Part shown: positions 1-32,000 of the stretch, one piece after another
Layout of the letters: each line of letters starts with the position of its first letter
Position numbering within the stretch: the first letter of the stretch is position 1
Source of the DNA: Thermaceae bacterium
Lineage (GTDB): Bacteria > Deinococcota > Deinococci > Deinococcales > Marinithermaceae
Direction of reading: 5' to 3'
Assembly: GCA_026984675.1 (NCBI GenBank)
Contig: JALSRQ010000146.1
Coordinates: 1 to 32,000 of the forward strand
DNA length: 32,000 bases
Translations under genes and position numbers: made by a program
The notes under the pieces: generated by a model
What the model was told of the DNA's origin: nothing
The model's database searches: none
Seen by the model: only the letters and a program-made list of their open reading frames with translations

Positions 1-486
1 TACCAGCACCAGAAGATCGGCCGGGGCGGCGCCAAGGTGGTCGCTAAGTTCAAGAACCTGGAGACCGGCGCCACCGTTGAACGCACCTTCAACTCGGGCG
101 AGAAGCTCGAGGACATCTTCGTCGAGACCCGTGAGATGCAGTACCTCTACCCCGAGGGCGACGCCTACGTCTTCATGGACCTGGAGACCTACGACCAGTA
201 CAGCGTCCCGCTGGCCGTGGTGGGGGAGGCGGCCAAGTTTCTTAAGGAGGGGACCCACGTCCTGGCCGACGTTTACGAGGGCCGCATCATCAAGGTCACT
301 CCGCCGACGGTGGTCGAGCTCAAGGTCACCGAGACCCCCCCGGGGGTCAAGGGCGACACCGTCTCCGGGGGCTCCAAGCCGGCGACCCTGGAGACCGGGG
401 CGGTGGTCCAGGTGCCCCTCTTCGTCAACGCCGGCGACGTAATCAAGATCGACACCCGGACCGGCGAGTACGTGGGCCGGGCCTAG
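1..486 (+). CDS. efp: Elongation factor P, 5'-truncated by the window edge
   Basis: Frame 1 is open from nt 1 (YQHQKIGRGGAKVVAKFKNLETG...TGEYVGRA*). EF-P-like over its full length, so the ORF-track ATG at 37 is internal. Stop is TAG at 484-486. Confidence 0.9.
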   Translation, partial: YQHQKIGRGGAKVVAKFKNLETGATVERTFNSGEKLEDIFVETREMQYLYPEGDAYVFMDLETYDQYSVPLAVVGEAAKFLKEGTHVLADVYEGRIIKVTPPTVVELKVTETPPGVKGDTVSGGSKPATLETGAVVQVPLFVNAGDVIKIDTRTGEYVGRA

Positions 487-495
487 GAGGCGGGG

Positions 496-983
496 ATGAA
501 GGTCAAGGAGATCCGCGCGCTGCTCGAGGCGATGGAGGCCACCGGGGCCAGCGAGGTCGTGCTCGAGACCCCCGACTTTAAGATCACCGTCCGCCGGGGG
601 AGCCCGGCCCCCGCCGGGGCCCCGGCGGCGACCGCGCCGGCCCCGACGCCCGCCGCCCCCCAACCCGAGCCGTCGCCGCCCCCGGTGCCAGAGCCCGAGG
701 CCGCCCCCGCCGAGGAGCCCCCGGCCTCCCAGGAGGAGTGCCCCAACTGCGTGGTGGTCAAGGCCCCGATCGTCGGCACCTTCTACCGGCGTCCCGCCCC
801 CGACGCCGAGCCCTACGTCAAGGAGGGCGACCGGGTGGAGAAGGGGCAGGTGCTCTGCATCATCGAGGCGATGAAGCTCTTCAACGAGATCGAGTCCGAG
901 GTCTCCGGCATCGTGCGCAAGATCCTGGTGGAGGACGCCGAGCCGGTGGAGTACGGCCAGCCCCTGTTCCTGATCGAGCCGGT

Positions 984-987
<4 letters not shown>
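496..987 (+). CDS. accB: Biotin carboxyl carrier protein of acetyl-CoA carboxylase
   Basis: GGAGG lies 6 nt upstream of the ATG. Pro/Ala-rich linker followed by a biotinyl domain with the EAMKL biotinylation motif. Stop overlaps the accC start (ATGA). Confidence 0.93.
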
Positions 988-2321
<1,334 letters not shown>

Positions 2322-2330
2322 ATACCCCAC
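2322..2330. repeat. Left copy of the 9-bp direct repeat ATACCCCAC, immediately after the accC stop codon
   Basis: Exact 9-mer repeated at 3316-3324. The two copies bracket the recombinase gene. Confidence 0.7.
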
Positions 2331-2336
2331 TTAACC

Positions 2337-2364
2337 TTGTCAAGCGCCACCGGACACCTAAGGT
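2337..2364 (+). promoter_or_regulatory. Putative promoter for a leaderless recombinase mRNA
   Basis: TTGTCA (2337-2342), 16-nt spacer, TAAGGT (2359-2364), 6 nt, then ATG at 2371. The same -10/N6-7/start geometry recurs at several host genes in this window. Confidence 0.35.
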
Positions 2365-2370
2365 GTAGGC

Positions 2371-3285
2371 ATGCCTACTTTTGCCGGTGTAGACGTATCA
2401 AAGAGCTTCCTCGACGTTTTTGACAGCACGGAGATCAAACGCTACACGAACGACCCAGAGGGATGGGCCGGCATTGCCGAGGAGACACGGGGGCCTTACG
2501 CGATCGAGGCTACCGGGATCTACCACATTCCCGTGGCGCGGTATTTGTGGCGAGAGGGCCGGACCGTCTACGTGGTCTCGCCCCTGCAGGTGAGGCGGTA
2601 TGCCCAGGCGCTCATGGCCCGCAACAAGACCGACAATCTGGACGCGCGGGTCATCGCGGCGTACGCGGAAGCAGCAGGAGACCGGCTCCGACCGTGGACA
2701 CCCTTAGACGCAGACCTGAGCGCGATTCGGGTGCTGGTGGGGTATGCGAGGGGAATCAGCCAGCAAAGCGCAGCCAACCGCAACCGGCTTCACACCGTTC
2801 GGTTCGCCTACCCCGAGCACGCTGGAAACATCGTGGAGACGGTGGCGGAGCTTAAGAAAACGGCGAGGCGGTTTTATCGAGAGGCGTTGAAGGTGGCGCA
2901 TGAAAACCCCACCATCGCCCACTGGATTGATCAGATGACCGAGGTGTCGGGGGTGGGGGAACGGGTAGCGCTCACGGTCATGGCGTACGGCGGCAACCTT
3001 GAGCGGTTCGACAATGCTCGGGCCTTCGCCGCCTACACCGGCCTGACGCCGATGCGAAAGCAGTCGGGGGAAAAGGAGGGAAAAGCGAGGATCTCGCGGA
3101 TGGGGCCGGGGGCGTTGAGGCAAGCGTTCTATATTGCCGCCAGGGTGGCAGTGATGAAGGATGAGCGCTATCGGGCGTACTACGAGCGAAAGCGAGCAGA
3201 AGGGAAGGCGCATCTGCTGGTGATGACCGCGATAGCCCGGAAGCTCGCGGTGGTGACATGGAAAAAGGCCGTGGGCCGGCCCTAG
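2371..3285 (+). CDS. IS110-family DEDD (RuvC-like) transposase/recombinase, 304 aa
   Basis: N-terminal DEDD signature (GVDVSK, AIEATG, KTDNLDA). C-terminal Tnp domain (GVGERVALTV..., YTGLTPMRKQSGEKEGKARISRMGPGALRQAFY). Lower GC than the host genes. Confidence 0.9.
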   Translation: MPTFAGVDVSKSFLDVFDSTEIKRYTNDPEGWAGIAEETRGPYAIEATGIYHIPVARYLWREGRTVYVVSPLQVRRYAQALMARNKTDNLDARVIAAYAEAAGDRLRPWTPLDADLSAIRVLVGYARGISQQSAANRNRLHTVRFAYPEHAGNIVETVAELKKTARRFYREALKVAHENPTIAHWIDQMTEVSGVGERVALTVMAYGGNLERFDNARAFAAYTGLTPMRKQSGEKEGKARISRMGPGALRQAFYIAARVAVMKDERYRAYYERKRAEGKAHLLVMTAIARKLAVVTWKKAVGRP

Positions 3286-3409
3286 CCACGCTTACCCACG
3301 GGCTCAGGGGCCCATATACCCCACCGGCAGGACCTGCGGCGCCAATCTAACCGACGAGCTCAAAGGCTCAGTATGGAGGACGGCGTCCTAGCCCACGGCC
3401 AAGAACAGG
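3286..3409. other. 124-nt non-coding spacer between the convergent recombinase and phage genes. Candidate att-like sequence or guide (bridge/seek) RNA locus.
   Basis: No credible ORF. Contains ATACCCCAC-CG-GCAGG (3316-3331), the palindrome GCAGGACCTGC (3327-3337) and the hairpin AGGAC-GGC-GTCCT (3377-3389). Confidence 0.3.
3316..3324. repeat. Right copy of the 9-bp direct repeat ATACCCCAC
   Basis: Exact match to 2322-2330. Confidence 0.7.
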
Positions 3410-3652
3410 CTACCACCGAGGGCGCTGGTAGGGACATCCAGCTTTTTCGCACCGCCTGCGTCCCTCGCGTAAAGCGGCAATCTCAAGGCCGGACAGCAAT
3501 TCGCCGCAAACAGGGCATCGGGTCCGGGTGTACGTAAAGCTCTTTCTCGAAATGTGTTTGGGATCCGTGCCGGTTAGGAAAGCCGTTCCCAACTTCCACA
3601 ACCACCAGAGCAAAGCGACCACCACCAGGACGGCCAAGAGATCGCCGATCAT
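3410..3652 (-). CDS. Small prophage membrane protein with a C-terminal Cys4 (zinc-ribbon-like) motif, 80 aa
   Basis: N-terminal TM helix (LLAVLVVVALLWWLW), then CPVCG...C-x5-GC. ATG lies 4 nt after the Zot stop. No clear SD. Confidence 0.5.
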   Translation of the reverse strand: MIGDLLAVLVVVALLWWLWKLGTAFLTGTDPKHISRKSFTYTRTRCPVCGELLSGLEIAALREGRRRCEKAGCPYQRPRW

Positions 3653-3656
3653 GCGA

Positions 3657-4529
3657 TTAGGCTATCGCAGGCTCGAGACGGGGGAGAGTCTCGGCGAACT
3701 TTCGACGCAGCAGCTCATGGGGAGGAACGCCTAGACGATATGCGTGGGCGAGCTCGGCTAGGGTGAGGGCAGGAAGGCCGTCGGCGGGGCCCGGGCCAGA
3801 CTTGCGCTGGGCAAGCTTTGACTCATCCCAGGTGAGCCCCAGCGCCTCAACCGCTGCCCGGCGCTTGGGATCGAGCTCCTTTTGCAGCTCGATGATCGGA
3901 GGCGGGAAGATCGCCCGGGTGTCGTAGCAGGAAGCCGCTAGGGGGTCGAGGACCACCACGTCGTTCCGGACGATGCCCTCGAAGATCGTGCTAGATCGCT
4001 TGTTCATCATGCCAAGCGAGTCGTCCATGATGTGGGTGTAGCGGATCACTGGGCGGCGCCAGCGGTGCTTGGGCCACAGAAGGAGCTTTAGCCAGATGGG
4101 CGCGGGCCGGGCCCACCAGACATGAGCCACCAGGTCGCGGATCATGGTGTCCACCGAGGCATACCGCTGGGTCGCGAGGAGTACATCCACCCCCACCTTG
4201 CGGTGCTGGGACCAGAAGCCCAGGACCTCGGTGGGAAAGAGGCGGTACTCCCGGGCGTTGAACCACATGTGGGCTTCGTCGAAAAGCAAAAGGCCTTCAT
4301 AAACACTCAGCAGACCTTTGTAGTCGCGGATCTCTTCGATGCTATCGGCACGGAGAACGGCCTCGCGATGGGGCATGCGATGACGACGGCGCAGGTAGTG
4401 GTAAACGTTTTCGCGAATAAAGCCGAAGTTGGCGTAAACCCGCTTACCCCTCGCGAGGGCTTGAAGCCCTCGATGAACGAGCATGTAGCTCTTACCCGAG
4501 CCCGGAACGCCCACGTAGGCTTCAATCAT
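3657..4529 (-). CDS. Zot/pI-like inovirus assembly P-loop ATPase, 290 aa
   Basis: Starts MIEAYVGVPGSGKSYMLV (Walker A) and has LLLFDEAHMWF (Walker B). ATG at 4529 lies 2 nt after the upstream gene's stop. The 151-aa upstream extension in the ORF track is rejected. Confidence 0.85.
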   Translation of the reverse strand: MIEAYVGVPGSGKSYMLVHRGLQALARGKRVYANFGFIRENVYHYLRRRHRMPHREAVLRADSIEEIRDYKGLLSVYEGLLLFDEAHMWFNAREYRLFPTEVLGFWSQHRKVGVDVLLATQRYASVDTMIRDLVAHVWWARPAPIWLKLLLWPKHRWRRPVIRYTHIMDDSLGMMNKRSSTIFEGIVRNDVVVLDPLAASCYDTRAIFPPPIIELQKELDPKRRAAVEALGLTWDESKLAQRKSGPGPADGLPALTLAELAHAYRLGVPPHELLRRKFAETLPRLEPAIA

Positions 4530-4531
4530 GG

Positions 4532-4936
4532 CTACCCACCGCCCCTCAGGAACTTGACGCCCTTGTAGAGGAAGATCGCGCCATAGACCGCCGCCCAGAC
4601 CGAAGCGGCGGTCAAAACCTCGGAGACCGGAAAGAAGACGTTCAACAGGCCCAGGTAGGTGCCGAGCGAATCGGTATACCACTGGGGCGGCTGGGGGACC
4701 TGGGGCAGCAGGTGGGCCAGGGTGGTGAGCAGGATGAAGAAAAGGTCCACGAGCAGGTTCAGGACCGCAACCAGGAGATCCAGGAACCAGCCCAGCACCG
4801 CCCCCACCAGGGAGCCCAGCGCTTGCCAGAGTGCACCGAAGAGACTCGCAAACCAGCCCAGGACATGCCCGGCGGCCTGGGCAATCAGGTCGGCGATCAT
4901 CTGCAAGAACGACGCGAGGGCACTCACCGGAACCAC
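4532..4936 (-). CDS. Polytopic hydrophobic prophage protein in the gVI position (minor coat/assembly)
   Basis: 134 aa, strongly hydrophobic, immediately upstream of and coupled to the Zot gene. GTG start at 4936 is uncertain (poor SD spacing; alternative ATG at 4900). Confidence 0.6.
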   Translation of the reverse strand: MVPVSALASFLQMIADLIAQAAGHVLGWFASLFGALWQALGSLVGAVLGWFLDLLVAVLNLLVDLFFILLTTLAHLLPQVPQPPQWYTDSLGTYLGLLNVFFPVSEVLTAASVWAAVYGAIFLYKGVKFLRGGG

Positions 4937-4980
4937 CTCCAGGCGGAGAAGGGGATGCTCCTTTCAAAGCCGCCGGGCGC

Positions 4981-5100
4981 AAGGGTGAACCCCTTCGGGA
5001 ACCATCCCCTTCGCGCGGCGCGGTACCGAAAAGCGGGAGTCCTCACCGAGTCCGGCCGTCCGACTCCAGACCTGCGCCGCGCTCCGGGGACGCTTCGCGC
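4981..5100. repeat. Repeat-rich phage intergenic region with nested inverted and short direct repeats
   Basis: Inverted repeat GCGCGGCGC (5013-5021) / GCGCCGCGC (5074-5082) encloses GGAGTC (5036-5041) / GACTCC (5062-5067). Direct repeats are CCCCTTCG (4990-4997, 5006-5013) and CTTCGCGC (5009-5016, 5093-5100). Confidence 0.6.
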
Positions 5101-5120
5101 CCTTGCGCCCGTCGGCCCAA

Positions 5121-5161
5121 GAGCAAGCAAGAGAATCGAGGGCTTTCCAGGGGAAAGCCCT
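5121..5161 (-). terminator. Intrinsic terminator after the pIII-like gene
   Basis: Perfect 10-bp stem AGGGCTTTCC/GGAAAGCCCT with a 3-nt loop (5139-5161). On the - strand it is followed by the U-rich CGAUUCUCUUGCUUGCUCUU. Confidence 0.65.
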
Positions 5162-5179
5162 TGTTCCAAGTTTCTCAAG

Positions 5180-6643
5180 CTAGGCATGGCTTGCCCTCCG
5201 GGCGACAGCGAAGAGGAAGCCAACCATGAGGGACGCCAGAACAATGCGGCGACCGGTCGACGCAGCCCACTGCATCACAGGGTTGTTACAAATGTCCACG
5301 TCGGCGGGGGGGAGGTCGGGGATTTGAAGCTGAACGTGCATGTCGCAGGCTCCGCCGCCGACCGAGGGCGGGGTAGGGATCCACCGGGCCATGCCGACCG
5401 GGAAGCGGTCTTGCAAAAGTTGCCAGAGATCGCTAAGGCGCTGTTGAAAGTTCTGGCGCAAAGGGTCAAAGCGCCCGGCCAGGTCGGGAAGGGTGGGGGC
5501 GTCGAAGGTCGGCAGATCGACCGGAGTCAGGGAGGGCATGCTGGGATCAGGTACCTGGTCAGGTTGCTGATCAGGCTGGCACTGGTTATTAGGGTCGTCC
5601 GGGCAAGGGTCCGCCGAGTCCTTGAGGCCGTCGCCGTCGGTGTCAGCGTCCTGGCTTACGTCCGGGCGGCTGCTGGGATCGGTGGGATCGGTCCCGGCGT
5701 CGCGTTCCGTACCGTTATCGTAGCCATCCCCATCGGGGTCGGCGGTCGGCAAGGGCTGGGACCCTGCGTTCGAGGGGTCCGAGCCGGTATCCCACTCGAA
5801 CCAGTCGGGCCAACCGTCCCCGTCGGAGTCCTCGGCAGGGTTAAAGAAGGGGTTGTCCCACCATTGGTTGCCGGTTGGGGGAGGATCAAGGGAAAGACCA
5901 GGAATAGGCACGCTGAAGGACTGGGGGATATTGCCCTTAGCGTCCTGATCGTTAAGGTAGTCGGTGACAGCCTGCTTAACCCCATCGGCAGCGTCGGGGT
6001 GAGACTGAATCCAGTCGGGGAGAGGAGGGCGGTTAACGCGGACATAGGCCGCGTCTACAGTCCAGGGGGTACCGCCTCCGGGGGGTATCACCTGGACAGG
6101 GCCGCCGAGCTGATCGCGGTCCACCCACTGGTAGTCGGTTAGCGTGCCTTCGCGGTTGAGAATCGCCTGCTCACCGACGGAGAGGGCAGGAGTAGGTGGG
6201 CAAGAGCCACCGCCTACTTCGCGAGGCTGGCAGTTAGGGCAGGTGTATCGCCAGTTGTATGCATGGAAATAGCTATCGCAGTACCCGCCGGTAATAACCC
6301 AAGCCCAATCGGAATAGGGACCACCGGCAAGGTTCCACCAGGTATCTAAGGACGTGCCGGTAGACTTCTTGGCTTGGTCGTAGAACCACTCTAGGCCGGT
6401 GTAGATCAGGGAGGCGGCGAACACGGCGACGCCGGCATAACGGACTACAGAGCCCCAAACCAGGCGCTTTTGGAACTGAGCGTCGGACCAAGCGATAACC
6501 TCGTCCAAAGTAAAGCCTTGGATAGCGGACTCGGCAGCGTTAAGGAAGCCAGGAGAAGAGGCAGGAACAGGGCGGTGAGCGTAGGTCGGGGAGAGCAAGG
6601 CCCCGGCCACCGCCAGGGCAACCAGCAGCCGGGGCACTCGCAT
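5180..6643 (-). CDS. pIII-like secreted, C-terminally anchored adsorption/minor coat protein with thrombospondin-type-3-like Asp-rich repeats
   Basis: Signal peptide MRVPRLLVALAVAGALLSPTYA and C-terminal TM anchor (IVLASLMVGFLFAVARRASHA). DxDGDG motifs (DSDGDGWPD, DPDGDGYDNG, DTDGDGLKD). Lies directly after the coat gene. Confidence 0.7.
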   Translation of the reverse strand: MRVPRLLVALAVAGALLSPTYAHRPVPASSPGFLNAAESAIQGFTLDEVIAWSDAQFQKRLVWGSVVRYAGVAVFAASLIYTGLEWFYDQAKKSTGTSLDTWWNLAGGPYSDWAWVITGGYCDSYFHAYNWRYTCPNCQPREVGGGSCPPTPALSVGEQAILNREGTLTDYQWVDRDQLGGPVQVIPPGGGTPWTVDAAYVRVNRPPLPDWIQSHPDAADGVKQAVTDYLNDQDAKGNIPQSFSVPIPGLSLDPPPTGNQWWDNPFFNPAEDSDGDGWPDWFEWDTGSDPSNAGSQPLPTADPDGDGYDNGTERDAGTDPTDPSSRPDVSQDADTDGDGLKDSADPCPDDPNNQCQPDQQPDQVPDPSMPSLTPVDLPTFDAPTLPDLAGRFDPLRQNFQQRLSDLWQLLQDRFPVGMARWIPTPPSVGGGACDMHVQLQIPDLPPADVDICNNPVMQWAASTGRRIVLASLMVGFLFAVARRASHA

Positions 6644-6647
6644 GGCC

Positions 6648-6872
6648 TTACCCCTTGAGGAAGCGCCGGGCGAACTTGAAAGCGGTCATGAGCCCGATGG
6701 AAAGGGCGAGGACGCCGACGCCGGCGGCGGCGATTGCGCTCAGGTTGGCGGTCACCTTCTGGGCGATGGGGGTGGGGTCGATGTCCGCCGAGGGAGCGGT
6801 TTGGGCGAACGAGAGCGCCCCCAGGAAAAGCGAGGTGCCAAGGACCGAGAGCTTCTTGAGAAACTTCTTCAT
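6648..6872 (-). CDS. Inovirus major coat protein precursor (pVIII-like), 74 aa
   Basis: AAGGAGG lies 8 nt upstream of the ATG at 6872. Signal peptide MKKFLKKLSVLGTSLFLGALSFA, then a 51-aa mature part: acidic N-terminus, AIAAAGVGVLALSIGL core, basic C-terminus KFARRFLKG. Closely resembles the PH75 coat protein as I recall it. Confidence 0.88.
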   Translation of the reverse strand: MKKFLKKLSVLGTSLFLGALSFAQTAPSADIDPTPIAQKVTANLSAIAAAGVGVLALSIGLMTAFKFARRFLKG

Positions 6873-6922
6873 GAGAATCAGCCTCCTTTCGTAGTTGCTC
6901 AACGCACGGCCCTGGACGCGCG

Positions 6923-7015
6923 TTAGAGCCGACGCAGAACGGCCCGGAGAGCACCGAGGATGACGCCCCCCGCAAGGCCCCAAAGGTAGGCTCCCCAAAT
7001 GGGTTGCCAGTCCAT
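6923..7015 (-). CDS. 30-aa hydrophobic micro-protein (gVII/gIX-like position)
   Basis: MDWQPIWGAYLWGLAGGVILGALRAVLRRL. AGGAG lies upstream. ATG overlaps the upstream stop (TGATG). Confidence 0.5.
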   Translation of the reverse strand: MDWQPIWGAYLWGLAGGVILGALRAVLRRL

Positions 7016-7122
7016 CACAGGCTCCTGAAGAGCACCCAGGCATAGCGGTAGGCGGCGAGGAACGCGTAGGGAACGCTGGCGATGGTGACCACCGAGAGCC
7101 AAGCGGTGCTGGGATCGAACAT
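7015..7122 (-). CDS. 35-aa hydrophobic micro-protein (gVII/gIX-like position), absent from the ORF track
   Basis: Hand translation gives MFDPSTAWLSVVTIASVPYAFLAAYRYAWVLFRSL. TGATG overlaps occur at both ends. Confidence 0.45.
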   Translation of the reverse strand: MFDPSTAWLSVVTIASVPYAFLAAYRYAWVLFRSL

Positions 7123-7226
7123 CACCAGTCCCCCACGGCCAGCACGCCGGTAAGCACGCCAAGGGCGAAGGCGAAGACCTTCAGGACCTCGACGACCTGA
7201 CCGACAGGAACCTGAGCCAGGCTCAC
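7122..7226 (-). CDS. 34-aa hydrophobic micro-protein, absent from the ORF track
   Basis: GTG start overlaps the stop of the upstream gene (GTGA). Translation is (M)SLAQVPVGQVVEVLKVFAFALGVLTGVLAVGDW. Confidence 0.35.
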   Translation of the reverse strand: MSLAQVPVGQVVEVLKVFAFALGVLTGVLAVGDW

Positions 7227-7492
7227 TTGGCCTTCACCTCCGCACGTTCGCGAACGTAGTGAACGGTACCGAGACGGGGGGTGTTCTCTCTGAGGTAGAC
7301 GCGGGCCCGGAAGGTGACGGGATCCATCGGCTTTAGCGCCATCACGTCAGGGACGCTCTCGGGGTCCAGGTTCAGGCGCAGGATGGGGCTTTCGTCGTCG
7401 ATGATCAGTTCAACGGTGTGGTAGACCTTGCCGTTATCGGCGGTGCGGGAGGTGTACCGTACAAAGTTCCCTTTTACGTAGACTCCGTTCAT
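7223..7492 (-). CDS. 89-aa protein in the gV position, putative ssDNA-binding protein
   Basis: GGAGG lies 9 nt upstream of the ATG at 7492. Size and position match inovirus gV. The beta-rich sequence (MNGVYVKGNFVRYTS...) is compatible with an OB fold. Function is assigned from synteny only. Confidence 0.5.
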   Translation of the reverse strand: MNGVYVKGNFVRYTSRTADNGKVYHTVELIIDDESPILRLNLDPESVPDVMALKPMDPVTFRARVYLRENTPRLGTVHYVRERAEVKAK

Positions 7493-7620
7493 TTTCCTAA
7501 CCTCCGTCCATAGTGCGGATCGCCTGTCAGCGCGGTGCCGATCACCACGCGCAAGGCCCAAAGAAAAGCGGTGCCGTTATCACAGAGGAGGCGCCAATAG
7601 CGGAGAAACCGCAGCATCAT
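7489..7620 (-). CDS. 43-aa ORF between the rep and gV-like genes
   Basis: ATG overlaps the rep stop and its TGA overlaps the next ATG (ATGA), which fits a translational-coupling chain. No recognisable motif. Confidence 0.3.
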   Translation of the reverse strand: MMLRFLRYWRLLCDNGTAFLWALRVVIGTALTGDPHYGRRLGK

Positions 7621-8993
7621 GCAGCCACCCCTTGGTAAAGCGCAAGGCGTTCCAGGTAGCGGTGCTCGAAGACGCCGCCGGCCAGGGCCTCGGGAAGTGC
7701 CCGGGGTGAGGTGCGGAATAGGCGGGCGAGAGTGCGCTCGAGGTACTTGCGGGCGTAGGCGACGCGTTCGAGCGCCACACCCTGCATTGCGGCAGCGGAG
7801 AGGATCACGCCCACGGCCTGAGCCAGGAGGCCCTCGGTAGCAGCGCGGAGGGGCCGACGGGCACGCTTGAGGGGAACCCGGACCTGGGCCCAGGCCAGAA
7901 TGACCTCCGTCCAAAGCGGATCTTCCGGCCAGCGGGTCTTCTGCTGGTTCGCGCTCGGAACCCGCAGGCTGAGCCAGTGCGTGGTCAGGTAGTACCAGAG
8001 GGCGCCAAGGTTCTCGACCAAGGTGGGCCACTCATGGAAGTCGAGAAGGCCCTTCTCGGGGTGCAAGAAGGCAGTGAGCACGTCCTTGCGAAGCTGGAAC
8101 TCGACGCGCCAGACCACCGTGTTCTCAAGGTCGAGGCCGAAGCTCGCCGCGTAGTCGCGGAGAAGCTCCTTCGCCTCGGGCTTCTTACGGGCCTCGGCGG
8201 TCTTGCTGTAGATCCGGGCCAGGAGCTTCTTGCTCCCGAACCGGAACGAGGTCCAGCGCGGGCCGCTAAGGTGCACCTGGGCCTCGGCGAGGGCAGAGGG
8301 CGCGGCAAGAAGCGCCAGGCCCTCACCCGTGCACTTAGCGGCCCCCGTGCTACTCATGGGGGGGCCGCCCGCGCCCGGGGCGGCGCTCCCGCGCTCGCCG
8401 CCGGGCGCTTCGGCGGCATCCTCCAAGTAGGCTTGGCGATCGCGGGCACGGGAAACGAAGCGGTAAAGGTCCGGGAGCTCGAAGGGGTGATCCGGTGAGG
8501 CGAAGTCGGCGTAAAGATCCACACGTGAAACGCCGATACGTACAGGGTCGGGATCTTGCAGCCCAGCCCGTGCCATAAGCGCAATCAGCCGGGCAGTGAT
8601 CGCATCGACGATCTCGCGGATATTCCCGCCAAGAGCGCGGATGTAGCGCCCGTGGAGCTCGACACGGACCTGGGCATAGTCGTCCCGCTTTACGGCTGGC
8701 TTCTCTGGGTCTGAGATGCCCAGGAAAAGGGCCTCGTCCCCGAAGACGAGGCCGTAACGGTAATGCCGGACGCGGCGAATCTGGGCCCGCTCAAAGTCGC
8801 GGGGCTCAAGGGTGGCCGGAATGCCAAGGTCAGAGACGTCCACAAAGACCGGGCGGTCGAGATCGGTCTCGTTGCGTTTGACAAGCCCGGCTTCCAGGCG
8901 CTGGTGAAGGTCAGAAGGGAGACTGTAGCGCGGACCCCAGGAGTACCAGAGGACCAACGTGTCCACGCCGTGGGCAAGCGGGGTTGCATTCAT
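7617..8993 (-). CDS. Rolling-circle replication initiator, Rep_trans (RstA/pT181 RepC-like) family, 458 aa
   Basis: The LLARIYSKTAEARKK segment resembles the conserved RxYDK catalytic-Tyr motif of Rep_trans proteins. N-terminal GVDTLVLWYSW resembles the family's DWL motif. First gene of the phage block. No SD, and only about 9 nt from the island edge. Confidence 0.7.
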   Translation of the reverse strand: MNATPLAHGVDTLVLWYSWGPRYSLPSDLHQRLEAGLVKRNETDLDRPVFVDVSDLGIPATLEPRDFERAQIRRVRHYRYGLVFGDEALFLGISDPEKPAVKRDDYAQVRVELHGRYIRALGGNIREIVDAITARLIALMARAGLQDPDPVRIGVSRVDLYADFASPDHPFELPDLYRFVSRARDRQAYLEDAAEAPGGERGSAAPGAGGPPMSSTGAAKCTGEGLALLAAPSALAEAQVHLSGPRWTSFRFGSKKLLARIYSKTAEARKKPEAKELLRDYAASFGLDLENTVVWRVEFQLRKDVLTAFLHPEKGLLDFHEWPTLVENLGALWYYLTTHWLSLRVPSANQQKTRWPEDPLWTEVILAWAQVRVPLKRARRPLRAATEGLLAQAVGVILSAAAMQGVALERVAYARKYLERTLARLFRTSPRALPEALAGGVFEHRYLERLALYQGVAA

Positions 8994-9012
8994 TTGGGTG
9001 CAGGGTAAGGAT
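8984..9012 (+). promoter_or_regulatory. Possible junction-spanning promoter for leaderless asp23-nusB-folD
   Basis: TTGCAT (8984-8989, inside phage DNA over rep codons 2-3), 17 nt, AAGGAT (9007-9012, host side), 7 nt, then ATG at 9020. Confidence 0.25.
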
Positions 9013-9019
9013 GGGGGCG

Positions 9020-9328
9020 ATGGCCGACTACGAGCTTTCCGAGGCCGCCCTGGCGCAGCTGGTGGGGTTTGCCCTGGACGCGGTGGACGGCGTCCGGTTG
9101 GCCTCCGGCAAGGGGCTCGGCGGGCGCCGCCGCCCGGTCCGGCTGGGGCGGGAGGAGGGCGGCATCACCGTCGAGCTGGGGCTGGTCGCCGCCTACGGCC
9201 GGTCTCTCCCCGAGCTCGGCCGCGAGGTCCAGCGGGCGGTGGCCGAGGGCCTCAAGGCCACCGCCGGGGTGAGCGTCCGTCGGGTCGACGTGGTGTTCCT
9301 CGAGGTGGAGCCCGATGAAACGGCGTAG
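9020..9328 (+). CDS. Asp23/Gls24-family (alkaline shock) protein
   Basis: MADYELSEAALAQLVGFALDAVDGV... is a typical Asp23 N-terminus. The ORF-track start at 8984 would overlap the rep start and island edge and is rejected. Overlaps nusB by 14 nt. Confidence 0.8.
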   Translation: MADYELSEAALAQLVGFALDAVDGVRLASGKGLGGRRRPVRLGREEGGITVELGLVAAYGRSLPELGREVQRAVAEGLKATAGVSVRRVDVVFLEVEPDETA

Positions 9329-9749
9329 GGCCCGCGAGCTCGCCTTCAAGGTCCTCTTCGAGCACCTGGTGGGCGGGGTCCCCCTGGAGGAGGCCTGGCG
9401 GCACGCGCTGGAGCTGGAGGAGCCGTCCCCCGACCCCGCCACCCGGGCCTTCGCCGAGCGGTTGGTCGAGGGCTTCCTCCGCCACCGGGAGACGGTCGAC
9501 CGGGTGCTGGCCGAGACCATCGAGGGCTGGAGCTTCTCCCAGATGAACCAGACCGACCTGGTCCTCCTGCGCCTGGCCACCTTCGAGGCCCTCTTCGAGG
9601 ACACCCCCTTCCCGCCGCTGATCGAGGTGGCGGTGAGGATCGCCAAGCGCTACGGCGGCGAGGACTCCGGGCGGTTCGTCAACGGGGTGCTGGCCCGGCT
9701 GATCCAGCGGGTCGAGGCCGGGGAGCTCAAGGCCGTCCCCAAGAGCTAG
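9315..9749 (+). CDS. nusB: Transcription antitermination factor NusB
   Basis: RRARELAFKVLFE N-terminus and KRYGGEDSGRFVNGVLARL C-terminal motif. Conserved asp23-nusB-folD context. Confidence 0.9.
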   Translation: MKRRRARELAFKVLFEHLVGGVPLEEAWRHALELEEPSPDPATRAFAERLVEGFLRHRETVDRVLAETIEGWSFSQMNQTDLVLLRLATFEALFEDTPFPPLIEVAVRIAKRYGGEDSGRFVNGVLARLIQRVEAGELKAVPKS

Positions 9750-9751
9750 CC

Positions 9752-10591
9752 ATGGCCGAGCTCCTCTACGGCGCACCGGTGGCCGAGGCGGTCTACGCCG
9801 AGCTGGCCGATCGCCTGGCCGGGCTGCCCTACACCCCGAGCCTCCACGTGATCCGGGTGGGGGAGGACCCGGCCTCGCTGGCCTACGTGCGCTTGAAGGC
9901 CCGGCGGGCCCGCCGGTTGGGGCTAAGGAGCACCGTCCACGCCCTTCCCGAGACCGCCGAGGAGGCCGAGCTGCTGGGCCTGATCGAGGCCCTGAACGCC
10001 GACCCCGAGGTCGACGGGATCTTGGTCCAGCTCCCCCTGCCCGCCCACATCGCCACCGCCCACGTCCTCGAGGCCATCGCCCCGGAGAAGGACGTCGACG
10101 GCTTCCACCCCCTGAACGTGGGGCGGCTCTGGTCGCGGGGGCCGGGGGTCGGGCTCGACCCCTGCACCCCCGCCGGGATCATGCGCCTCTTGGCCCACTA
10201 CCGGGTGCCGGTCGCCGGGCGCCGGGCGGTGGTGGTGGGGCGGAGCAACATCGTCGGCAAGCCGATGGCGGCGATGCTGCTGGCCGCCGACGCCACCGTC
10301 GCCGTGGCCCACTCCCGGACCCGCGACCTGGCCGCCCTCACCCGCGAGGCCGAGCTCCTGGTGAGCGCGGTGGGGCGGCCCGGCTACCTGAGGCCGGCGA
10401 TGGTCCGACCGGGGGCGGTGGTCGTCGACGTGGGGATCACCCGGGTGGGGGAGCGGCTTTTGGGCGACGCCGACCCCGGGGTGGCCGAGGTCGCCTCCCG
10501 GCTGACCCCGGTGCCCGGCGGGGTGGGGCCGATGACGGTGGCGATGCTGCTTTGGAACACGGTGCGGGCGGCCGAGCGGAGGCGGGGATGA
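9752..10591 (+). CDS. folD: Bifunctional methylenetetrahydrofolate dehydrogenase/cyclohydrolase
   Basis: Motifs VGEDPASLAYVRLK, GILVQLPLP, VVVGRSNIVGKPMA and TPVPGGVGPMTVAML. Confidence 0.95.
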   Translation: MAELLYGAPVAEAVYAELADRLAGLPYTPSLHVIRVGEDPASLAYVRLKARRARRLGLRSTVHALPETAEEAELLGLIEALNADPEVDGILVQLPLPAHIATAHVLEAIAPEKDVDGFHPLNVGRLWSRGPGVGLDPCTPAGIMRLLAHYRVPVAGRRAVVVGRSNIVGKPMAAMLLAADATVAVAHSRTRDLAALTREAELLVSAVGRPGYLRPAMVRPGAVVVDVGITRVGERLLGDADPGVAEVASRLTPVPGGVGPMTVAMLLWNTVRAAERRRG

Positions 10592-11070
10592 AGCTCCCGG
10601 CCGAACTCATCCATAAGCTCGACACCGGCCTGGCCCAGAACCAGGTCTTCTGGACCGCGGTCGCCGCCAACGTCACCGCCCAGGCGCTGAAGATCCTGCT
10701 GGAGTACCTGCTGAACGGCCGCTGGGACCTCCGCCGGCTCCTGGACACCGGGGGGATGCCCTCGACCCACTCGGCGACGGTCAGCGCCCTGGCGGTGGCC
10801 ACCGCCTTCGCCGAGGGCTGGGACAGCCCGCTCTTCGCGGTGGCGGCGATCTTCGCCCTGGTGGTGATGTACGACGCCACCGGGATCCGCCGCCAGGCCG
10901 GCAAGCAGGCCGAGCTCCTCAACCAGCTGGTCCAGGAGCTCCAGGACGTCCTCCAAAAGGGCTTCGCCCCGGGACCCCTAAAGGAGCTCCTGGGCCACAG
11001 CTACCTCGAGGTCCTGGTGGGGGCCCTGGTCGGGGTCCTGGTCGCCTGGCTCGGCTACCGGCTGTTCTAG
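10588..11070 (+). CDS. Divergent PAP2 / DUF212 (acid phosphatase, vanadium-haloperoxidase-related) membrane protein
   Basis: GGMPSTHSATVSALA and MYDATGIRRQAGKQ motifs. ATG overlaps the folD stop (ATGA), so the upstream extension from 10552 is rejected. Confidence 0.8.
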   Translation: MKLPAELIHKLDTGLAQNQVFWTAVAANVTAQALKILLEYLLNGRWDLRRLLDTGGMPSTHSATVSALAVATAFAEGWDSPLFAVAAIFALVVMYDATGIRRQAGKQAELLNQLVQELQDVLQKGFAPGPLKELLGHSYLEVLVGALVGVLVAWLGYRLF

Positions 11071-11134
11071 GGACCCCCGCCCCGGGGGCCCGGGTTAGTA
11101 TTGAACCGAGTATAGGTTTTTCTGGGGGGTAGAG

Positions 11135-13159
<2,025 letters not shown>

Positions 13160-13169
13160 CCGCCCTTTT

Positions 13170-13193
13170 CCGAGTGCAATACTCGGGTATAAT
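13170..13193 (+). promoter_or_regulatory. Operator-like palindrome abutting a consensus -10 box of a leaderless gene
   Basis: CCGAGT-GCAAT-ACTCGG (13170-13186), then TATAAT (13188-13193), 6 nt, ATG at 13200. Confidence 0.5.
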
Positions 13194-13199
13194 CGGGGC

Positions 13200-13565
13200 A
13201 TGAGCGAGGAGACCCAGGCCCGCCGGGCCGAGGAGAAAAAGTCCGAGGAGCTCCCCAAGGTCGAGGCGATCCTCGAGGCCCTGAAGGTGGTCAAGGACCC
13301 CGAGATCCCCGTCAACGTTGTCGACCTCGGCCTCGTCTACAACGTCCACGTGCACCCCAACGGGGTGGTGGACATCGAGATGACCCTCACCGCCATCGGC
13401 TGCCCGGTCCAGGACATGATCAAGGCCGACGCCGAGCTGGCGGTGCTCAAGGTCCCCGGGGTCAAGGGGGTCAACGTCGACTTCGTCTGGAGCCCGCCCT
13501 GGACCCCGGCGCGGATGACCGAGGAGGGCAAGAAGCAGCTCAGGATGCTGGGCTTTAACGTCTAG
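13200..13565 (+). CDS. DUF59 (SufT/PaaD-like) Fe-S cluster assembly factor, 121 aa
   Basis: Motifs VKDPEIPVNVVDLGLVY and TLTAIGCPVQDMI. The longer ORF-track frame from 12735 overlaps the upstream gene and is rejected. Confidence 0.85.
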   Translation: MSEETQARRAEEKKSEELPKVEAILEALKVVKDPEIPVNVVDLGLVYNVHVHPNGVVDIEMTLTAIGCPVQDMIKADAELAVLKVPGVKGVNVDFVWSPPWTPARMTEEGKKQLRMLGFNV

Positions 13566-14500
13566 CCGGGGTCGGGGGCCTCGACCGTCGCCGCCACCAC
13601 CGCGTCGCCGCGGGGGCCCTCGGCGAGGGCCAGGATCCCCTCCGGCCCCACCAGGTTGCTCCGGCCCTCGAAGGGAAGCTCGTAGAAGCGGCCGGTAAGC
13701 ATGGGGTTCAGCCCGTAGCGGAGGTGCTCCCGGCCGGCGATCCGCCTGGCGAGCCCCTCGGCCAGCCAGGCCTCGCCCTCCGTGCGGCGGGGGTCGGGGG
13801 GCCAGGGGCGGTCCCAGGGGGCGGGGTTGGCCGAGGGCTGGACCAAGAGCCAGGCCCCGGCGGCGTCGGCCCGCTCGACCAGGGCCTCGTGGAAGGCGTC
13901 GAGGCAGATCAGGACCGCCAGGGTGCCGATGCGGGTGCGGGCGATCTGGCTGGAGGGGTCGCCGGGGCGGAGCAGCGCCCGCCGTTCCTCGGGCATGAGC
14001 CGCGCCTTCTCGGGCCGGGCCAGCACCCGGCCCTCGGGACCCAGCACCAACCCCAGGTTCCGGGGGGCAAGGGTGAGGGGGTAGAGCCCCCTCGCCGGTT
14101 CCTCGTCGAAGCGGGGGGCGAAGAGCGAGCCCGCCACCAGGTAGGCGCGGTGGCGCCGGGCCGCTTGACGGAAGGCCTCGAGGTAGACCGGCCAGACCGC
14201 CCGGGCCCGCGCCCGGTAGAACCCCCAGGGGCCGAGCAGGGCGCTCCGCCCCAGCCGCCGCGTCCAGGCCAGGGCGGCGGCGAGGAGGCTCGGGGCCTCG
14301 ACGACCTCGGAGGGGGCGTCCAGCCAAAAGAGCAGGGGCAGGGCGTAGAGCTCGGGGAAGGCGACCACCCGGGGCACCCCGGCCGGGGCCCCGGCGAGGG
14401 CGCCGGCCACCCGCCGTTCGACCTCGCCGGCGAACGCCTCGGGGCTCCGGTAGGCCTCCCGTCTCACCTCGGCCTGCACCGCCGCCAGATGGACCCGCAT
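13562..14500 (-). CDS. Carbon-nitrogen hydrolase (nitrilase superfamily)
   Basis: Glu-Lys-Cys context (VVAFPELY, LICLDAF). TAGACT lies 6 nt upstream of the ATG (leaderless geometry). Its stop shares a CTAG with the stop of the convergent DUF59 gene. Confidence 0.8.
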   Translation of the reverse strand: MRVHLAAVQAEVRREAYRSPEAFAGEVERRVAGALAGAPAGVPRVVAFPELYALPLLFWLDAPSEVVEAPSLLAAALAWTRRLGRSALLGPWGFYRARARAVWPVYLEAFRQAARRHRAYLVAGSLFAPRFDEEPARGLYPLTLAPRNLGLVLGPEGRVLARPEKARLMPEERRALLRPGDPSSQIARTRIGTLAVLICLDAFHEALVERADAAGAWLLVQPSANPAPWDRPWPPDPRRTEGEAWLAEGLARRIAGREHLRYGLNPMLTGRFYELPFEGRSNLVGPEGILALAEGPRGDAVVAATVEAPDPG

Positions 14501-14538
14501 CCCCGAAGTCTACCCCCAGGGCTACCCCCGTCGGGTAT

Positions 14539-14552
14539 GTAGGCGCGCCTAC
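14539..14552. repeat. Perfect 14-bp palindrome GTAGGCGCGCCTAC in a divergent intergenic region
   Basis: Read directly. Lies between the CN-hydrolase start (14500) and the disulfide-oxidoreductase start (14643). Confidence 0.8.
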
Positions 14553-14602
14553 GAAGGTTTACAGGGCGAAACCCGTATACTACACTTTGGTATCTGGAGT
14601 AT

Positions 14603-14616
14603 CCCCCCGCGGGGGG
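14603..14616. repeat. Perfect 14-bp G/C palindrome CCCCCCGCGGGGGG in the 5' leader of the 14643 gene
   Basis: Read directly. Ends 15 nt upstream of the GGAGGG SD. Confidence 0.8.
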
Positions 14617-14642
14617 AACCCTGCCCAAAACTGGAGGGAAAC

Positions 14643-15332
14643 ATGCCGCTTTTAGGAGAACAGGAACAGCAGATCGTCCGCGAACGCCTGGGGAACCTCA
14701 CCCGGGACGTGGAGCTGGTGCTCTTCACCGACACCTCGACGGTCATCGCCCCCGGCAAGGAGCCCTGCATCTACTGCAAGGAGACCGAGCAGCTGCTGCG
14801 CGAGATCGAGCCCCTCTCCGACCGGGTGAGCCTGGTGGTCTACGACCTCGCCAGCGAGGAGGGCAAGCAGAAGGCCAACCAGATGCGGGTGGAGGCCGCC
14901 CCCACCATCATCCTCAGGGAGAAGGGTTCCGACGCGGTCAACATCCGCTACCGGGGCATCCCGGCCGGCTACGAGTTCGCCAGCCTCCTCGAGGACATCG
15001 AGATGATCGGCCGCGACGGCCACGGCCTCCCCGACGAGGTGGTAAAGGAGCTCGGCGAGCTGCCCCAGGAGGTCCTCCTCCAGGTCTTCGTCACCCCCAC
15101 CTGCCCCTACTGCCCCCAGGCGGTGCGCACCAGCCACCGCTTCGCCTACGCCTCGCCCAAGGTGATGGGGGAGATGATCGAGGCCCAGGAGTTTCCCTCG
15201 CTGGCCGACAAGTACCACATCTCGGGGGTGCCGGACACGGTGATCAACCACGGGGCCCAGCGGATCCTCGGGGCCCAGCCGGTCTCGGCTTTCCTCGACG
15301 CGATCCGCCGGGCGGTGGGGGCGACCGCCTAA
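14643..15332 (+). CDS. Two-domain glutaredoxin-like protein disulfide oxidoreductase (PDO family)
   Basis: Two thioredoxin-fold units carrying CIYC and CPYC active sites. GGAGGG SD upstream. Confidence 0.8.
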   Translation: MPLLGEQEQQIVRERLGNLTRDVELVLFTDTSTVIAPGKEPCIYCKETEQLLREIEPLSDRVSLVVYDLASEEGKQKANQMRVEAAPTIILREKGSDAVNIRYRGIPAGYEFASLLEDIEMIGRDGHGLPDEVVKELGELPQEVLLQVFVTPTCPYCPQAVRTSHRFAYASPKVMGEMIEAQEFPSLADKYHISGVPDTVINHGAQRILGAQPVSAFLDAIRRAVGATA

Positions 15333-15350
15333 CGACCGCGGGAACGCGGG

Positions 15351-15380
15351 GCGCCGGGATTACCCCGGCGCTTTTCTTTT
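15351..15380 (+). terminator. Intrinsic terminator after the PDO gene
   Basis: GCGCCGGG-ATTAC-CCCGGCGC stem-loop followed by TTTTCTTTT. Confidence 0.75.
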
Positions 15381-15407
15381 CATCGCCGCCTTTTGTAGCA
15401 TACGTCC

Positions 15408-16241
15408 ATGCGACGCCTGGCCCCGGTGGTATGGCTCCTGGCCGTCCTGCTGGCCGCTTGCGGCGGCAAGGGCGCCTACCAGAACGTTTCCCCCGACGAC
15501 CTCAAGGCCCACCTCGACGACCCCCACGCGGTGGTGGTCGACGTCCGTACCCCCGCGGAGTATGTGCAGGGGCACGTGCCCCGGGCGATCAACCTGCCCC
15601 TCCAGGAGATCGAGAACTGGTACAAGGACCTTCCCAAGGACCGCACCGTCTACCTGATCTGCCGCACCGGCCACCGCTCGACCAAGGCCGCGGAGTTCCT
15701 CAAGGAGAAGGGCTTTCGCAACCTCAAGAACGTCACCGGGGGCCTCCAGGCCTGGGCCGGGAAGGGCTATCCCCTCTCCACCGCCCCCGAGGACCCCGCC
15801 AAGGTGCTGGGCAAGGCCCCCAGCGCCCCCAGGATCGCCCTTCCCGACCTGACCCTCAAGCGCTTCGGCGGGGGGCCGGTGCGACTCCGGCAGTTCCTTG
15901 GGCGGCCGCTGGTGATCAACCTCTGGGCCAGCTGGTGCCCCCCCTGCCGGGCCGAGATGCCCCTCTTGGCCGAGGCCCAGGGACGCTACAAGGAGGTCAC
16001 CTTCGTCTTCGTCAACCAGGGCGAGGACGAGGCCACGATCCACAACTTCCTGAGCGAAAAGGGGCTCCCCCTCGGCTGGGTGCTGCTCGACCCCGAGTCC
16101 CGCCTCAGCCACGACCTCAGGGCCGGCGGCCTCCCCACCACCTACTTCTTCGACGCCCAGGGGAACCTGGTCGCGGTCCACCCCGGCCAGCTCTTCCAGG
16201 CCGCCCTCGACGGCTACCTCCAGAAGCTGGCGACGCGCTAG
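15408..16241 (+). CDS. Lipoprotein fusing a rhodanese domain to a TlpA-like thioredoxin domain
   Basis: Lipobox LLAAC. Rhodanese loop CRTGHRS. Thioredoxin WASWCPPCRAEMP. TAGCAT lies 6 nt upstream of the ATG (leaderless geometry). Confidence 0.85.
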   Translation: MRRLAPVVWLLAVLLAACGGKGAYQNVSPDDLKAHLDDPHAVVVDVRTPAEYVQGHVPRAINLPLQEIENWYKDLPKDRTVYLICRTGHRSTKAAEFLKEKGFRNLKNVTGGLQAWAGKGYPLSTAPEDPAKVLGKAPSAPRIALPDLTLKRFGGGPVRLRQFLGRPLVINLWASWCPPCRAEMPLLAEAQGRYKEVTFVFVNQGEDEATIHNFLSEKGLPLGWVLLDPESRLSHDLRAGGLPTTYFFDAQGNLVAVHPGQLFQAALDGYLQKLATR

Positions 16242-16243
16242 CG

Positions 16244-17824
16244 GTGGACCTCGAGCGCTACCCCTACCCCTCGGGCCGCCGGGTCGTCCTCGGCACCCGG
16301 GCCGCCCTGGCCGCCAGCCACCCTCTGGCGGTGGCGGCCGGGGCGCGGGTGCTCGCCCGGGGGGGCAACGCGGTCGACGCCGCCTTGGCCATGGCCGCCG
16401 CCCTCACCGTGCTGGAGCCCACCGCCAACGGCCTCGGGGGCGACCTCTTCGCCCTGGTCGAGGAGGGCGGGCGGCTTTTCGGGTTGAACGCCTCGGGCAA
16501 GAGCCCCCGCCGCTTGGTGCCGGTGGCGGGGGATCGGATCCCCCCCTTCGGCTGGGCGGCGGTCACCGTGCCCGGGGCGGTCTCCGGCTGGGCGGCGCTT
16601 TGGCGGCGGTTCGGCCGCCTGCCCTTCGCCGAGGTGCTGGCCCCGGCGATCGCCTACGCCCGCGAGGGGCACCCGGTCGCCCCCGAGGTGGCCCGGGCCT
16701 GGCGGCGGGCCGAGGCCGTCTACCTGGGGCTTCGGGGCCCGGAGTTCGCGGCCTTTAAGCGGGTCTTCTTTCCCGGGGGGCGGGCCCCGGCGGCGGGGGA
16801 GGTCTGGCGGAGCGAGGGGCACGCCGAGACCCTCGAGGCCATCGCCGAGAGCGAGGGCGAGGCCTTCTACCGCGGCGACCTGGCCGAGCGCATCGTCGCC
16901 TTCGCCCGCGCCACCGGCGGCACCCTCTCCGAGGAGGACCTGGCCGGGCACGCCCCGCTTTGGGTCGAGCCCCTCTCGGTCGGCTACCGCGGGGCCCGGG
17001 TCTACGAGCTCCCCCCCAACGGTCAGGGGGTGGTGGCCCTCCTCGCCCTCAAGGTCCTGGAGGCCTTCGACCTCCCGGCTGGCCCCACCGAGGCCGGGCT
17101 GCACCGGGCGGTCGAGGCCACCAAGGCGGCCTTCGCCCGGGCCTTCGCCCACGTCGCCGATCCCGAGGCCCACCCCGGGGTGGGGGCGGGGCTCCTCGAG
17201 GCGGACGCGGTCCTAGAGCTCCGGGCGGCGATCGGCGAGCGGGCCGGTCCCTGGCCCGAGCCCGCCCTCGTCCCCGGCGGCACCGTCTACCTCGCCGCCG
17301 CCGACCGCGAGCGGTCGGTGAGCCTGATCCAGTCGAACTACCGGGGGTTCGGCGCGGGCCTTTTGGTCCCCGGGACCGGGATCGCCCTCCACAACCGGGG
17401 GCTCGGCTTCGTCCTCGCCCCCGACCACCCCAACCGGCGGGCCCCGGGACGGCGGCCCTACCACACGATCATCCCGGGCTTTCTGGAGCTGCCGGGAGGG
17501 TGGCGCGGCCCCTTCGGCCTCATGGGCGGCTTCATGCAGCCCCAGGGCCACCTCCAGCTGGTGCTCCGGATGGTCGACGAGGGCCTGAACCCCCAGGCCG
17601 CCCTCGACGCCCCCCGCTGGCAGCTGGCGTTCGCGCCCCGGGAGCTCTGGCTGGAGCCCGGCTACGACCCCGCCCTCGCCCGGACCCTCGCCGAACGGGG
17701 CCACCGGGTCCGGATCGAGCCCGAGTACGCCGTTTTTGGCCGCGGCCAGATCGTGCTGCGAAGGGAGGGGGTCCTGCTCGCCGCCAGCGAGCCCCGGGCC
17801 GACGGGCTCGCCCTCGCCCTCTAG
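16244..17824 (+). CDS. ggt: Gamma-glutamyltransferase family protein with no signal peptide
   Basis: GTG lies 2 nt after the upstream stop, in frame with the long ORF-track entry 15431..17824. GGT motifs (GGNAVDAA, LEPTANGLGGD, GGTVYLAAAD, PYHTIIP). Confidence 0.85.
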   Translation: MDLERYPYPSGRRVVLGTRAALAASHPLAVAAGARVLARGGNAVDAALAMAAALTVLEPTANGLGGDLFALVEEGGRLFGLNASGKSPRRLVPVAGDRIPPFGWAAVTVPGAVSGWAALWRRFGRLPFAEVLAPAIAYAREGHPVAPEVARAWRRAEAVYLGLRGPEFAAFKRVFFPGGRAPAAGEVWRSEGHAETLEAIAESEGEAFYRGDLAERIVAFARATGGTLSEEDLAGHAPLWVEPLSVGYRGARVYELPPNGQGVVALLALKVLEAFDLPAGPTEAGLHRAVEATKAAFARAFAHVADPEAHPGVGAGLLEADAVLELRAAIGERAGPWPEPALVPGGTVYLAAADRERSVSLIQSNYRGFGAGLLVPGTGIALHNRGLGFVLAPDHPNRRAPGRRPYHTIIPGFLELPGGWRGPFGLMGGFMQPQGHLQLVLRMVDEGLNPQAALDAPRWQLAFAPRELWLEPGYDPALARTLAERGHRVRIEPEYAVFGRGQIVLRREGVLLAASEPRADGLALAL

Positions 17825-17828
17825 ACTC

Positions 17829-17837
17829 TGGTATAGT
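17829..17837 (+). promoter_or_regulatory. Extended -10 promoter element upstream of tRNA-Leu
   Basis: TGgTATAGT sits 15 nt upstream of the mature tRNA 5' end. No good -35. Confidence 0.4.
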
Positions 17838-17852
17838 CGGGGCTGGCCGCGG

Positions 17853-17940
17853 GCCGGGATGGCGGAATCGGTAGACGCGGCAGACTCAAAATCTGCTGGG
17901 CGGATAGCCCGTGCGGGTTCGAGTCCCGCTCCCGGCACCA
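17853..17940 (+). tRNA. tRNA-Leu (anticodon CAA), type II with long variable arm, CCA encoded
   Basis: Acceptor GCCGGGA/TCCCGGC. Anticodon stem GCAGA/TCTGC with loop CTCAAAA. T arm GCGGG-TTCGAGT-CCCGC. 3' ACCA. Confidence 0.92.
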
Positions 17941-17956
17941 GCCTAGGAGGAAGACG

Positions 17957-18187
17957 ATGAACCTACTGCAAGCCCTTCTGCTCCTCATCTACCTGGGGGT
18001 GGCCGCCGCCTTGGTCTGGGTGGTGATCCTGCAGGAGCCCAAGACCGGCGGCGGCGACATCTTCGGCGGCGGCGCCACCGACCTCTTCGCCGCCCGGGGG
18101 CTCACCGGCGGGCTCTACCGCATCACCATCTACCTCGGCCTGGGCTTTTTGTTGCTCGCTTTGTTGATCGGCACCTGGCAGCTCTAA
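17957..18187 (+). CDS. secG: Preprotein translocase subunit SecG
   Basis: 76 aa with two TM helices flanking a Gly-rich loop (QEPKTGGGDIFGGG). GGAGG SD. tRNA-Leu/secG adjacency is common. Confidence 0.88.
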   Translation: MNLLQALLLLIYLGVAAALVWVVILQEPKTGGGDIFGGGATDLFAARGLTGGLYRITIYLGLGFLLLALLIGTWQL

Positions 18188-18202
18188 GGAAAAATCGCGG
18201 TG

Positions 18203-18230
18203 GGGGCGGCCCTCTTGGGCCGCCCCTTCC
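18203..18230 (+). terminator. Intrinsic terminator after secG
   Basis: GGGGCGGCCC-TCTT-GGGCCGCCCC perfect 10-bp stem followed by TTCC. TTGACA-N17-TAGCGT follows at 18231-18259. Confidence 0.65.
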
Positions 18231-18325
18231 TTGACAGGGTGGGGGGCCCCCGGTAGCGTAGGACCAAGGCCCAAGCCGGCGGTCTTTGCCCAGGCCTTGG
18301 GTTTGGATTAAGGGAGGTGGGTCCT

Positions 18326-20083
18326 ATGAAAAAAGCGATCATCGGCACGTTGGCGCTCACCCTGGCCCTGGCCTCGGCGGCCCTGGCCCAGGCCTTTACC
18401 TGGCCGGCGAGCTGGACCACCGCCAAGCCGGGGGAGGCCAAGCGCGGGGGCACCTTCGTCGAGGCCACCATCTCCGACTTCCGCACCATGAACCCCTTCC
18501 TTTCGGCCGAGGCCGATAGCATCCCCGACCGCATGACCCTGAACGGCATCGGGCTCGTGACCCGCGACCCCACCACCGGCAAGTGGATCCCCTACATGGC
18601 CACCTCCTGGAAGGTGAGCAAGGACCAGACCGAGATCACCTTCAAGATCCGGCGGGGCATGAAGTGGTCGGACGGGAAGCCGATCACCGCCGACGACTGG
18701 ATCATGACCTACCGCATCCACATGGACCCCAAGGTGGGCTCCAACCTCCGCGACTCCTTCTTCATCGGCGACAAGGTGGTGAAGGTCGAGAAGATCGACG
18801 ACTACACCCTTCGCTTCGTCTACCCCAAGCCCGACGCCGAGGCCTTCGCGATCGCCAGCTACTCCCCCTGGCCGGCCCACGTCTTCGGTCCGGTCTACGA
18901 AAAGCAGGGGGCCGACGGTATCAAGAAGATGTGGGGCCTGAACGAGGATCCAGGGAAAATCGTGACCTGGGGGCCCTTCGTGGTTGCTTCCTACCGCCCG
19001 GGCGAGCGGGTGGTCTTTAAGCGGAACCCCTACTTCGGCGAGTGGAACAAGGACGCCGCCGGCAACCCGCTGCCCTACCTCGACGCCTACCAGGTCAACA
19101 TCGTCAAGGACACCAACGCCGAGCTCGCCGCCTTCCTCACCGGCGAGATCGACCAGATGAACCCGACCACGGTGGAGCAGATCGCCCAGATCAAGAAGGC
19201 GATCAACGCCGGCAAGCTGGACGCTACCCTCAAGGTCAACGCCTCGCCGATCGCTTCCAGCCAGTTCGTGGTCTTCAACTGGAACAAGAAGTCCGATCCC
19301 TTCAAGGAACGGCTCTTCCGCTCGGCCAAGTTCCGAAAGGCGATGAGCCACCTCATCAACCGCAAGGCGGTGGTCGAGGTGGTCTACGGGGGCTTGGGCA
19401 CCCCGATGTACGGTTCGGTCTACCCGGTGCTCACCCAGTGGATCAACAAGGATGCCCCCAAGTATCCCTACGACCCCGAGGCGGCGAAAAAGCTCCTGGC
19501 CGAGCTGGGCTTTACCAAGAAGGACGCCGAGGGGTACCTGGTCGACGAACAGGGCCGGCGGCTTGAGTTCAACCTGGCGACCAACGCCGGCAACAAGCAG
19601 CGGGAGGAGATCGCCAAGCTCTTCGTCGACGAGGCCAAGAAGGTCGGGGTGAAGATCAACTTCCGGCCGATCGACTTCAACACCCTGGTGGGGCAGCTCC
19701 TCTCCAAGGGGCCGGACCGCCCCTTCGACGCGATCATCATCGGCCTCAGAGGGGGCGGGCTCGACTGGCCGTTCGGGTCCAACGTGGTGCCCTGCCGCGG
19801 CAACCTCCACATGTGGAACCGCTCCGGTACCTGCCTCGACCCCCGCGAGACCCTGATGCAGTACTACTACTACAAGGGCCGCACCACCCTCGACTTCGAC
19901 CAGCGGGTGAAGATCGGCTACAAGCTGCAGGAGGTCGAGGGCGAGCTCCTGCCCATCGTTTACATCGCCGGGCCCAACTACCACACCGCCTGGAACAACC
20001 GCATCGGCGGCTGGCACCCGGACAAGATCATCTCCTCGATCTGGCGCTCCGGCGAGCTTCCGCTCCTTTACCGGGCGAAGTAG
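18326..20083 (+). CDS. Peptide/nickel ABC transporter substrate-binding protein (family 5, Opp/Dpp-type)
   Basis: GGGAGG lies 9 nt upstream. Signal peptide MKKAIIGTLALTLALASAALAQA. SBP_bac_5-like length and motifs. Followed by cognate permeases. Confidence 0.9.
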   Translation: MKKAIIGTLALTLALASAALAQAFTWPASWTTAKPGEAKRGGTFVEATISDFRTMNPFLSAEADSIPDRMTLNGIGLVTRDPTTGKWIPYMATSWKVSKDQTEITFKIRRGMKWSDGKPITADDWIMTYRIHMDPKVGSNLRDSFFIGDKVVKVEKIDDYTLRFVYPKPDAEAFAIASYSPWPAHVFGPVYEKQGADGIKKMWGLNEDPGKIVTWGPFVVASYRPGERVVFKRNPYFGEWNKDAAGNPLPYLDAYQVNIVKDTNAELAAFLTGEIDQMNPTTVEQIAQIKKAINAGKLDATLKVNASPIASSQFVVFNWNKKSDPFKERLFRSAKFRKAMSHLINRKAVVEVVYGGLGTPMYGSVYPVLTQWINKDAPKYPYDPEAAKKLLAELGFTKKDAEGYLVDEQGRRLEFNLATNAGNKQREEIAKLFVDEAKKVGVKINFRPIDFNTLVGQLLSKGPDRPFDAIIIGLRGGGLDWPFGSNVVPCRGNLHMWNRSGTCLDPRETLMQYYYYKGRTTLDFDQRVKIGYKLQEVEGELLPIVYIAGPNYHTAWNNRIGGWHPDKIISSIWRSGELPLLYRAK

Positions 20084-20097
20084 ACTGGTCCGGCAGG

Positions 20098-20130
20098 CCC
20101 TCCCCGGGGGCCTCCCCGGGGAGGGTTTTT
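20098..20130 (+). terminator. Strong hairpin plus T5 between the SBP and permease genes (terminator or attenuator)
   Basis: CCCTCCCCGGGG-GCCT-CCCCGGGGAGGG perfect 12-bp stem followed by TTTTT. Confidence 0.75.
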
Positions 20131-20141
20131 CGGAGGTCGCC

Positions 20142-21125
20142 TTGGGCGCTTACCTGGTCCGCCGCCTTATCCACCTGATCCCCACCTTCCTGGGCGCCAC
20201 CTTCCTGGCCTTCCTCATCCTCCAGCTCGCCCCCGGCGACTTCCTCACCCGCTGGGCGCTGGACCCCAAGATCCGCCCCGAGACGATCGCCCTGATGCGC
20301 CACAACTTCGGGCTCGACCGCCCGGTCCTGGTGCAGTACCTGATCTGGCTGAAAAACCTTCTTCACGGCGACCTCGGCCACTCGTTCATGTACCAGCAGC
20401 CGGTGCTCGAGGTCATCTGGCCGCGAATCCTGAACTCCCTGATCCTGGTCGGCCTCTCGATCGTCTTCCTCTACCTGATCGGCATCCCGGTCGGGGTCTA
20501 CCAGGCCCTCCGCCCCTACACCCCCGGCGATTACGCGATCAGCTTCCTGGCCTACTTCGGGATCGCGATCCCCAACTTCTTCTTCATGCTGATCCTGATC
20601 TACCTCCTGGTCCAGTTCAAGTTCGCCCACGGCTGGACCCCCTTCCCGATCGGGGGGATGACCAGTCAGGGCTTCGATCACCTGCCCCCCTGGCGCCAGC
20701 TCCTCGACGTGTTGTGGCACGCGGTGCTTCCCGCCTTCGTGGTGGTCACCGCCGACATGTCGAGCCTGACCCGGGTGATGCGGGGGCTGGTGATGGAGGT
20801 GCTGGGGCAGGACTACATCCGCACCGCCCGGGCCAAGGGGCTGCCCCAGCGGGTGGTGCTCTACAAGCACGCGCTCAGGAACGCGATCATCCCGGTGATC
20901 GCCACCATCGGCGGGCTCCTTCCCACCCTGATCAGCGGGGCGGGCCTGGTGGAGGTGGTCGCCAACTGGCCGGGGATGACCCCGCTTTTGCTCGACGCGA
21001 TTAACCAGCAGGACCTCTACGTCAACACCGGGATCATCGCCCTCTCGACCTTCCTCCTCATCGTCGGCAACATCCTCGGGGACCTTTTGCTCGCGGTGGT
21101 GGACCCGCGGATTCGGTACGGGTGA
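20142..21125 (+). CDS. Peptide ABC transporter permease (OppB/DppB-type)
   Basis: TTG start 6 nt after GGAGG. BPD_transp_1 features (DYIRTARAKGL, ALRNAIIPVI). Confidence 0.88.
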   Translation: MGAYLVRRLIHLIPTFLGATFLAFLILQLAPGDFLTRWALDPKIRPETIALMRHNFGLDRPVLVQYLIWLKNLLHGDLGHSFMYQQPVLEVIWPRILNSLILVGLSIVFLYLIGIPVGVYQALRPYTPGDYAISFLAYFGIAIPNFFFMLILIYLLVQFKFAHGWTPFPIGGMTSQGFDHLPPWRQLLDVLWHAVLPAFVVVTADMSSLTRVMRGLVMEVLGQDYIRTARAKGLPQRVVLYKHALRNAIIPVIATIGGLLPTLISGAGLVEVVANWPGMTPLLLDAINQQDLYVNTGIIALSTFLLIVGNILGDLLLAVVDPRIRYG

Positions 21126-21128
21126 GCG

Positions 21129-22535
21129 ATGGGCGAATACCGGACCAAGAGCCACTGGCAGCTGGTTTGGCAGCAGTTCAAGCGCCACCGTCTGGCCCTC
21201 CTCGGCGGGGGAATCCTGCTTTTGCTCTACACCCTGGCCGCCTTCGCCGGGTTCTTTAGCCCTTACGACCCGAACTTCTACACCCTCTCCCCGGTCTACC
21301 GCTACGCCCCGCCCACCCCGATCCACTTCCGCGACCCCGCCACCGGTCGGCTCACCCGCCCCTTCGTCTACGGTCTCAAGAAGACCCTCGACCTCAACAC
21401 CTTCGTCGAGAAGTACACCGAGGACAGGACGCGGCGCTACCCGATCCGCTTTTTCGTCCGGACCCCCGACCACCCCTACACGATCTTCAAGGTCTTCAGG
21501 TCCGACCTCCGGCTCTTCGGCCTGGGCGAGAAGGCCACCGCCGAGGGGGCCCGGCTCTACCTGCTCGGCTCCGACAACTTCGGCCGCGACCTCTGGAGCC
21601 GCATGGTCTACGGCGCCCAGGTCTCGCTCACCATCGGCATCCTGGCGGTGCTGGTGGCGCTGATCCTGGGCCTTCTCCTGGGCGGCCTCTCGGGGTTTTA
21701 CCAGGGGACCCGCATCCGCCTCTCGCTCCCCCTCTTTGCGCGGGCCACCTGGCGCTACCTGAAGGCCGGGGAGGCGAGGGGGCCGGGCCGGGTCCTCAGG
21801 GTCTTCGGGAGGGGGATCCTTTTGGTTTTGAGCCTGGTCTTCTGGCTCGGCCTCGCGGCCGGCCTCCTTTACGGCCTGGTGGTGCTCACGGGCTACAGCG
21901 GGGCGGGCGAGCGGGTGATCGAGGCCCTCCTGATGGTGCCGGCGGCCCTTTGGCTGCTTAGCCGGGGCCTTCTCGTTCCCTTTACCTTCGACCCCGACGA
22001 CCTGGTGATGCGGCTGGTGGAGATCCTGGCGGCGATCCCCGGGCTCTTCCTCCTGGTCACGCTGCGGAGCGTCTTCCCCAGCGACATCGACCCCCTGATG
22101 ACCTTCTACATCGTGGTGGCGATCCTCTCGCTGATCGGCTGGGGCGGGCTGGCCCGCACCGTGCGGGGGATGGTGCTCTCGCTGCGGGAGATGGACTACG
22201 TCACCGCCGCCAAGGCCCTGGGGGTTCCCGAGTTCCTGCTGATCCTCCGCCACATCCTCCCGGCCACCGCCAGCTACACCATCGTCTACGCCTCGCTGGC
22301 CATCCCCGGGTTCATCCTGGCGGAGTCCGGGCTCTCGTTCATCGGCTTCGGGATCACCGAGCCCTACACCAGCTGGGGCCTCCTTTTAAAGGCGGCCCAG
22401 GACGGCGGCTTCGCCTCCTTCGCCGACCGCCCCTGGGTGCTGGCGCCGGGCTTCGCGATCTTCCTGGCGGTCTTGACCTGGAACTTCGTCGGCGACGGGC
22501 TGCGCGACGCCTTCGACCCGCGGAGGCGGCGGTAG
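21129..22535 (+). CDS. Peptide ABC transporter permease (OppC/DppC-type) carrying an approximately 96-aa internal insertion
   Basis: GSDNFGRDLWSRMVYG, MRLVEILAAIPGLFLLV, DYVTAAKALG and FVGDGLRDAFDP motifs. 468 aa against about 300 for typical DppC. Confidence 0.88.
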   Translation: MGEYRTKSHWQLVWQQFKRHRLALLGGGILLLLYTLAAFAGFFSPYDPNFYTLSPVYRYAPPTPIHFRDPATGRLTRPFVYGLKKTLDLNTFVEKYTEDRTRRYPIRFFVRTPDHPYTIFKVFRSDLRLFGLGEKATAEGARLYLLGSDNFGRDLWSRMVYGAQVSLTIGILAVLVALILGLLLGGLSGFYQGTRIRLSLPLFARATWRYLKAGEARGPGRVLRVFGRGILLVLSLVFWLGLAAGLLYGLVVLTGYSGAGERVIEALLMVPAALWLLSRGLLVPFTFDPDDLVMRLVEILAAIPGLFLLVTLRSVFPSDIDPLMTFYIVVAILSLIGWGGLARTVRGMVLSLREMDYVTAAKALGVPEFLLILRHILPATASYTIVYASLAIPGFILAESGLSFIGFGITEPYTSWGLLLKAAQDGGFASFADRPWVLAPGFAIFLAVLTWNFVGDGLRDAFDPRRRR

Positions 22536-22596
22536 CGACCTTGGGGCCGGGCCGGGGGTGCGGTATAACGTAGGGGTGAACGTCTAGGGAGAACCG

Positions 22597-23619
22597 ATGG
22601 AAGCGAACCGCTTGCTGGAAGTTGAAAACCTTAAGGTGCACTTCTACACCGACGAGGGCGTGGTCAAGGCGGTGGACGGCGTTTCCTTCCACATCGACAA
22701 GGGGGAGACCCTGGCGGTGGTGGGGGAGTCGGGTTCGGGGAAGTCGGTCACCTCGCTGGCGATCATGCGCCTGATCCCCACCCCGCCGGGCCGGATCGTC
22801 GACGGGTCGGTCCGCTTCCGGGGCAAGGACGGGGTGGAGAAGGACCTGGTCCGGCTCCCCGAGTCCGAGATGCGGAGGATCCGCGGCAACGACATCGCGA
22901 TGATCTTCCAGGAGCCGATGACCAGCCTGAACCCGGTCTACACCGTCGGCGACCAGATCGCCGAGGCGATCGTCCTGCACCAGAAGAAGACCAAGAAGGA
23001 GGCGCTGGAGATGGCCGCCGAGATGCTCGACCTGGTGGGCATTCCCGAGGCCAGAAAGCGCCTTTCCAACTACCCCCACCAGATGTCGGGGGGGATGCGC
23101 CAGCGGGTGATGATCGCGATGGCGCTCTCCTGCAACCCCAGCCTCCTGATCGCCGACGAGCCCACCACCGCCCTCGACGTGACCATCCAGGCCCAGATCC
23201 TCGAGCTGATGAAGCAGCTCCAGGAGGAGATCGGGATGAGCGTGCTCTTCATCACCCACAACCTCGGGGTGGTGGCCGAGATCGCCGACCGGGTGGTGGT
23301 GATGTACGCCGGCCGGGCGGTGGAGGAGGCCGATGTGGTGCCGATCTTCAAGGACCCCTTGCACCCCTACACCATGGGGCTTTTGAACTCGGTGCCCCGG
23401 GTCGACGTGGCGGCGGAGAAGCAGGAGCGGCTTGAGGCCATCCCCGGCAACGTCCCCAACCCCCTCTTCCTCCCCGCCGGCTGCGCCTTCCACCCCCGCT
23501 GCCGCTGGTACGAGCAGGGGCGCTGCGACGCCCGCGTGCCCGAGCTCGAGCCCGCCGGCGACGGCCGGATGGTCCGCTGCTTCCGCTGGCGGGAGATCCG
23601 CGAGGGGGTGCGGGGATGA
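22597..23619 (+). CDS. Peptide ABC transporter ATP-binding protein (OppD/DppD-type)
   Basis: Walker A GESGSGKS, signature MSGGMRQR, Walker [14 protein letters not shown]-terminal oligopeptide-ATPase domain ([12 protein letters not shown]). Confidence 0.92.
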
Positions 23620-24602
23620 GCCGGGCCAACGGCACCCTGCTCCGGGTCGAGAACTTGAGGACCTGGTTCCCCATCAAGGGGGGCATCCTCTCCCGCACCG
23701 TCGGCCACGTCAAGGCGGTCAACGACGTCAGCTTCGAGGTCAGGAAGGGCGAGGTGCTGGGGCTGGTGGGGGAGTCGGGCTCCGGGAAGACCACCGTGGG
23801 CCGGACGATCCTCCGGCTCATCGAGCCCACCGGCGGTCGGATCCTCTACGGCGAGGCCGACCTCGCCCGCCTCCCCAAGGGGGCTCTCCGGCCCTATCGG
23901 CGGAGGATGCAGATCATCTTCCAGGACCCCTTCGCTTCCCTGAACCCCCGGATGACGGTCGGCGACATCATCGGCGAGCCGCTGGTCATCCACAAGCTGG
24001 CCAAGACCCCAAGGGAGCGGGTCGAGCGGGTGGCCGAGCTGCTCAAGCTGGTGGGGCTCTCCCCCGACCACATGCGCCGCTACCCCCACGAGTTCTCCGG
24101 CGGGCAGCGGCAGCGGATCGGGATCGCCCGGGCGCTGGCGGTGAACCCGGAGTTCATCGTGGCCGACGAGCCGGTCAGCGCCCTCGACGTCTCGATCCAG
24201 GCCCAGGTGGTGAACCTGCTCCAGGACCTTAAGGAGGATCTCGGCCTCACCCTGCTCTTCATCGCCCACGACCTGGCGGTGGTCGAGTACATCTCCGACC
24301 GGGTGGCGGTGATGTACCTCGGCAAGCTGATGGAGCTGGCCCCGGCCAAGGAGCTCTACCGGAACCCCAAGCACCCCTACACCGAGGCCCTGCTCTCGGC
24401 GGTGCCGATCCCCGACCCCACCGTCAAGCGGGAGCGGATCGTCCTCGAGGGCGACATCCCCAGCCCCATCAACCCGCCCTCGGGCTGCGTCTTCCGCACC
24501 CGCTGCCGCTACGCCATCCCCGAGTGCGCCGAGACCGTCCCCGAGCTGCGGGAGGTCGCCCCCGGCCACTACAAGGCCTGCATCCGGGACGACATCCTCT
24601 AG
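23616..24602 (+). CDS. Peptide ABC transporter ATP-binding protein (OppF/DppF-type)
   Basis: [28 protein letters not shown] and [12 protein letters not shown] motifs. Start overlaps the upstream stop (ATGA). Confidence 0.92.
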
Positions 24603-24656
24603 CCTGCGGTGCGCCCGGGCGGCCCCTGGTGCGGGCCGCCCTTTAGAATGGGGCCC

Positions 24657-25706
24657 ATGCTACGGAACCCCGCGGTTTGGTTGCTGGCGGTGCTCGCCCT
24701 CGGATCTGCCCTGGCCGATGGGGCGGGCACCCGGGTGGTGCTCTACCGGGGCTTTGCCGAGGTGGTTCGGCCGGTGGCGGTGAAGGACGGGGTCTGGGTC
24801 TGGAACCCCGGCGAGGCCGCCCCCGTGCCGGGGACCCTCCGCCTCTTCGGGCTGGTGGAGCGTAAGCGGGTCTGGCAGGGGGACGCGGTGGTCTTCTTCA
24901 CCGAGGGCTCGGGGCCGGCCCGGCTCGGCTACCTCACCCGGGCGCTCTCCGGCCGCCTCGACTACGCCCTCGACCTCGACGCCGGTACCCTCACCGCCTG
25001 GGTGACGGTGGAGAACCGGGGCCCCACCCTCCGGGCCGACGAGCTTTGGTACGTGGCCGGGGCGGTGCCGCTGGTCGGCGAGGGCGGGGGCGGGCCCAAG
25101 CTCGCCACCAAGCGGCTGGCCCTGGCCGCCGCCCCGGCCGAGGCCGCTTACCAGGGGGCGGCCGGTGGGGTCTTCCGCTACCGCTTCGCCGGCGGCGCCG
25201 AGCTGGTGCGGGGCCGCACCGAGCTGCCCTTCCAGCGGGGGGCGGTGCGGCCCCTCTTCCTCTGGCGCTACCGGGGGGGCTTCGTCAAGGGCGACCGGCT
25301 GGTCTTCCAGAGGGGCTACCGCTTCGACGCCCCCTGGCCGCTCGCCGCCGGGCGGGTCTCCCTGTGGAAGGCGGGGGCCTTCCTCGGCCAGGCGACCCTC
25401 CCCGACCGGCCCCAGGGCGAGCCGGTCGAGTTCTGGCTGGGGCCCGATCCCCTGGGCCGCGCCGAGCGAAAGGTCGAGGTCCTCGAGGAGACCCGCGAGC
25501 GGGCCCGCTACCGGGTCACCACCCGGTTGGAAAACCGCCACGCCGAGCCGGTCCGCGTCGAGATCGAGGAGCGCTTCCCCACCCGTGGCTACCAGCTCAA
25601 GATCGCCGGGGCCGAGCGGGTGCCCGGCGGCTACCGGCTGGGCCTCGACCTGGCCCCCGGCGGCCGCTGGACCTACGTCTACGAGGTCACCCTCCTGTAT
25701 CGTTGA
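24657..25706 (+). CDS. Secreted hypothetical protein, DUF4139-like
   Basis: TAGAAT (24644-24649) lies 7 nt upstream of the ATG at 24657. Signal peptide MLRNPAVWLLAVLALGSALA. Family call is from general resemblance only. Confidence 0.55.
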   Translation: MLRNPAVWLLAVLALGSALADGAGTRVVLYRGFAEVVRPVAVKDGVWVWNPGEAAPVPGTLRLFGLVERKRVWQGDAVVFFTEGSGPARLGYLTRALSGRLDYALDLDAGTLTAWVTVENRGPTLRADELWYVAGAVPLVGEGGGGPKLATKRLALAAAPAEAAYQGAAGGVFRYRFAGGAELVRGRTELPFQRGAVRPLFLWRYRGGFVKGDRLVFQRGYRFDAPWPLAAGRVSLWKAGAFLGQATLPDRPQGEPVEFWLGPDPLGRAERKVEVLEETRERARYRVTTRLENRHAEPVRVEIEERFPTRGYQLKIAGAERVPGGYRLGLDLAPGGRWTYVYEVTLLYR

Positions 25707-25719
25707 GCCTGGACCTGCG

Positions 25720-27591
25720 ATGAAGAACGCCAAGGCCACCCCCGCCTACACCCTGAAGCTCGCCCTCGCCGCCCTCGGGGTGGTGTTCGGCGACATCGGC
25801 ACCAGCCCCCTCTACGCGGTGCGGGAGTCGCTGGCCCCCCGCCACGGGGTCGGCCACGGCCCGGAGGCGGTGCTTGGGGTCCTCTCGCTGATCTTCTGGT
25901 CTTTGGTGGTGGTGATCTCGGTCAAGTACCTGATCTTCGTGATGCAGGCCGACAACCACGGCGAAGGGGGCATCATGGCCCTCACCGCCCTGGTGATGCC
26001 GCGGGAGGAGAACGCCGAGCGCTGGCGGTACCTGGCCGTGGTGCTGGGGATCTTTGGGGCCGCCCTCCTCTACGGCGACGGGATGATCACCCCGGCGATC
26101 TCGGTTCTGAGCGCGGTGGAGGGCCTCAAGGTCGCCTCGCCGGCCCTGGCCCCCTACGTGATCCCCATCACCCTGGCGATCCTGGTGGGGCTGTTCGCGC
26201 TCCAGGCCCGGGGCACCGGCGGCGTGGGTCGGCTGTTCGGACCGGTGATGCTGGTTTGGTTCGCCACCCTGGCGGTTTTGGGGGCGGTGCAGCTGGCGCA
26301 GAACCCGGCGGTGCTCGCCGCCCTCTGGCCCCACCACGCGATCGGCTTTCTGATCCGCCACGGGCTGCAGGGGTTTTTGGTGCTGGGCTCGGTCTTCCTG
26401 GTGGTGACCGGGGGCGAGGCCCTCTACGCCGACCTGGGGCACTTCGGCCGCGCCCCCATCCGCCTCGCCTGGTTCTTCTACGTCTTTCCCGCCCTCCTGC
26501 TCAACTACTTCGGGCAGGGGGCGTTGATCCTCAGGGATCCGGCGGCGCTGGAGAGCCCGTTCTTTCTGATGGCCCCGGCCTGGGCCGGTTACCCCCTGGT
26601 CCTGCTGGCCGCCGCCGCCACCGTGATCGCCTCCCAGGCGGTGATCTCGGGGTCGTTCTCGCTCACCCGCCAGGCCATCCAGCTCGGCTACCTCCCCCGG
26701 ATGCGGATCGTCCAGACCTCCAGCGAGGAGCGCGGCCAGGTTTACGTGCCCTTCGTCAACTGGACGTTGATGTTCCTCACCCTGGCACTGGTGGTCGGAT
26801 TCAAGTCCTCCTCCAACCTGGCCGGGGCCTACGGGGTGGGGGTCTCCACCGACATGGTCTTCACCACCCTGCTCTTTTCCCTGATCGTCTACAAGCTCTG
26901 GAAGTGGCCGGCGCTCGGGGTGGGGGTGATGTTCCTCGCCTTCATCACGGTGGACACCTCGTTCTGGCTCACCAACCTGGTCAAGGTCCCCCAGGGCGGC
27001 TGGGTGCCCCTGGTGGTGGCGTTCACCACCTACACCCTGATGAGCACCTGGAAGCGGGGCCGCGAGGCCCTCACCCAGGCCCTCCACACCGGCACGGTGG
27101 CGCTGGAGGAGCTGGTGGAGAACCTCCGGGAGGGCCGCTACCCCCGGGTGCCCGGCACCGCCGTGTACATGACCGCCAACCCCCGCTCGGCCCCCGACGT
27201 GCTGCTCGCCCACCTCCACCACCACGGGGTGCTCCACGAGCGGGTGGTGATCTGCAGCGTGCGCACCTCCGAGCGGCCCCGGGTCCTGCCGGAGCGGCGG
27301 GCCTTCCGCAAGGAGGTGGGGGAGGGGATCGAGCGGCTGATCCTGATCTACGGCTTCATGGAGACCCCCAACCTGACCCTCGAGCTCCACGAGCGGCCCG
27401 ACCTCGGCATCGAGCCCTACGAGTCGCACTTCTTCCTGGGGCGGGAGCTGGTGGTGCCGGCCGGCCGCTACATGCCGAAGTGGCGCGAGGTCCTCTTCTC
27501 GCTGATGCGGCGGAACGCCGAGAGCCCGGTGATCTTCTTCCACCTTCCCCCCGAGCGGTCGCTGGAGGTCGGGGTCTTCGCCCGTATCTGA
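25720..27591 (+). CDS. kup: KUP/HAK/KT potassium uptake transporter
   Basis: GVVFGDIGTSPLYAV signature, about 12 TM segments and a C-terminal cytosolic domain. The upstream part of ORF-track entry 25165..27591 overlaps the previous gene and is rejected. Confidence 0.92.
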   Translation: MKNAKATPAYTLKLALAALGVVFGDIGTSPLYAVRESLAPRHGVGHGPEAVLGVLSLIFWSLVVVISVKYLIFVMQADNHGEGGIMALTALVMPREENAERWRYLAVVLGIFGAALLYGDGMITPAISVLSAVEGLKVASPALAPYVIPITLAILVGLFALQARGTGGVGRLFGPVMLVWFATLAVLGAVQLAQNPAVLAALWPHHAIGFLIRHGLQGFLVLGSVFLVVTGGEALYADLGHFGRAPIRLAWFFYVFPALLLNYFGQGALILRDPAALESPFFLMAPAWAGYPLVLLAAAATVIASQAVISGSFSLTRQAIQLGYLPRMRIVQTSSEERGQVYVPFVNWTLMFLTLALVVGFKSSSNLAGAYGVGVSTDMVFTTLLFSLIVYKLWKWPALGVGVMFLAFITVDTSFWLTNLVKVPQGGWVPLVVAFTTYTLMSTWKRGREALTQALHTGTVALEELVENLREGRYPRVPGTAVYMTANPRSAPDVLLAHLHHHGVLHERVVICSVRTSERPRVLPERRAFRKEVGEGIERLILIYGFMETPNLTLELHERPDLGIEPYESHFFLGRELVVPAGRYMPKWREVLFSLMRRNAESPVIFFHLPPERSLEVGVFARI

Positions 27592-27615
27592 CCGGCGGGT
27601 CAGTAAGATGGGGGG

Positions 27616-28488
27616 GTGCCGGCCTTCGTCTACCCCCTGGTCGCGGTCACTTTCTGGGGCCTCAACTTCGTTCTCCTCAAGATGCTGGTGGGGGTGCTCC
27701 CGCCCCACGCGATGAACACCTTCCGCACCCTGGTGGCGGCGGGGGGCTTTCTGCTCCTGGCCCGGGGATCGGGGCCCACCCGGATCCCCCGCCGGGACGC
27801 GCTTTGGATCCTCCTCTTTGGATTCGTGGGCAACGGCCTCTTCCAGTGGTTCCTCATGGAAGGGGTGCTCCGCACCCCGGCCTCGATCGCCGCCGTGGCC
27901 AACGCCACCAACCCCGCCTGGCTGGCGCTGGTCGCCTACCTCTGGCTGGGCGAGCGGCTCTCGCTTCCCGGGTACCTGGGCATCCTCCTCGCCGGGGTCG
28001 GGGTCGCCCTGCTGGGGCTCGGCGGCGGGGGCGGCGAGGTCGGGGTGGGGGTGGGGCTTTTGGTCCTGGCCTCGCTGGCCTGGGCGGTCTACTCGGTCTC
28101 GGCCCGCACGGTGGGGAACCGTTACCCCCTGCTCGCCTGGGTGAGCCTCGGCTACGTGGGGGGAATGATCCCCTACTGGCTTTTTAACCTGCCCGGCCTC
28201 CTCCGCCTCGACTACCCGGCGGTGCCCCCCTGGGCCTGGCTGGGAATCGCCGCCAGCGGGCTCCTTGCGAACCTCGCCGCCTACCTCGCCTGGATGCGGG
28301 GGGTCCAGCTGCTGGGGGCCGCCAAGGCGGGGGTCTGGCAGAACCTGGCCCCGGTGCTGGGGGCGCTCGGCGGCTACCTCTTCCTGGGGGAGCGGCTCCC
28401 GCCCCTGGCTCTTTTGGGGGGCGTGTTGGTCCTCGCCGGGGTGGCCCTCACGCAGCGCGCCAGATCGCGGGATCGGCGGGATTCCTAG
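27616..28488 (+). CDS. EamA/DMT-family transporter
   Basis: Ten hydrophobic segments in two EamA-like halves. TAAGAT (27604-27609) lies 6 nt upstream of the GTG start. Confidence 0.8.
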   Translation: MPAFVYPLVAVTFWGLNFVLLKMLVGVLPPHAMNTFRTLVAAGGFLLLARGSGPTRIPRRDALWILLFGFVGNGLFQWFLMEGVLRTPASIAAVANATNPAWLALVAYLWLGERLSLPGYLGILLAGVGVALLGLGGGGGEVGVGVGLLVLASLAWAVYSVSARTVGNRYPLLAWVSLGYVGGMIPYWLFNLPGLLRLDYPAVPPWAWLGIAASGLLANLAAYLAWMRGVQLLGAAKAGVWQNLAPVLGALGGYLFLGERLPPLALLGGVLVLAGVALTQRARSRDRRDS

Positions 28489-28837
28489 CCGCGAACACCT
28501 CCTGGGCGAGCTCGGGGCCGGCCTGGGCGAGCTCGGCGAGCCGGCCGGGGGCCAGGGCGGCCTCGTAGAGCCGGGTCACGCCGTGGGCCTCGAGGAAGCC
28601 CAGGAGCTCGGCGAGCTCGGCCTCCCCCTCGGGTCCTAGGGCGGGGCCGAAGGCGGGGTAGGTGGCCACCGGTTCCGGGGTCCCGAAGACGAAGACGGCG
28701 TAGGCGGCCCGCTCGCGCTCTCCTTGCCAGGGGCCGACCAGGGTGACCGAGAGCTTGGGCCAGTGGGCCCCCTTGAGGGCCTGGATCAGGGCCTCCTTGG
28801 TGGCCTTGGGGTTGCCGGGGGTTCCGACCAGCTTCAT
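28448..28837 (-). CDS. Hypothetical protein, 129 aa
   Basis: CAGAAT lies 6 nt upstream of the ATG at 28837. No recognisable motif. 3' end overlaps the convergent EamA gene by 41 nt. Confidence 0.5.
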   Translation of the reverse strand: MKLVGTPGNPKATKEALIQALKGAHWPKLSVTLVGPWQGERERAAYAVFVFGTPEPVATYPAFGPALGPEGEAELAELLGFLEAHGVTRLYEAALAPGRLAELAQAGPELAQEVFAARNPADPAIWRAA

Positions 28838-28856
28838 GCCCCCATTCTGGCACGAA

Positions 28857-28884
28857 GGGCGGCCCCCCGCGCGGGGGGCCGCCC
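28857..28884 (-). terminator. 28-bp perfect G/C palindrome, probable terminator downstream of ctp
   Basis: GGGCGGCCCCCCGCGCGGGGGGCCGCCC equals its own reverse complement. On the - strand it is followed by TTCGT. Confidence 0.55.
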
Positions 28885-28900
28885 CGGGAGAGCCGCGCGG

Positions 28901-30253
28901 CTAGGGGGCGGGGACCGGTTCGCCCAGGACCTCGAGGCCCTTTCTCAGGATGGCGTCGTGCTTGAGGTCGAGGAGGGCCTTGCCGGGAACCGAGGAGACC
29001 GGCCGGGGCGGCACCTCCTCGCTGTAGCTGAACTTGCCGTCGGCGTCGACCTTGGCCTTGAGGCGCTTGATCTCCTTGCCGGAGGGGTCCCGGACGATCA
29101 GCTCGACCTCGCCGCCGGCGGGGGCGCCGAGCCCTTCGAACGCGAGCGGCTCGGGGAAACGGGTGTCCTTCACCGCGATGTCGGGGGTGATCCCCTTCCG
29201 GTGGATGCTCCGCTTTTTCGGGGTGAGCCACTCGAAGGTGACCAGGGTGAGCTCGCCGCCGTTGGCCAGGGTGAAGACGTTCTGCCCGACCCCCTTGCCG
29301 AAGGTCTTCTCGCCGATCACCTTGGCCCGCCGGTAGTCCTGCATCGCCCCCGAGACGATCTCCGAGGCGCTGGCGGTGTTGGCGTTGACCAGCACCACCA
29401 TCGGGCCGCTCCAGGCGGTCTCCGGCCCCGCCTCGCAGAACGGCCGGGTGACCTCCCGCGAACGGGTGTAGACGATCACCCCGTGGTCGAGGAAGGCGTC
29501 GGCGACCTGGCAGCCCTGGTCGAGGAGCCCGCCGCCGTTGTCCCGGAGGTCGAGGATCAGCTTCTTGGCGCCCTGGGCCTTGAGGTCGGCGATCGCCCGC
29601 TTGAGCTGGTCGATGACCTTGACGTTCAGGAAGGTCTCGATCGCCACGTAGCCGACGTCCTTGGTGACCATCGCCTTGGAGACCGAGACGATCTCGATCT
29701 TCTCGCGGCGGATCTTGAAGCGCAGGGTGGCCCGGGAGCCCTTGCGGTGGACGCCGATCTCGACGATCGTCCCCTTGGGGCCGCGGATCTTGGCCACGAT
29801 GTCGAAGAGGTCGAGCTTGGTGACGTCCTCGCCGTCGACCTCGACGATCTCGTCGCCGGCTTTGAGGCCGGCCCGGAAGGCGGGGCCGCCCCGGAACACG
29901 GTGAGGATCTTGGCCCCGGTGCCGTCGGGGCGGGCCGCCTGGATCACCACCCCGATGCCGAAGAACTCGCCCTGGACGTCCTCGTTGCGGATCCGGGTGT
30001 GGCGCGGCGGGCTGTAGCTGGTGAAGGGGTCGTCGAGGGCGTCGACCTGGCCCCGGATGGCGCCCTCGAGGACCCGCTTCAGCCCCTTGTCGTCAAGCTT
30101 CCTGAGATAATGCTCCTTGATAATCTGGTAGGTTTCCACCGCCGCCCGGCCGTTGGGGTCCTGGGTGAACTCGCCGGCCCCCGACTGAAACTGGGCGACC
30201 CCCACCGCGGCGAGCACCGCGATGGCGGCGGCGATCAGGCGATTTCGCTTCAT
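28901..30253 (-). CDS. S41 carboxy-terminal processing protease with PDZ domain
   Basis: Signal/anchor MKRNRLIAAAIAVLAAV. PDZ segment (GIGVVI..., AGLKAGDEIVEVDG). S41 motifs (NTASASEIVSGAMQD, GEKTFGKG). Start set at 30253 because TAGAAT (30261-30266, - strand) lies 7 nt upstream; the ORF-track ATG at 30262 sits inside that box. Confidence 0.88.
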   Translation of the reverse strand: MKRNRLIAAAIAVLAAVGVAQFQSGAGEFTQDPNGRAAVETYQIIKEHYLRKLDDKGLKRVLEGAIRGQVDALDDPFTSYSPPRHTRIRNEDVQGEFFGIGVVIQAARPDGTGAKILTVFRGGPAFRAGLKAGDEIVEVDGEDVTKLDLFDIVAKIRGPKGTIVEIGVHRKGSRATLRFKIRREKIEIVSVSKAMVTKDVGYVAIETFLNVKVIDQLKRAIADLKAQGAKKLILDLRDNGGGLLDQGCQVADAFLDHGVIVYTRSREVTRPFCEAGPETAWSGPMVVLVNANTASASEIVSGAMQDYRRAKVIGEKTFGKGVGQNVFTLANGGELTLVTFEWLTPKKRSIHRKGITPDIAVKDTRFPEPLAFEGLGAPAGGEVELIVRDPSGKEIKRLKAKVDADGKFSYSEEVPPRPVSSVPGKALLDLKHDAILRKGLEVLGEPVPAP

Positions 30254-30260
30254 GCCGGCC

Positions 30261-30294
30261 ATTCTAACGATTCCGGCATGAGAACTTGTACGCT
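30261..30294. promoter_or_regulatory. Back-to-back divergent -10 boxes for leaderless ctp and ftsE
   Basis: - strand: TAGAAT (30261-30266), N7, ATG 30253. + strand: TACGCT (30289-30294), N6, GTG 30301. The whole intergenic space is 47 nt. Confidence 0.4.
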
Positions 30295-30300
30295 AAATGC

Positions 30301-30984
30301 GTGATCCACCTCCACCGGGTCTCGCTCCACTACCCGCGGACCAAGACCCTGGCCCTCTACGAGGTGAACCTCGAGATCAAGCGGGGGGAGTTCGTCTTCC
30401 TGGTGGGTCCCTCGGGGGCGGGCAAGTCGAGCCTTTTAAACCTCGTCCTCCGCCGCTACCACCCCACCCGGGGGGCGGTTTACGTCGAGGGGGTGAACCT
30501 GAGAAAGCTCCGGGGCCACCGGGTCGCCCTCTACCGCCGGCGGGTCGGGGTGGTCTTCCAGGACCACCGGCTCCTTCCCCGGCGGACGGTGGAGGAGAAC
30601 CTCGCCTTCGTCCTCCGGGTGCGGGGGGTGCCCCGGCGGGAGTGGCCCGAGCGCATCGCCCGGGTTCTCCGCACGGTGGGGCTTTCCCACAAGAAACGGG
30701 CCTTTCCCGAGGCCCTCTCGGTGGGGGAGGCCCAGCGGGTGGCGGTGGCCCGGGCCCTGATCGGCGAGCCGCAGATCCTCCTGGCCGACGAACCCACCGG
30801 CAACCTCGACCGCGACAACGCCCTGGCGGTGCTCGAGCTCTTCAAGCTGGCCCACGCCAAGGGGACCACGGTGGTGTTCGCCACCCACGCCCGGGAGCTG
30901 GTGGAGGCCTACCCCCAGCGGGTCGTGGCGTTGAAGGCGGGCCAGCTGGTGGCCGACCGCAGGCCCGGTAGAATGGAAGCCTAG
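30301..30984 (+). CDS. ftsE: Cell-division ABC ATPase FtsE
   Basis: (M)IHLHRVSLHY matches the usual FtsE N-terminus. Walker A GPSGAGKSS, signature LSVGEAQRV, Walker B ILLADEPTGNLD. The TTG at 30286 in the ORF track is a possible alternative start. Confidence 0.85.
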   Translation: MIHLHRVSLHYPRTKTLALYEVNLEIKRGEFVFLVGPSGAGKSSLLNLVLRRYHPTRGAVYVEGVNLRKLRGHRVALYRRRVGVVFQDHRLLPRRTVEENLAFVLRVRGVPRREWPERIARVLRTVGLSHKKRAFPEALSVGEAQRVAVARALIGEPQILLADEPTGNLDRDNALAVLELFKLAHAKGTTVVFATHARELVEAYPQRVVALKAGQLVADRRPGRMEA

Positions 30985-31000
30985 GGGGAAGGAGGCCGCT

Positions 31001-31540
31001 ATGAACATCTACAAGTTCGTCGGACGCAACGTCGAGATCACCGACGCCATCCGCAACTACGTGGAGAAGAAGCTCGCGCGGCTGGAGCGCTACCACGACG
31101 CCATCCAGGACGCCAAGGTGGTGCTTTCCCTCGCCGGCAGCCCCCACGTCGAGCGGCGGGCCAAGGCCGAGATCCAGCTCAACGTGCGGGGCGGGCTGAT
31201 CCGGGTCGAGGAGGAGGACCCCGACATGTACGCCGCCATCGACCGGGCGGTGGAGGTGCTGGAGAAGCAGCTGAAGCGGTTCAAGGGCCGGTTGATGGGC
31301 AAGCGCCACACCGCCCTGGGCCAGCCCAGCGCCCCGCCCCCGGAGGAGGCCGAGGAGGCGCCCGAGATCGTGCGGGTCAAGCGCTTCGAGATGAAGCCGA
31401 TGACCCCGGAGGACGCGGCGGTCCAGATGGAGGCCCTGGGCCACAGCTTCTTCGTCTTCAAGAACGCCGACACCGGCGCGATCAACGTGATCTACCGCCG
31501 CAAGGACGGCAACTACGGGTTGATCGAGCCCCGGGGGTAG
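31001..31540 (+). CDS. hpf: Long-form ribosome hibernation promoting factor
   Basis: N-terminal RaiA/HPF domain (ITDAIRNYVEKKLARLERY) and C-terminal dimerisation domain (VRVKRFEMKPMTPEDAAVQMEALGHSFFVFKN). GGAGG SD. Confidence 0.92.
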   Translation: MNIYKFVGRNVEITDAIRNYVEKKLARLERYHDAIQDAKVVLSLAGSPHVERRAKAEIQLNVRGGLIRVEEEDPDMYAAIDRAVEVLEKQLKRFKGRLMGKRHTALGQPSAPPPEEAEEAPEIVRVKRFEMKPMTPEDAAVQMEALGHSFFVFKNADTGAINVIYRRKDGNYGLIEPRG

Positions 31541-31543
31541 GCG

Positions 31544-32000
31544 GTGCGGGCCCTCGCGTTCCTGGGGCTCCTTTTGGGGGTGGTCGCGATGGCCGAGGGC
31601 TTTACCCTAAAAAGCCCCGCCTTCGCCTACGGCGGGGCGGTGCCCAAACGCTACACCTGCGACGGGGAGGACCGCTCCCCGCCCCTACGCTGGCAGGGGG
31701 TCCCCGAGGGAACCGGCGCCCTCTTGCTCTACGTCTTCGACCCCGACGCCCCGGTGGGGACCTTCGTCCACTGGGTCGCCTACGACCTGCCCCCCGACCG
31801 GAACGGGCTCCCCGAGGGGGTGCCCAAGACCCCTGAGGCGATGGGCTTTAAGCAGGCGACGAACGACTTCCGGCGGGTGGGCTACGGGGGACCCTGCCCG
31901 CCCCGGGGGCACGGCTCCCACCGCTACTTCTTCCGCCTCTACGCCCTCGACGGTCCCTTGGGGCTCGCCCCCGGCCGGCCCGCCCGCGAGGTCCTGAAGG
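31544..32000 (+). CDS. YbhB/YbcL-family PEBP (Raf-kinase-inhibitor-like) protein, 3'-truncated by the window edge
   Basis: Hand translation from the GTG at 31544 gives a signal-like VRALAFLGLLLGVVAMA, then YTCDGEDRSPPLRW, DPDAPVGTFVHW and GPCPPRGHGSHRYFFRLYAL. Not in the ORF track because there is no stop inside the window. Confidence 0.85.
   Translation, partial: MRALAFLGLLLGVVAMAEGFTLKSPAFAYGGAVPKRYTCDGEDRSPPLRWQGVPEGTGALLLYVFDPDAPVGTFVHWVAYDLPPDRNGLPEGVPKTPEAMGFKQATNDFRRVGYGGPCPPRGHGSHRYFFRLYALDGPLGLAPGRPAREVLK

What the first reader, a model, noticed from the sequence alone, without database searches (positions are those of the whole stretch)
2316..9007. Complete Ff-order filamentous prophage splitting the accBC / asp23-nusB-folD string
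- **Gene order.** The - strand block 3410-8993 encodes, in order:
  - a Rep_trans-type initiator (RIYSK motif);
  - a 43-aa ORF;
  - an 89-aa gV-position protein;
  - three 30-35-aa hydrophobic micro-ORFs;
  - a 74-aa precoat;
  - a 487-aa secreted, C-terminally anchored pIII-like protein;
  - a hairpin terminator;
  - a 134-aa polytopic membrane protein;
  - a Zot/pI ATPase (GVPGSGKS, LLFDEAH);
  - an 80-aa TM protein.
  This is the gII-gV-gVII-gIX-gVIII-gIII-gVI-gI order of Ff phages.
- **Composition.** Sampled lines are 35/60 GC inside (6301-6360) and 41/60 outside (9001-9060).
- **Context.** The flanking host genes are otherwise overlapping or coupled.
- **Known relatives (from memory, to be verified).** Thermus inoviruses PH75 and phiOH3 exist. 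phiOH3 was reported as 5,688 nt with ORFs resembling unannotated genes in Thermus/Meiothermus genomes.

This looks like an intact integrated copy in a defined site.
Basis: partly seen in the sequence, partly recalled or inferred. Interest (0 to 1): 0.7.

Follow-up and report, generated by a model that had tools for sequence, protein, structure and literature searches.

The report
Filamentous prophage with RNA-guided integration module
A complete 6.7-kb filamentous (Ff-like) virus genome sits between two tightly coupled host genes of an uncultured hot-spring bacterium, and it appears to have got there through its own IS110-family recombinase steered by a small "bridge" RNA whose loops match the virus ends and the host insertion site.

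Summary
Window 2322-9009 is a 6,688-bp insertion, present in some genomes and absent from others that have an identical NusB. It lies between the accC stop codon and the asp23 start, and a 2-bp AG core is duplicated at its two ends.

It carries an intact inovirus gene set in Ff order:
- Rep and a protein in the gV position
- three micro-ORFs
- a PH75-like coat protein
- pIII, pVI and Zot

It is a distant relative of the Thermus phages OH3, phiOH16, Zuza8 and Zuza27 (Zot 64%, other proteins 30-40% identity).

This is an IS110-family "RNA-guided transposase" (2371-3285, + strand) followed by a structured ~135-nt module (3267-3400) with bridge-RNA anatomy.
- **Donor loop:** it matches the two prophage ends.
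- **Target loop:** it matches the accC/asp23 flanks.
- **Covariation:** across 13 related elements at different sites, the target guides covary with the flanks. The left guide matches at 45 of 52 variable positions, and 0 of 200,000 permutations reach that.

Proviruses of this kind were already reported in 2024 without the RNA. In this lineage the recombinase gene is inverted relative to the RNA module, so the transcribed strand is unresolved.

This is a new variant of a known kind, of moderate to high interest.

The parts
2319..2321 (+). accC stop codon TAG. Its last two bases (AG, 2320-2321) are the host copy of the 2-bp crossover core at attL.
   Evidence: Empty site L005 reads GAGCGGGTAG|GATGGGGGCG. 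Occupied window reads GAGCGGGTAG|ATACCCC.
2322..9009 (.). The inserted element as a whole: 6,688 bp, inovirus genome plus recombinase module.
   Evidence: Absent from L005, L006, L007 and L009, which encode the identical NusB. Present in the window and in L008. GC 0.634 against 0.701 in the flanks.
2322..2330 (+). Left end ATACCCCAC, the right-donor half-site of attP.
   Evidence: Identical to the 3' guide of the donor loop (3316-3324). ATACCCCAC is identical in 12 of the 13 window-lineage elements; L027 has ACATACCAT, with the matching guide ACAUACCAC.
2337..2364 (+). Promoter-like element for the recombinase: TTGTCA (2337-2342), 16-nt spacer, TAAGGT (2359-2364), with the ATG 6 nt downstream (leaderless-type). 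The quasi-palindrome CTTGTCAAG read on the - strand gives TTGACA, a candidate -35 for gII in the circular form.
   Evidence: TTGTCA (TAGTCA in L037), a 16-17 nt spacer and a TAnnnT hexamer are conserved in nearly all relatives read (no clear TAnnnT in L024/L044). This is inference from sequence; the strict consensus scan found no promoter.
2371..3285 (+). IS110-family DEDD recombinase, 304 aa.
   Evidence: NCBIfam NF033542 'IS110 family RNA-guided transposase', 188 bits against a cutoff of 140. Pfam DEDD_Tnp_IS110 E 4e-20 and Transposase_20 E 9e-23. 38-40% identical to the transposases of phiOH16, Zuza8 and Zuza27.
3267..3400 (.). Bridge-RNA-like module; the transcribed strand is unresolved. 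Outer stem P1 pairs GGCCGTGGGC (3267-3276) with GCCCACGGCC (3391-3400) and encloses a donor arm and a target arm, each a 12+12-nt internal loop capped by a hairpin.
   Evidence: RNAalifold on 9 relatives gives 31 pairs, 9 of them with compensatory changes. Covariance model R1 finds the module once in the window (E 3e-45) and in every relative. No Rfam family matches it.
3291..3324 (+). Donor loop. 5' guide CTTACCC (3291-3297), hairpin 3300-3313, 3' guide ATACCCCAC (3316-3324).
   Evidence: CTTACCC is the reverse complement of the right end GGGTAAG (9003-9009). ATACCCCAC is identical to the left end (2322-2330). The equivalent guides in phiOH16, Zuza27 and Zuza8 match a composite site between tnp and gII: 7/7 for the 5' guide, and 9/10, 9/10 and 10/10 for the 3' guide.
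3338..3388 (+). Target loop. Closing stem GGCGCC (3338-3343) with GGCGTCC (3382-3388). 5' guide CTAACCG (3347-3353), hairpin 3356-3369, 3' guide AG+TATGGAGG (3370-3379).
   Evidence: CTAACCG is complementary to CGGTTAG; the actual left flank is CGGGTAG (6/7). TATGGAGG compares with the right flank GATGGGGG (6/8). Across relatives, the left guide matches 45/52 variable positions (0 of 200,000 permutations reach this) and the right guide 44/56 (88 of 200,000).
3410..3652 (-). orf80: N-terminal TM helix plus a C-terminal CxxC...C...C motif.
   Evidence: Conserved position and size in relatives (82-95 aa). No family hit and no tblastn hit in OH3, phiOH16 or Zuza. Function unknown.
3657..4520 (-). 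Zot/pI-type assembly ATPase, 287 aa.
   Evidence: PF05707 E 1e-16; phrog_20922 E 7e-103; 64% identity to the OH3 'IV' protein.
4532..4936 (-). pVI-position polytopic membrane protein, 134 aa.
   Evidence: phrog_37052 E 1.5e-6; 27-30% identical to the OH3/Zuza minor coat protein VI.
5139..5161 (-). Terminator-like hairpin in the 243-nt pIII-pVI intergenic region.
   Evidence: 10-bp stem followed by a T-rich tail. An intergenic gap lies at the same position in OH3 (4027-4277).
5180..6643 (-). pIII-like adsorption protein (487 aa) with a signal peptide, bacterial TSP3 repeats and a C-terminal anchor.
   Evidence: phrog_36046 E 2e-64; TSP3_bac E 5e-8; 31-38% identical to OH3/phiOH16/Zuza protein III.
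6648..6872 (-). Major coat precursor, 74 aa.
   Evidence: PH75 major coat protein PDB 1HGV, E 3e-12 over residues 30-74; Pfam Phage_Coat_B above the gathering score.
6923..7226 (-). Three overlapping hydrophobic micro-ORFs (30, 36 and 34 aa) in the gVII/gIX position.
   Evidence: The 36-aa and 34-aa products hit the IX and VII regions of OH3/Zuza8. L022 has three gene calls at the same place.
7223..7492 (-). 89-aa protein in the gV (ssDNA-binding) position.
   Evidence: Assignment by position only. No Pfam, PHROG or NCBIfam hit, and no tblastn hit to OH3 gV. A 89-90-aa ORF is conserved in L016, L018 and L022.
7489..7620 (-). 43-aa ORF between Rep and gV.
   Evidence: Equivalent gene calls of 37-40 aa in L018 and L022. 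No family hit.
7617..8993 (-). Replication initiator (gII equivalent), 458 aa.
   Evidence: phrog_33635 'endonuclease' E 4e-44; 32-35% identical to OH3/Zuza gII. Rep_trans hits fall below the gathering score.
9002..9009 (+). Right end AGGGTA+AG. GGGTAAG (9003-9009) is the left-donor half-site, and AG (9008-9009) is the element's copy of the core. On the - strand TACCCT (9007-9002) is a candidate -10, 8 nt upstream of the gII ATG.
   Evidence: attR reads GCAGGGTAAG|GATGGGGG. GGGTAAG is conserved at the Rep-side junction of L015, L016, L018, L022, L036, L042, L044 and L047. The promoter reading is inference.

Best explanation
Window 2322-9009 is an intact, recently mobile prophage of a filamentous ssDNA phage (Tubulavirales, Paulinoviridae-like). 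It represents a lineage distinct from the cultured Thomixvirus phages of Thermus, and its host is an uncultured Thermaceae bacterium.

**Proposed lysogeny mechanism.** Integration works like IS110/IS621 bridge recombination, with the whole double-stranded replicative form acting as the donor circle.
- The phage's 304-aa DEDD recombinase (2371-3285) binds a ~135-nt RNA made from the module at 3267-3400.
- One internal loop of that RNA pairs with the two halves of attP (...GGGTA-AG-ATACCCCAC...). attP exists only in the circle, between the recombinase gene and gII.
- The other loop pairs with the two halves of the chromosomal target (...CGGGT-AG-GATGGGGG...).
- Strand exchange takes place at the shared AG (CT on the other strand) dinucleotide, which ends up at both junctions.

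**Status of each step.**
- Shown from sequence:
  - the exact insertion and the core duplication;
  - the family membership of the recombinase;
  - the conserved two-loop structure;
  - the complementarity of guides to the ends and flanks, and its covariation among relatives inserted at other sites.
- Inferred:
  - that an RNA is made, and from which strand;
  - that integration splits a junction promoter for gII (a TTGACA -35 on the recombinase side, a TACCCT -10 on the gII side), which would silence replication in the lysogen;
  - that the recombinase has its own leaderless promoter.

**Strand.**
- A - strand RNA (3400->3267, following orf80, convergent with the recombinase gene) would have IS621 geometry. 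I rate it at about 55-60%.
- A + strand RNA (the 3' UTR of the recombinase mRNA, IS1111-like layout) I rate at about 40-45%.
For: **Prophage identity.**
- Family and structure hits for the coat protein, Zot, Rep, pIII and pVI.
- Protein similarity and gene order shared with OH3, phiOH16, Zuza8 and Zuza27.

**Mobility and limits.**
- Empty sites in L005, L006, L007 and L009 against occupied sites in the window and L008, all with identical NusB.

**Recombinase.**
- NF033542 scores above its curated cutoff, and both Pfam domains are present.

**RNA module.**
- The consensus structure has 9 compensatory pairs.
- The covariance model finds one copy per element in all relatives.

**Donor guides.**
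- They equal the two outer ends of the 6.7-kb unit.
- They covary with attP in phiOH16, Zuza27 and Zuza8.

**Target guides.**
- In 13 elements at different loci, the 4 variable positions of the left guide match the flank at 45 of 52 positions. The permutation mean is 18.0, and 0 of 200,000 permutations reach 45.
- In 7 elements, the right guide matches at 44 of 56 positions; 88 of 200,000 permutations reach that.
- L018, L022 and L044 match perfectly at 8/8.
- The differences between the window and L014 (95% identical over the tnp 3'-end, module and orf80 region) cluster in the guide positions.

**Linkage to the phage.**
- Every recombinase homologue of 55-90% identity whose contig extends beyond the recombinase-RNA module lies in the same layout next to Zot.

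**Published mechanism.**
- PMC11208160, PMC11187229 and PMC13626964.
Against: - No expression data exist: the RNA, its ends and its strand are all unobserved.
- The window's own guides are imperfect for its site (6/7 left, 6/8 right).
- L037 sits at a flank that does not match its left guide (1 of 4 variable positions).
- L042 fits its right guide only with a 1-nt offset.
- The related sequences are phylogenetically close, so the covariation counts overstate the number of independent events.
- The recombinase gene is inverted relative to the RNA module when compared with Thomixvirus phages and with a stand-alone Thermus IS110. On either strand, one lineage therefore breaks the usual rule that the RNA and the recombinase are co-directional.
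- No free circular copy showing the attP junction was recovered.
- No consensus promoter was found by the strict scan.
Confidence: 0.85

Rival explanations
1. The recombinase plus ncRNA is a separate IS110/IS1111 insertion sequence that happens to lie beside a prophage. The prophage itself would have integrated by another route, such as host XerCD or a lost integrase.
For: The 1.09-kb segment 2322-3409 is about the size of an IS110-family IS. OH3 lacks the transposase yet is a viable phage.
Against: - The donor guides match the left end (2322-2330) and the far right end (9003-9009), not any sequence near 3409.
- Empty sites lack the whole 6,688 bp, with a single 2-bp core.
- Every close homologue of the recombinase whose contig extends beyond the module is linked to Zot in the same layout; no stand-alone copies were found.
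- No dif-like site or second set of repeats was found.
Confidence: 0.03
2. The block is a fixed, defective prophage remnant that can no longer excise or make virions.
For: No circular form was recovered. The window's guides mismatch its site at 3 positions, which might reflect decay. The prophage-bearing contigs come from metagenomes only.
Against: - All 12 ORFs are full length when compared with relatives.
- Presence and absence both occur among contigs with 100% identical NusB from the same sampling series.
- Elements 85-95% identical sit at at least ten different loci.
Confidence: 0.1
3. Target choice is made by the protein reading DNA. On this view the sequences matching the ends and flanks inside 3291-3379 are DNA-level repeats, for example recombinase binding sites or footprints of earlier recombination, not RNA guides.
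For: Nothing here demonstrates an RNA. The short inverted repeats GGGTA/TACCC at the ends could be protein sites.
Against: - The matches sit in the single-stranded sides of two internal loops, in a structure kept by compensatory changes.
- They change together with the flanks while the recombinase stays more than 85% identical.
- The family is experimentally RNA-guided (PMC11208160, PMC11187229).
Confidence: 0.04

Closest known systems
Thomixvirus phages of Thermus thermophilus (phiOH3, phiOH16, Zuza8, Zuza27; Paulinoviridae), and the proviruses reported with them in Thermus genomes (Kolesnik et al. 2024, PMC11437467)
   Same: - Same gene order: gII-gV-VII-IX-VIII-III-VI-Zot.
- Homologous Zot (64%), pIII, pVI, pVIII, Rep and IS110-family transposase.
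- Proviruses have the endonuclease gene at one end and the transposase gene at the other.
- A homologous RNA module lies between Zot and the transposase gene.
   Different: - Nucleotide similarity is only 67-69% over 9-14% of the element.
- Rep, pIII and the transposase are 30-40% identical, and gV and orf80 have no detectable match.
- The transposase gene is inverted: convergent with the phage genes here, co-directional in Thomixvirus.
- There is an extra 80-aa ORF.
- The host is an uncultured Thermaceae (FolD only 65-68% identical to Thermus).
- The 2024 paper proposes transposase-mediated integration but does not mention a guide RNA.
IS110-group bridge recombinases (IS621; Durrant et al. 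2024 PMC11208160; excision study PMC13626964)
   Same: - DEDD recombinase of about 300 aa.
- An ncRNA with two simple internal loops, each holding a left and a right guide that include a 2-nt core.
- The donor is a circle, and the core is CT when read on the - strand.
- A promoter is assembled across the circle junction (inferred here).
- If the RNA is the - strand, the loop order (target loop first), the guide lengths (10 and 7 nt) and the strand pairing equal those of IS621.
   Different: - The cargo is a whole 5.6-kb virus genome rather than just the recombinase gene.
- The RNA module lies downstream of the recombinase gene and, in IS621 geometry, is convergent with it instead of upstream and co-directional.
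- No Rfam family matches the module.
IS1111-group elements with a 3' seekRNA (ISEc11, ISPa11, ISKpn4; Siddiquee et al. 2024 PMC11187229)
   Same: - Short left end (49 nt), with the non-coding module immediately 3' of the recombinase gene.
[quoted passage not shown]
   Different: - The subterminal inverted repeats are only about 5 bp (GGGTA/TACCC), against 7-17 bp.
- The donor guides sit in a simple internal loop, not a multiloop.
- The module is homologous, in inverted orientation, to that of upstream-NCR (IS110-type) relatives.
Neisseria filamentous phages Nf/MDA, with an IS110-family (Piv-like) transposase (Kawai et al. 2005, as cited in PMC11437467)
   Same: A filamentous prophage that carries an IS110-family transposase at one end, proposed to serve as its integrase.
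   Different: Unrelated host and phage lineage. No sequence comparison was made here, and I do not know of a guide RNA described for these phages (from memory and from searches of the held paper library, not tested).
Thermus inovirus PH75
   Same: The mature coat protein is clearly homologous (E 3e-12 to PDB 1HGV).
   Different: Only the coat sequence of PH75 was available for comparison.

Membership tests
Filamentous phages (Tubulavirales / inovirus-like) | Zot/pI-type morphogenesis ATPase | tested here: met
   PF05707 E 1e-16, above the cutoff; phrog_20922 E 7e-103.
Filamentous phages (Tubulavirales / inovirus-like) | Small alpha-helical major coat protein with a signal peptide | tested here: met
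   Phage_Coat_B 27.7 bits against a cutoff of 23.5; PH75 coat 1HGV E 3e-12.
Filamentous phages (Tubulavirales / inovirus-like) | Rolling-circle replication initiator at the head of the operon | tested here: met
   Met by homology: phrog_33635 E 4e-44, and 32-35% identity to OH3/Zuza gII. The superfamily (Rep_trans) is inconclusive: hits fall below the gathering score, and the AlphaFold model has pLDDT 48.
Filamentous phages (Tubulavirales / inovirus-like) | Conserved gene order and a 5-10 kb genome | tested here: met
   Same order as OH3, phiOH16 and Zuza; 6,688 bp.
Filamentous phages (Tubulavirales / inovirus-like) | ssDNA-binding protein (gV) | tested here: inconclusive
   The 89-aa ORF is in the right position and conserved in relatives, but has no family or sequence match.
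Filamentous phages (Tubulavirales / inovirus-like) | Production of filamentous ssDNA virions | not testable with these tools
   Needs a culture or microscopy.
Genus Thomixvirus | Genome-wide nucleotide similarity to OH3-type phages | tested here: not met
   blastn aligns only 9-14% of the element, at 67-69% identity. Most proteins are 30-40% identical. This looks like a sister lineage, not a member.
IS110-family bridge / seekRNA recombination systems | DEDD (RuvC-like) domain plus Tnp domain recombinase | tested here: met
   PF01548 E 4e-20, PF02371 E 9e-23, NF033542 188 bits against a cutoff of 140.
IS110-family bridge / seekRNA recombination systems | Adjacent structured non-coding module with internal loops | tested here: met
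   31-pair consensus with 9 compensatory pairs; two 12+12-nt internal loops; model R1 hits in all relatives.
IS110-family bridge / seekRNA recombination systems | Loop segments complementary to both strands of the target, overlapping at a core, and covarying with the target | tested here: met
   Left guide 45/52 and right guide 44/56; permutation results 0 and 88 of 200,000. Exceptions are L037 and L042.
IS110-family bridge / seekRNA recombination systems | Loop segments complementary to the joined element ends (donor) | tested here: met
   CTTACCC and ATACCCCAC against the ends GGGTAAG and ATACCCCAC. Covariation in phiOH16, Zuza27 and Zuza8 and at the L027 left end.
IS110-family bridge / seekRNA recombination systems | Precise insertion with a 2-nt core at both junctions | tested here: met
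   The AG core is shared by attB, attL and attR.
IS110-family bridge / seekRNA recombination systems | The RNA is transcribed, binds the recombinase and is required for recombination | not testable with these tools
   No transcriptome or biochemistry is available.
IS110 group (IS621-like layout) | Non-coding RNA region upstream of the recombinase gene and co-directional with it | tested here: not met
   In the window the module lies 3' of the gene (3267-3400 against 2371-3285). The feature is met in phiOH16, Zuza8, Zuza27, L028-L033 and weakly in Thermus IS110 L039.
IS1111 group | Short left end, with a long non-coding region downstream of the recombinase gene | tested here: met
   The left end is 49 nt, and the module starts inside the last codons of the gene.
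IS1111 group | Subterminal inverted repeats of 7-17 bp | tested here: inconclusive
   Only about 5 bp is shared (GGGTA/TACCC).

The most novel reading that the evidence does not exclude
The two sister phage lineages carry the same strand-symmetric RNA module in the same place, but with the recombinase gene in opposite orientations. If each lineage transcribes the strand that is co-directional with its own recombinase gene, they would represent both layouts among close relatives: Thomixvirus with an upstream RNA and IS110 rules, and the window lineage with a downstream RNA and IS1111 rules.

That would suggest the IS110/IS1111 split arose by inverting the recombinase gene over a module whose two strands can both serve as guides, rather than by moving the RNA from one end to the other.

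The evidence does not exclude this:
- In Thomixvirus, conserved G.U pairs and about 10 kcal/mol favour the tnp-sense strand.
- In the window lineage, the consensus-structure energy slightly favours the tnp-sense strand as well.
Probability: 0.25. Interest if true: 0.85.

Novelty: new variant of a known kind. Interest (0 to 1): 0.6.

Why it matters
- **A virus as cargo.** This would be a natural case in which a bridge-RNA recombinase moves an entire virus genome, a 5.6-kb cargo, and acts as the lysogeny integrase of an ssDNA phage. The attachment-site specificity would then be written in about 15 nt of RNA. The relatives show this specificity being re-written in nature, with at least a dozen different chromosomal sites.
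- **A testable account of inovirus integration.** It gives a concrete explanation for how inoviruses with IS110-type 'transposases', possibly including Neisseria Nf/MDA, choose their sites.
- **A lysogeny switch.** It suggests a simple switch in which integration splits the gII promoter.
- **Thermophilic enzymes.** It supplies a family of recombinase/RNA pairs from thermophiles, with known natural donor and target pairs, that could be tried as thermostable programmable recombinases.
- **IS110 versus IS1111.** The inverted recombinase gene offers a tractable pair of systems for asking how the two layouts relate.

Tried and rejected
- **Rfam.** An E-value search of 1800-9600 and a gathering-score search of the whole window found no family for the module, only chance hits and one tRNA.
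- **Direct and inverted repeats.** The generic repeat search did not reveal att sites, because the core is only 2 bp. The limits came from empty-site alignment instead.
- **Viral contig scans.**
  - With the recombinase protein: nothing.
  - With a Rep alignment: one distant 40% partial hit, L041.
  - No circular replicative form showing attP was recovered. L045 (6,694 nt) is cut inside tnp and Rep.
- **Strand assignment.** It remains unresolved for the window lineage.
  - MFE of both strands: biased by G content.
  - G.U against A.C counts: 17 against 17.
  - Consensus-structure energies.
- **IS1111 loop order.** I tried to read it from known elements on Klebsiella plasmids (L038, L040), but these were not recognisable IS5075/IS4321 copies, so I abandoned the attempt.
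- **Rep superfamily.**
  - PDB sequence and profile searches gave only chance hits.
  - The AlphaFold2 model from 10 sequences had mean pLDDT 48, so no fold search was run.
- **Promoters.** The strict sigma-70 scan found none. The promoter proposals rest on conservation seen by eye.
- **Insertion after TAG stop codons.** I rejected the idea that the element always inserts after an in-frame TAG stop codon. This holds for accC here but not for L036, where the neighbouring gene is on the other strand.

Full report

Yes.
- a 458-aa initiator
- a 43-aa ORF
- an 89-aa ORF
- small hydrophobic ORFs
- a 74-aa precoat
- a 487-aa protein with a signal peptide and a C-terminal anchor
- a 134-aa membrane protein
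- a Walker-A ATPase
- an 80-aa ORF

The third micro-ORF (7015-6923, 30 aa) lies in a frame that only appears as part of a longer mechanical ORF. A terminator-like hairpin follows the pIII-like gene, at 5161-5139 on the - strand.

The composition drops from about 0.70-0.77 GC outside to 0.58-0.66 inside. The two sampled lines are 35/60 and 41/60, as stated. The element has GC 0.634 against 0.701 for the rest of the window.

**2. What the genes are.**

| Product | Evidence |
|---|---|
| ATPase | Pfam Zot E 1e-16; PHROG 20922 E 7e-103 |
| Precoat | Pfam Phage_Coat_B, above the gathering score; mature part aligns end to end with the solved PH75 major coat protein (1HGV, E 3e-12) |
| Initiator | PHROG 33635 'endonuclease', E 4e-44 |
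| 487-aa protein | PHROG 36046, E 2e-64; contains bacterial TSP3 repeats |

blastn against 50,697 phage records finds only Thermus phages OH3, phiOH16, Zuza27 and Zuza8, at 67-69% identity over 9-14% of the query. These phages have the same gene order.

Protein identities to them are as follows:

| Protein | Identity |
|---|---|
| Zot | 64% |
| Coat | 39-53% |
| pIII | 31-38% |
| Rep | 32-35% |
| pVI | 27-30% |
| 89-aa (gV position), 80-aa and 43-aa products | no detectable match |

The block is therefore a filamentous phage genome of the Paulinoviridae kind, but not a Thomixvirus in the narrow sense.

The label 'Rep_trans' is only weakly supported:
- The Pfam hits fall below the gathering score, in the window's protein and in 6 of 10 homologues.
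- Nothing turned up in the PDB by sequence.
- The AlphaFold model was too poor to use, with pLDDT 48.

**3. Limits and mobility.**

The exact NusB protein of the window is encoded on ten public contigs. In L005, L006, L007 and L009, accC is followed after 10 nt by asp23. In L008 the sequence upstream of asp23 is the Rep end of the element.

Aligning the junctions gives:
- attB: GAGCGGGT-AG-GATGGGGGCG
- attL: GAGCGGGT-AG-ATACCCCACTT
- attR: GTGCAGGGTA-AG-GATGGGGGCG

The insertion is therefore 2322-9009 (6,688 bp), and only the dinucleotide AG is shared.

Presence and absence both occur in genomes that are otherwise identical at this locus, so the element moved recently.

The host is an uncultured member of Thermaceae. 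Its FolD is 87-90% identical to proteins of unnamed MAGs and only 65-68% identical to named Thermus proteins. Two related prophages lie in MAGs labelled Thermaceae, and others in Oceanithermus.

**4.

Between the accC stop and the 80-aa ORF lies a + strand gene (2371-3285). It scores above the curated cutoff of NCBIfam NF033542, 'IS110 family RNA-guided transposase', and contains both Pfam domains of that family. It is 38-40% identical to the transposases of phiOH16, Zuza8 and Zuza27.

Kolesnik et al. 2024 (PMC11437467) already noted two things. [quoted passage not shown] They proposed transposase-mediated integration by analogy with Neisseria Nf phages. The window is one more such provirus, with one difference: the transposase gene points towards the phage genes instead of along them.

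**5. A bridge-RNA-like module.**

IS110-family recombinases are now known to be guided by an RNA encoded next to the gene (PMC11208160, PMC11187229). I therefore read the 124 nt after the stop codon. Four segments stand out:

| Segment | Coordinates | Matches |
|---|---|---|
| CTTACCC | 3291-3297 | reverse complement of the right end GGGTAAG |
| ATACCCCAC | 3316-3324 | identical to the left end |
| CTAACCG | 3347-3353 | complementary to CGGTTAG, against the real left flank CGGGTAG |
| AG+TATGGAGG | 3370-3379 | resembles the right flank AG+GATGGGGG |

Each pair of segments flanks a short hairpin and is closed by a stem.

A search with the recombinase found seven clusters of 55-90% identity. Together with further cluster members and Rep relatives from metagenomes, they supplied 12 more elements at other chromosomal sites. 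Those whose contigs reach beyond the module all have the layout recombinase -> module, facing <- orf80 <- Zot.

RNAalifold on nine of them gives the following:
- a 10-bp outer stem (window 3267-3276 with 3391-3400) enclosing two arms;
- each arm is a 12+12-nt internal loop with a capping hairpin;
- 9 of the 31 pairs show compensatory changes.

A covariance model built from this alignment finds one copy per element and nothing else significant in the window. Rfam has no matching family.

**6. Do the guides track the sites?**

| Element | Left flank vs guide-implied sequence (7 nt incl. core) | Right flank vs right guide (8 nt) |
|---|---|---|
| window | CGGGTAG / CGGTTAG | GATGGGGG / UAUGGAGG |
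| L014 | GGGGTAG / same | not available |
| L016 | GCGGTAG / same | GATAGGTC / GAUGGGAA |
| L018 | CCAGTAG / CCGGTAG | ACTGAGCG / same |
| L021 | CCGTTAG / TCGTTAG | not available |
| L022 | TGGCTAG / TGACTAG (G.U) | AATGCGCC / same |
| L024 | CCTATAG / same | not available |
| L026 | TTGCTAG / same | not available |
| L027 | AGTCTAG / same | not available |
| L036 | AGAGTAG / same | AATCGGGG / AAUCGAGG |
| L037 | TGAATAG / TTGCTAG (misfit) | not available |
| L042 | CGACCAG / CGACTAG | GACTGGGA / ACUGGGAU (fits with a 1-nt shift) |
| L044 | ACGTTAG / same | ACTGAGGG / same |

Sources.

- **Left guide:** over the four variable left positions, 45 of 52 match. The permutation mean is 18.0, and none of 200,000 permutations of guide-site pairing reaches 45.
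- **Right guide:** 44 of 56 positions match, reached by 88 of 200,000 permutations.
- **Window against L014:** the two are 95% identical over the tnp 3'-end, module and orf80 region, and their differences cluster in the two target guides.
- **Donor guides:**
  - L027 has the left end ACATACCAT and the guide ACAUACCAC.
  - In phiOH16, Zuza27 and Zuza8 the corresponding guides match a composite site between the transposase gene and gII. The 5' guide matches 7/7; the 3' guide matches 9/10, 9/10 and 10/10.

The sequences are related, so these counts are not independent events. Even so, the pattern is what RNA-guided target and donor recognition predicts, and I could not explain it otherwise.

**7. 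Mechanism proposed.**

The double-stranded replicative form is the donor circle. In it the right end and the left end abut as ...GGGTA-AG-ATACCCCAC..., between gII and the recombinase gene. The recombinase-RNA complex pairs one loop with this attP and the other with a chromosomal site of the form NNNNT-AG-NNNNNNNN, and exchanges strands at the dinucleotide. This mirrors what is shown for IS621 (PMC11208160). Excision would be the reverse reaction on attL and attR (PMC13626964).

Two further inferences rest on sequence conservation only.
- **A junction promoter for gII.**
  - The 49-nt left end holds the quasi-palindrome CTTGTCAAG.
  - Read on the - strand it gives TTGACA. This lies 17-18 nt from TACCCT at the right end, which in turn lies 8 nt upstream of the gII ATG.
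  - In the circle this would be a promoter for gII that integration splits, which is the junction-promoter logic of IS110 elements.
- **A leaderless promoter for the recombinase.**
  - Read on the + strand, the same palindrome gives TTGTCA, a 16-nt spacer, TAAGGT, and then the recombinase ATG 6 nt later.
  - TTGTCA and a TAnnnT hexamer are kept in nearly all relatives.
- The strict consensus scan did not call either promoter.

**8. The unresolved point: which strand is the RNA?**

The covariance model finds the homologous module in four places, always upstream of the transposase gene and on the opposite strand:
- phiOH16, Zuza27 and Zuza8
- further Thomixvirus-type contigs
- a remnant in OH3
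- weakly (E 0.006), a stand-alone Thermus IS110

The module thus keeps its orientation relative to the phage genes, while the recombinase gene is inverted between lineages.

In the Thomixvirus type, both hairpins read GGCC...GGUC on the tnp-sense strand and GACC...GGCC (an A.C mismatch) on the other. The consensus structure is also about 10 kcal/mol better on the tnp-sense strand. There the RNA is almost certainly the canonical upstream IS110-type RNA.

**If the same strand is used in the window,** the RNA runs 3400->3267 on the - strand, just after orf80 and convergent with the recombinase gene. Everything then matches IS621:
- the target loop comes first;
- the 5' guide is about 10 nt and reads like the top strand on the left of the core;
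- the 3' guide is 7 nt and complementary to the top strand on the right;
- the core is CT.

**If instead the + strand is used,** the layout is that of IS1111 elements:
- a short left end;
- the RNA 3' of the gene;
- the top-strand complement first (PMC11187229).

For the window lineage, the G.U/A.C counts and the energies do not decide. I put the - strand at 55-60%.

**9. Comparison with what is known, and novelty.**

- The prophage itself is a new member of a known kind. It is closest to Thomixvirus but outside it.
- That IS110-family enzymes are RNA-guided is established.
- That Thermus inoviruses carry such an enzyme and occur as proviruses is published.
- In the held paper library I found nothing connecting bridge RNA or seekRNA with inoviruses or with phage lysogeny.

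The explicit RNA module, its match to attP and attB, its natural re-targeting, and the inverted recombinase gene are therefore, as far as I can tell, undescribed.

I rate it a new variant of a known kind, with interest 0.6. A specialist would half expect the RNA. That specialist would still value a virus-sized natural cargo, a thermophilic set of recombinase/RNA/site triplets, and the orientation puzzle.

**10. Caveats.**

- Nothing here shows transcription, RNA binding, recombination or virion production.
- The window's guides are imperfect for the site it occupies (three mismatches).
- One relative (L037) sits at a non-matching left flank.
- No circular form was recovered.

Noticed in passing
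L015:9250-9434 (related prophage in a Thermaceae MAG; Zot 88%): After its orf83, only the last ~23 nt of the RNA module (CCTAGCCCACGGCC...) are kept and unrelated sequence follows. This may be a derivative that lost the recombinase and most of the module. The contig ends 169 nt further on, so this is not certain.
   Followed up: partly
L001 (phage OH3) 44-90, - strand: OH3 lacks the transposase gene but still holds a remnant of the target-loop half of the module (model positions 82-129, E 0.019). This fits the published view that OH3 derives from a phiOH16-like phage by deletion (PMC11437467).
   Followed up: partly
L037:8590-8710 and L042 (both junctions): Two relatives do not obey the guide rule cleanly. 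L037's left flank TGAATAG does not match its guide (TTGCTAG). L042's right flank fits its guide only with a 1-nt offset, and it has C instead of T next to the core. These may be off-target insertions or later mutations.
   Followed up: partly
window 5180-6643 (- strand), residues ~290-360 of the pIII-like protein: The adsorption protein carries bacterial thrombospondin type-3 (calcium-binding, DxDxDG-type) repeats where Ff g3p has glycine-rich linkers (Pfam TSP3_bac E 5e-8). Faint hits to the same family are recorded for relatives.
   Followed up: no
window 3410-3652 (- strand): The 80-aa ORF has an N-terminal TM helix followed by CPVCG...C..AGC, a zinc-ribbon-like motif. It is conserved after Zot in the window lineage (82-95 aa), but no counterpart was detected in OH3, phiOH16 or Zuza.
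   Followed up: no
protein P0159 (Rep homologue, 72% identity), contig of 6,798 nt: NCBI lists this Rep homologue under a 'Candidatus Diapherotrites archaeon' MAG. A 6.8-kb contig of this phage type in an archaeal bin is probably a binning artefact, and it could be a complete circular genome.
   Followed up: no
L050-L121 (metagenome contigs): More than 70 contigs from soil, freshwater and sediment metagenomes encode proteins 23-46% identical to the central part of the Rep (residues ~240-410). The initiator family therefore extends well beyond hot-spring Thermaceae.
   Followed up: no
window 9003-9020 against L005 9686-9705: The phage right end GGGTAAG resembles the displaced host left flank GGGTAG. 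The sequence just upstream of the asp23 start codon is thus almost restored after insertion (GGGTAAGGATGGGGGCGATG against GGGTAGGATGGGGGCGATG). Transcription from accBC must nevertheless cross 6.7 kb of prophage.
   Followed up: no
window 17853-17940 (+): A single tRNA-Leu(CAA) gene. It is ordinary and unrelated to the prophage, which does not use a tRNA site.
   Followed up: no
L039 (Thermus parvatiensis plasmid pTP143, 52133-54417): A stand-alone IS110-family element (33% identical recombinase) sits inside an ISTth4 (IS256-like) copy, with about 290 nt of non-coding sequence upstream of its gene. The phage-derived RNA model gives a weak hit there (E 0.006).
   Followed up: partly

What the first reader, a model, noticed from the sequence alone, without database searches (positions are those of the whole stretch)
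2331..3409. IS110-family DEDD recombinase physically coupled to an inovirus that has no integrase
The prophage has no tyrosine or serine integrase, and I see no dif-like AT-rich site at its edges. The only recombinase is a 304-aa IS110-type DEDD enzyme. It sits at the end of the phage, convergent with the morphogenesis genes, and has phage-like rather than host-like composition.

In a circularised element it would occupy the gI-to-gII intergenic space, antisense to the phage genes. As I recall, this is the arrangement of the Piv/IS110-type transposase of Neisseria Nf/MDA filamentous prophages, which is thought to mediate their integration. I do not know of an equivalent module described for thermophile inoviruses.

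The competing reading is an unrelated IS that landed in the prophage (see the 9-bp repeat finding).
Basis: partly seen in the sequence, partly recalled or inferred. Interest (0 to 1): 0.8.

Follow-up and report, generated by a model that had tools for sequence, protein, structure and literature searches.

The report
RNA-guided integration module of a Thermaceae inovirus
The IS110-type recombinase at the edge of this filamentous prophage is very likely the phage's own integration enzyme: next to it lies a conserved guide ("bridge") RNA whose loops match both the phage's joined ends and the host sequence on either side of the whole 6.7-kb prophage.

Summary
A 304-aa IS110-family DEDD recombinase (2371-3285, +) sits at the left edge of an inovirus prophage (2322-9007). 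It is convergent with the morphogenesis genes, and no other integrase was found.

The rival, a secondary IS insertion, is rejected. The claim that this is undescribed for thermophile inoviruses is wrong. PMC11437467 (2024) reported IS110 transposases in Thermus phages phiOH16, Zuza8 and Zuza27 and in Thermus proviruses.

New here:
- A ~126-nt structured RNA (3271-3396) lies next to the gene and has two internal loops.
- One loop matches the phage ends, GGGTA-AG-ATACCCCAC.
- The other loop matches the host flanks, CGGGT-AG-GATGG.
- The target guide tracks each element's own left flank at 43 of 52 variable positions across 13 loci (0 of 200,000 permutations).
- An empty site (L198) shows scarless insertion at a 2-bp core.
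- The recombinase gene is inverted relative to the phiOH16 lineage.
- A TTGACA-18-TACCCT promoter for gII appears to be split by integration.

Verdict: a new variant of a known kind, of moderate to high interest.

The parts
2312..2319 (+). Left half of the host attachment site (GAGCGGGT), the 3' end of accC
   Evidence: It is identical in the empty site L198. The short target guide is complementary to CGGGT plus the core.
2320..2321 (.). Core dinucleotide AG (CT on the phage-sense strand), left copy (attL). It completes the accC stop codon TAG.
   Evidence: The empty site reads GAGCGGGT-AG-GATGGGGGCG. attL and attR each carry one copy.
2322..2370 (.). Recombinase-proximal phage end. It holds the donor half-site ATACCCCAC (2322-2330) and the conserved CTTGTCAAG box (2336-2344), which reads TTGACA on the minus strand at 2343->2338. 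It also holds a candidate promoter for the recombinase gene itself, TTGTCA 2337-2342 / TAAGGT 2359-2364.
   Evidence: Homology among loci at different chromosomal sites begins exactly here. The promoter reading is inference; the consensus scan found nothing at its threshold.
2371..3285 (+). IS110-family DEDD recombinase, 304 aa, with catalytic D8, E46, D88, D91 and S232
3271..3396 (-). Bridge-type guide RNA of about 126 nt. An outer stem (3271-3276 / 3391-3396) encloses two hairpins, each with a large internal loop. The strand is not settled: the phage-sense (minus) strand is favoured at about 70%, with the tnp-sense (plus) strand as the alternative.
   Evidence: RNAalifold predicted the fold on its own. 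In it, 91.7% of cells are paired and 9 pairs change on both sides, with 0 of 500 shuffles reaching that. A covariance model finds homologues in phiOH16, Zuza8 and Zuza27.
3291..3297 (.). Short donor guide. The plus strand reads CTTACCC, the reverse complement of GGGTA+AG (the gII-proximal phage end plus the core).
   Evidence: 7 of 7 match to 9003-9009. It is conserved in nearly all loci.
3314..3324 (.). Long donor guide. The plus strand reads ATATACCCCAC, matching core plus recombinase-proximal end AGATACCCCAC.
   Evidence: 10 of 11 match to 2320-2330. In L197 both the phage end and this guide read ACATACCA instead.
3347..3353 (.). Short target guide. The plus strand reads CTAACCG, close to the reverse complement of host CGGGT+AG.
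   Evidence: 6 of 7 here and 7 of 7 in L009 at the same site. Across 13 loci, 43 of 52 variable positions match the locus's own left flank, with 0 of 200,000 permutations as good.
3370..3379 (.). Long target guide. The plus strand reads AGTATGGAGG, close to core plus right host flank AGGATGGGGG (9008-9017).
   Evidence: 8 of 10 here. Over the 8 flank positions alone, L014 scores 8 of 8 and L201 7 of 8. The cognate pairing is the best of all 24 permutations.
3410..3652 (-). orf80, a small protein with a predicted membrane helix and Cys motifs that lies between Zot and the RNA. Its function is unknown.
   Evidence: A gene of 82-95 aa is called at the same position in L011, L017 and L197. It has no family hit.
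3657..4529 (-). Zot/pI-like assembly ATPase
   Evidence: PF05707 and phrog_20922. It is 65% identical to phiOH16 gene IV.
4532..6872 (-). Virion genes: gVI-like (4532-4936), gIII-like adsorption protein (5180-6643) and major coat protein (6648-6872)
7223..8993 (-). gV-like ssDNA-binding protein (7223-7492) and gII-like replication endonuclease (7617-8993)
   Evidence: gII matches phrog_33635 and is 32-35% identical to phiOH16 and Zuza8 gII. The gV assignment rests on position and size only: it had no family hit and no blastp hit to phiOH16 or Zuza8 gV.
8994..9007 (.). gII-proximal phage end. It holds the donor half-site GGGTA (9003-9007). On the minus strand, TACCCT (9007->9002) is a candidate -10 box, 8 nt upstream of the gII ATG.
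   Evidence: Homology to L011, L014 and L201 stops here. The promoter reading is inference.
9008..9009 (.). Core dinucleotide AG, right copy (attR)
9010..9019 (+). Right half of the host attachment site (GATGGGGGCG), directly upstream of the Asp23-family gene whose ATG is at 9020
   Evidence: It is identical in the empty site L198.

Best explanation
**What it is.** The region 2322-9007 is a 6.7-kb filamentous prophage of the phiOH16/Zuza kind (Thomixvirus-like). It integrates and excises with its own IS110-family DEDD recombinase, guided by a phage-encoded bridge-type RNA.

**How it works.**
- In the circular replicative form the two prophage ends are joined as ...GCAGGGTA-AG-ATACCCCAC.... This junction is the donor site, attP.
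- It lies in the short divergent space between the gII start and the recombinase start.
- One internal loop of the RNA pairs with the two halves of this junction.
- The other loop pairs with a host sequence of the form NNNNT-AG-N8.
- Here that host sequence is CGGGT-AG-GATGGGGG, in the 10-nt gap between accC and an Asp23-family gene.
- The recombinase exchanges strands at the 2-bp core. The phage is inserted without scar or duplication, and the accC stop codon is preserved.
- Close relatives carry different target guides and sit at different chromosomal sites, so target choice has been re-programmed in nature.

**What is inferred rather than shown.**
- The RNA is most probably transcribed in the phage-gene direction (window minus strand). 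The layout then equals a canonical IS110 element: junction promoter, then left end, then bridge RNA. The whole phage operon sits between the promoter and the RNA, and in this lineage the recombinase gene is inverted.
- The junction promoter (TTGACA in the recombinase-proximal end, 18 nt, TACCCT in the gII-proximal end) would exist only in the circle. Integration would remove the -35 box from gII and so help silence the prophage.

**Status of each step.**
- Shown: the anatomy, the prophage ends, the empty site, the RNA structure, and guide-site covariation.
- Inferred: catalysis, the strand of the RNA, and the promoter logic.
For: 1. **Conserved coupling.** Nine other elements (L006, L011, L012, L014, L017, L194, L195/196, L201; L009 at the window's own site) keep a recombinase convergent with Zot at the prophage edge. 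Their recombinases are roughly 57-93% identical to the window's; L009's is identical. They sit at different host sites. L197 (55% identical) is too short to show Zot.
2. **Shared boundaries.** Homology between elements at different sites starts at 2317-2322 and stops at 9007-9015.
3. **Empty site.** L198 has an identical AccC protein and reads GAGCGGGT-AG-GATGGGGGCGATG. This gives a scarless insertion at a 2-bp core.
4. **RNA structure.** RNAalifold predicted it independently. 91.7% of cells are paired and 9 pairs change on both sides, with 0 of 500 shuffles as good; slid controls give 30-52% paired.
5. **Target-guide covariation.** The short guide matches its own left flank at 43 of 52 variable positions, against a permutation mean of 19 and 0 of 200,000 permutations. 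For the long guide, the cognate pairing is the best of 24 permutations. L014 scores 8 of 8 and L201 7 of 8.
6. **Whole-prophage guides.** The long target guide matches sequence at 9008-9017, 6.7 kb from the other junction. The integrated unit was therefore the whole phage.
7. **Donor guides.** They match the ends at 7 of 7 and 10 of 11. In L197 both the phage end and the guide read ACATACCA.
8. **Intact enzyme.** D8, E46, D88, D91 and S232 are present, and the NF033542 score is above its cutoff.
9. **Homologous RNA in isolated phages.** phiOH16, Zuza8 and Zuza27 carry it just upstream of their recombinase gene (47.9, 30.9 and 32.5 bits). Their donor guides match the site between the recombinase gene and gII.
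10. **Co-divergence.** The recombinase is 38% identical to that of phiOH16, on a par with gII (32-35%) and gIII (35-38%). This fits long co-inheritance.
11. **Literature.** The IS110 bridge-RNA mechanism and junction promoter are in PMC11208160. seekRNA is in PMC11187229. IS110 transposases in Thermus inoviruses are in PMC11437467.
Against: - There is no experimental evidence, and no circular junction (attP) sequence was recovered from any collection.
- The window's own guides are imperfect: 6 of 7 for the short target guide and 8 of 10 for the long one.
- L202 does not fit. Its guide matches its flank at 1 of 4 variable positions. L005 matches at only 2 of 4.
- Right-flank data exist for only four independent sites.
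- The strand of the RNA is unresolved. A conserved G.U pair (3339.3386) and the position downstream of the recombinase gene favour the plus strand. Folding energies and the IS621-like geometry favour the minus strand.
- The promoters are consensus readings only. The scan tool found none at its threshold in 2250-3700.
- Rfam has no matching family.
Confidence: 0.85

Rival explanations
1. An unrelated IS110-type insertion sequence of about 1 kb landed in or beside the prophage. On this view the ATACCCCAC repeat marks its ends, and the phage integrated by some other route.
For: - A 9-bp direct repeat lies 994 bp apart and brackets the gene.
- IS110 elements are common stand-alone ISs.
- Roux et al. 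note that transposases of selfish elements and transposases domesticated by viruses cannot be told apart by protein sequence alone.
- In L009 the recombinase segment is identical to the window while the phage body is only 76% identical, so the module can move between phage backgrounds.
Against: - The second repeat copy lies inside a conserved structured RNA. It covaries with the phage end, not with any host target.
- There is no right-end sequence (GGGTA-AG) after the RNA. The only correctly oriented copy in the window is at 9003-9009.
- The target guides match the flanks of the 6.7-kb unit.
- Position and orientation are the same in nine other elements, with recombinases from identical down to about 57% identical.
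- No solo copy turned up among homologues of 55% identity or more.
- A 9-mer repeat within 1.1 kb is expected by chance about twice (my estimate).
Confidence: 0.04
2. The module is the phage's integration system, but the RNA is transcribed from the plus strand as a 3' extension of the recombinase mRNA. That would make it an IS1111/seekRNA-type arrangement, not an IS110-type RNA with an inverted recombinase gene.
For: - The RNA lies directly downstream of the recombinase gene and overlaps it by 15 nt.
- Read on the plus strand, the guide complementary to the top strand precedes the one complementary to the bottom strand. Siddiquee et al. report this order for IS1111-type seekRNAs.
- A G.U pair (3339.3386) is conserved in 8 of 10 sequences and would be an A.C mismatch on the other strand.
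- Co-transcription with the recombinase gene would give expression in the prophage state.
Against: - The homologous RNA in phiOH16, Zuza8 and Zuza27 would then be antisense to and divergent from their recombinase gene, with only about 24 nt between them.
- In those phages the phage-sense strand folds much better: -49.7, -47.5 and -53.1 kcal/mol against -30.4, -40.2 and -35.2.
- In 9 of 10 sequences of the window lineage the minus strand has the lower folding energy.
- Read on the minus strand, loop order, guide lengths, strand pairing and a CT core all equal those described for IS621.
- No long subterminal inverted repeats of the IS1111 kind were seen in a repeat scan and by eye.
Confidence: 0.3
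3. The prophage is a fixed, decaying remnant. On this view the recombinase and RNA no longer act, and the matches are only a historical footprint.
For: - The window's own guides carry mismatches to its site (6 of 7 and 8 of 10).
- No circular form was found in the databases searched.
Against: - All phage ORFs and the recombinase are intact, with the catalytic residues present.
- An empty site exists in a genome encoding an identical AccC protein.
- Elements with recombinases about 88-93% identical sit at six or more different sites.
- Logan contigs from run SRR7968113 begin at window 2292 and at 9008. With k=31 assembly, which I assume from my own knowledge, this is where branches between filled and empty alleles would fall. 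This point is inference.
Confidence: 0.1

Closest known systems
Thermus inoviruses phiOH16, Zuza8 and Zuza27 (Thomixvirus, Paulinoviridae) and related Thermus proviruses (PMC11437467)
   Same: - Gene order is the same, from gII to the Zot-like gene. Identities are Zot 65%, gIII 35-38% and gII 32-35%.
- An IS110-family recombinase (38% identical) lies between the Zot-like gene and gII.
- Proviruses have the endonuclease gene at one end and the recombinase gene at the other.
- A homologous structured RNA and a TTGACA box lie next to attP.
   Different: - The recombinase gene is inverted here, antisense to the phage genes, so the RNA and the recombinase gene are convergent instead of in tandem.
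- This phage has an extra small ORF (orf80).
- The hosts are uncultured Thermaceae, including Oceanithermus.
- The 2024 paper inferred transposase-mediated integration by analogy only. It did not describe an RNA, att sites or a core.
IS621 / IS110-group bridge recombinase systems (Durrant et al. 2024, PMC11208160; structures 8WT6 and 9T56)
   Same: - The protein has a DEDD RuvC-like domain plus a Tnp domain with the catalytic serine (E about 1e-35 to IS621 and ISCro4).
- The RNA has two internal loops, one for the target and one for the donor.
- Each loop pairs with both strands and includes a 2-bp core. The core reads CT on the phage-sense strand.
- Insertion is scarless.
- A promoter appears to be rebuilt across the joined ends.
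   Different: - The mobile unit is 6.7 kb and carries a complete phage between the junction promoter and the RNA, instead of being a 1.2-1.6-kb IS.
- The recombinase gene is inverted relative to the RNA, if the RNA is phage-sense.
- The RNA is shorter (about 126 nt against 177) and is closed by an outer stem.
- The host is a thermophile.
- Nothing here has been tested biochemically.
IS1111-group elements with 3' seekRNA (Siddiquee et al. 2024, PMC11187229)
   Same: - The non-coding RNA region lies downstream of the recombinase gene.
[quoted passage not shown]
   Different: - No 11-13-bp subterminal inverted repeats were found.
- Homologues in phiOH16-type phages, and the folding energies, point to the opposite strand.
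- The element carries a phage as cargo.
Neisseria Nf/MDA filamentous prophages with a Piv/IS110-type transposase (Kawai et al. 2005; PMC7058167)
   Same: - They are inoviruses without a tyrosine or serine integrase.
- An IS110-family recombinase lies at the end of the prophage next to the Zot-like gene.
- Insertion is at a site with a conserved CT.
- The transposase gene is found in either orientation in different members.
- Oral Nf-like inoviruses carry a recombinase 31% identical to this one.
   Different: - Nf phages target an abundant repeat (dRS3). Here the targets are unique sites that differ between close relatives.
- The phage family and host phylum differ.
- I found no description of a guide RNA for Nf phages in the library searched.

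Membership tests
IS110-family bridge-RNA recombinase system | N-terminal RuvC-like DEDD domain (PF01548) with the four acidic residues | tested here: met
   PF01548 at 3.7e-20. D8, E46, D88 and D91 align with the catalytic residues of IS621 and ISCro4.
IS110-family bridge-RNA recombinase system | C-terminal Tnp domain (PF02371) with a conserved serine | tested here: met
   PF02371 at 9e-23. S232 aligns with the SG motif of IS621 and ISCro4. NF033542 scores 188 bits against a cutoff of 140.
IS110-family bridge-RNA recombinase system | Adjacent structured non-coding RNA with two internal loops | tested here: met
   RNAalifold gives two hairpins with large internal loops inside an outer stem. 9 pairs change on both sides and 0 of 500 shuffles match this.
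IS110-family bridge-RNA recombinase system | One loop complementary to both strands of the target, covarying with the insertion site | tested here: met
   The short guide matches at 43 of 52 variable positions, with 0 of 200,000 permutations as good. The long guide's cognate pairing is the best of 24 permutations.
IS110-family bridge-RNA recombinase system | Other loop complementary to both halves of the joined element ends (the donor) | tested here: met
   Matches are 7 of 7 and 10 of 11 in the window. In L197 the phage end and the guide change together. The same holds in phiOH16, Zuza8 and Zuza27.
IS110-family bridge-RNA recombinase system | Scarless insertion at a short core, with no terminal inverted repeats and no longer target duplication | tested here: met
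   The empty site L198, compared with attL and attR, gives a 2-bp core AG/CT. No terminal inverted repeats were found.
IS110-family bridge-RNA recombinase system | RNA encoded on the same strand as the recombinase gene (5' in the IS110 group, 3' in the IS1111 group) | tested here: inconclusive
   The strand is unresolved. The minus strand, convergent with the gene, is favoured by folding energies and by IS621-like geometry. The plus strand is favoured by one conserved G.U pair and by position.
IS110-family bridge-RNA recombinase system | Circular intermediate that rebuilds a promoter across the joined ends | not testable with these tools
   TTGACA-18-TACCCT would form across the inferred junction in the window, L011, L014 and L201. 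No circular sequence or transcript data are available.
IS110-family bridge-RNA recombinase system | Compact insertion sequence of about 1.2-1.6 kb that carries only the recombinase gene and RNA | tested here: not met
   The unit bounded by the guide-matched ends is 6,686 bp and carries a full inovirus gene set.
Inovirus of the phiOH16/Zuza type (Thomixvirus-like) | Zot/pI ATPase, Coat_B major coat protein, gIII-like and gII-like genes in the phiOH3/phiOH16 order | tested here: met
   Pfam and PHROG hits. Nucleotide and protein similarity to phiOH3, phiOH16, Zuza8 and Zuza27.
XerCD/dif-dependent filamentous phages (CTXphi type) | Integration at the chromosomal dif site through a dif-like attP | tested here: not met
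   attB is the accC/Asp23 intergenic sequence CGGGTAGGATGG. Relatives use other unique sites.

The most novel reading that the evidence does not exclude
A whole filamentous phage is built as a giant IS110-type element.
- The promoter rebuilt across the joined ends drives gII, the rest of the phage operon and, at its end, the bridge RNA.
- Integration splits that promoter, so lysogeny needs no repressor.
- The phage chooses its chromosomal site by a re-programmable RNA guide. This explains why near-identical phages sit at different unique sites.
- In this lineage the recombinase gene has been inverted and has its own promoter, which uncouples enzyme supply from the state of the phage.
- The system would also be a naturally thermostable, compact bridge recombinase (304 aa, about 126-nt RNA) that moves a 5.6-kb cargo.
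Probability: 0.5. Interest if true: 0.75.

Novelty: new variant of a known kind. Interest (0 to 1): 0.62.

Why it matters
- **Selfish or domesticated.** Roux et al. 2019 state that transposases of selfish elements and transposases domesticated by viruses cannot be told apart by protein sequence. Here the guide RNA tells them apart: it names both the ends of the mobile unit and its target, and the unit is the entire virus.
- **Integration mechanism.** This gives a concrete, testable mechanism for integration of inoviruses that lack integrases, including the Thermus phages. By extension it may also apply to Neisseria Nf/MDA phages.
- **Predictable sites.** Each phage's attB can be predicted from its sequence.
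- **Lysogeny control.** The split promoter suggests a repressor-free route to prophage silencing.
- **Practical use.** It points to compact bridge recombinases from thermophiles that naturally carry multi-kilobase cargo.

Tried and rejected
- **TA as the core.** I first read the core as TA with right flanks starting AG. The empty site L198 showed that the core is AG, and all guide registers were re-derived.
- **Metagenome and IMG/VR scans with the RNA motif.** TACCCCACCGGCA-N(10-20)-CCAA returned only chance matches. No locus encoded a relative of the recombinase.
- **IMG/VR scans for relatives.** Scans with the recombinase and with gII found nothing. A scan with the end motif gave one chance hit inside a coding region. 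No circular form or attP junction was recovered.
- **Rfam.** A scan of 1500-10000 at E<=1 found no real family.
- **Consensus promoter and terminator scan of 2250-3700.** No promoter reached the threshold, and no plus-strand terminator follows the RNA.
- **Long subterminal inverted repeats of the IS1111 kind.** None was found. The only inverted-repeat pair involving the left end (2336-2355 with 8866-8885, 80%) lies 125 nt inside gII and was not pursued.
- **L005 as a solo IS copy.** This was rejected. Homology to the window stops where a second element begins with TGTGCAG. That element carries the 3' end of a gene ending ...WLHYYNWHRPHSSLG on the minus strand, which I read by eye as a DDE-type transposase. 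The 2-kb contig ends there.
- **Thermodynamics to settle the RNA strand.** It was not decisive in the window lineage. The consensus-structure energies are almost equal on the two strands.
Full report
**1. What is in the window**

The host genes accB and accC (accC 984-2321, +) are followed by a 6.7-kb block of lower GC, 0.60-0.65 against about 0.70. After the block come an Asp23-family gene (9020-9328), nusB and folD.

The first gene of the block is a 304-aa ORF on the plus strand (2371-3285).
- It matches PF01548 and PF02371 and PHROG 2199 'transposase'.
- It matches NCBIfam NF033542 'IS110 family RNA-guided transposase' at 188 bits, above the cutoff of 140.
- It aligns with the solved IS621 and ISCro4 recombinases at E about 1e-35, with D8, E46, D88, D91 and S232 in the catalytic positions.

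All other genes of the block are on the minus strand and are inovirus genes:
- orf80 (3410-3652);
- Zot/pI (3657-4529);
- a gVI-like ORF;
- a gIII-like ORF (5180-6643);
- Coat_B (6648-6872);
- a gV-like ORF, assigned by position and size only;
- a gII-like endonuclease (7617-8993).

No tyrosine or serine integrase was found among the nine prophage ORFs scanned.

**2. It is not new that Thermus inoviruses carry such a gene**

The block is related to Thermus phages phiOH3, phiOH16, Zuza8 and Zuza27.
- Protein identities to phiOH16 and Zuza8 are Zot 65%, gIII 35-38% and gII 32-35%.
- Three of these phages encode an IS110-family transposase 38-40% identical to this one, between the Zot-like gene and gII.
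- PMC11437467 (2024) describes this. [quoted passage not shown]

One difference remains. In those phages the transposase gene runs with the phage genes, whereas here it is antisense.

**3. The coupling is conserved**

Homologues of the recombinase at 55% identity or more fall into eight protein clusters. Wherever the contig is long enough, the gene sits at the edge of an inovirus, convergent with Zot. The host contexts differ. The loci are L006, L011, L012, L014 (Oceanithermus), L017, L194, L195/196 and L201.

No solo copy was found. L005, which looked like one, is cut by a second element that begins with TGTGCAG, which I read by eye as a DDE-type IS, and its 2-kb contig then ends.

**4. Ends and attachment sites**

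Homology between elements at different sites starts at the invariant TAGATACCCCAC and stops after CATTTG...AGGGTAAG.

An empty site was found on a contig that encodes an identical AccC protein (L198). It reads GAGCGGGT-AG-GATGGGGGCGATG. The junctions in the window are:
- attL: GAGCGGGT-AG-ATACCCCAC (core at 2320-2321);
- attR: GCAGGGTA-AG-GATGGGGGCG (core at 9008-9009).

The exchange therefore takes place at a 2-bp core, AG on the plus strand and CT on the phage-sense strand. There is no other duplication, and the accC stop codon TAG is unchanged. The phage is 2322-9007, which gives a 6,688-bp circle once one core is added. The inferred attP is ...TTGGGTGCAGGGTA-AG-ATACCCCACTTAACC....

**5. 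A guide RNA next to the gene**

The stretch from 15 nt before the recombinase stop codon to about 110 nt after it is conserved in all loci, in some places more than the coding sequence.

RNAalifold, with no input from me, predicts an outer stem (3271-3276 with 3391-3396). The stem encloses two hairpins, each with a large internal loop.
- 91.7% of cells pair on this structure.
- 9 pairs change on both sides, with 0 of 500 shuffles reaching this.
- Slid controls give 30-52% paired.

The loop segments, written on the plus strand, are as follows.

| Segment | Window position | Sequence | Matches | Score |
|---|---|---|---|---|
| Short donor guide | 3291-3297 | CTTACCC | reverse complement of GGGTA+AG (gII-proximal end plus core) | 7 of 7 |
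| Long donor guide | 3314-3324 | ATATACCCCAC | AG+ATACCCCAC (core plus recombinase-proximal end) | 10 of 11 |
| Short target guide | 3347-3353 | CTAACCG | reverse complement of host CGGGT+AG | 6 of 7 (7 of 7 in L009, same site) |
| Long target guide | 3370-3379 | AGTATGGAGG | AG+GATGGGGG (core plus right host flank) | 8 of 10 |

**6. Covariation**

- **Short target guide.** Across 13 loci, its four variable bases match the reverse complement of the locus's own left flank at 43 of 52 positions. The permutation mean is 19, and 0 of 200,000 permutations reach 43. Eight loci match at 4 of 4, and those eight guides have seven different sequences.
- **Long target guide.** At the four independent sites with a right flank, the cognate pairing is the best of all 24 permutations. 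L014 scores 8 of 8 and L201 7 of 8.
- **Donor guide.** In L197 (55% identity) the phage end reads ACATACCA, and so does the long donor guide.
- **Misfits.** L202 matches at 1 of 4 and L005 at 2 of 4.

The long target guide reads sequence 6.7 kb away from the other junction. The unit that integrated was therefore the whole phage.

It is the donor guide and the end it recognises, not a target duplication. In the window, the only GGGTAAG in the orientation a right end would need is at 9003-9009.

**7. Relation to the phiOH16 lineage, and the strand of the RNA**

A covariance model of the RNA finds full-length homologues just upstream of the transposase gene in three isolated phages:
- phiOH16, L001 27-157, 47.9 bits;
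- Zuza27, 32.5 bits;
- Zuza8, 30.9 bits.

The match is on the strand opposite to those records' genes. The RNA and attP therefore have the same orientation relative to the phage body in both lineages, and it is the recombinase gene that is inverted. The donor guides of those phages match a site between the transposase gene and gII, next to a TTGACA box. phiOH3, which lacks the transposase, keeps only the target-loop half of the RNA.

Which strand is transcribed cannot be settled from sequence.

For the phage-sense strand (window minus):
- Loop order (variable target loop first, conserved donor loop second), guide lengths, strand pairing and a CT core then equal those of IS621.
- phiOH16-type phages then have the canonical IS110 layout, with the RNA followed by the recombinase gene.
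- That strand folds better by 7-19 kcal/mol in the phiOH16 group. It also folds better in 9 of 10 sequences of the window lineage.

For the plus strand:
- The RNA lies 3' of the gene, as in IS1111-type elements, with their guide order.
- The G.U pair 3339.3386 is conserved.

I put the phage-sense strand at about 70%.

**8. Promoter logic (inference)**

On the phage-sense strand the joined ends read TTGACA-18 nt-TACCCT-8 nt-ATG(gII).
- The -35 box is in the recombinase-proximal end (2343->2338).
- The -10 box is in the gII-proximal end (9007->9002).
- The arrangement is conserved in the window, L011, L014 and L201, and it is similar in phiOH16 and Zuza8.

This parallels the promoter that IS110 circles rebuild across the RE-LE junction. 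Integration would take the -35 box away from gII.

The recombinase gene may have its own promoter, TTGTCA-16-TAAGGT, ending 6 nt before the ATG. That would give a leaderless mRNA. It scores below the threshold of the scan tool.

**9. Verdict**

The secondary-IS reading is rejected.

The kind of system is known:
- IS110 transposases in Nf phages and in Thermus inoviruses;
- bridge RNAs and seekRNAs of IS110 and IS1111 elements.

What is new is the following:
- a demonstrated guide RNA with donor and target guides that span an entire virus;
- defined attP, attB and core;
- natural re-targeting among close relatives;
- the inverted recombinase gene;
- the probable split promoter.

I found no paper in the searchable library that links bridge RNAs to filamentous phages. 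That library does not cover subscription journals.

Noticed in passing
window 1-3420 compared with L009 7154-10580: A metagenome contig from another strain carries a prophage at the same accC site. The two sequences show 0 differences across 2193-3331, which covers the phage end and the whole recombinase gene. The host flank differs at 11 of about 2,190 positions. Differences start at 3332, inside the RNA and including both target guides. The phage body is only 76% identical. This is either an exchange of the recombinase module between phages or a chimeric assembly.
   Followed up: partly
L001 27-157, L002 6633-6757, L003 6536-6663 and L004 44-90: phiOH16, Zuza8 and Zuza27 carry a homologue of the guide RNA in the 'non-coding' region upstream of their transposase gene. 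Its donor guides match a site between the transposase gene and gII. phiOH3, which lacks the transposase, keeps only the target-loop half. The phiOH16 RNA predicts a host target of about CCAGTATA-CT-TTCCC.
   Followed up: partly
L005 1883-2027: In this Thermaceae MAG a second element starts with TGTGCAG. It encodes the 3' end of a gene ending ...WLHYYNWHRPHSSLG on the minus strand, which looks to me like a DDE-type transposase. It is inserted inside the outer stem of the guide RNA, at window-equivalent 3392/3393, and would probably disable the RNA.
   Followed up: no
L202 8600-9770: In this one element the short target guide (GCAA, the same as in L194) does not match its own left flank (TGAAT-AG). 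The match is 1 of 4. This may be an off-target insertion, a later rearrangement or a chimeric contig.
   Followed up: no
L010 (= window 2292-3903) and L008 (starts at window 9008): Logan contigs from run SRR7968113 begin 29 nt before the end of the left core and exactly at the right core. With k=31 assembly, which I assume from my own knowledge, branches between filled and empty alleles would fall there. This hints that both alleles are present in that sample.
   Followed up: no
window 3410-3652 (-): orf80 is a small protein with an N-terminal hydrophobic helix and CxxC...C motifs. Genes of 82-95 aa are called at the same position in L011, L017 and L197. It has no family assignment and no annotated counterpart in phiOH16-type phages.
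   Followed up: no
L200 (OR148970.1) 1703-2901: Oral Neisseria-type inoviruses carry a recombinase 31% identical to this one, between Zot and the replication gene. It runs in the same direction as the phage genes and is followed by a 249-nt non-coding stretch. That stretch is a candidate site for an equivalent guide RNA. The covariance model built here did not hit it.
   Followed up: partly
window 2371-3285: The recombinase has a weak, sub-threshold match to NCBIfam NF052498, 'TIGR-Tas system RNA-guided endonuclease' (E 7e-8, 32.6 bits against a cutoff of 100), over residues 126-280.
   Followed up: no
window 17853-17940 and 18300-22500: A tRNA-Leu (CAA) lies at 17853-17940. It is followed by a stretch of lower GC (0.62-0.67) with strongly negative GC skew. 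By comparison with L007, this stretch begins with a gene for a peptide-binding protein (SBP_bac_5). Nothing links it to the phage.
   Followed up: no

What the first reader, a model, noticed from the sequence alone, without database searches (positions are those of the whole stretch)
3286..3409. Nine-bp repeat and an insertion-site mimic in the recombinase 3' flank: guide RNA or target duplication?
ATACCCCAC occurs directly after the accC stop (2322-2330) and again 30 nt after the recombinase stop (3316-3324). The rough chance of a shared 9-mer between two specified 50-nt windows is about 0.01.

The second copy continues as ATACCCCAC-CG-GCAGG. The chromosomal right junction reads ...TTGGGT-GCAGG-GTAAGG (9001-9005). 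So this stretch looks like the left flank plus the right flank of the whole island fused together. GCAGG is also part of the palindrome GCAGGACCTGC (3327-3337).

Two readings:
- **(a) Target-site duplication.** A 9-bp duplication of a 994-bp IS. Duplications are atypical for IS110, and the element would be smaller than the usual 1.1-1.5 kb. Its ends of only 40 and 30 nt leave no room for the 5' bridge RNA of IS110-group elements.
- **(b) Guide RNA.** The 124-nt 3' region encodes a seekRNA/bridge-RNA-like guide (3' location, as in the IS1111 group). Its target loop would mirror the chromosomal site, and the mobile unit would be recombinase plus phage.

Possible donor-end matches (TAACC at 3349-3353 versus the left end TTAACC at 2331-2336) are too short to count.
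Basis: partly seen in the sequence, partly recalled or inferred. Interest (0 to 1): 0.75.

Follow-up and report, generated by a model that had tools for sequence, protein, structure and literature searches.

The report
Bridge RNA gene of integrated filamentous phage
The repeated 9-mer is one guide of a 134-nt bridge RNA that, with an IS110-family recombinase, inserts a whole Thermus-type filamentous phage into the chromosome; the RNA's second loop spells out the insertion site and differs between near-identical phages.

Summary
The 9-mer repeat is real: ATACCCCAC at 2322-2330 and 3316-3324, with 0.09 copies expected in the window. Its context was misread.

An empty site from a near-identical genome shows that 2322-9009 (6,688 bp) is one insert, made of the recombinase plus an inovirus prophage. 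So ATACCCCAC at 2322 is the element's own left end, and GCAGG at 9001-9005 lies inside its right end.

Positions 3267-3400 encode a 134-nt structured RNA with a closing stem and two arms, each an internal loop around a hairpin.
- **Structure:** 96% of cells pair, 9 pairs show compensatory changes, and RNAalifold finds the same fold.
- **Donor loop:** it carries CTTACCC (reverse complement of the right end GGGTAAG) and ATACCCCAC (the left end).
- **Target loop:** it matches the chromosomal site CGGGTAG|GATGGGGG.

Across 11 relatives at 10 different sites, the target loop covaries with the flank (0 of 100,000 permutations). It also holds most of the variation (13/15 versus 9/120 columns).

This is a bridge-RNA-guided integration module of the IS621/IS1111 kind with a phage as cargo. 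The plain IS with target duplication is refuted. The transcribed strand is unresolved. Comparison with real IS621 and IS5075 favours the minus strand, convergent with the recombinase gene.

The parts
2315..2321 (.). Left half of the chromosomal target, CGGGTAG. It includes the accC stop codon and the AG core at 2320-2321.
   Evidence: Empty site L006 reads GCGGGTAG|GATGGGGG. It is complementary to the guide CTAACCG at 3347-3353 in 6 of 7 positions. The copy L001 at the same site matches 7 of 7.
2322..9009 (.). The whole inserted element, 6,688 bp: recombinase, bridge RNA gene and inovirus genes. The AG at both junctions leaves a 2-bp ambiguity in the boundary.
   Evidence: It is absent from the otherwise 99-100% identical L006. 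The same layout and ends occur in L010, L012, L029 and L033 at other sites. Its size matches the free phages phiOH16, Zuza8 and Zuza27 at 6.5-6.8 kb.
2322..2330 (+). Element left end, ATACCCCAC. This is the donor sequence read by the guide at 3316-3324.
   Evidence: It directly follows a different flank in each of 10 sites. It is identical to 3316-3324.
2337..2364 (+). Putative recombinase promoter: TTGTCA, 16 nt, TAAGGT, just before a near-leaderless ATG. On the minus strand, 2343-2338 reads TTGACA.
   Evidence: This is inference from conservation. The pattern TTGTCA-N16-TAnnnT is kept in all lineages while the spacer varies. The consensus promoter scan did not call it.
2371..3285 (+). IS110-family DEDD recombinase, 304 aa.
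   Evidence: Pfam PF01548 and PF02371. NCBIfam NF033542 'IS110 family RNA-guided transposase' scores 188 bits against a cut-off of 140. It is 32% identical to IS621 over its full length, with D8/E46/D88/D91/S232 aligned to D11/E60/D102/D105/S241.
3267..3400 (-). Bridge RNA gene, 134 nt. The minus strand is favoured but not settled. It overlaps the last 19 nt of the recombinase ORF.
   Evidence: Five helices, 96.2% of cells paired versus 32-47% when slid, 9 pairs with compensatory changes. RNAalifold finds the same fold. Folding z-score is -3.9. Length is constant at 134 nt in 10 of 12 homologues.
3267..3276 (.). Closing stem P1, first strand GGCCGTGGGC. It pairs with 3391-3400, GCCCACGGCC.
   Evidence: Four of its 10 pairs show double compensatory changes, for example GGCTGCGGG/CCCGCAGCC in L014 and L015.
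3280..3332 (.). Donor-binding arm. Outer stem 3280-3283 and 3285-3287 pairs with 3326-3332. Two 12-nt loops flank hairpin 3300-3313.
   Evidence: Covariation in the outer stem, CCCU/AGGG against AGCG/CGCU. The loop guide sequences are near-invariant across homologues, as are the element ends.
3291..3297 (.). Guide CTTACCC, the reverse complement of the element right end GGGTAAG (9003-9009). Read on the minus strand, it is the right donor guide GGGUA-AG.
   Evidence: 7 of 7 match to the right end in the window, L010, L012, L029 and L033.
3316..3324 (.). It equals the element left end. Read on the minus strand, it is the left donor guide GUGGGGUAU.
   Evidence: 9 of 9 match. It is conserved in 10 of 12 homologous RNAs, even at 57% recombinase identity; the L029 RNA starts with T instead of A (TTACCCCAC), and L012 has the 9-mer but fails the 14-nt search pattern.
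3338..3387 (.). Target-binding arm. Outer stem 3338-3343 pairs with 3382-3387. Two 12-nt loops flank hairpin 3356-3369.
   Evidence: Its geometry matches the donor arm. Its guide columns hold 13 of the 22 variable columns among 7 close copies; 13 of 15 guide columns vary against 9 of 120 other columns (Fisher p = 1e-10).
3347..3353 (.). Target guide CTAACCG, the complement of the left chromosomal flank plus core. The preceding AT (3345-3346) fits a 2-nt handshake with the donor.
   Evidence: Own-flank matches at the 4 variable positions are 39 of 44, against a permuted mean of 20.1 (0 of 100,000 permutations).
3370..3379 (.). Target guide AG-TATGGAGG, the same sense as core plus right chromosomal flank AG-GATGGGGG (6 of 8 in the flank).
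   Evidence: L012 and L029 match their right flanks 8 of 8. The overall permutation gives 6 of 720.
3407..3412 (-). A -10-like box, TAGCCT, 6 nt upstream of P1 on the minus strand. P1 is followed by UUUUU (3266-3262).
   Evidence: TAnnnT lies at 6-8 nt from P1 in every lineage despite different neighbouring sequence. An equivalent box and a U-rich tail occur in the phiOH16-type loci. This is inference; the scan tool did not call it.
3410..8993 (-). Inovirus genes in order: gene II-like initiator 8993-7617, coat protein B 7043-6648, gene III-like 6643-5180, Zot/gene I-like within 4982-3657, and a small ORF 3652-3410.
   Evidence: Pfam Zot, Phage_Coat_B and TSP3. Zot is 64% identical to the Thermus phages OH3, OH16 and Zuza. 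Gene II is 32% identical to that of phiOH3.
9003..9009 (+). Element right end GGGTAAG, including the second copy of the AG core (9008-9009).
   Evidence: It abuts the chromosome at 9009|9010. AGGGTAAG ends the element in L010, L012, L029 and L033.
9010..9017 (.). Right half of the chromosomal target, GATGGGGG, just upstream of the asp23 start.
   Evidence: Empty site L006.

Best explanation
**What it is.** Window 2322-9009 is an integrated filamentous phage, related to the Thermus phages phiOH3, phiOH16 and Zuza8. It integrates with its own IS110-family DEDD/serine recombinase (2371-3285) and a 134-nt bridge RNA encoded at 3267-3400.

**How the RNA is built.** It folds into a closing stem and two arms. 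Each arm is an internal loop of 12 + 12 nt around a 14-nt hairpin.
- **Donor arm:** it reads the junction of the circular phage, ...GGGTA-AG-ATACCCCAC.... The guides are CTTACCC (3291-3297) and ATACCCCAC (3316-3324).
- **Target arm:** it reads the chromosomal site CGGGT-AG-GATGGGGG. The guides are at 3347-3353 and 3370-3379.

**How it works (inferred by homology with IS621).** Recombination at the shared AG (CT on the other strand) core places the whole circle between accC and asp23 without a target duplication.

**What is shown.**
- the insert boundaries
- the RNA fold and its covariation
- the guide-to-end matches
- the covariation of the target loop with 10 different insertion sites

**What is inferred.**
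- that the RNA is made and bound by the recombinase
- the chemistry of the reaction
- the transcribed strand

**Strand.** I favour the minus strand at about 3:1. The RNA would run 3400 to 3267, target loop first and donor loop second, convergent with the recombinase gene, with its own -10-like box and a U-tract after the closing stem.
For: **Boundaries**
- Empty site L006 reads GCGGGTAG|GATGGGGG, with flanks 99-100% identical and an insert of 6,688 bp.
- The same element ends, ATACCCCA... and ...AGGGTAAG, occur at other sites in L010, L012, L029 and L033.

**Recombinase**
- Pfam and NCBIfam place it in the IS110 RNA-guided family, and the catalytic residues align with IS621.

**RNA structure**
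- 33 pairs, 96.2% of cells paired versus 32-47% for slid controls, and 9 pairs with double changes (0 of 500 shuffles).
- RNAalifold independently finds the same structure.
- Folding z-scores are -3.9 and -3.2.

**Donor guides**
- 7 of 7 and 9 of 9 matches to the two ends.

**Target guides**
- The left guide is exact (7 of 7) in L001, L008, L011, L012, L015 and L033, and 6 of 7 in the window, L010, L029 and L032.
- Permutation gives 0 of 100,000 for the left guide.
- The right guide is 8 of 8 in L012 and L029 (6 of 720 permutations).
- Variation among copies with at least 88% identical recombinase is concentrated in the target-guide columns (13 of 15 versus 9 of 120, p = 1e-10).

**Strand (minus favoured)**
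- Real IS621 and real IS5075 both have a long 5' guide in the sense of one DNA strand that ends in the core, and a short 3' guide complementary to core plus right side. In IS621 the 3' guide is followed by a 2-nt handshake. The window RNA fits this layout only on the minus strand.
- The closest cellular relatives are IS110-type.
- The covariance model finds the homologous RNA in all phiOH16-type phages, in the orientation that makes theirs a canonical 5' bridge RNA.
- RNAalifold energy is better on that strand in both groups.
Against: - There is no transcript or protein-binding data.
- No assembled circular junction was found: a search of IMG/VR for GGGTAAGATACCCCA gave only unrelated hits.
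- Rfam has no matching family.
- The window copy's target loop has 3 mismatches to its own site: 1 of 7 on the left and 2 of 8 on the right.
- L010 fits its right flank only with a 1-nt offset, L007's left guide matches 5 of 7, and L033's right guide 5 of 8.
- Donor guides and element ends are constant in this lineage, so there is no donor covariation within it.
- Against the minus strand: three fixed positions are G.U on the plus strand and A.C on the minus strand. Overall, 369 of 384 cells pair on plus against 349 on minus.
- The promoter and terminator scan called nothing on either strand.
Confidence: 0.8

Rival explanations
1. Same bridge RNA and same function, but transcribed on the plus strand as the 3' untranslated tail of the recombinase mRNA and processed from it. 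This is the IS1111/seekRNA-style arrangement the first reader proposed. The order would be donor loop first, then target loop.
For: - The RNA lies directly 3' of the recombinase gene and overlaps it, as in IS1111 elements, where mRNA and long seekRNA are co-transcribed (PMC11187229).
- Wobble pairs favour the plus strand: 30 G.U against 10 A.C, and 369 against 349 of 384 cells paired. The fixed G.U pairs are in the target-arm outer stem and at both hairpin closings.
- The single-sequence z-score is better on the plus strand.
Against: - On the plus strand the guide layout is the reverse of both real IS621 and real IS5075. The short guide is 5' and complementary to the left side; the long guide is 3' and same-sense.
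- Subterminal inverted repeats are only 5 bp (TACCC/GGGTA), against 10 bp in IS5075.
- The nearest cellular relatives of the recombinase have a 225-nt 5' non-coding end.
- It would force the homologous RNA of phiOH16-type phages to be antisense to their recombinase, with 34 A.C mismatches.
- RNAalifold energy is worse: -49.4 against -54.3.
Confidence: 0.2
2. A small, roughly 1-kb IS110-family insertion sequence (2331-3315) flanked by a 9-bp target-site duplication, ATACCCCAC. It would be unrelated to the neighbouring prophage.
For: There is a direct 9-bp repeat on both sides of the recombinase gene.
Against: - The empty site contains no ATACCCCAC, and the recombinase and phage are absent together.
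- The left 9-mer follows 10 different flanks.
- The right 9-mer sits in a conserved structured loop.
- The sequence complementary to the other guide lies 5.7 kb away, exactly at the chromosome junction.
Confidence: 0.01
3. The repeated end-like motifs are DNA binding sites for the recombinase or a phage protein (arm-type or accessory sites), and no functional RNA is made.
For: - Both donor-like motifs are DNA copies of the element ends, as accessory sites of some recombinases are.
- There are no expression data.
Against: - Compensatory base changes in five helices indicate selection on a folded single strand.
- A second loop of identical geometry tracks the chromosomal target, which a DNA site for end binding would not do.
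- The recombinase family is experimentally RNA-guided (PMC11208160, PMC11187229).
Confidence: 0.03
4. The RNA gene is real, but this particular copy is a decaying relic. Its target loop has drifted since integration, and the prophage can no longer excise or re-integrate precisely.
For: - Three mismatches between the window's target guides and its own site.
- One A.C mismatch in the donor-arm outer stem is unique to the window.
- L001, with an identical recombinase at the same left flank, has a perfect left guide.
Against: - All ORFs are intact, and the recombinase protein is identical to that of two other contigs.
- IS621 tolerates one or two guide mismatches (PMC11208160).
- The mismatches could instead mean the accC site is a secondary site for an RNA tuned elsewhere.
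Confidence: 0.15

Closest known systems
IS621 / IS110-group bridge RNA system (Durrant et al. 2024, PMC11208160; Hiraizumi et al. 2024, PMC11208158)
   Same: - The recombinase is homologous: 32% identity, with all five catalytic residues aligned.
- The RNA has a target loop and a donor loop, each an internal loop around a hairpin.
- The core is CT (AG on the window plus strand), with no target duplication.
- Read on the minus strand, the layout is the same. The target loop comes first. The long 5' guide is in DNA sense and ends in CU. The short 3' guide ends in AG followed by the handshake AU. Even the motif AGAUU is shared.
   Different: - The RNA gene is not upstream of and co-directional with the recombinase. 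It lies at its 3' end, probably convergent.
- The RNA is shorter (134 versus 177 nt) and is closed by a long-range stem into a three-way junction.
- The recombinase is smaller (304 versus 326 aa).
- 5.6 kb of phage genes lie between the RNA gene and the far end of the element.
- The covariance model built here does not detect the IS621 RNA.
IS1111-group seekRNA elements (ISEc11, ISKpn4; IS5075 examined here; Siddiquee et al. 2024, PMC11187229)
   Same: - The long non-coding region is on the 3' side of the recombinase gene.
- Short RNA segments match both strands of the target around the insertion point.
- Cargo placed near the right end of ISEc11 was shown to move.
   Different: - IS5075 has 10-bp subterminal inverted repeats; the window element has 5 bp.
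- Recombinases of this group are 330-350 aa.
- In recombinase sense the window's guide order is the opposite of IS5075's.
- The closest cellular relatives of the window recombinase are IS110-type.
Thermus filamentous phages phiOH16, Zuza8 and Zuza27 and their prophages (Viruses 2024, PMC11437467)
   Same: - Same phage family and gene order, with the IS110-family recombinase between gene IV and gene II.
- Prophages have the endonuclease gene at one end and the recombinase at the other. That paper already proposes integration by this recombinase.
- The covariance model from the window finds a homologous RNA next to their recombinase (E = 5e-7 to 0.03).
   Different: - Their recombinase is only 38% identical and points the other way relative to the RNA and the phage genes.
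- Their element ends differ, for example TTGTG-AG-ACTACCAT.
- The paper does not mention any guide RNA.
- phiOH3 lacks the recombinase. It still retains the first arm and part of the linker of that non-coding region.
Neisseria filamentous prophages Nf/MDA with a Piv/IS110-like transposase (Kawai et al. 2005, cited in PMC11437467)
   Same: An inovirus that integrates with its own DEDD transposase at a specific repeated sequence.
   Different: No guide RNA is reported in the sources read here.
Cargo-bearing 'expanded' IS110 elements (bioRxiv 10.64898/2026.08.14.744561)
   Same: IS110 recombinase and bridge RNA moving many kilobases of cargo, with LTG/RTG matches to the flanks. Some cargo is phage-derived.
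   Different: Those are described as resistance and metal cargo on plasmid-like DNA. A complete autonomous virus using the module as its integrase is not described there; the text has no 'inovirus', 'filamentous' or 'prophage'.

Membership tests
IS110-family RNA-guided (bridge RNA / seekRNA) recombination systems | DEDD RuvC-like domain plus C-terminal Tnp domain with a catalytic serine | tested here: met
   PF01548 and PF02371. NF033542 scores 188 bits against a cut-off of 140. D8/E46/D88/D91/S232 align with IS621 D11/E60/D102/D105/S241.
IS110-family RNA-guided (bridge RNA / seekRNA) recombination systems | Adjacent non-coding RNA with a conserved fold | tested here: met
   Five helices, 96% of cells paired, 9 compensatory pairs, and an independent RNAalifold consensus.
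IS110-family RNA-guided (bridge RNA / seekRNA) recombination systems | One loop complementary to both strands of the target, covarying with the insertion site | tested here: met
   Left guide 39 of 44 against 20.1 expected (0 of 100,000 permutations). Right guide 6 of 720 permutations. Variation is concentrated in guide columns.
IS110-family RNA-guided (bridge RNA / seekRNA) recombination systems | A second loop complementary to the joined element ends (donor) | tested here: met
   CTTACCC is the reverse complement of 9003-9009, and ATACCCCAC equals 2322-2330. There is no donor covariation within this lineage. In phiOH16-type relatives the equivalent loop follows their different ends.
IS110-family RNA-guided (bridge RNA / seekRNA) recombination systems | Shared core dinucleotide at target and donor, with no target-site duplication | tested here: met
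   AG is at 2320-2321 and 9008-9009, and occurs once in the empty site.
IS110-family RNA-guided (bridge RNA / seekRNA) recombination systems | RNA is expressed, binds the recombinase and is required; a circular intermediate forms | not testable with these tools
   No expression data. The junction search in IMG/VR found nothing relevant.
IS1111 group | Subterminal inverted repeats of 7-17 bp | tested here: not met
   Only TACCC/GGGTA (5 bp) near the ends. IS5075 has GGTCACTCCC/GGGAGTGACC.
IS1111 group | Long non-coding region downstream of the recombinase gene, with the RNA in recombinase sense | tested here: inconclusive
   The position is downstream. The sense is unresolved: wobble pairs favour it, while guide layout, relatives and alifold energy oppose it.
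IS1111 group | In recombinase sense, the 5' guide is complementary to the right target and the 3' guide has the same sense as the left target (as in IS5075) | tested here: not met
   In recombinase sense the window has the 5' guide complementary to the left target and the 3' guide in the sense of the right target.
IS110 group (IS621-like) | Bridge RNA upstream of and co-directional with the recombinase, in a long left end | tested here: not met
   The left end is 49 bp, and the RNA gene lies at the 3' end of the recombinase gene. The phiOH16-type relatives and the cellular relatives L061-L067 do have the upstream arrangement.
IS110 group (IS621-like) | Guide layout: target loop then donor loop; long same-sense 5' guide ending in the core; short complementary 3' guide plus a 2-nt handshake | tested here: met
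   This is met if the RNA is read on the minus strand. The guides are then CCUCCAUA-CU and CGGUU-AG-AU, then GUGGGGUAU-AU and GGGUA-AG. Compared with the real IS621 sequence and PMC11208158.
Plain insertion sequence with target-site duplication | The duplicated sequence is present once in the unoccupied site | tested here: not met
   The empty site GCGGGTAG|GATGGGGG has no ATACCCCAC.
Inovirus (Thomixvirus-like) prophage | Gene II-like initiator, coat protein B and Zot/gene I-like ATPase in conserved order, about 6-7 kb | tested here: met
   Pfam Zot and Phage_Coat_B. Zot is 64% identical to the Thermus phages. Gene II is 32% identical to that of phiOH3.

The most novel reading that the evidence does not exclude
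A virus whose lysogeny site is written in an RNA. The filamentous phage carries a free-standing 134-nt bridge RNA gene with its own promoter. Its orientation is uncoupled from the recombinase gene: convergent in this lineage and co-directional in the phiOH16 lineage. Relatives whose recombinases are 74-100% identical have rewritten only the target loop and sit at 10 different chromosomal sites. This would be natural reprogramming of a compact, thermophilic bridge recombinase that moves a complete replicon.
Probability: 0.5. Interest if true: 0.72.

Novelty: new variant of a known kind. Interest (0 to 1): 0.62.

Why it matters
- It explains how Thermus-type filamentous phages choose their integration sites. 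Earlier work only guessed that the IS110 transposase was responsible.
- It shows a bridge-RNA module serving as the integrase of a complete virus.
- The set of near-identical phages with different target loops at different sites is a natural reprogramming series.
- The system is small (a 304-aa recombinase and a 134-nt RNA) and comes from thermophiles, which may interest people engineering bridge recombinases.
- The two phage lineages have the same RNA locus but opposite recombinase orientation. They give a concrete case for asking how the '5' RNA' (IS110) and '3' RNA' (IS1111) layouts arose from one another.

Tried and rejected
- **Phage DNA search:** megablast of 2300-9300 against phage records found no match. 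Only protein-level similarity to Thermus inoviruses was found.
- **Rfam:** a scan of 2200-3800 at E up to 10 found nothing.
- **Genome and viral scans:** the genome-contig scan gave only 2 loci and the viral-contig scan only 1. Most comparative data came from the metagenome scan and exact-protein look-ups.
- **Circular junction:** a search of IMG/VR for GGGTAAGATACCCCA gave 27 unrelated chance hits.
- **Better-matched site:** a search of the window for CGGTTAGTATGGAGG found none.
- **Third 9-mer copy:** the copy at 2737-2745 was rejected as functional, because it is not conserved at the DNA level.
- **phiOH16-type ends:** I first mis-assigned them, taking the conserved target CCCAAG|CTTACC for element ends. 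I corrected this after comparison with the circular Zuza8 genome.
- **'Mirror RNA' idea:** I considered that the two phage lineages transcribe opposite strands of homologous DNA. It fits the wobble counts in both groups. I rejected it as unparsimonious, because IS621 and IS5075 share a single intrinsic guide layout.
- **Covariance model R1:** it does not reach IS621 or the cellular relatives L061-L067.
- **Blind test of predicted right flanks:** empty-site look-ups for other loci were not possible, because look-ups are restricted to window proteins and search hits.
Full report
**1. The observation**

ATACCCCAC is at 2322-2330, directly after the accC stop (TAG 2319-2321). It occurs again at 3316-3324, 30 nt after the stop of the 304-aa ORF 2371-3285. 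The window holds three copies where 0.09 are expected. The third copy (2737-2745, minus strand) lies in codons V-G-Y of the recombinase. Synonymous changes remove it in homologues, so I treat it as chance.

**2. What surrounds it**

- The ORF 2371-3285 is an IS110-family DEDD recombinase. It hits PF01548 and PF02371 and NCBIfam NF033542 'IS110 family RNA-guided transposase' at 188 bits against a cut-off of 140.
- It is 32% identical to IS621 over its full length, and all five catalytic residues align.
- Positions 3410-8993 on the minus strand carry inovirus genes: a gene II-like initiator, coat protein B, a gene III-like protein and Zot.
- The closest phages are the Thermus phages phiOH3, phiOH16, Zuza8 and Zuza27, with Zot 64% identical.
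- phiOH16 and the Zuza phages carry an IS110-family transposase between gene IV and gene II. It is 38% identical to the window protein.
- A 2024 paper already notes that Thermus prophages of this kind have the endonuclease gene at one end and the transposase at the other. It proposes that they integrate with the transposase. It does not mention an RNA (PMC11437467).

**3. Boundaries**

A contig with an identical accC protein (L006) carries accC and asp23 ten bases apart. It reads GCGGGTAG|GATGGGGGCG, and its flanks are 99-100% identical to the window. The insert is therefore 2322-9009, or 6,688 bp. A shared AG at both junctions leaves a 2-bp ambiguity.

Three consequences follow:
- ATACCCCAC at 2322 is the left end of the element, not chromosome.
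- GCAGG at 9001-9005 is inside the right end, which finishes ...GCAGGGTAAG at 9009.
- Reading (a), a 994-bp IS with a 9-bp duplication, is excluded.

**4. Relatives**

Exact-protein look-ups and collection scans gave 15 loci with recombinases 55-100% identical to the window's.
- In all 13 loci that include the upstream flank, the element starts ATACCCCA directly after a flank. There are 10 different flanks in total.
- In the four other loci that reach the far end (L010, L012, L029, L033), the element ends AGGGTAAG, about 6.7 kb away just beyond the gene II start.
- The motif ATACCCCACCGGCA occurs only next to this recombinase lineage. It is absent from phiOH3, phiOH16 and Zuza8.

**5. The RNA**

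I aligned the 3' flanks (A2, 13 sequences). This showed a closing stem, 3267-3276 with 3391-3400, and two arms of identical geometry. Each arm has a 6-7 bp outer stem, a 12-nt loop, a 14-nt hairpin and another 12-nt loop.
- Of 416 cells, 96.2% form standard pairs, against 32-47% when partners are slid.
- Nine pairs have changes on both sides (0 of 500 shuffles).
- RNAalifold, run independently, returns the same helices.
- The exact 134-nt stretch folds with z = -3.9. The L012 homologue's minimum-energy fold reproduces the whole model.
- The length is 134 nt in 10 of 12 homologues.

**6. The guides**

- **Donor arm.** The first arm (in window plus order) carries CTTACCC (3291-3297), the reverse complement of the right end GGGTAAG. 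It also carries ATACCCCAC (3316-3324), identical to the left end. Together they read the junction of the circularised element.
- **Target arm.** At the same loop positions the second arm carries CTAACCG (3347-3353) and AG-TATGGAGG (3370-3379). The chromosomal site is CGGGTAG|GATGGGGG, so these match 6 of 7 and 6 of 8.
- **Left-guide covariation.** Across relatives this arm follows the insertion site. The left guide matches its own flank 7 of 7 in six loci and 6 of 7 in four. At the four variable positions that is 39 of 44 matches, against 20.1 on permutation (0 of 100,000).
- **Right-guide covariation.** The right guide is 8 of 8 in L012 and L029 (6 of 720 permutations).
- **Where variation lies.** Among seven copies with at least 88% identical recombinase, 13 of 15 target-guide columns vary, against 9 of 120 other columns (p = 1e-10).
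- **The GCAGG match.** The right-end GCAGG is not conserved.

**7. Which strand?**

The model built on the plus strand (R1) finds the homologous region in every phiOH16-type locus. There it lies upstream of their recombinase and on the opposite strand. In phage orientation the RNA locus is therefore co-oriented in both lineages, and only the recombinase gene is flipped.

Evidence for the plus strand in the window:
- Wobble counts favour it: 30 G.U against 10 A.C. In the phiOH16 group they favour the recombinase-sense strand. Taken together, these are contradictory if the RNAs are homologous.

Evidence for the minus strand:
- **Guide layout in real elements.** I compared real IS621 and real IS5075, an IS1111-type element in a Tn21 inverted repeat. 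Both share one intrinsic layout. A long 5' guide has the sense of one DNA strand's left side and ends in the core. A short 3' guide is complementary to core plus right side; in IS621 two handshake bases follow it (PMC11208158; PMC11208160).
- **Fit to the window.** The window RNA fits this layout only on the minus strand. The target loop is CCUCCAUA-CU ... CGGUU-AG-AU. The donor loop is GUGGGGUAU-AU ... GGGUA-AG. The handshake AU matches the donor ...AT|CT, as in IS621.
- **Relatives.** The nearest cellular relatives of the recombinase (32% identity) have a 225-nt 5' non-coding end and a right end of about 20 nt.
- **Transcription signals.** A TAnnnT box lies 6-8 nt before the closing stem, and a U-rich run follows it, in that sense in both lineages.
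- **Consensus energy.** It is better on that strand in both groups.

I therefore favour the minus strand at about 3:1, and I list the plus-strand version as the main rival.

**8. Mechanism**

By homology with IS621, the recombinase and RNA would pair the circular phage junction with the chromosomal site and exchange strands at the CT/AG core. This inserts the phage between accC and asp23 without a duplication. That step is inferred. No expression, binding or circular-junction data were available, and the IMG/VR junction search gave only chance hits.

**9. Novelty**

Already known:
- Bridge and seek RNAs, and IS110 elements with large cargo (PMC11208160, PMC11187229, bioRxiv 10.64898/2026.08.14.744561).
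- The association of IS110 transposases with Thermus inoviruses.

I found no paper describing any of the following:
- a bridge RNA in an inovirus
- its loop-by-loop assignment
- the natural reprogramming series
- the RNA gene lying at the 3' end of the recombinase gene, probably convergent with it

I therefore class this as a new variant of a known kind.

Noticed in passing
L003 33-160, L004 6638-6759, L016 5670-5795 and the other phiOH16-type loci: The free Thermus phages phiOH16 and Zuza8 and related prophages carry a homologous two-arm RNA locus just upstream of their recombinase, which is 38% identical to the window's. One arm matches their target (for example ACCCA-AG-CTTACCCC). The other matches their own junction (TTGTG-AG-ACTACCAT), and it covaries across three lineages. 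In phiOH16 the attachment site is inverted relative to Zuza8.
   Followed up: partly
L005 (phiOH3), between gene IV end and gene II start: phiOH3 lacks the recombinase but still carries the first arm and part of the linker of the RNA-like region, identical to phiOH16 up to ...GGGCTCCGA. This fits loss of the recombinase by deletion.
   Followed up: no
window 2338-2343 (minus) with 9002-9007 (minus): In the circular form, TTGACA in the left end and TACCCT in the right end would sit 18 nt apart, just upstream of the gene II start. This would be a junction promoter that integration splits. The same TTGACA-N17/18-TAnnnT arrangement spans the crossover point in phiOH16, Zuza8 and L016. This is inference only; the scan tool did not call it.
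   Followed up: partly
L001 10420-10554 versus window 3267-3400: L001 has an identical recombinase protein and the same left flank (accC). Its target loop differs at 1 + 4 positions, and the sequence after the RNA gene is different. This suggests a distinct phage backbone, or recombination between phages.
   Followed up: no
L007 1870-2027: This copy is cut off inside the closing stem of the RNA by another insertion sequence. The C-terminus of an rve-type transposase reads on the minus strand, ending ...HYYNWHRPHSSLG....
   Followed up: no
window 2737-2745 (minus strand): A third ATACCCCAC lies inside the recombinase ORF, in codons V-G-Y. It is complementary to the guide in mRNA sense but is not conserved at the DNA level in homologues.
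   Followed up: yes
L010 11170-11200: The right flank fits the target loop only with a 1-nt offset: guide AG-ACTGGGA against site AAG-G-ACTGGGA. The left guide also has a mismatch next to the core. This may be an off-target or bulged insertion.
   Followed up: no
window 9003-9013 versus L006 4333-4342: The element's right end GGGTAAG|GATG recreates almost the same sequence upstream of asp23 as the original GGGTAG|GATG. The ribosome-binding context of asp23 is therefore preserved after insertion.
   Followed up: no
L061-L067: A 316-aa IS110-type relative (32% identity) has a 225-nt 5' non-coding end. It inserts next to CCCCCATCCC-type hairpin repeats in groundwater metagenome contigs.
   Followed up: partly
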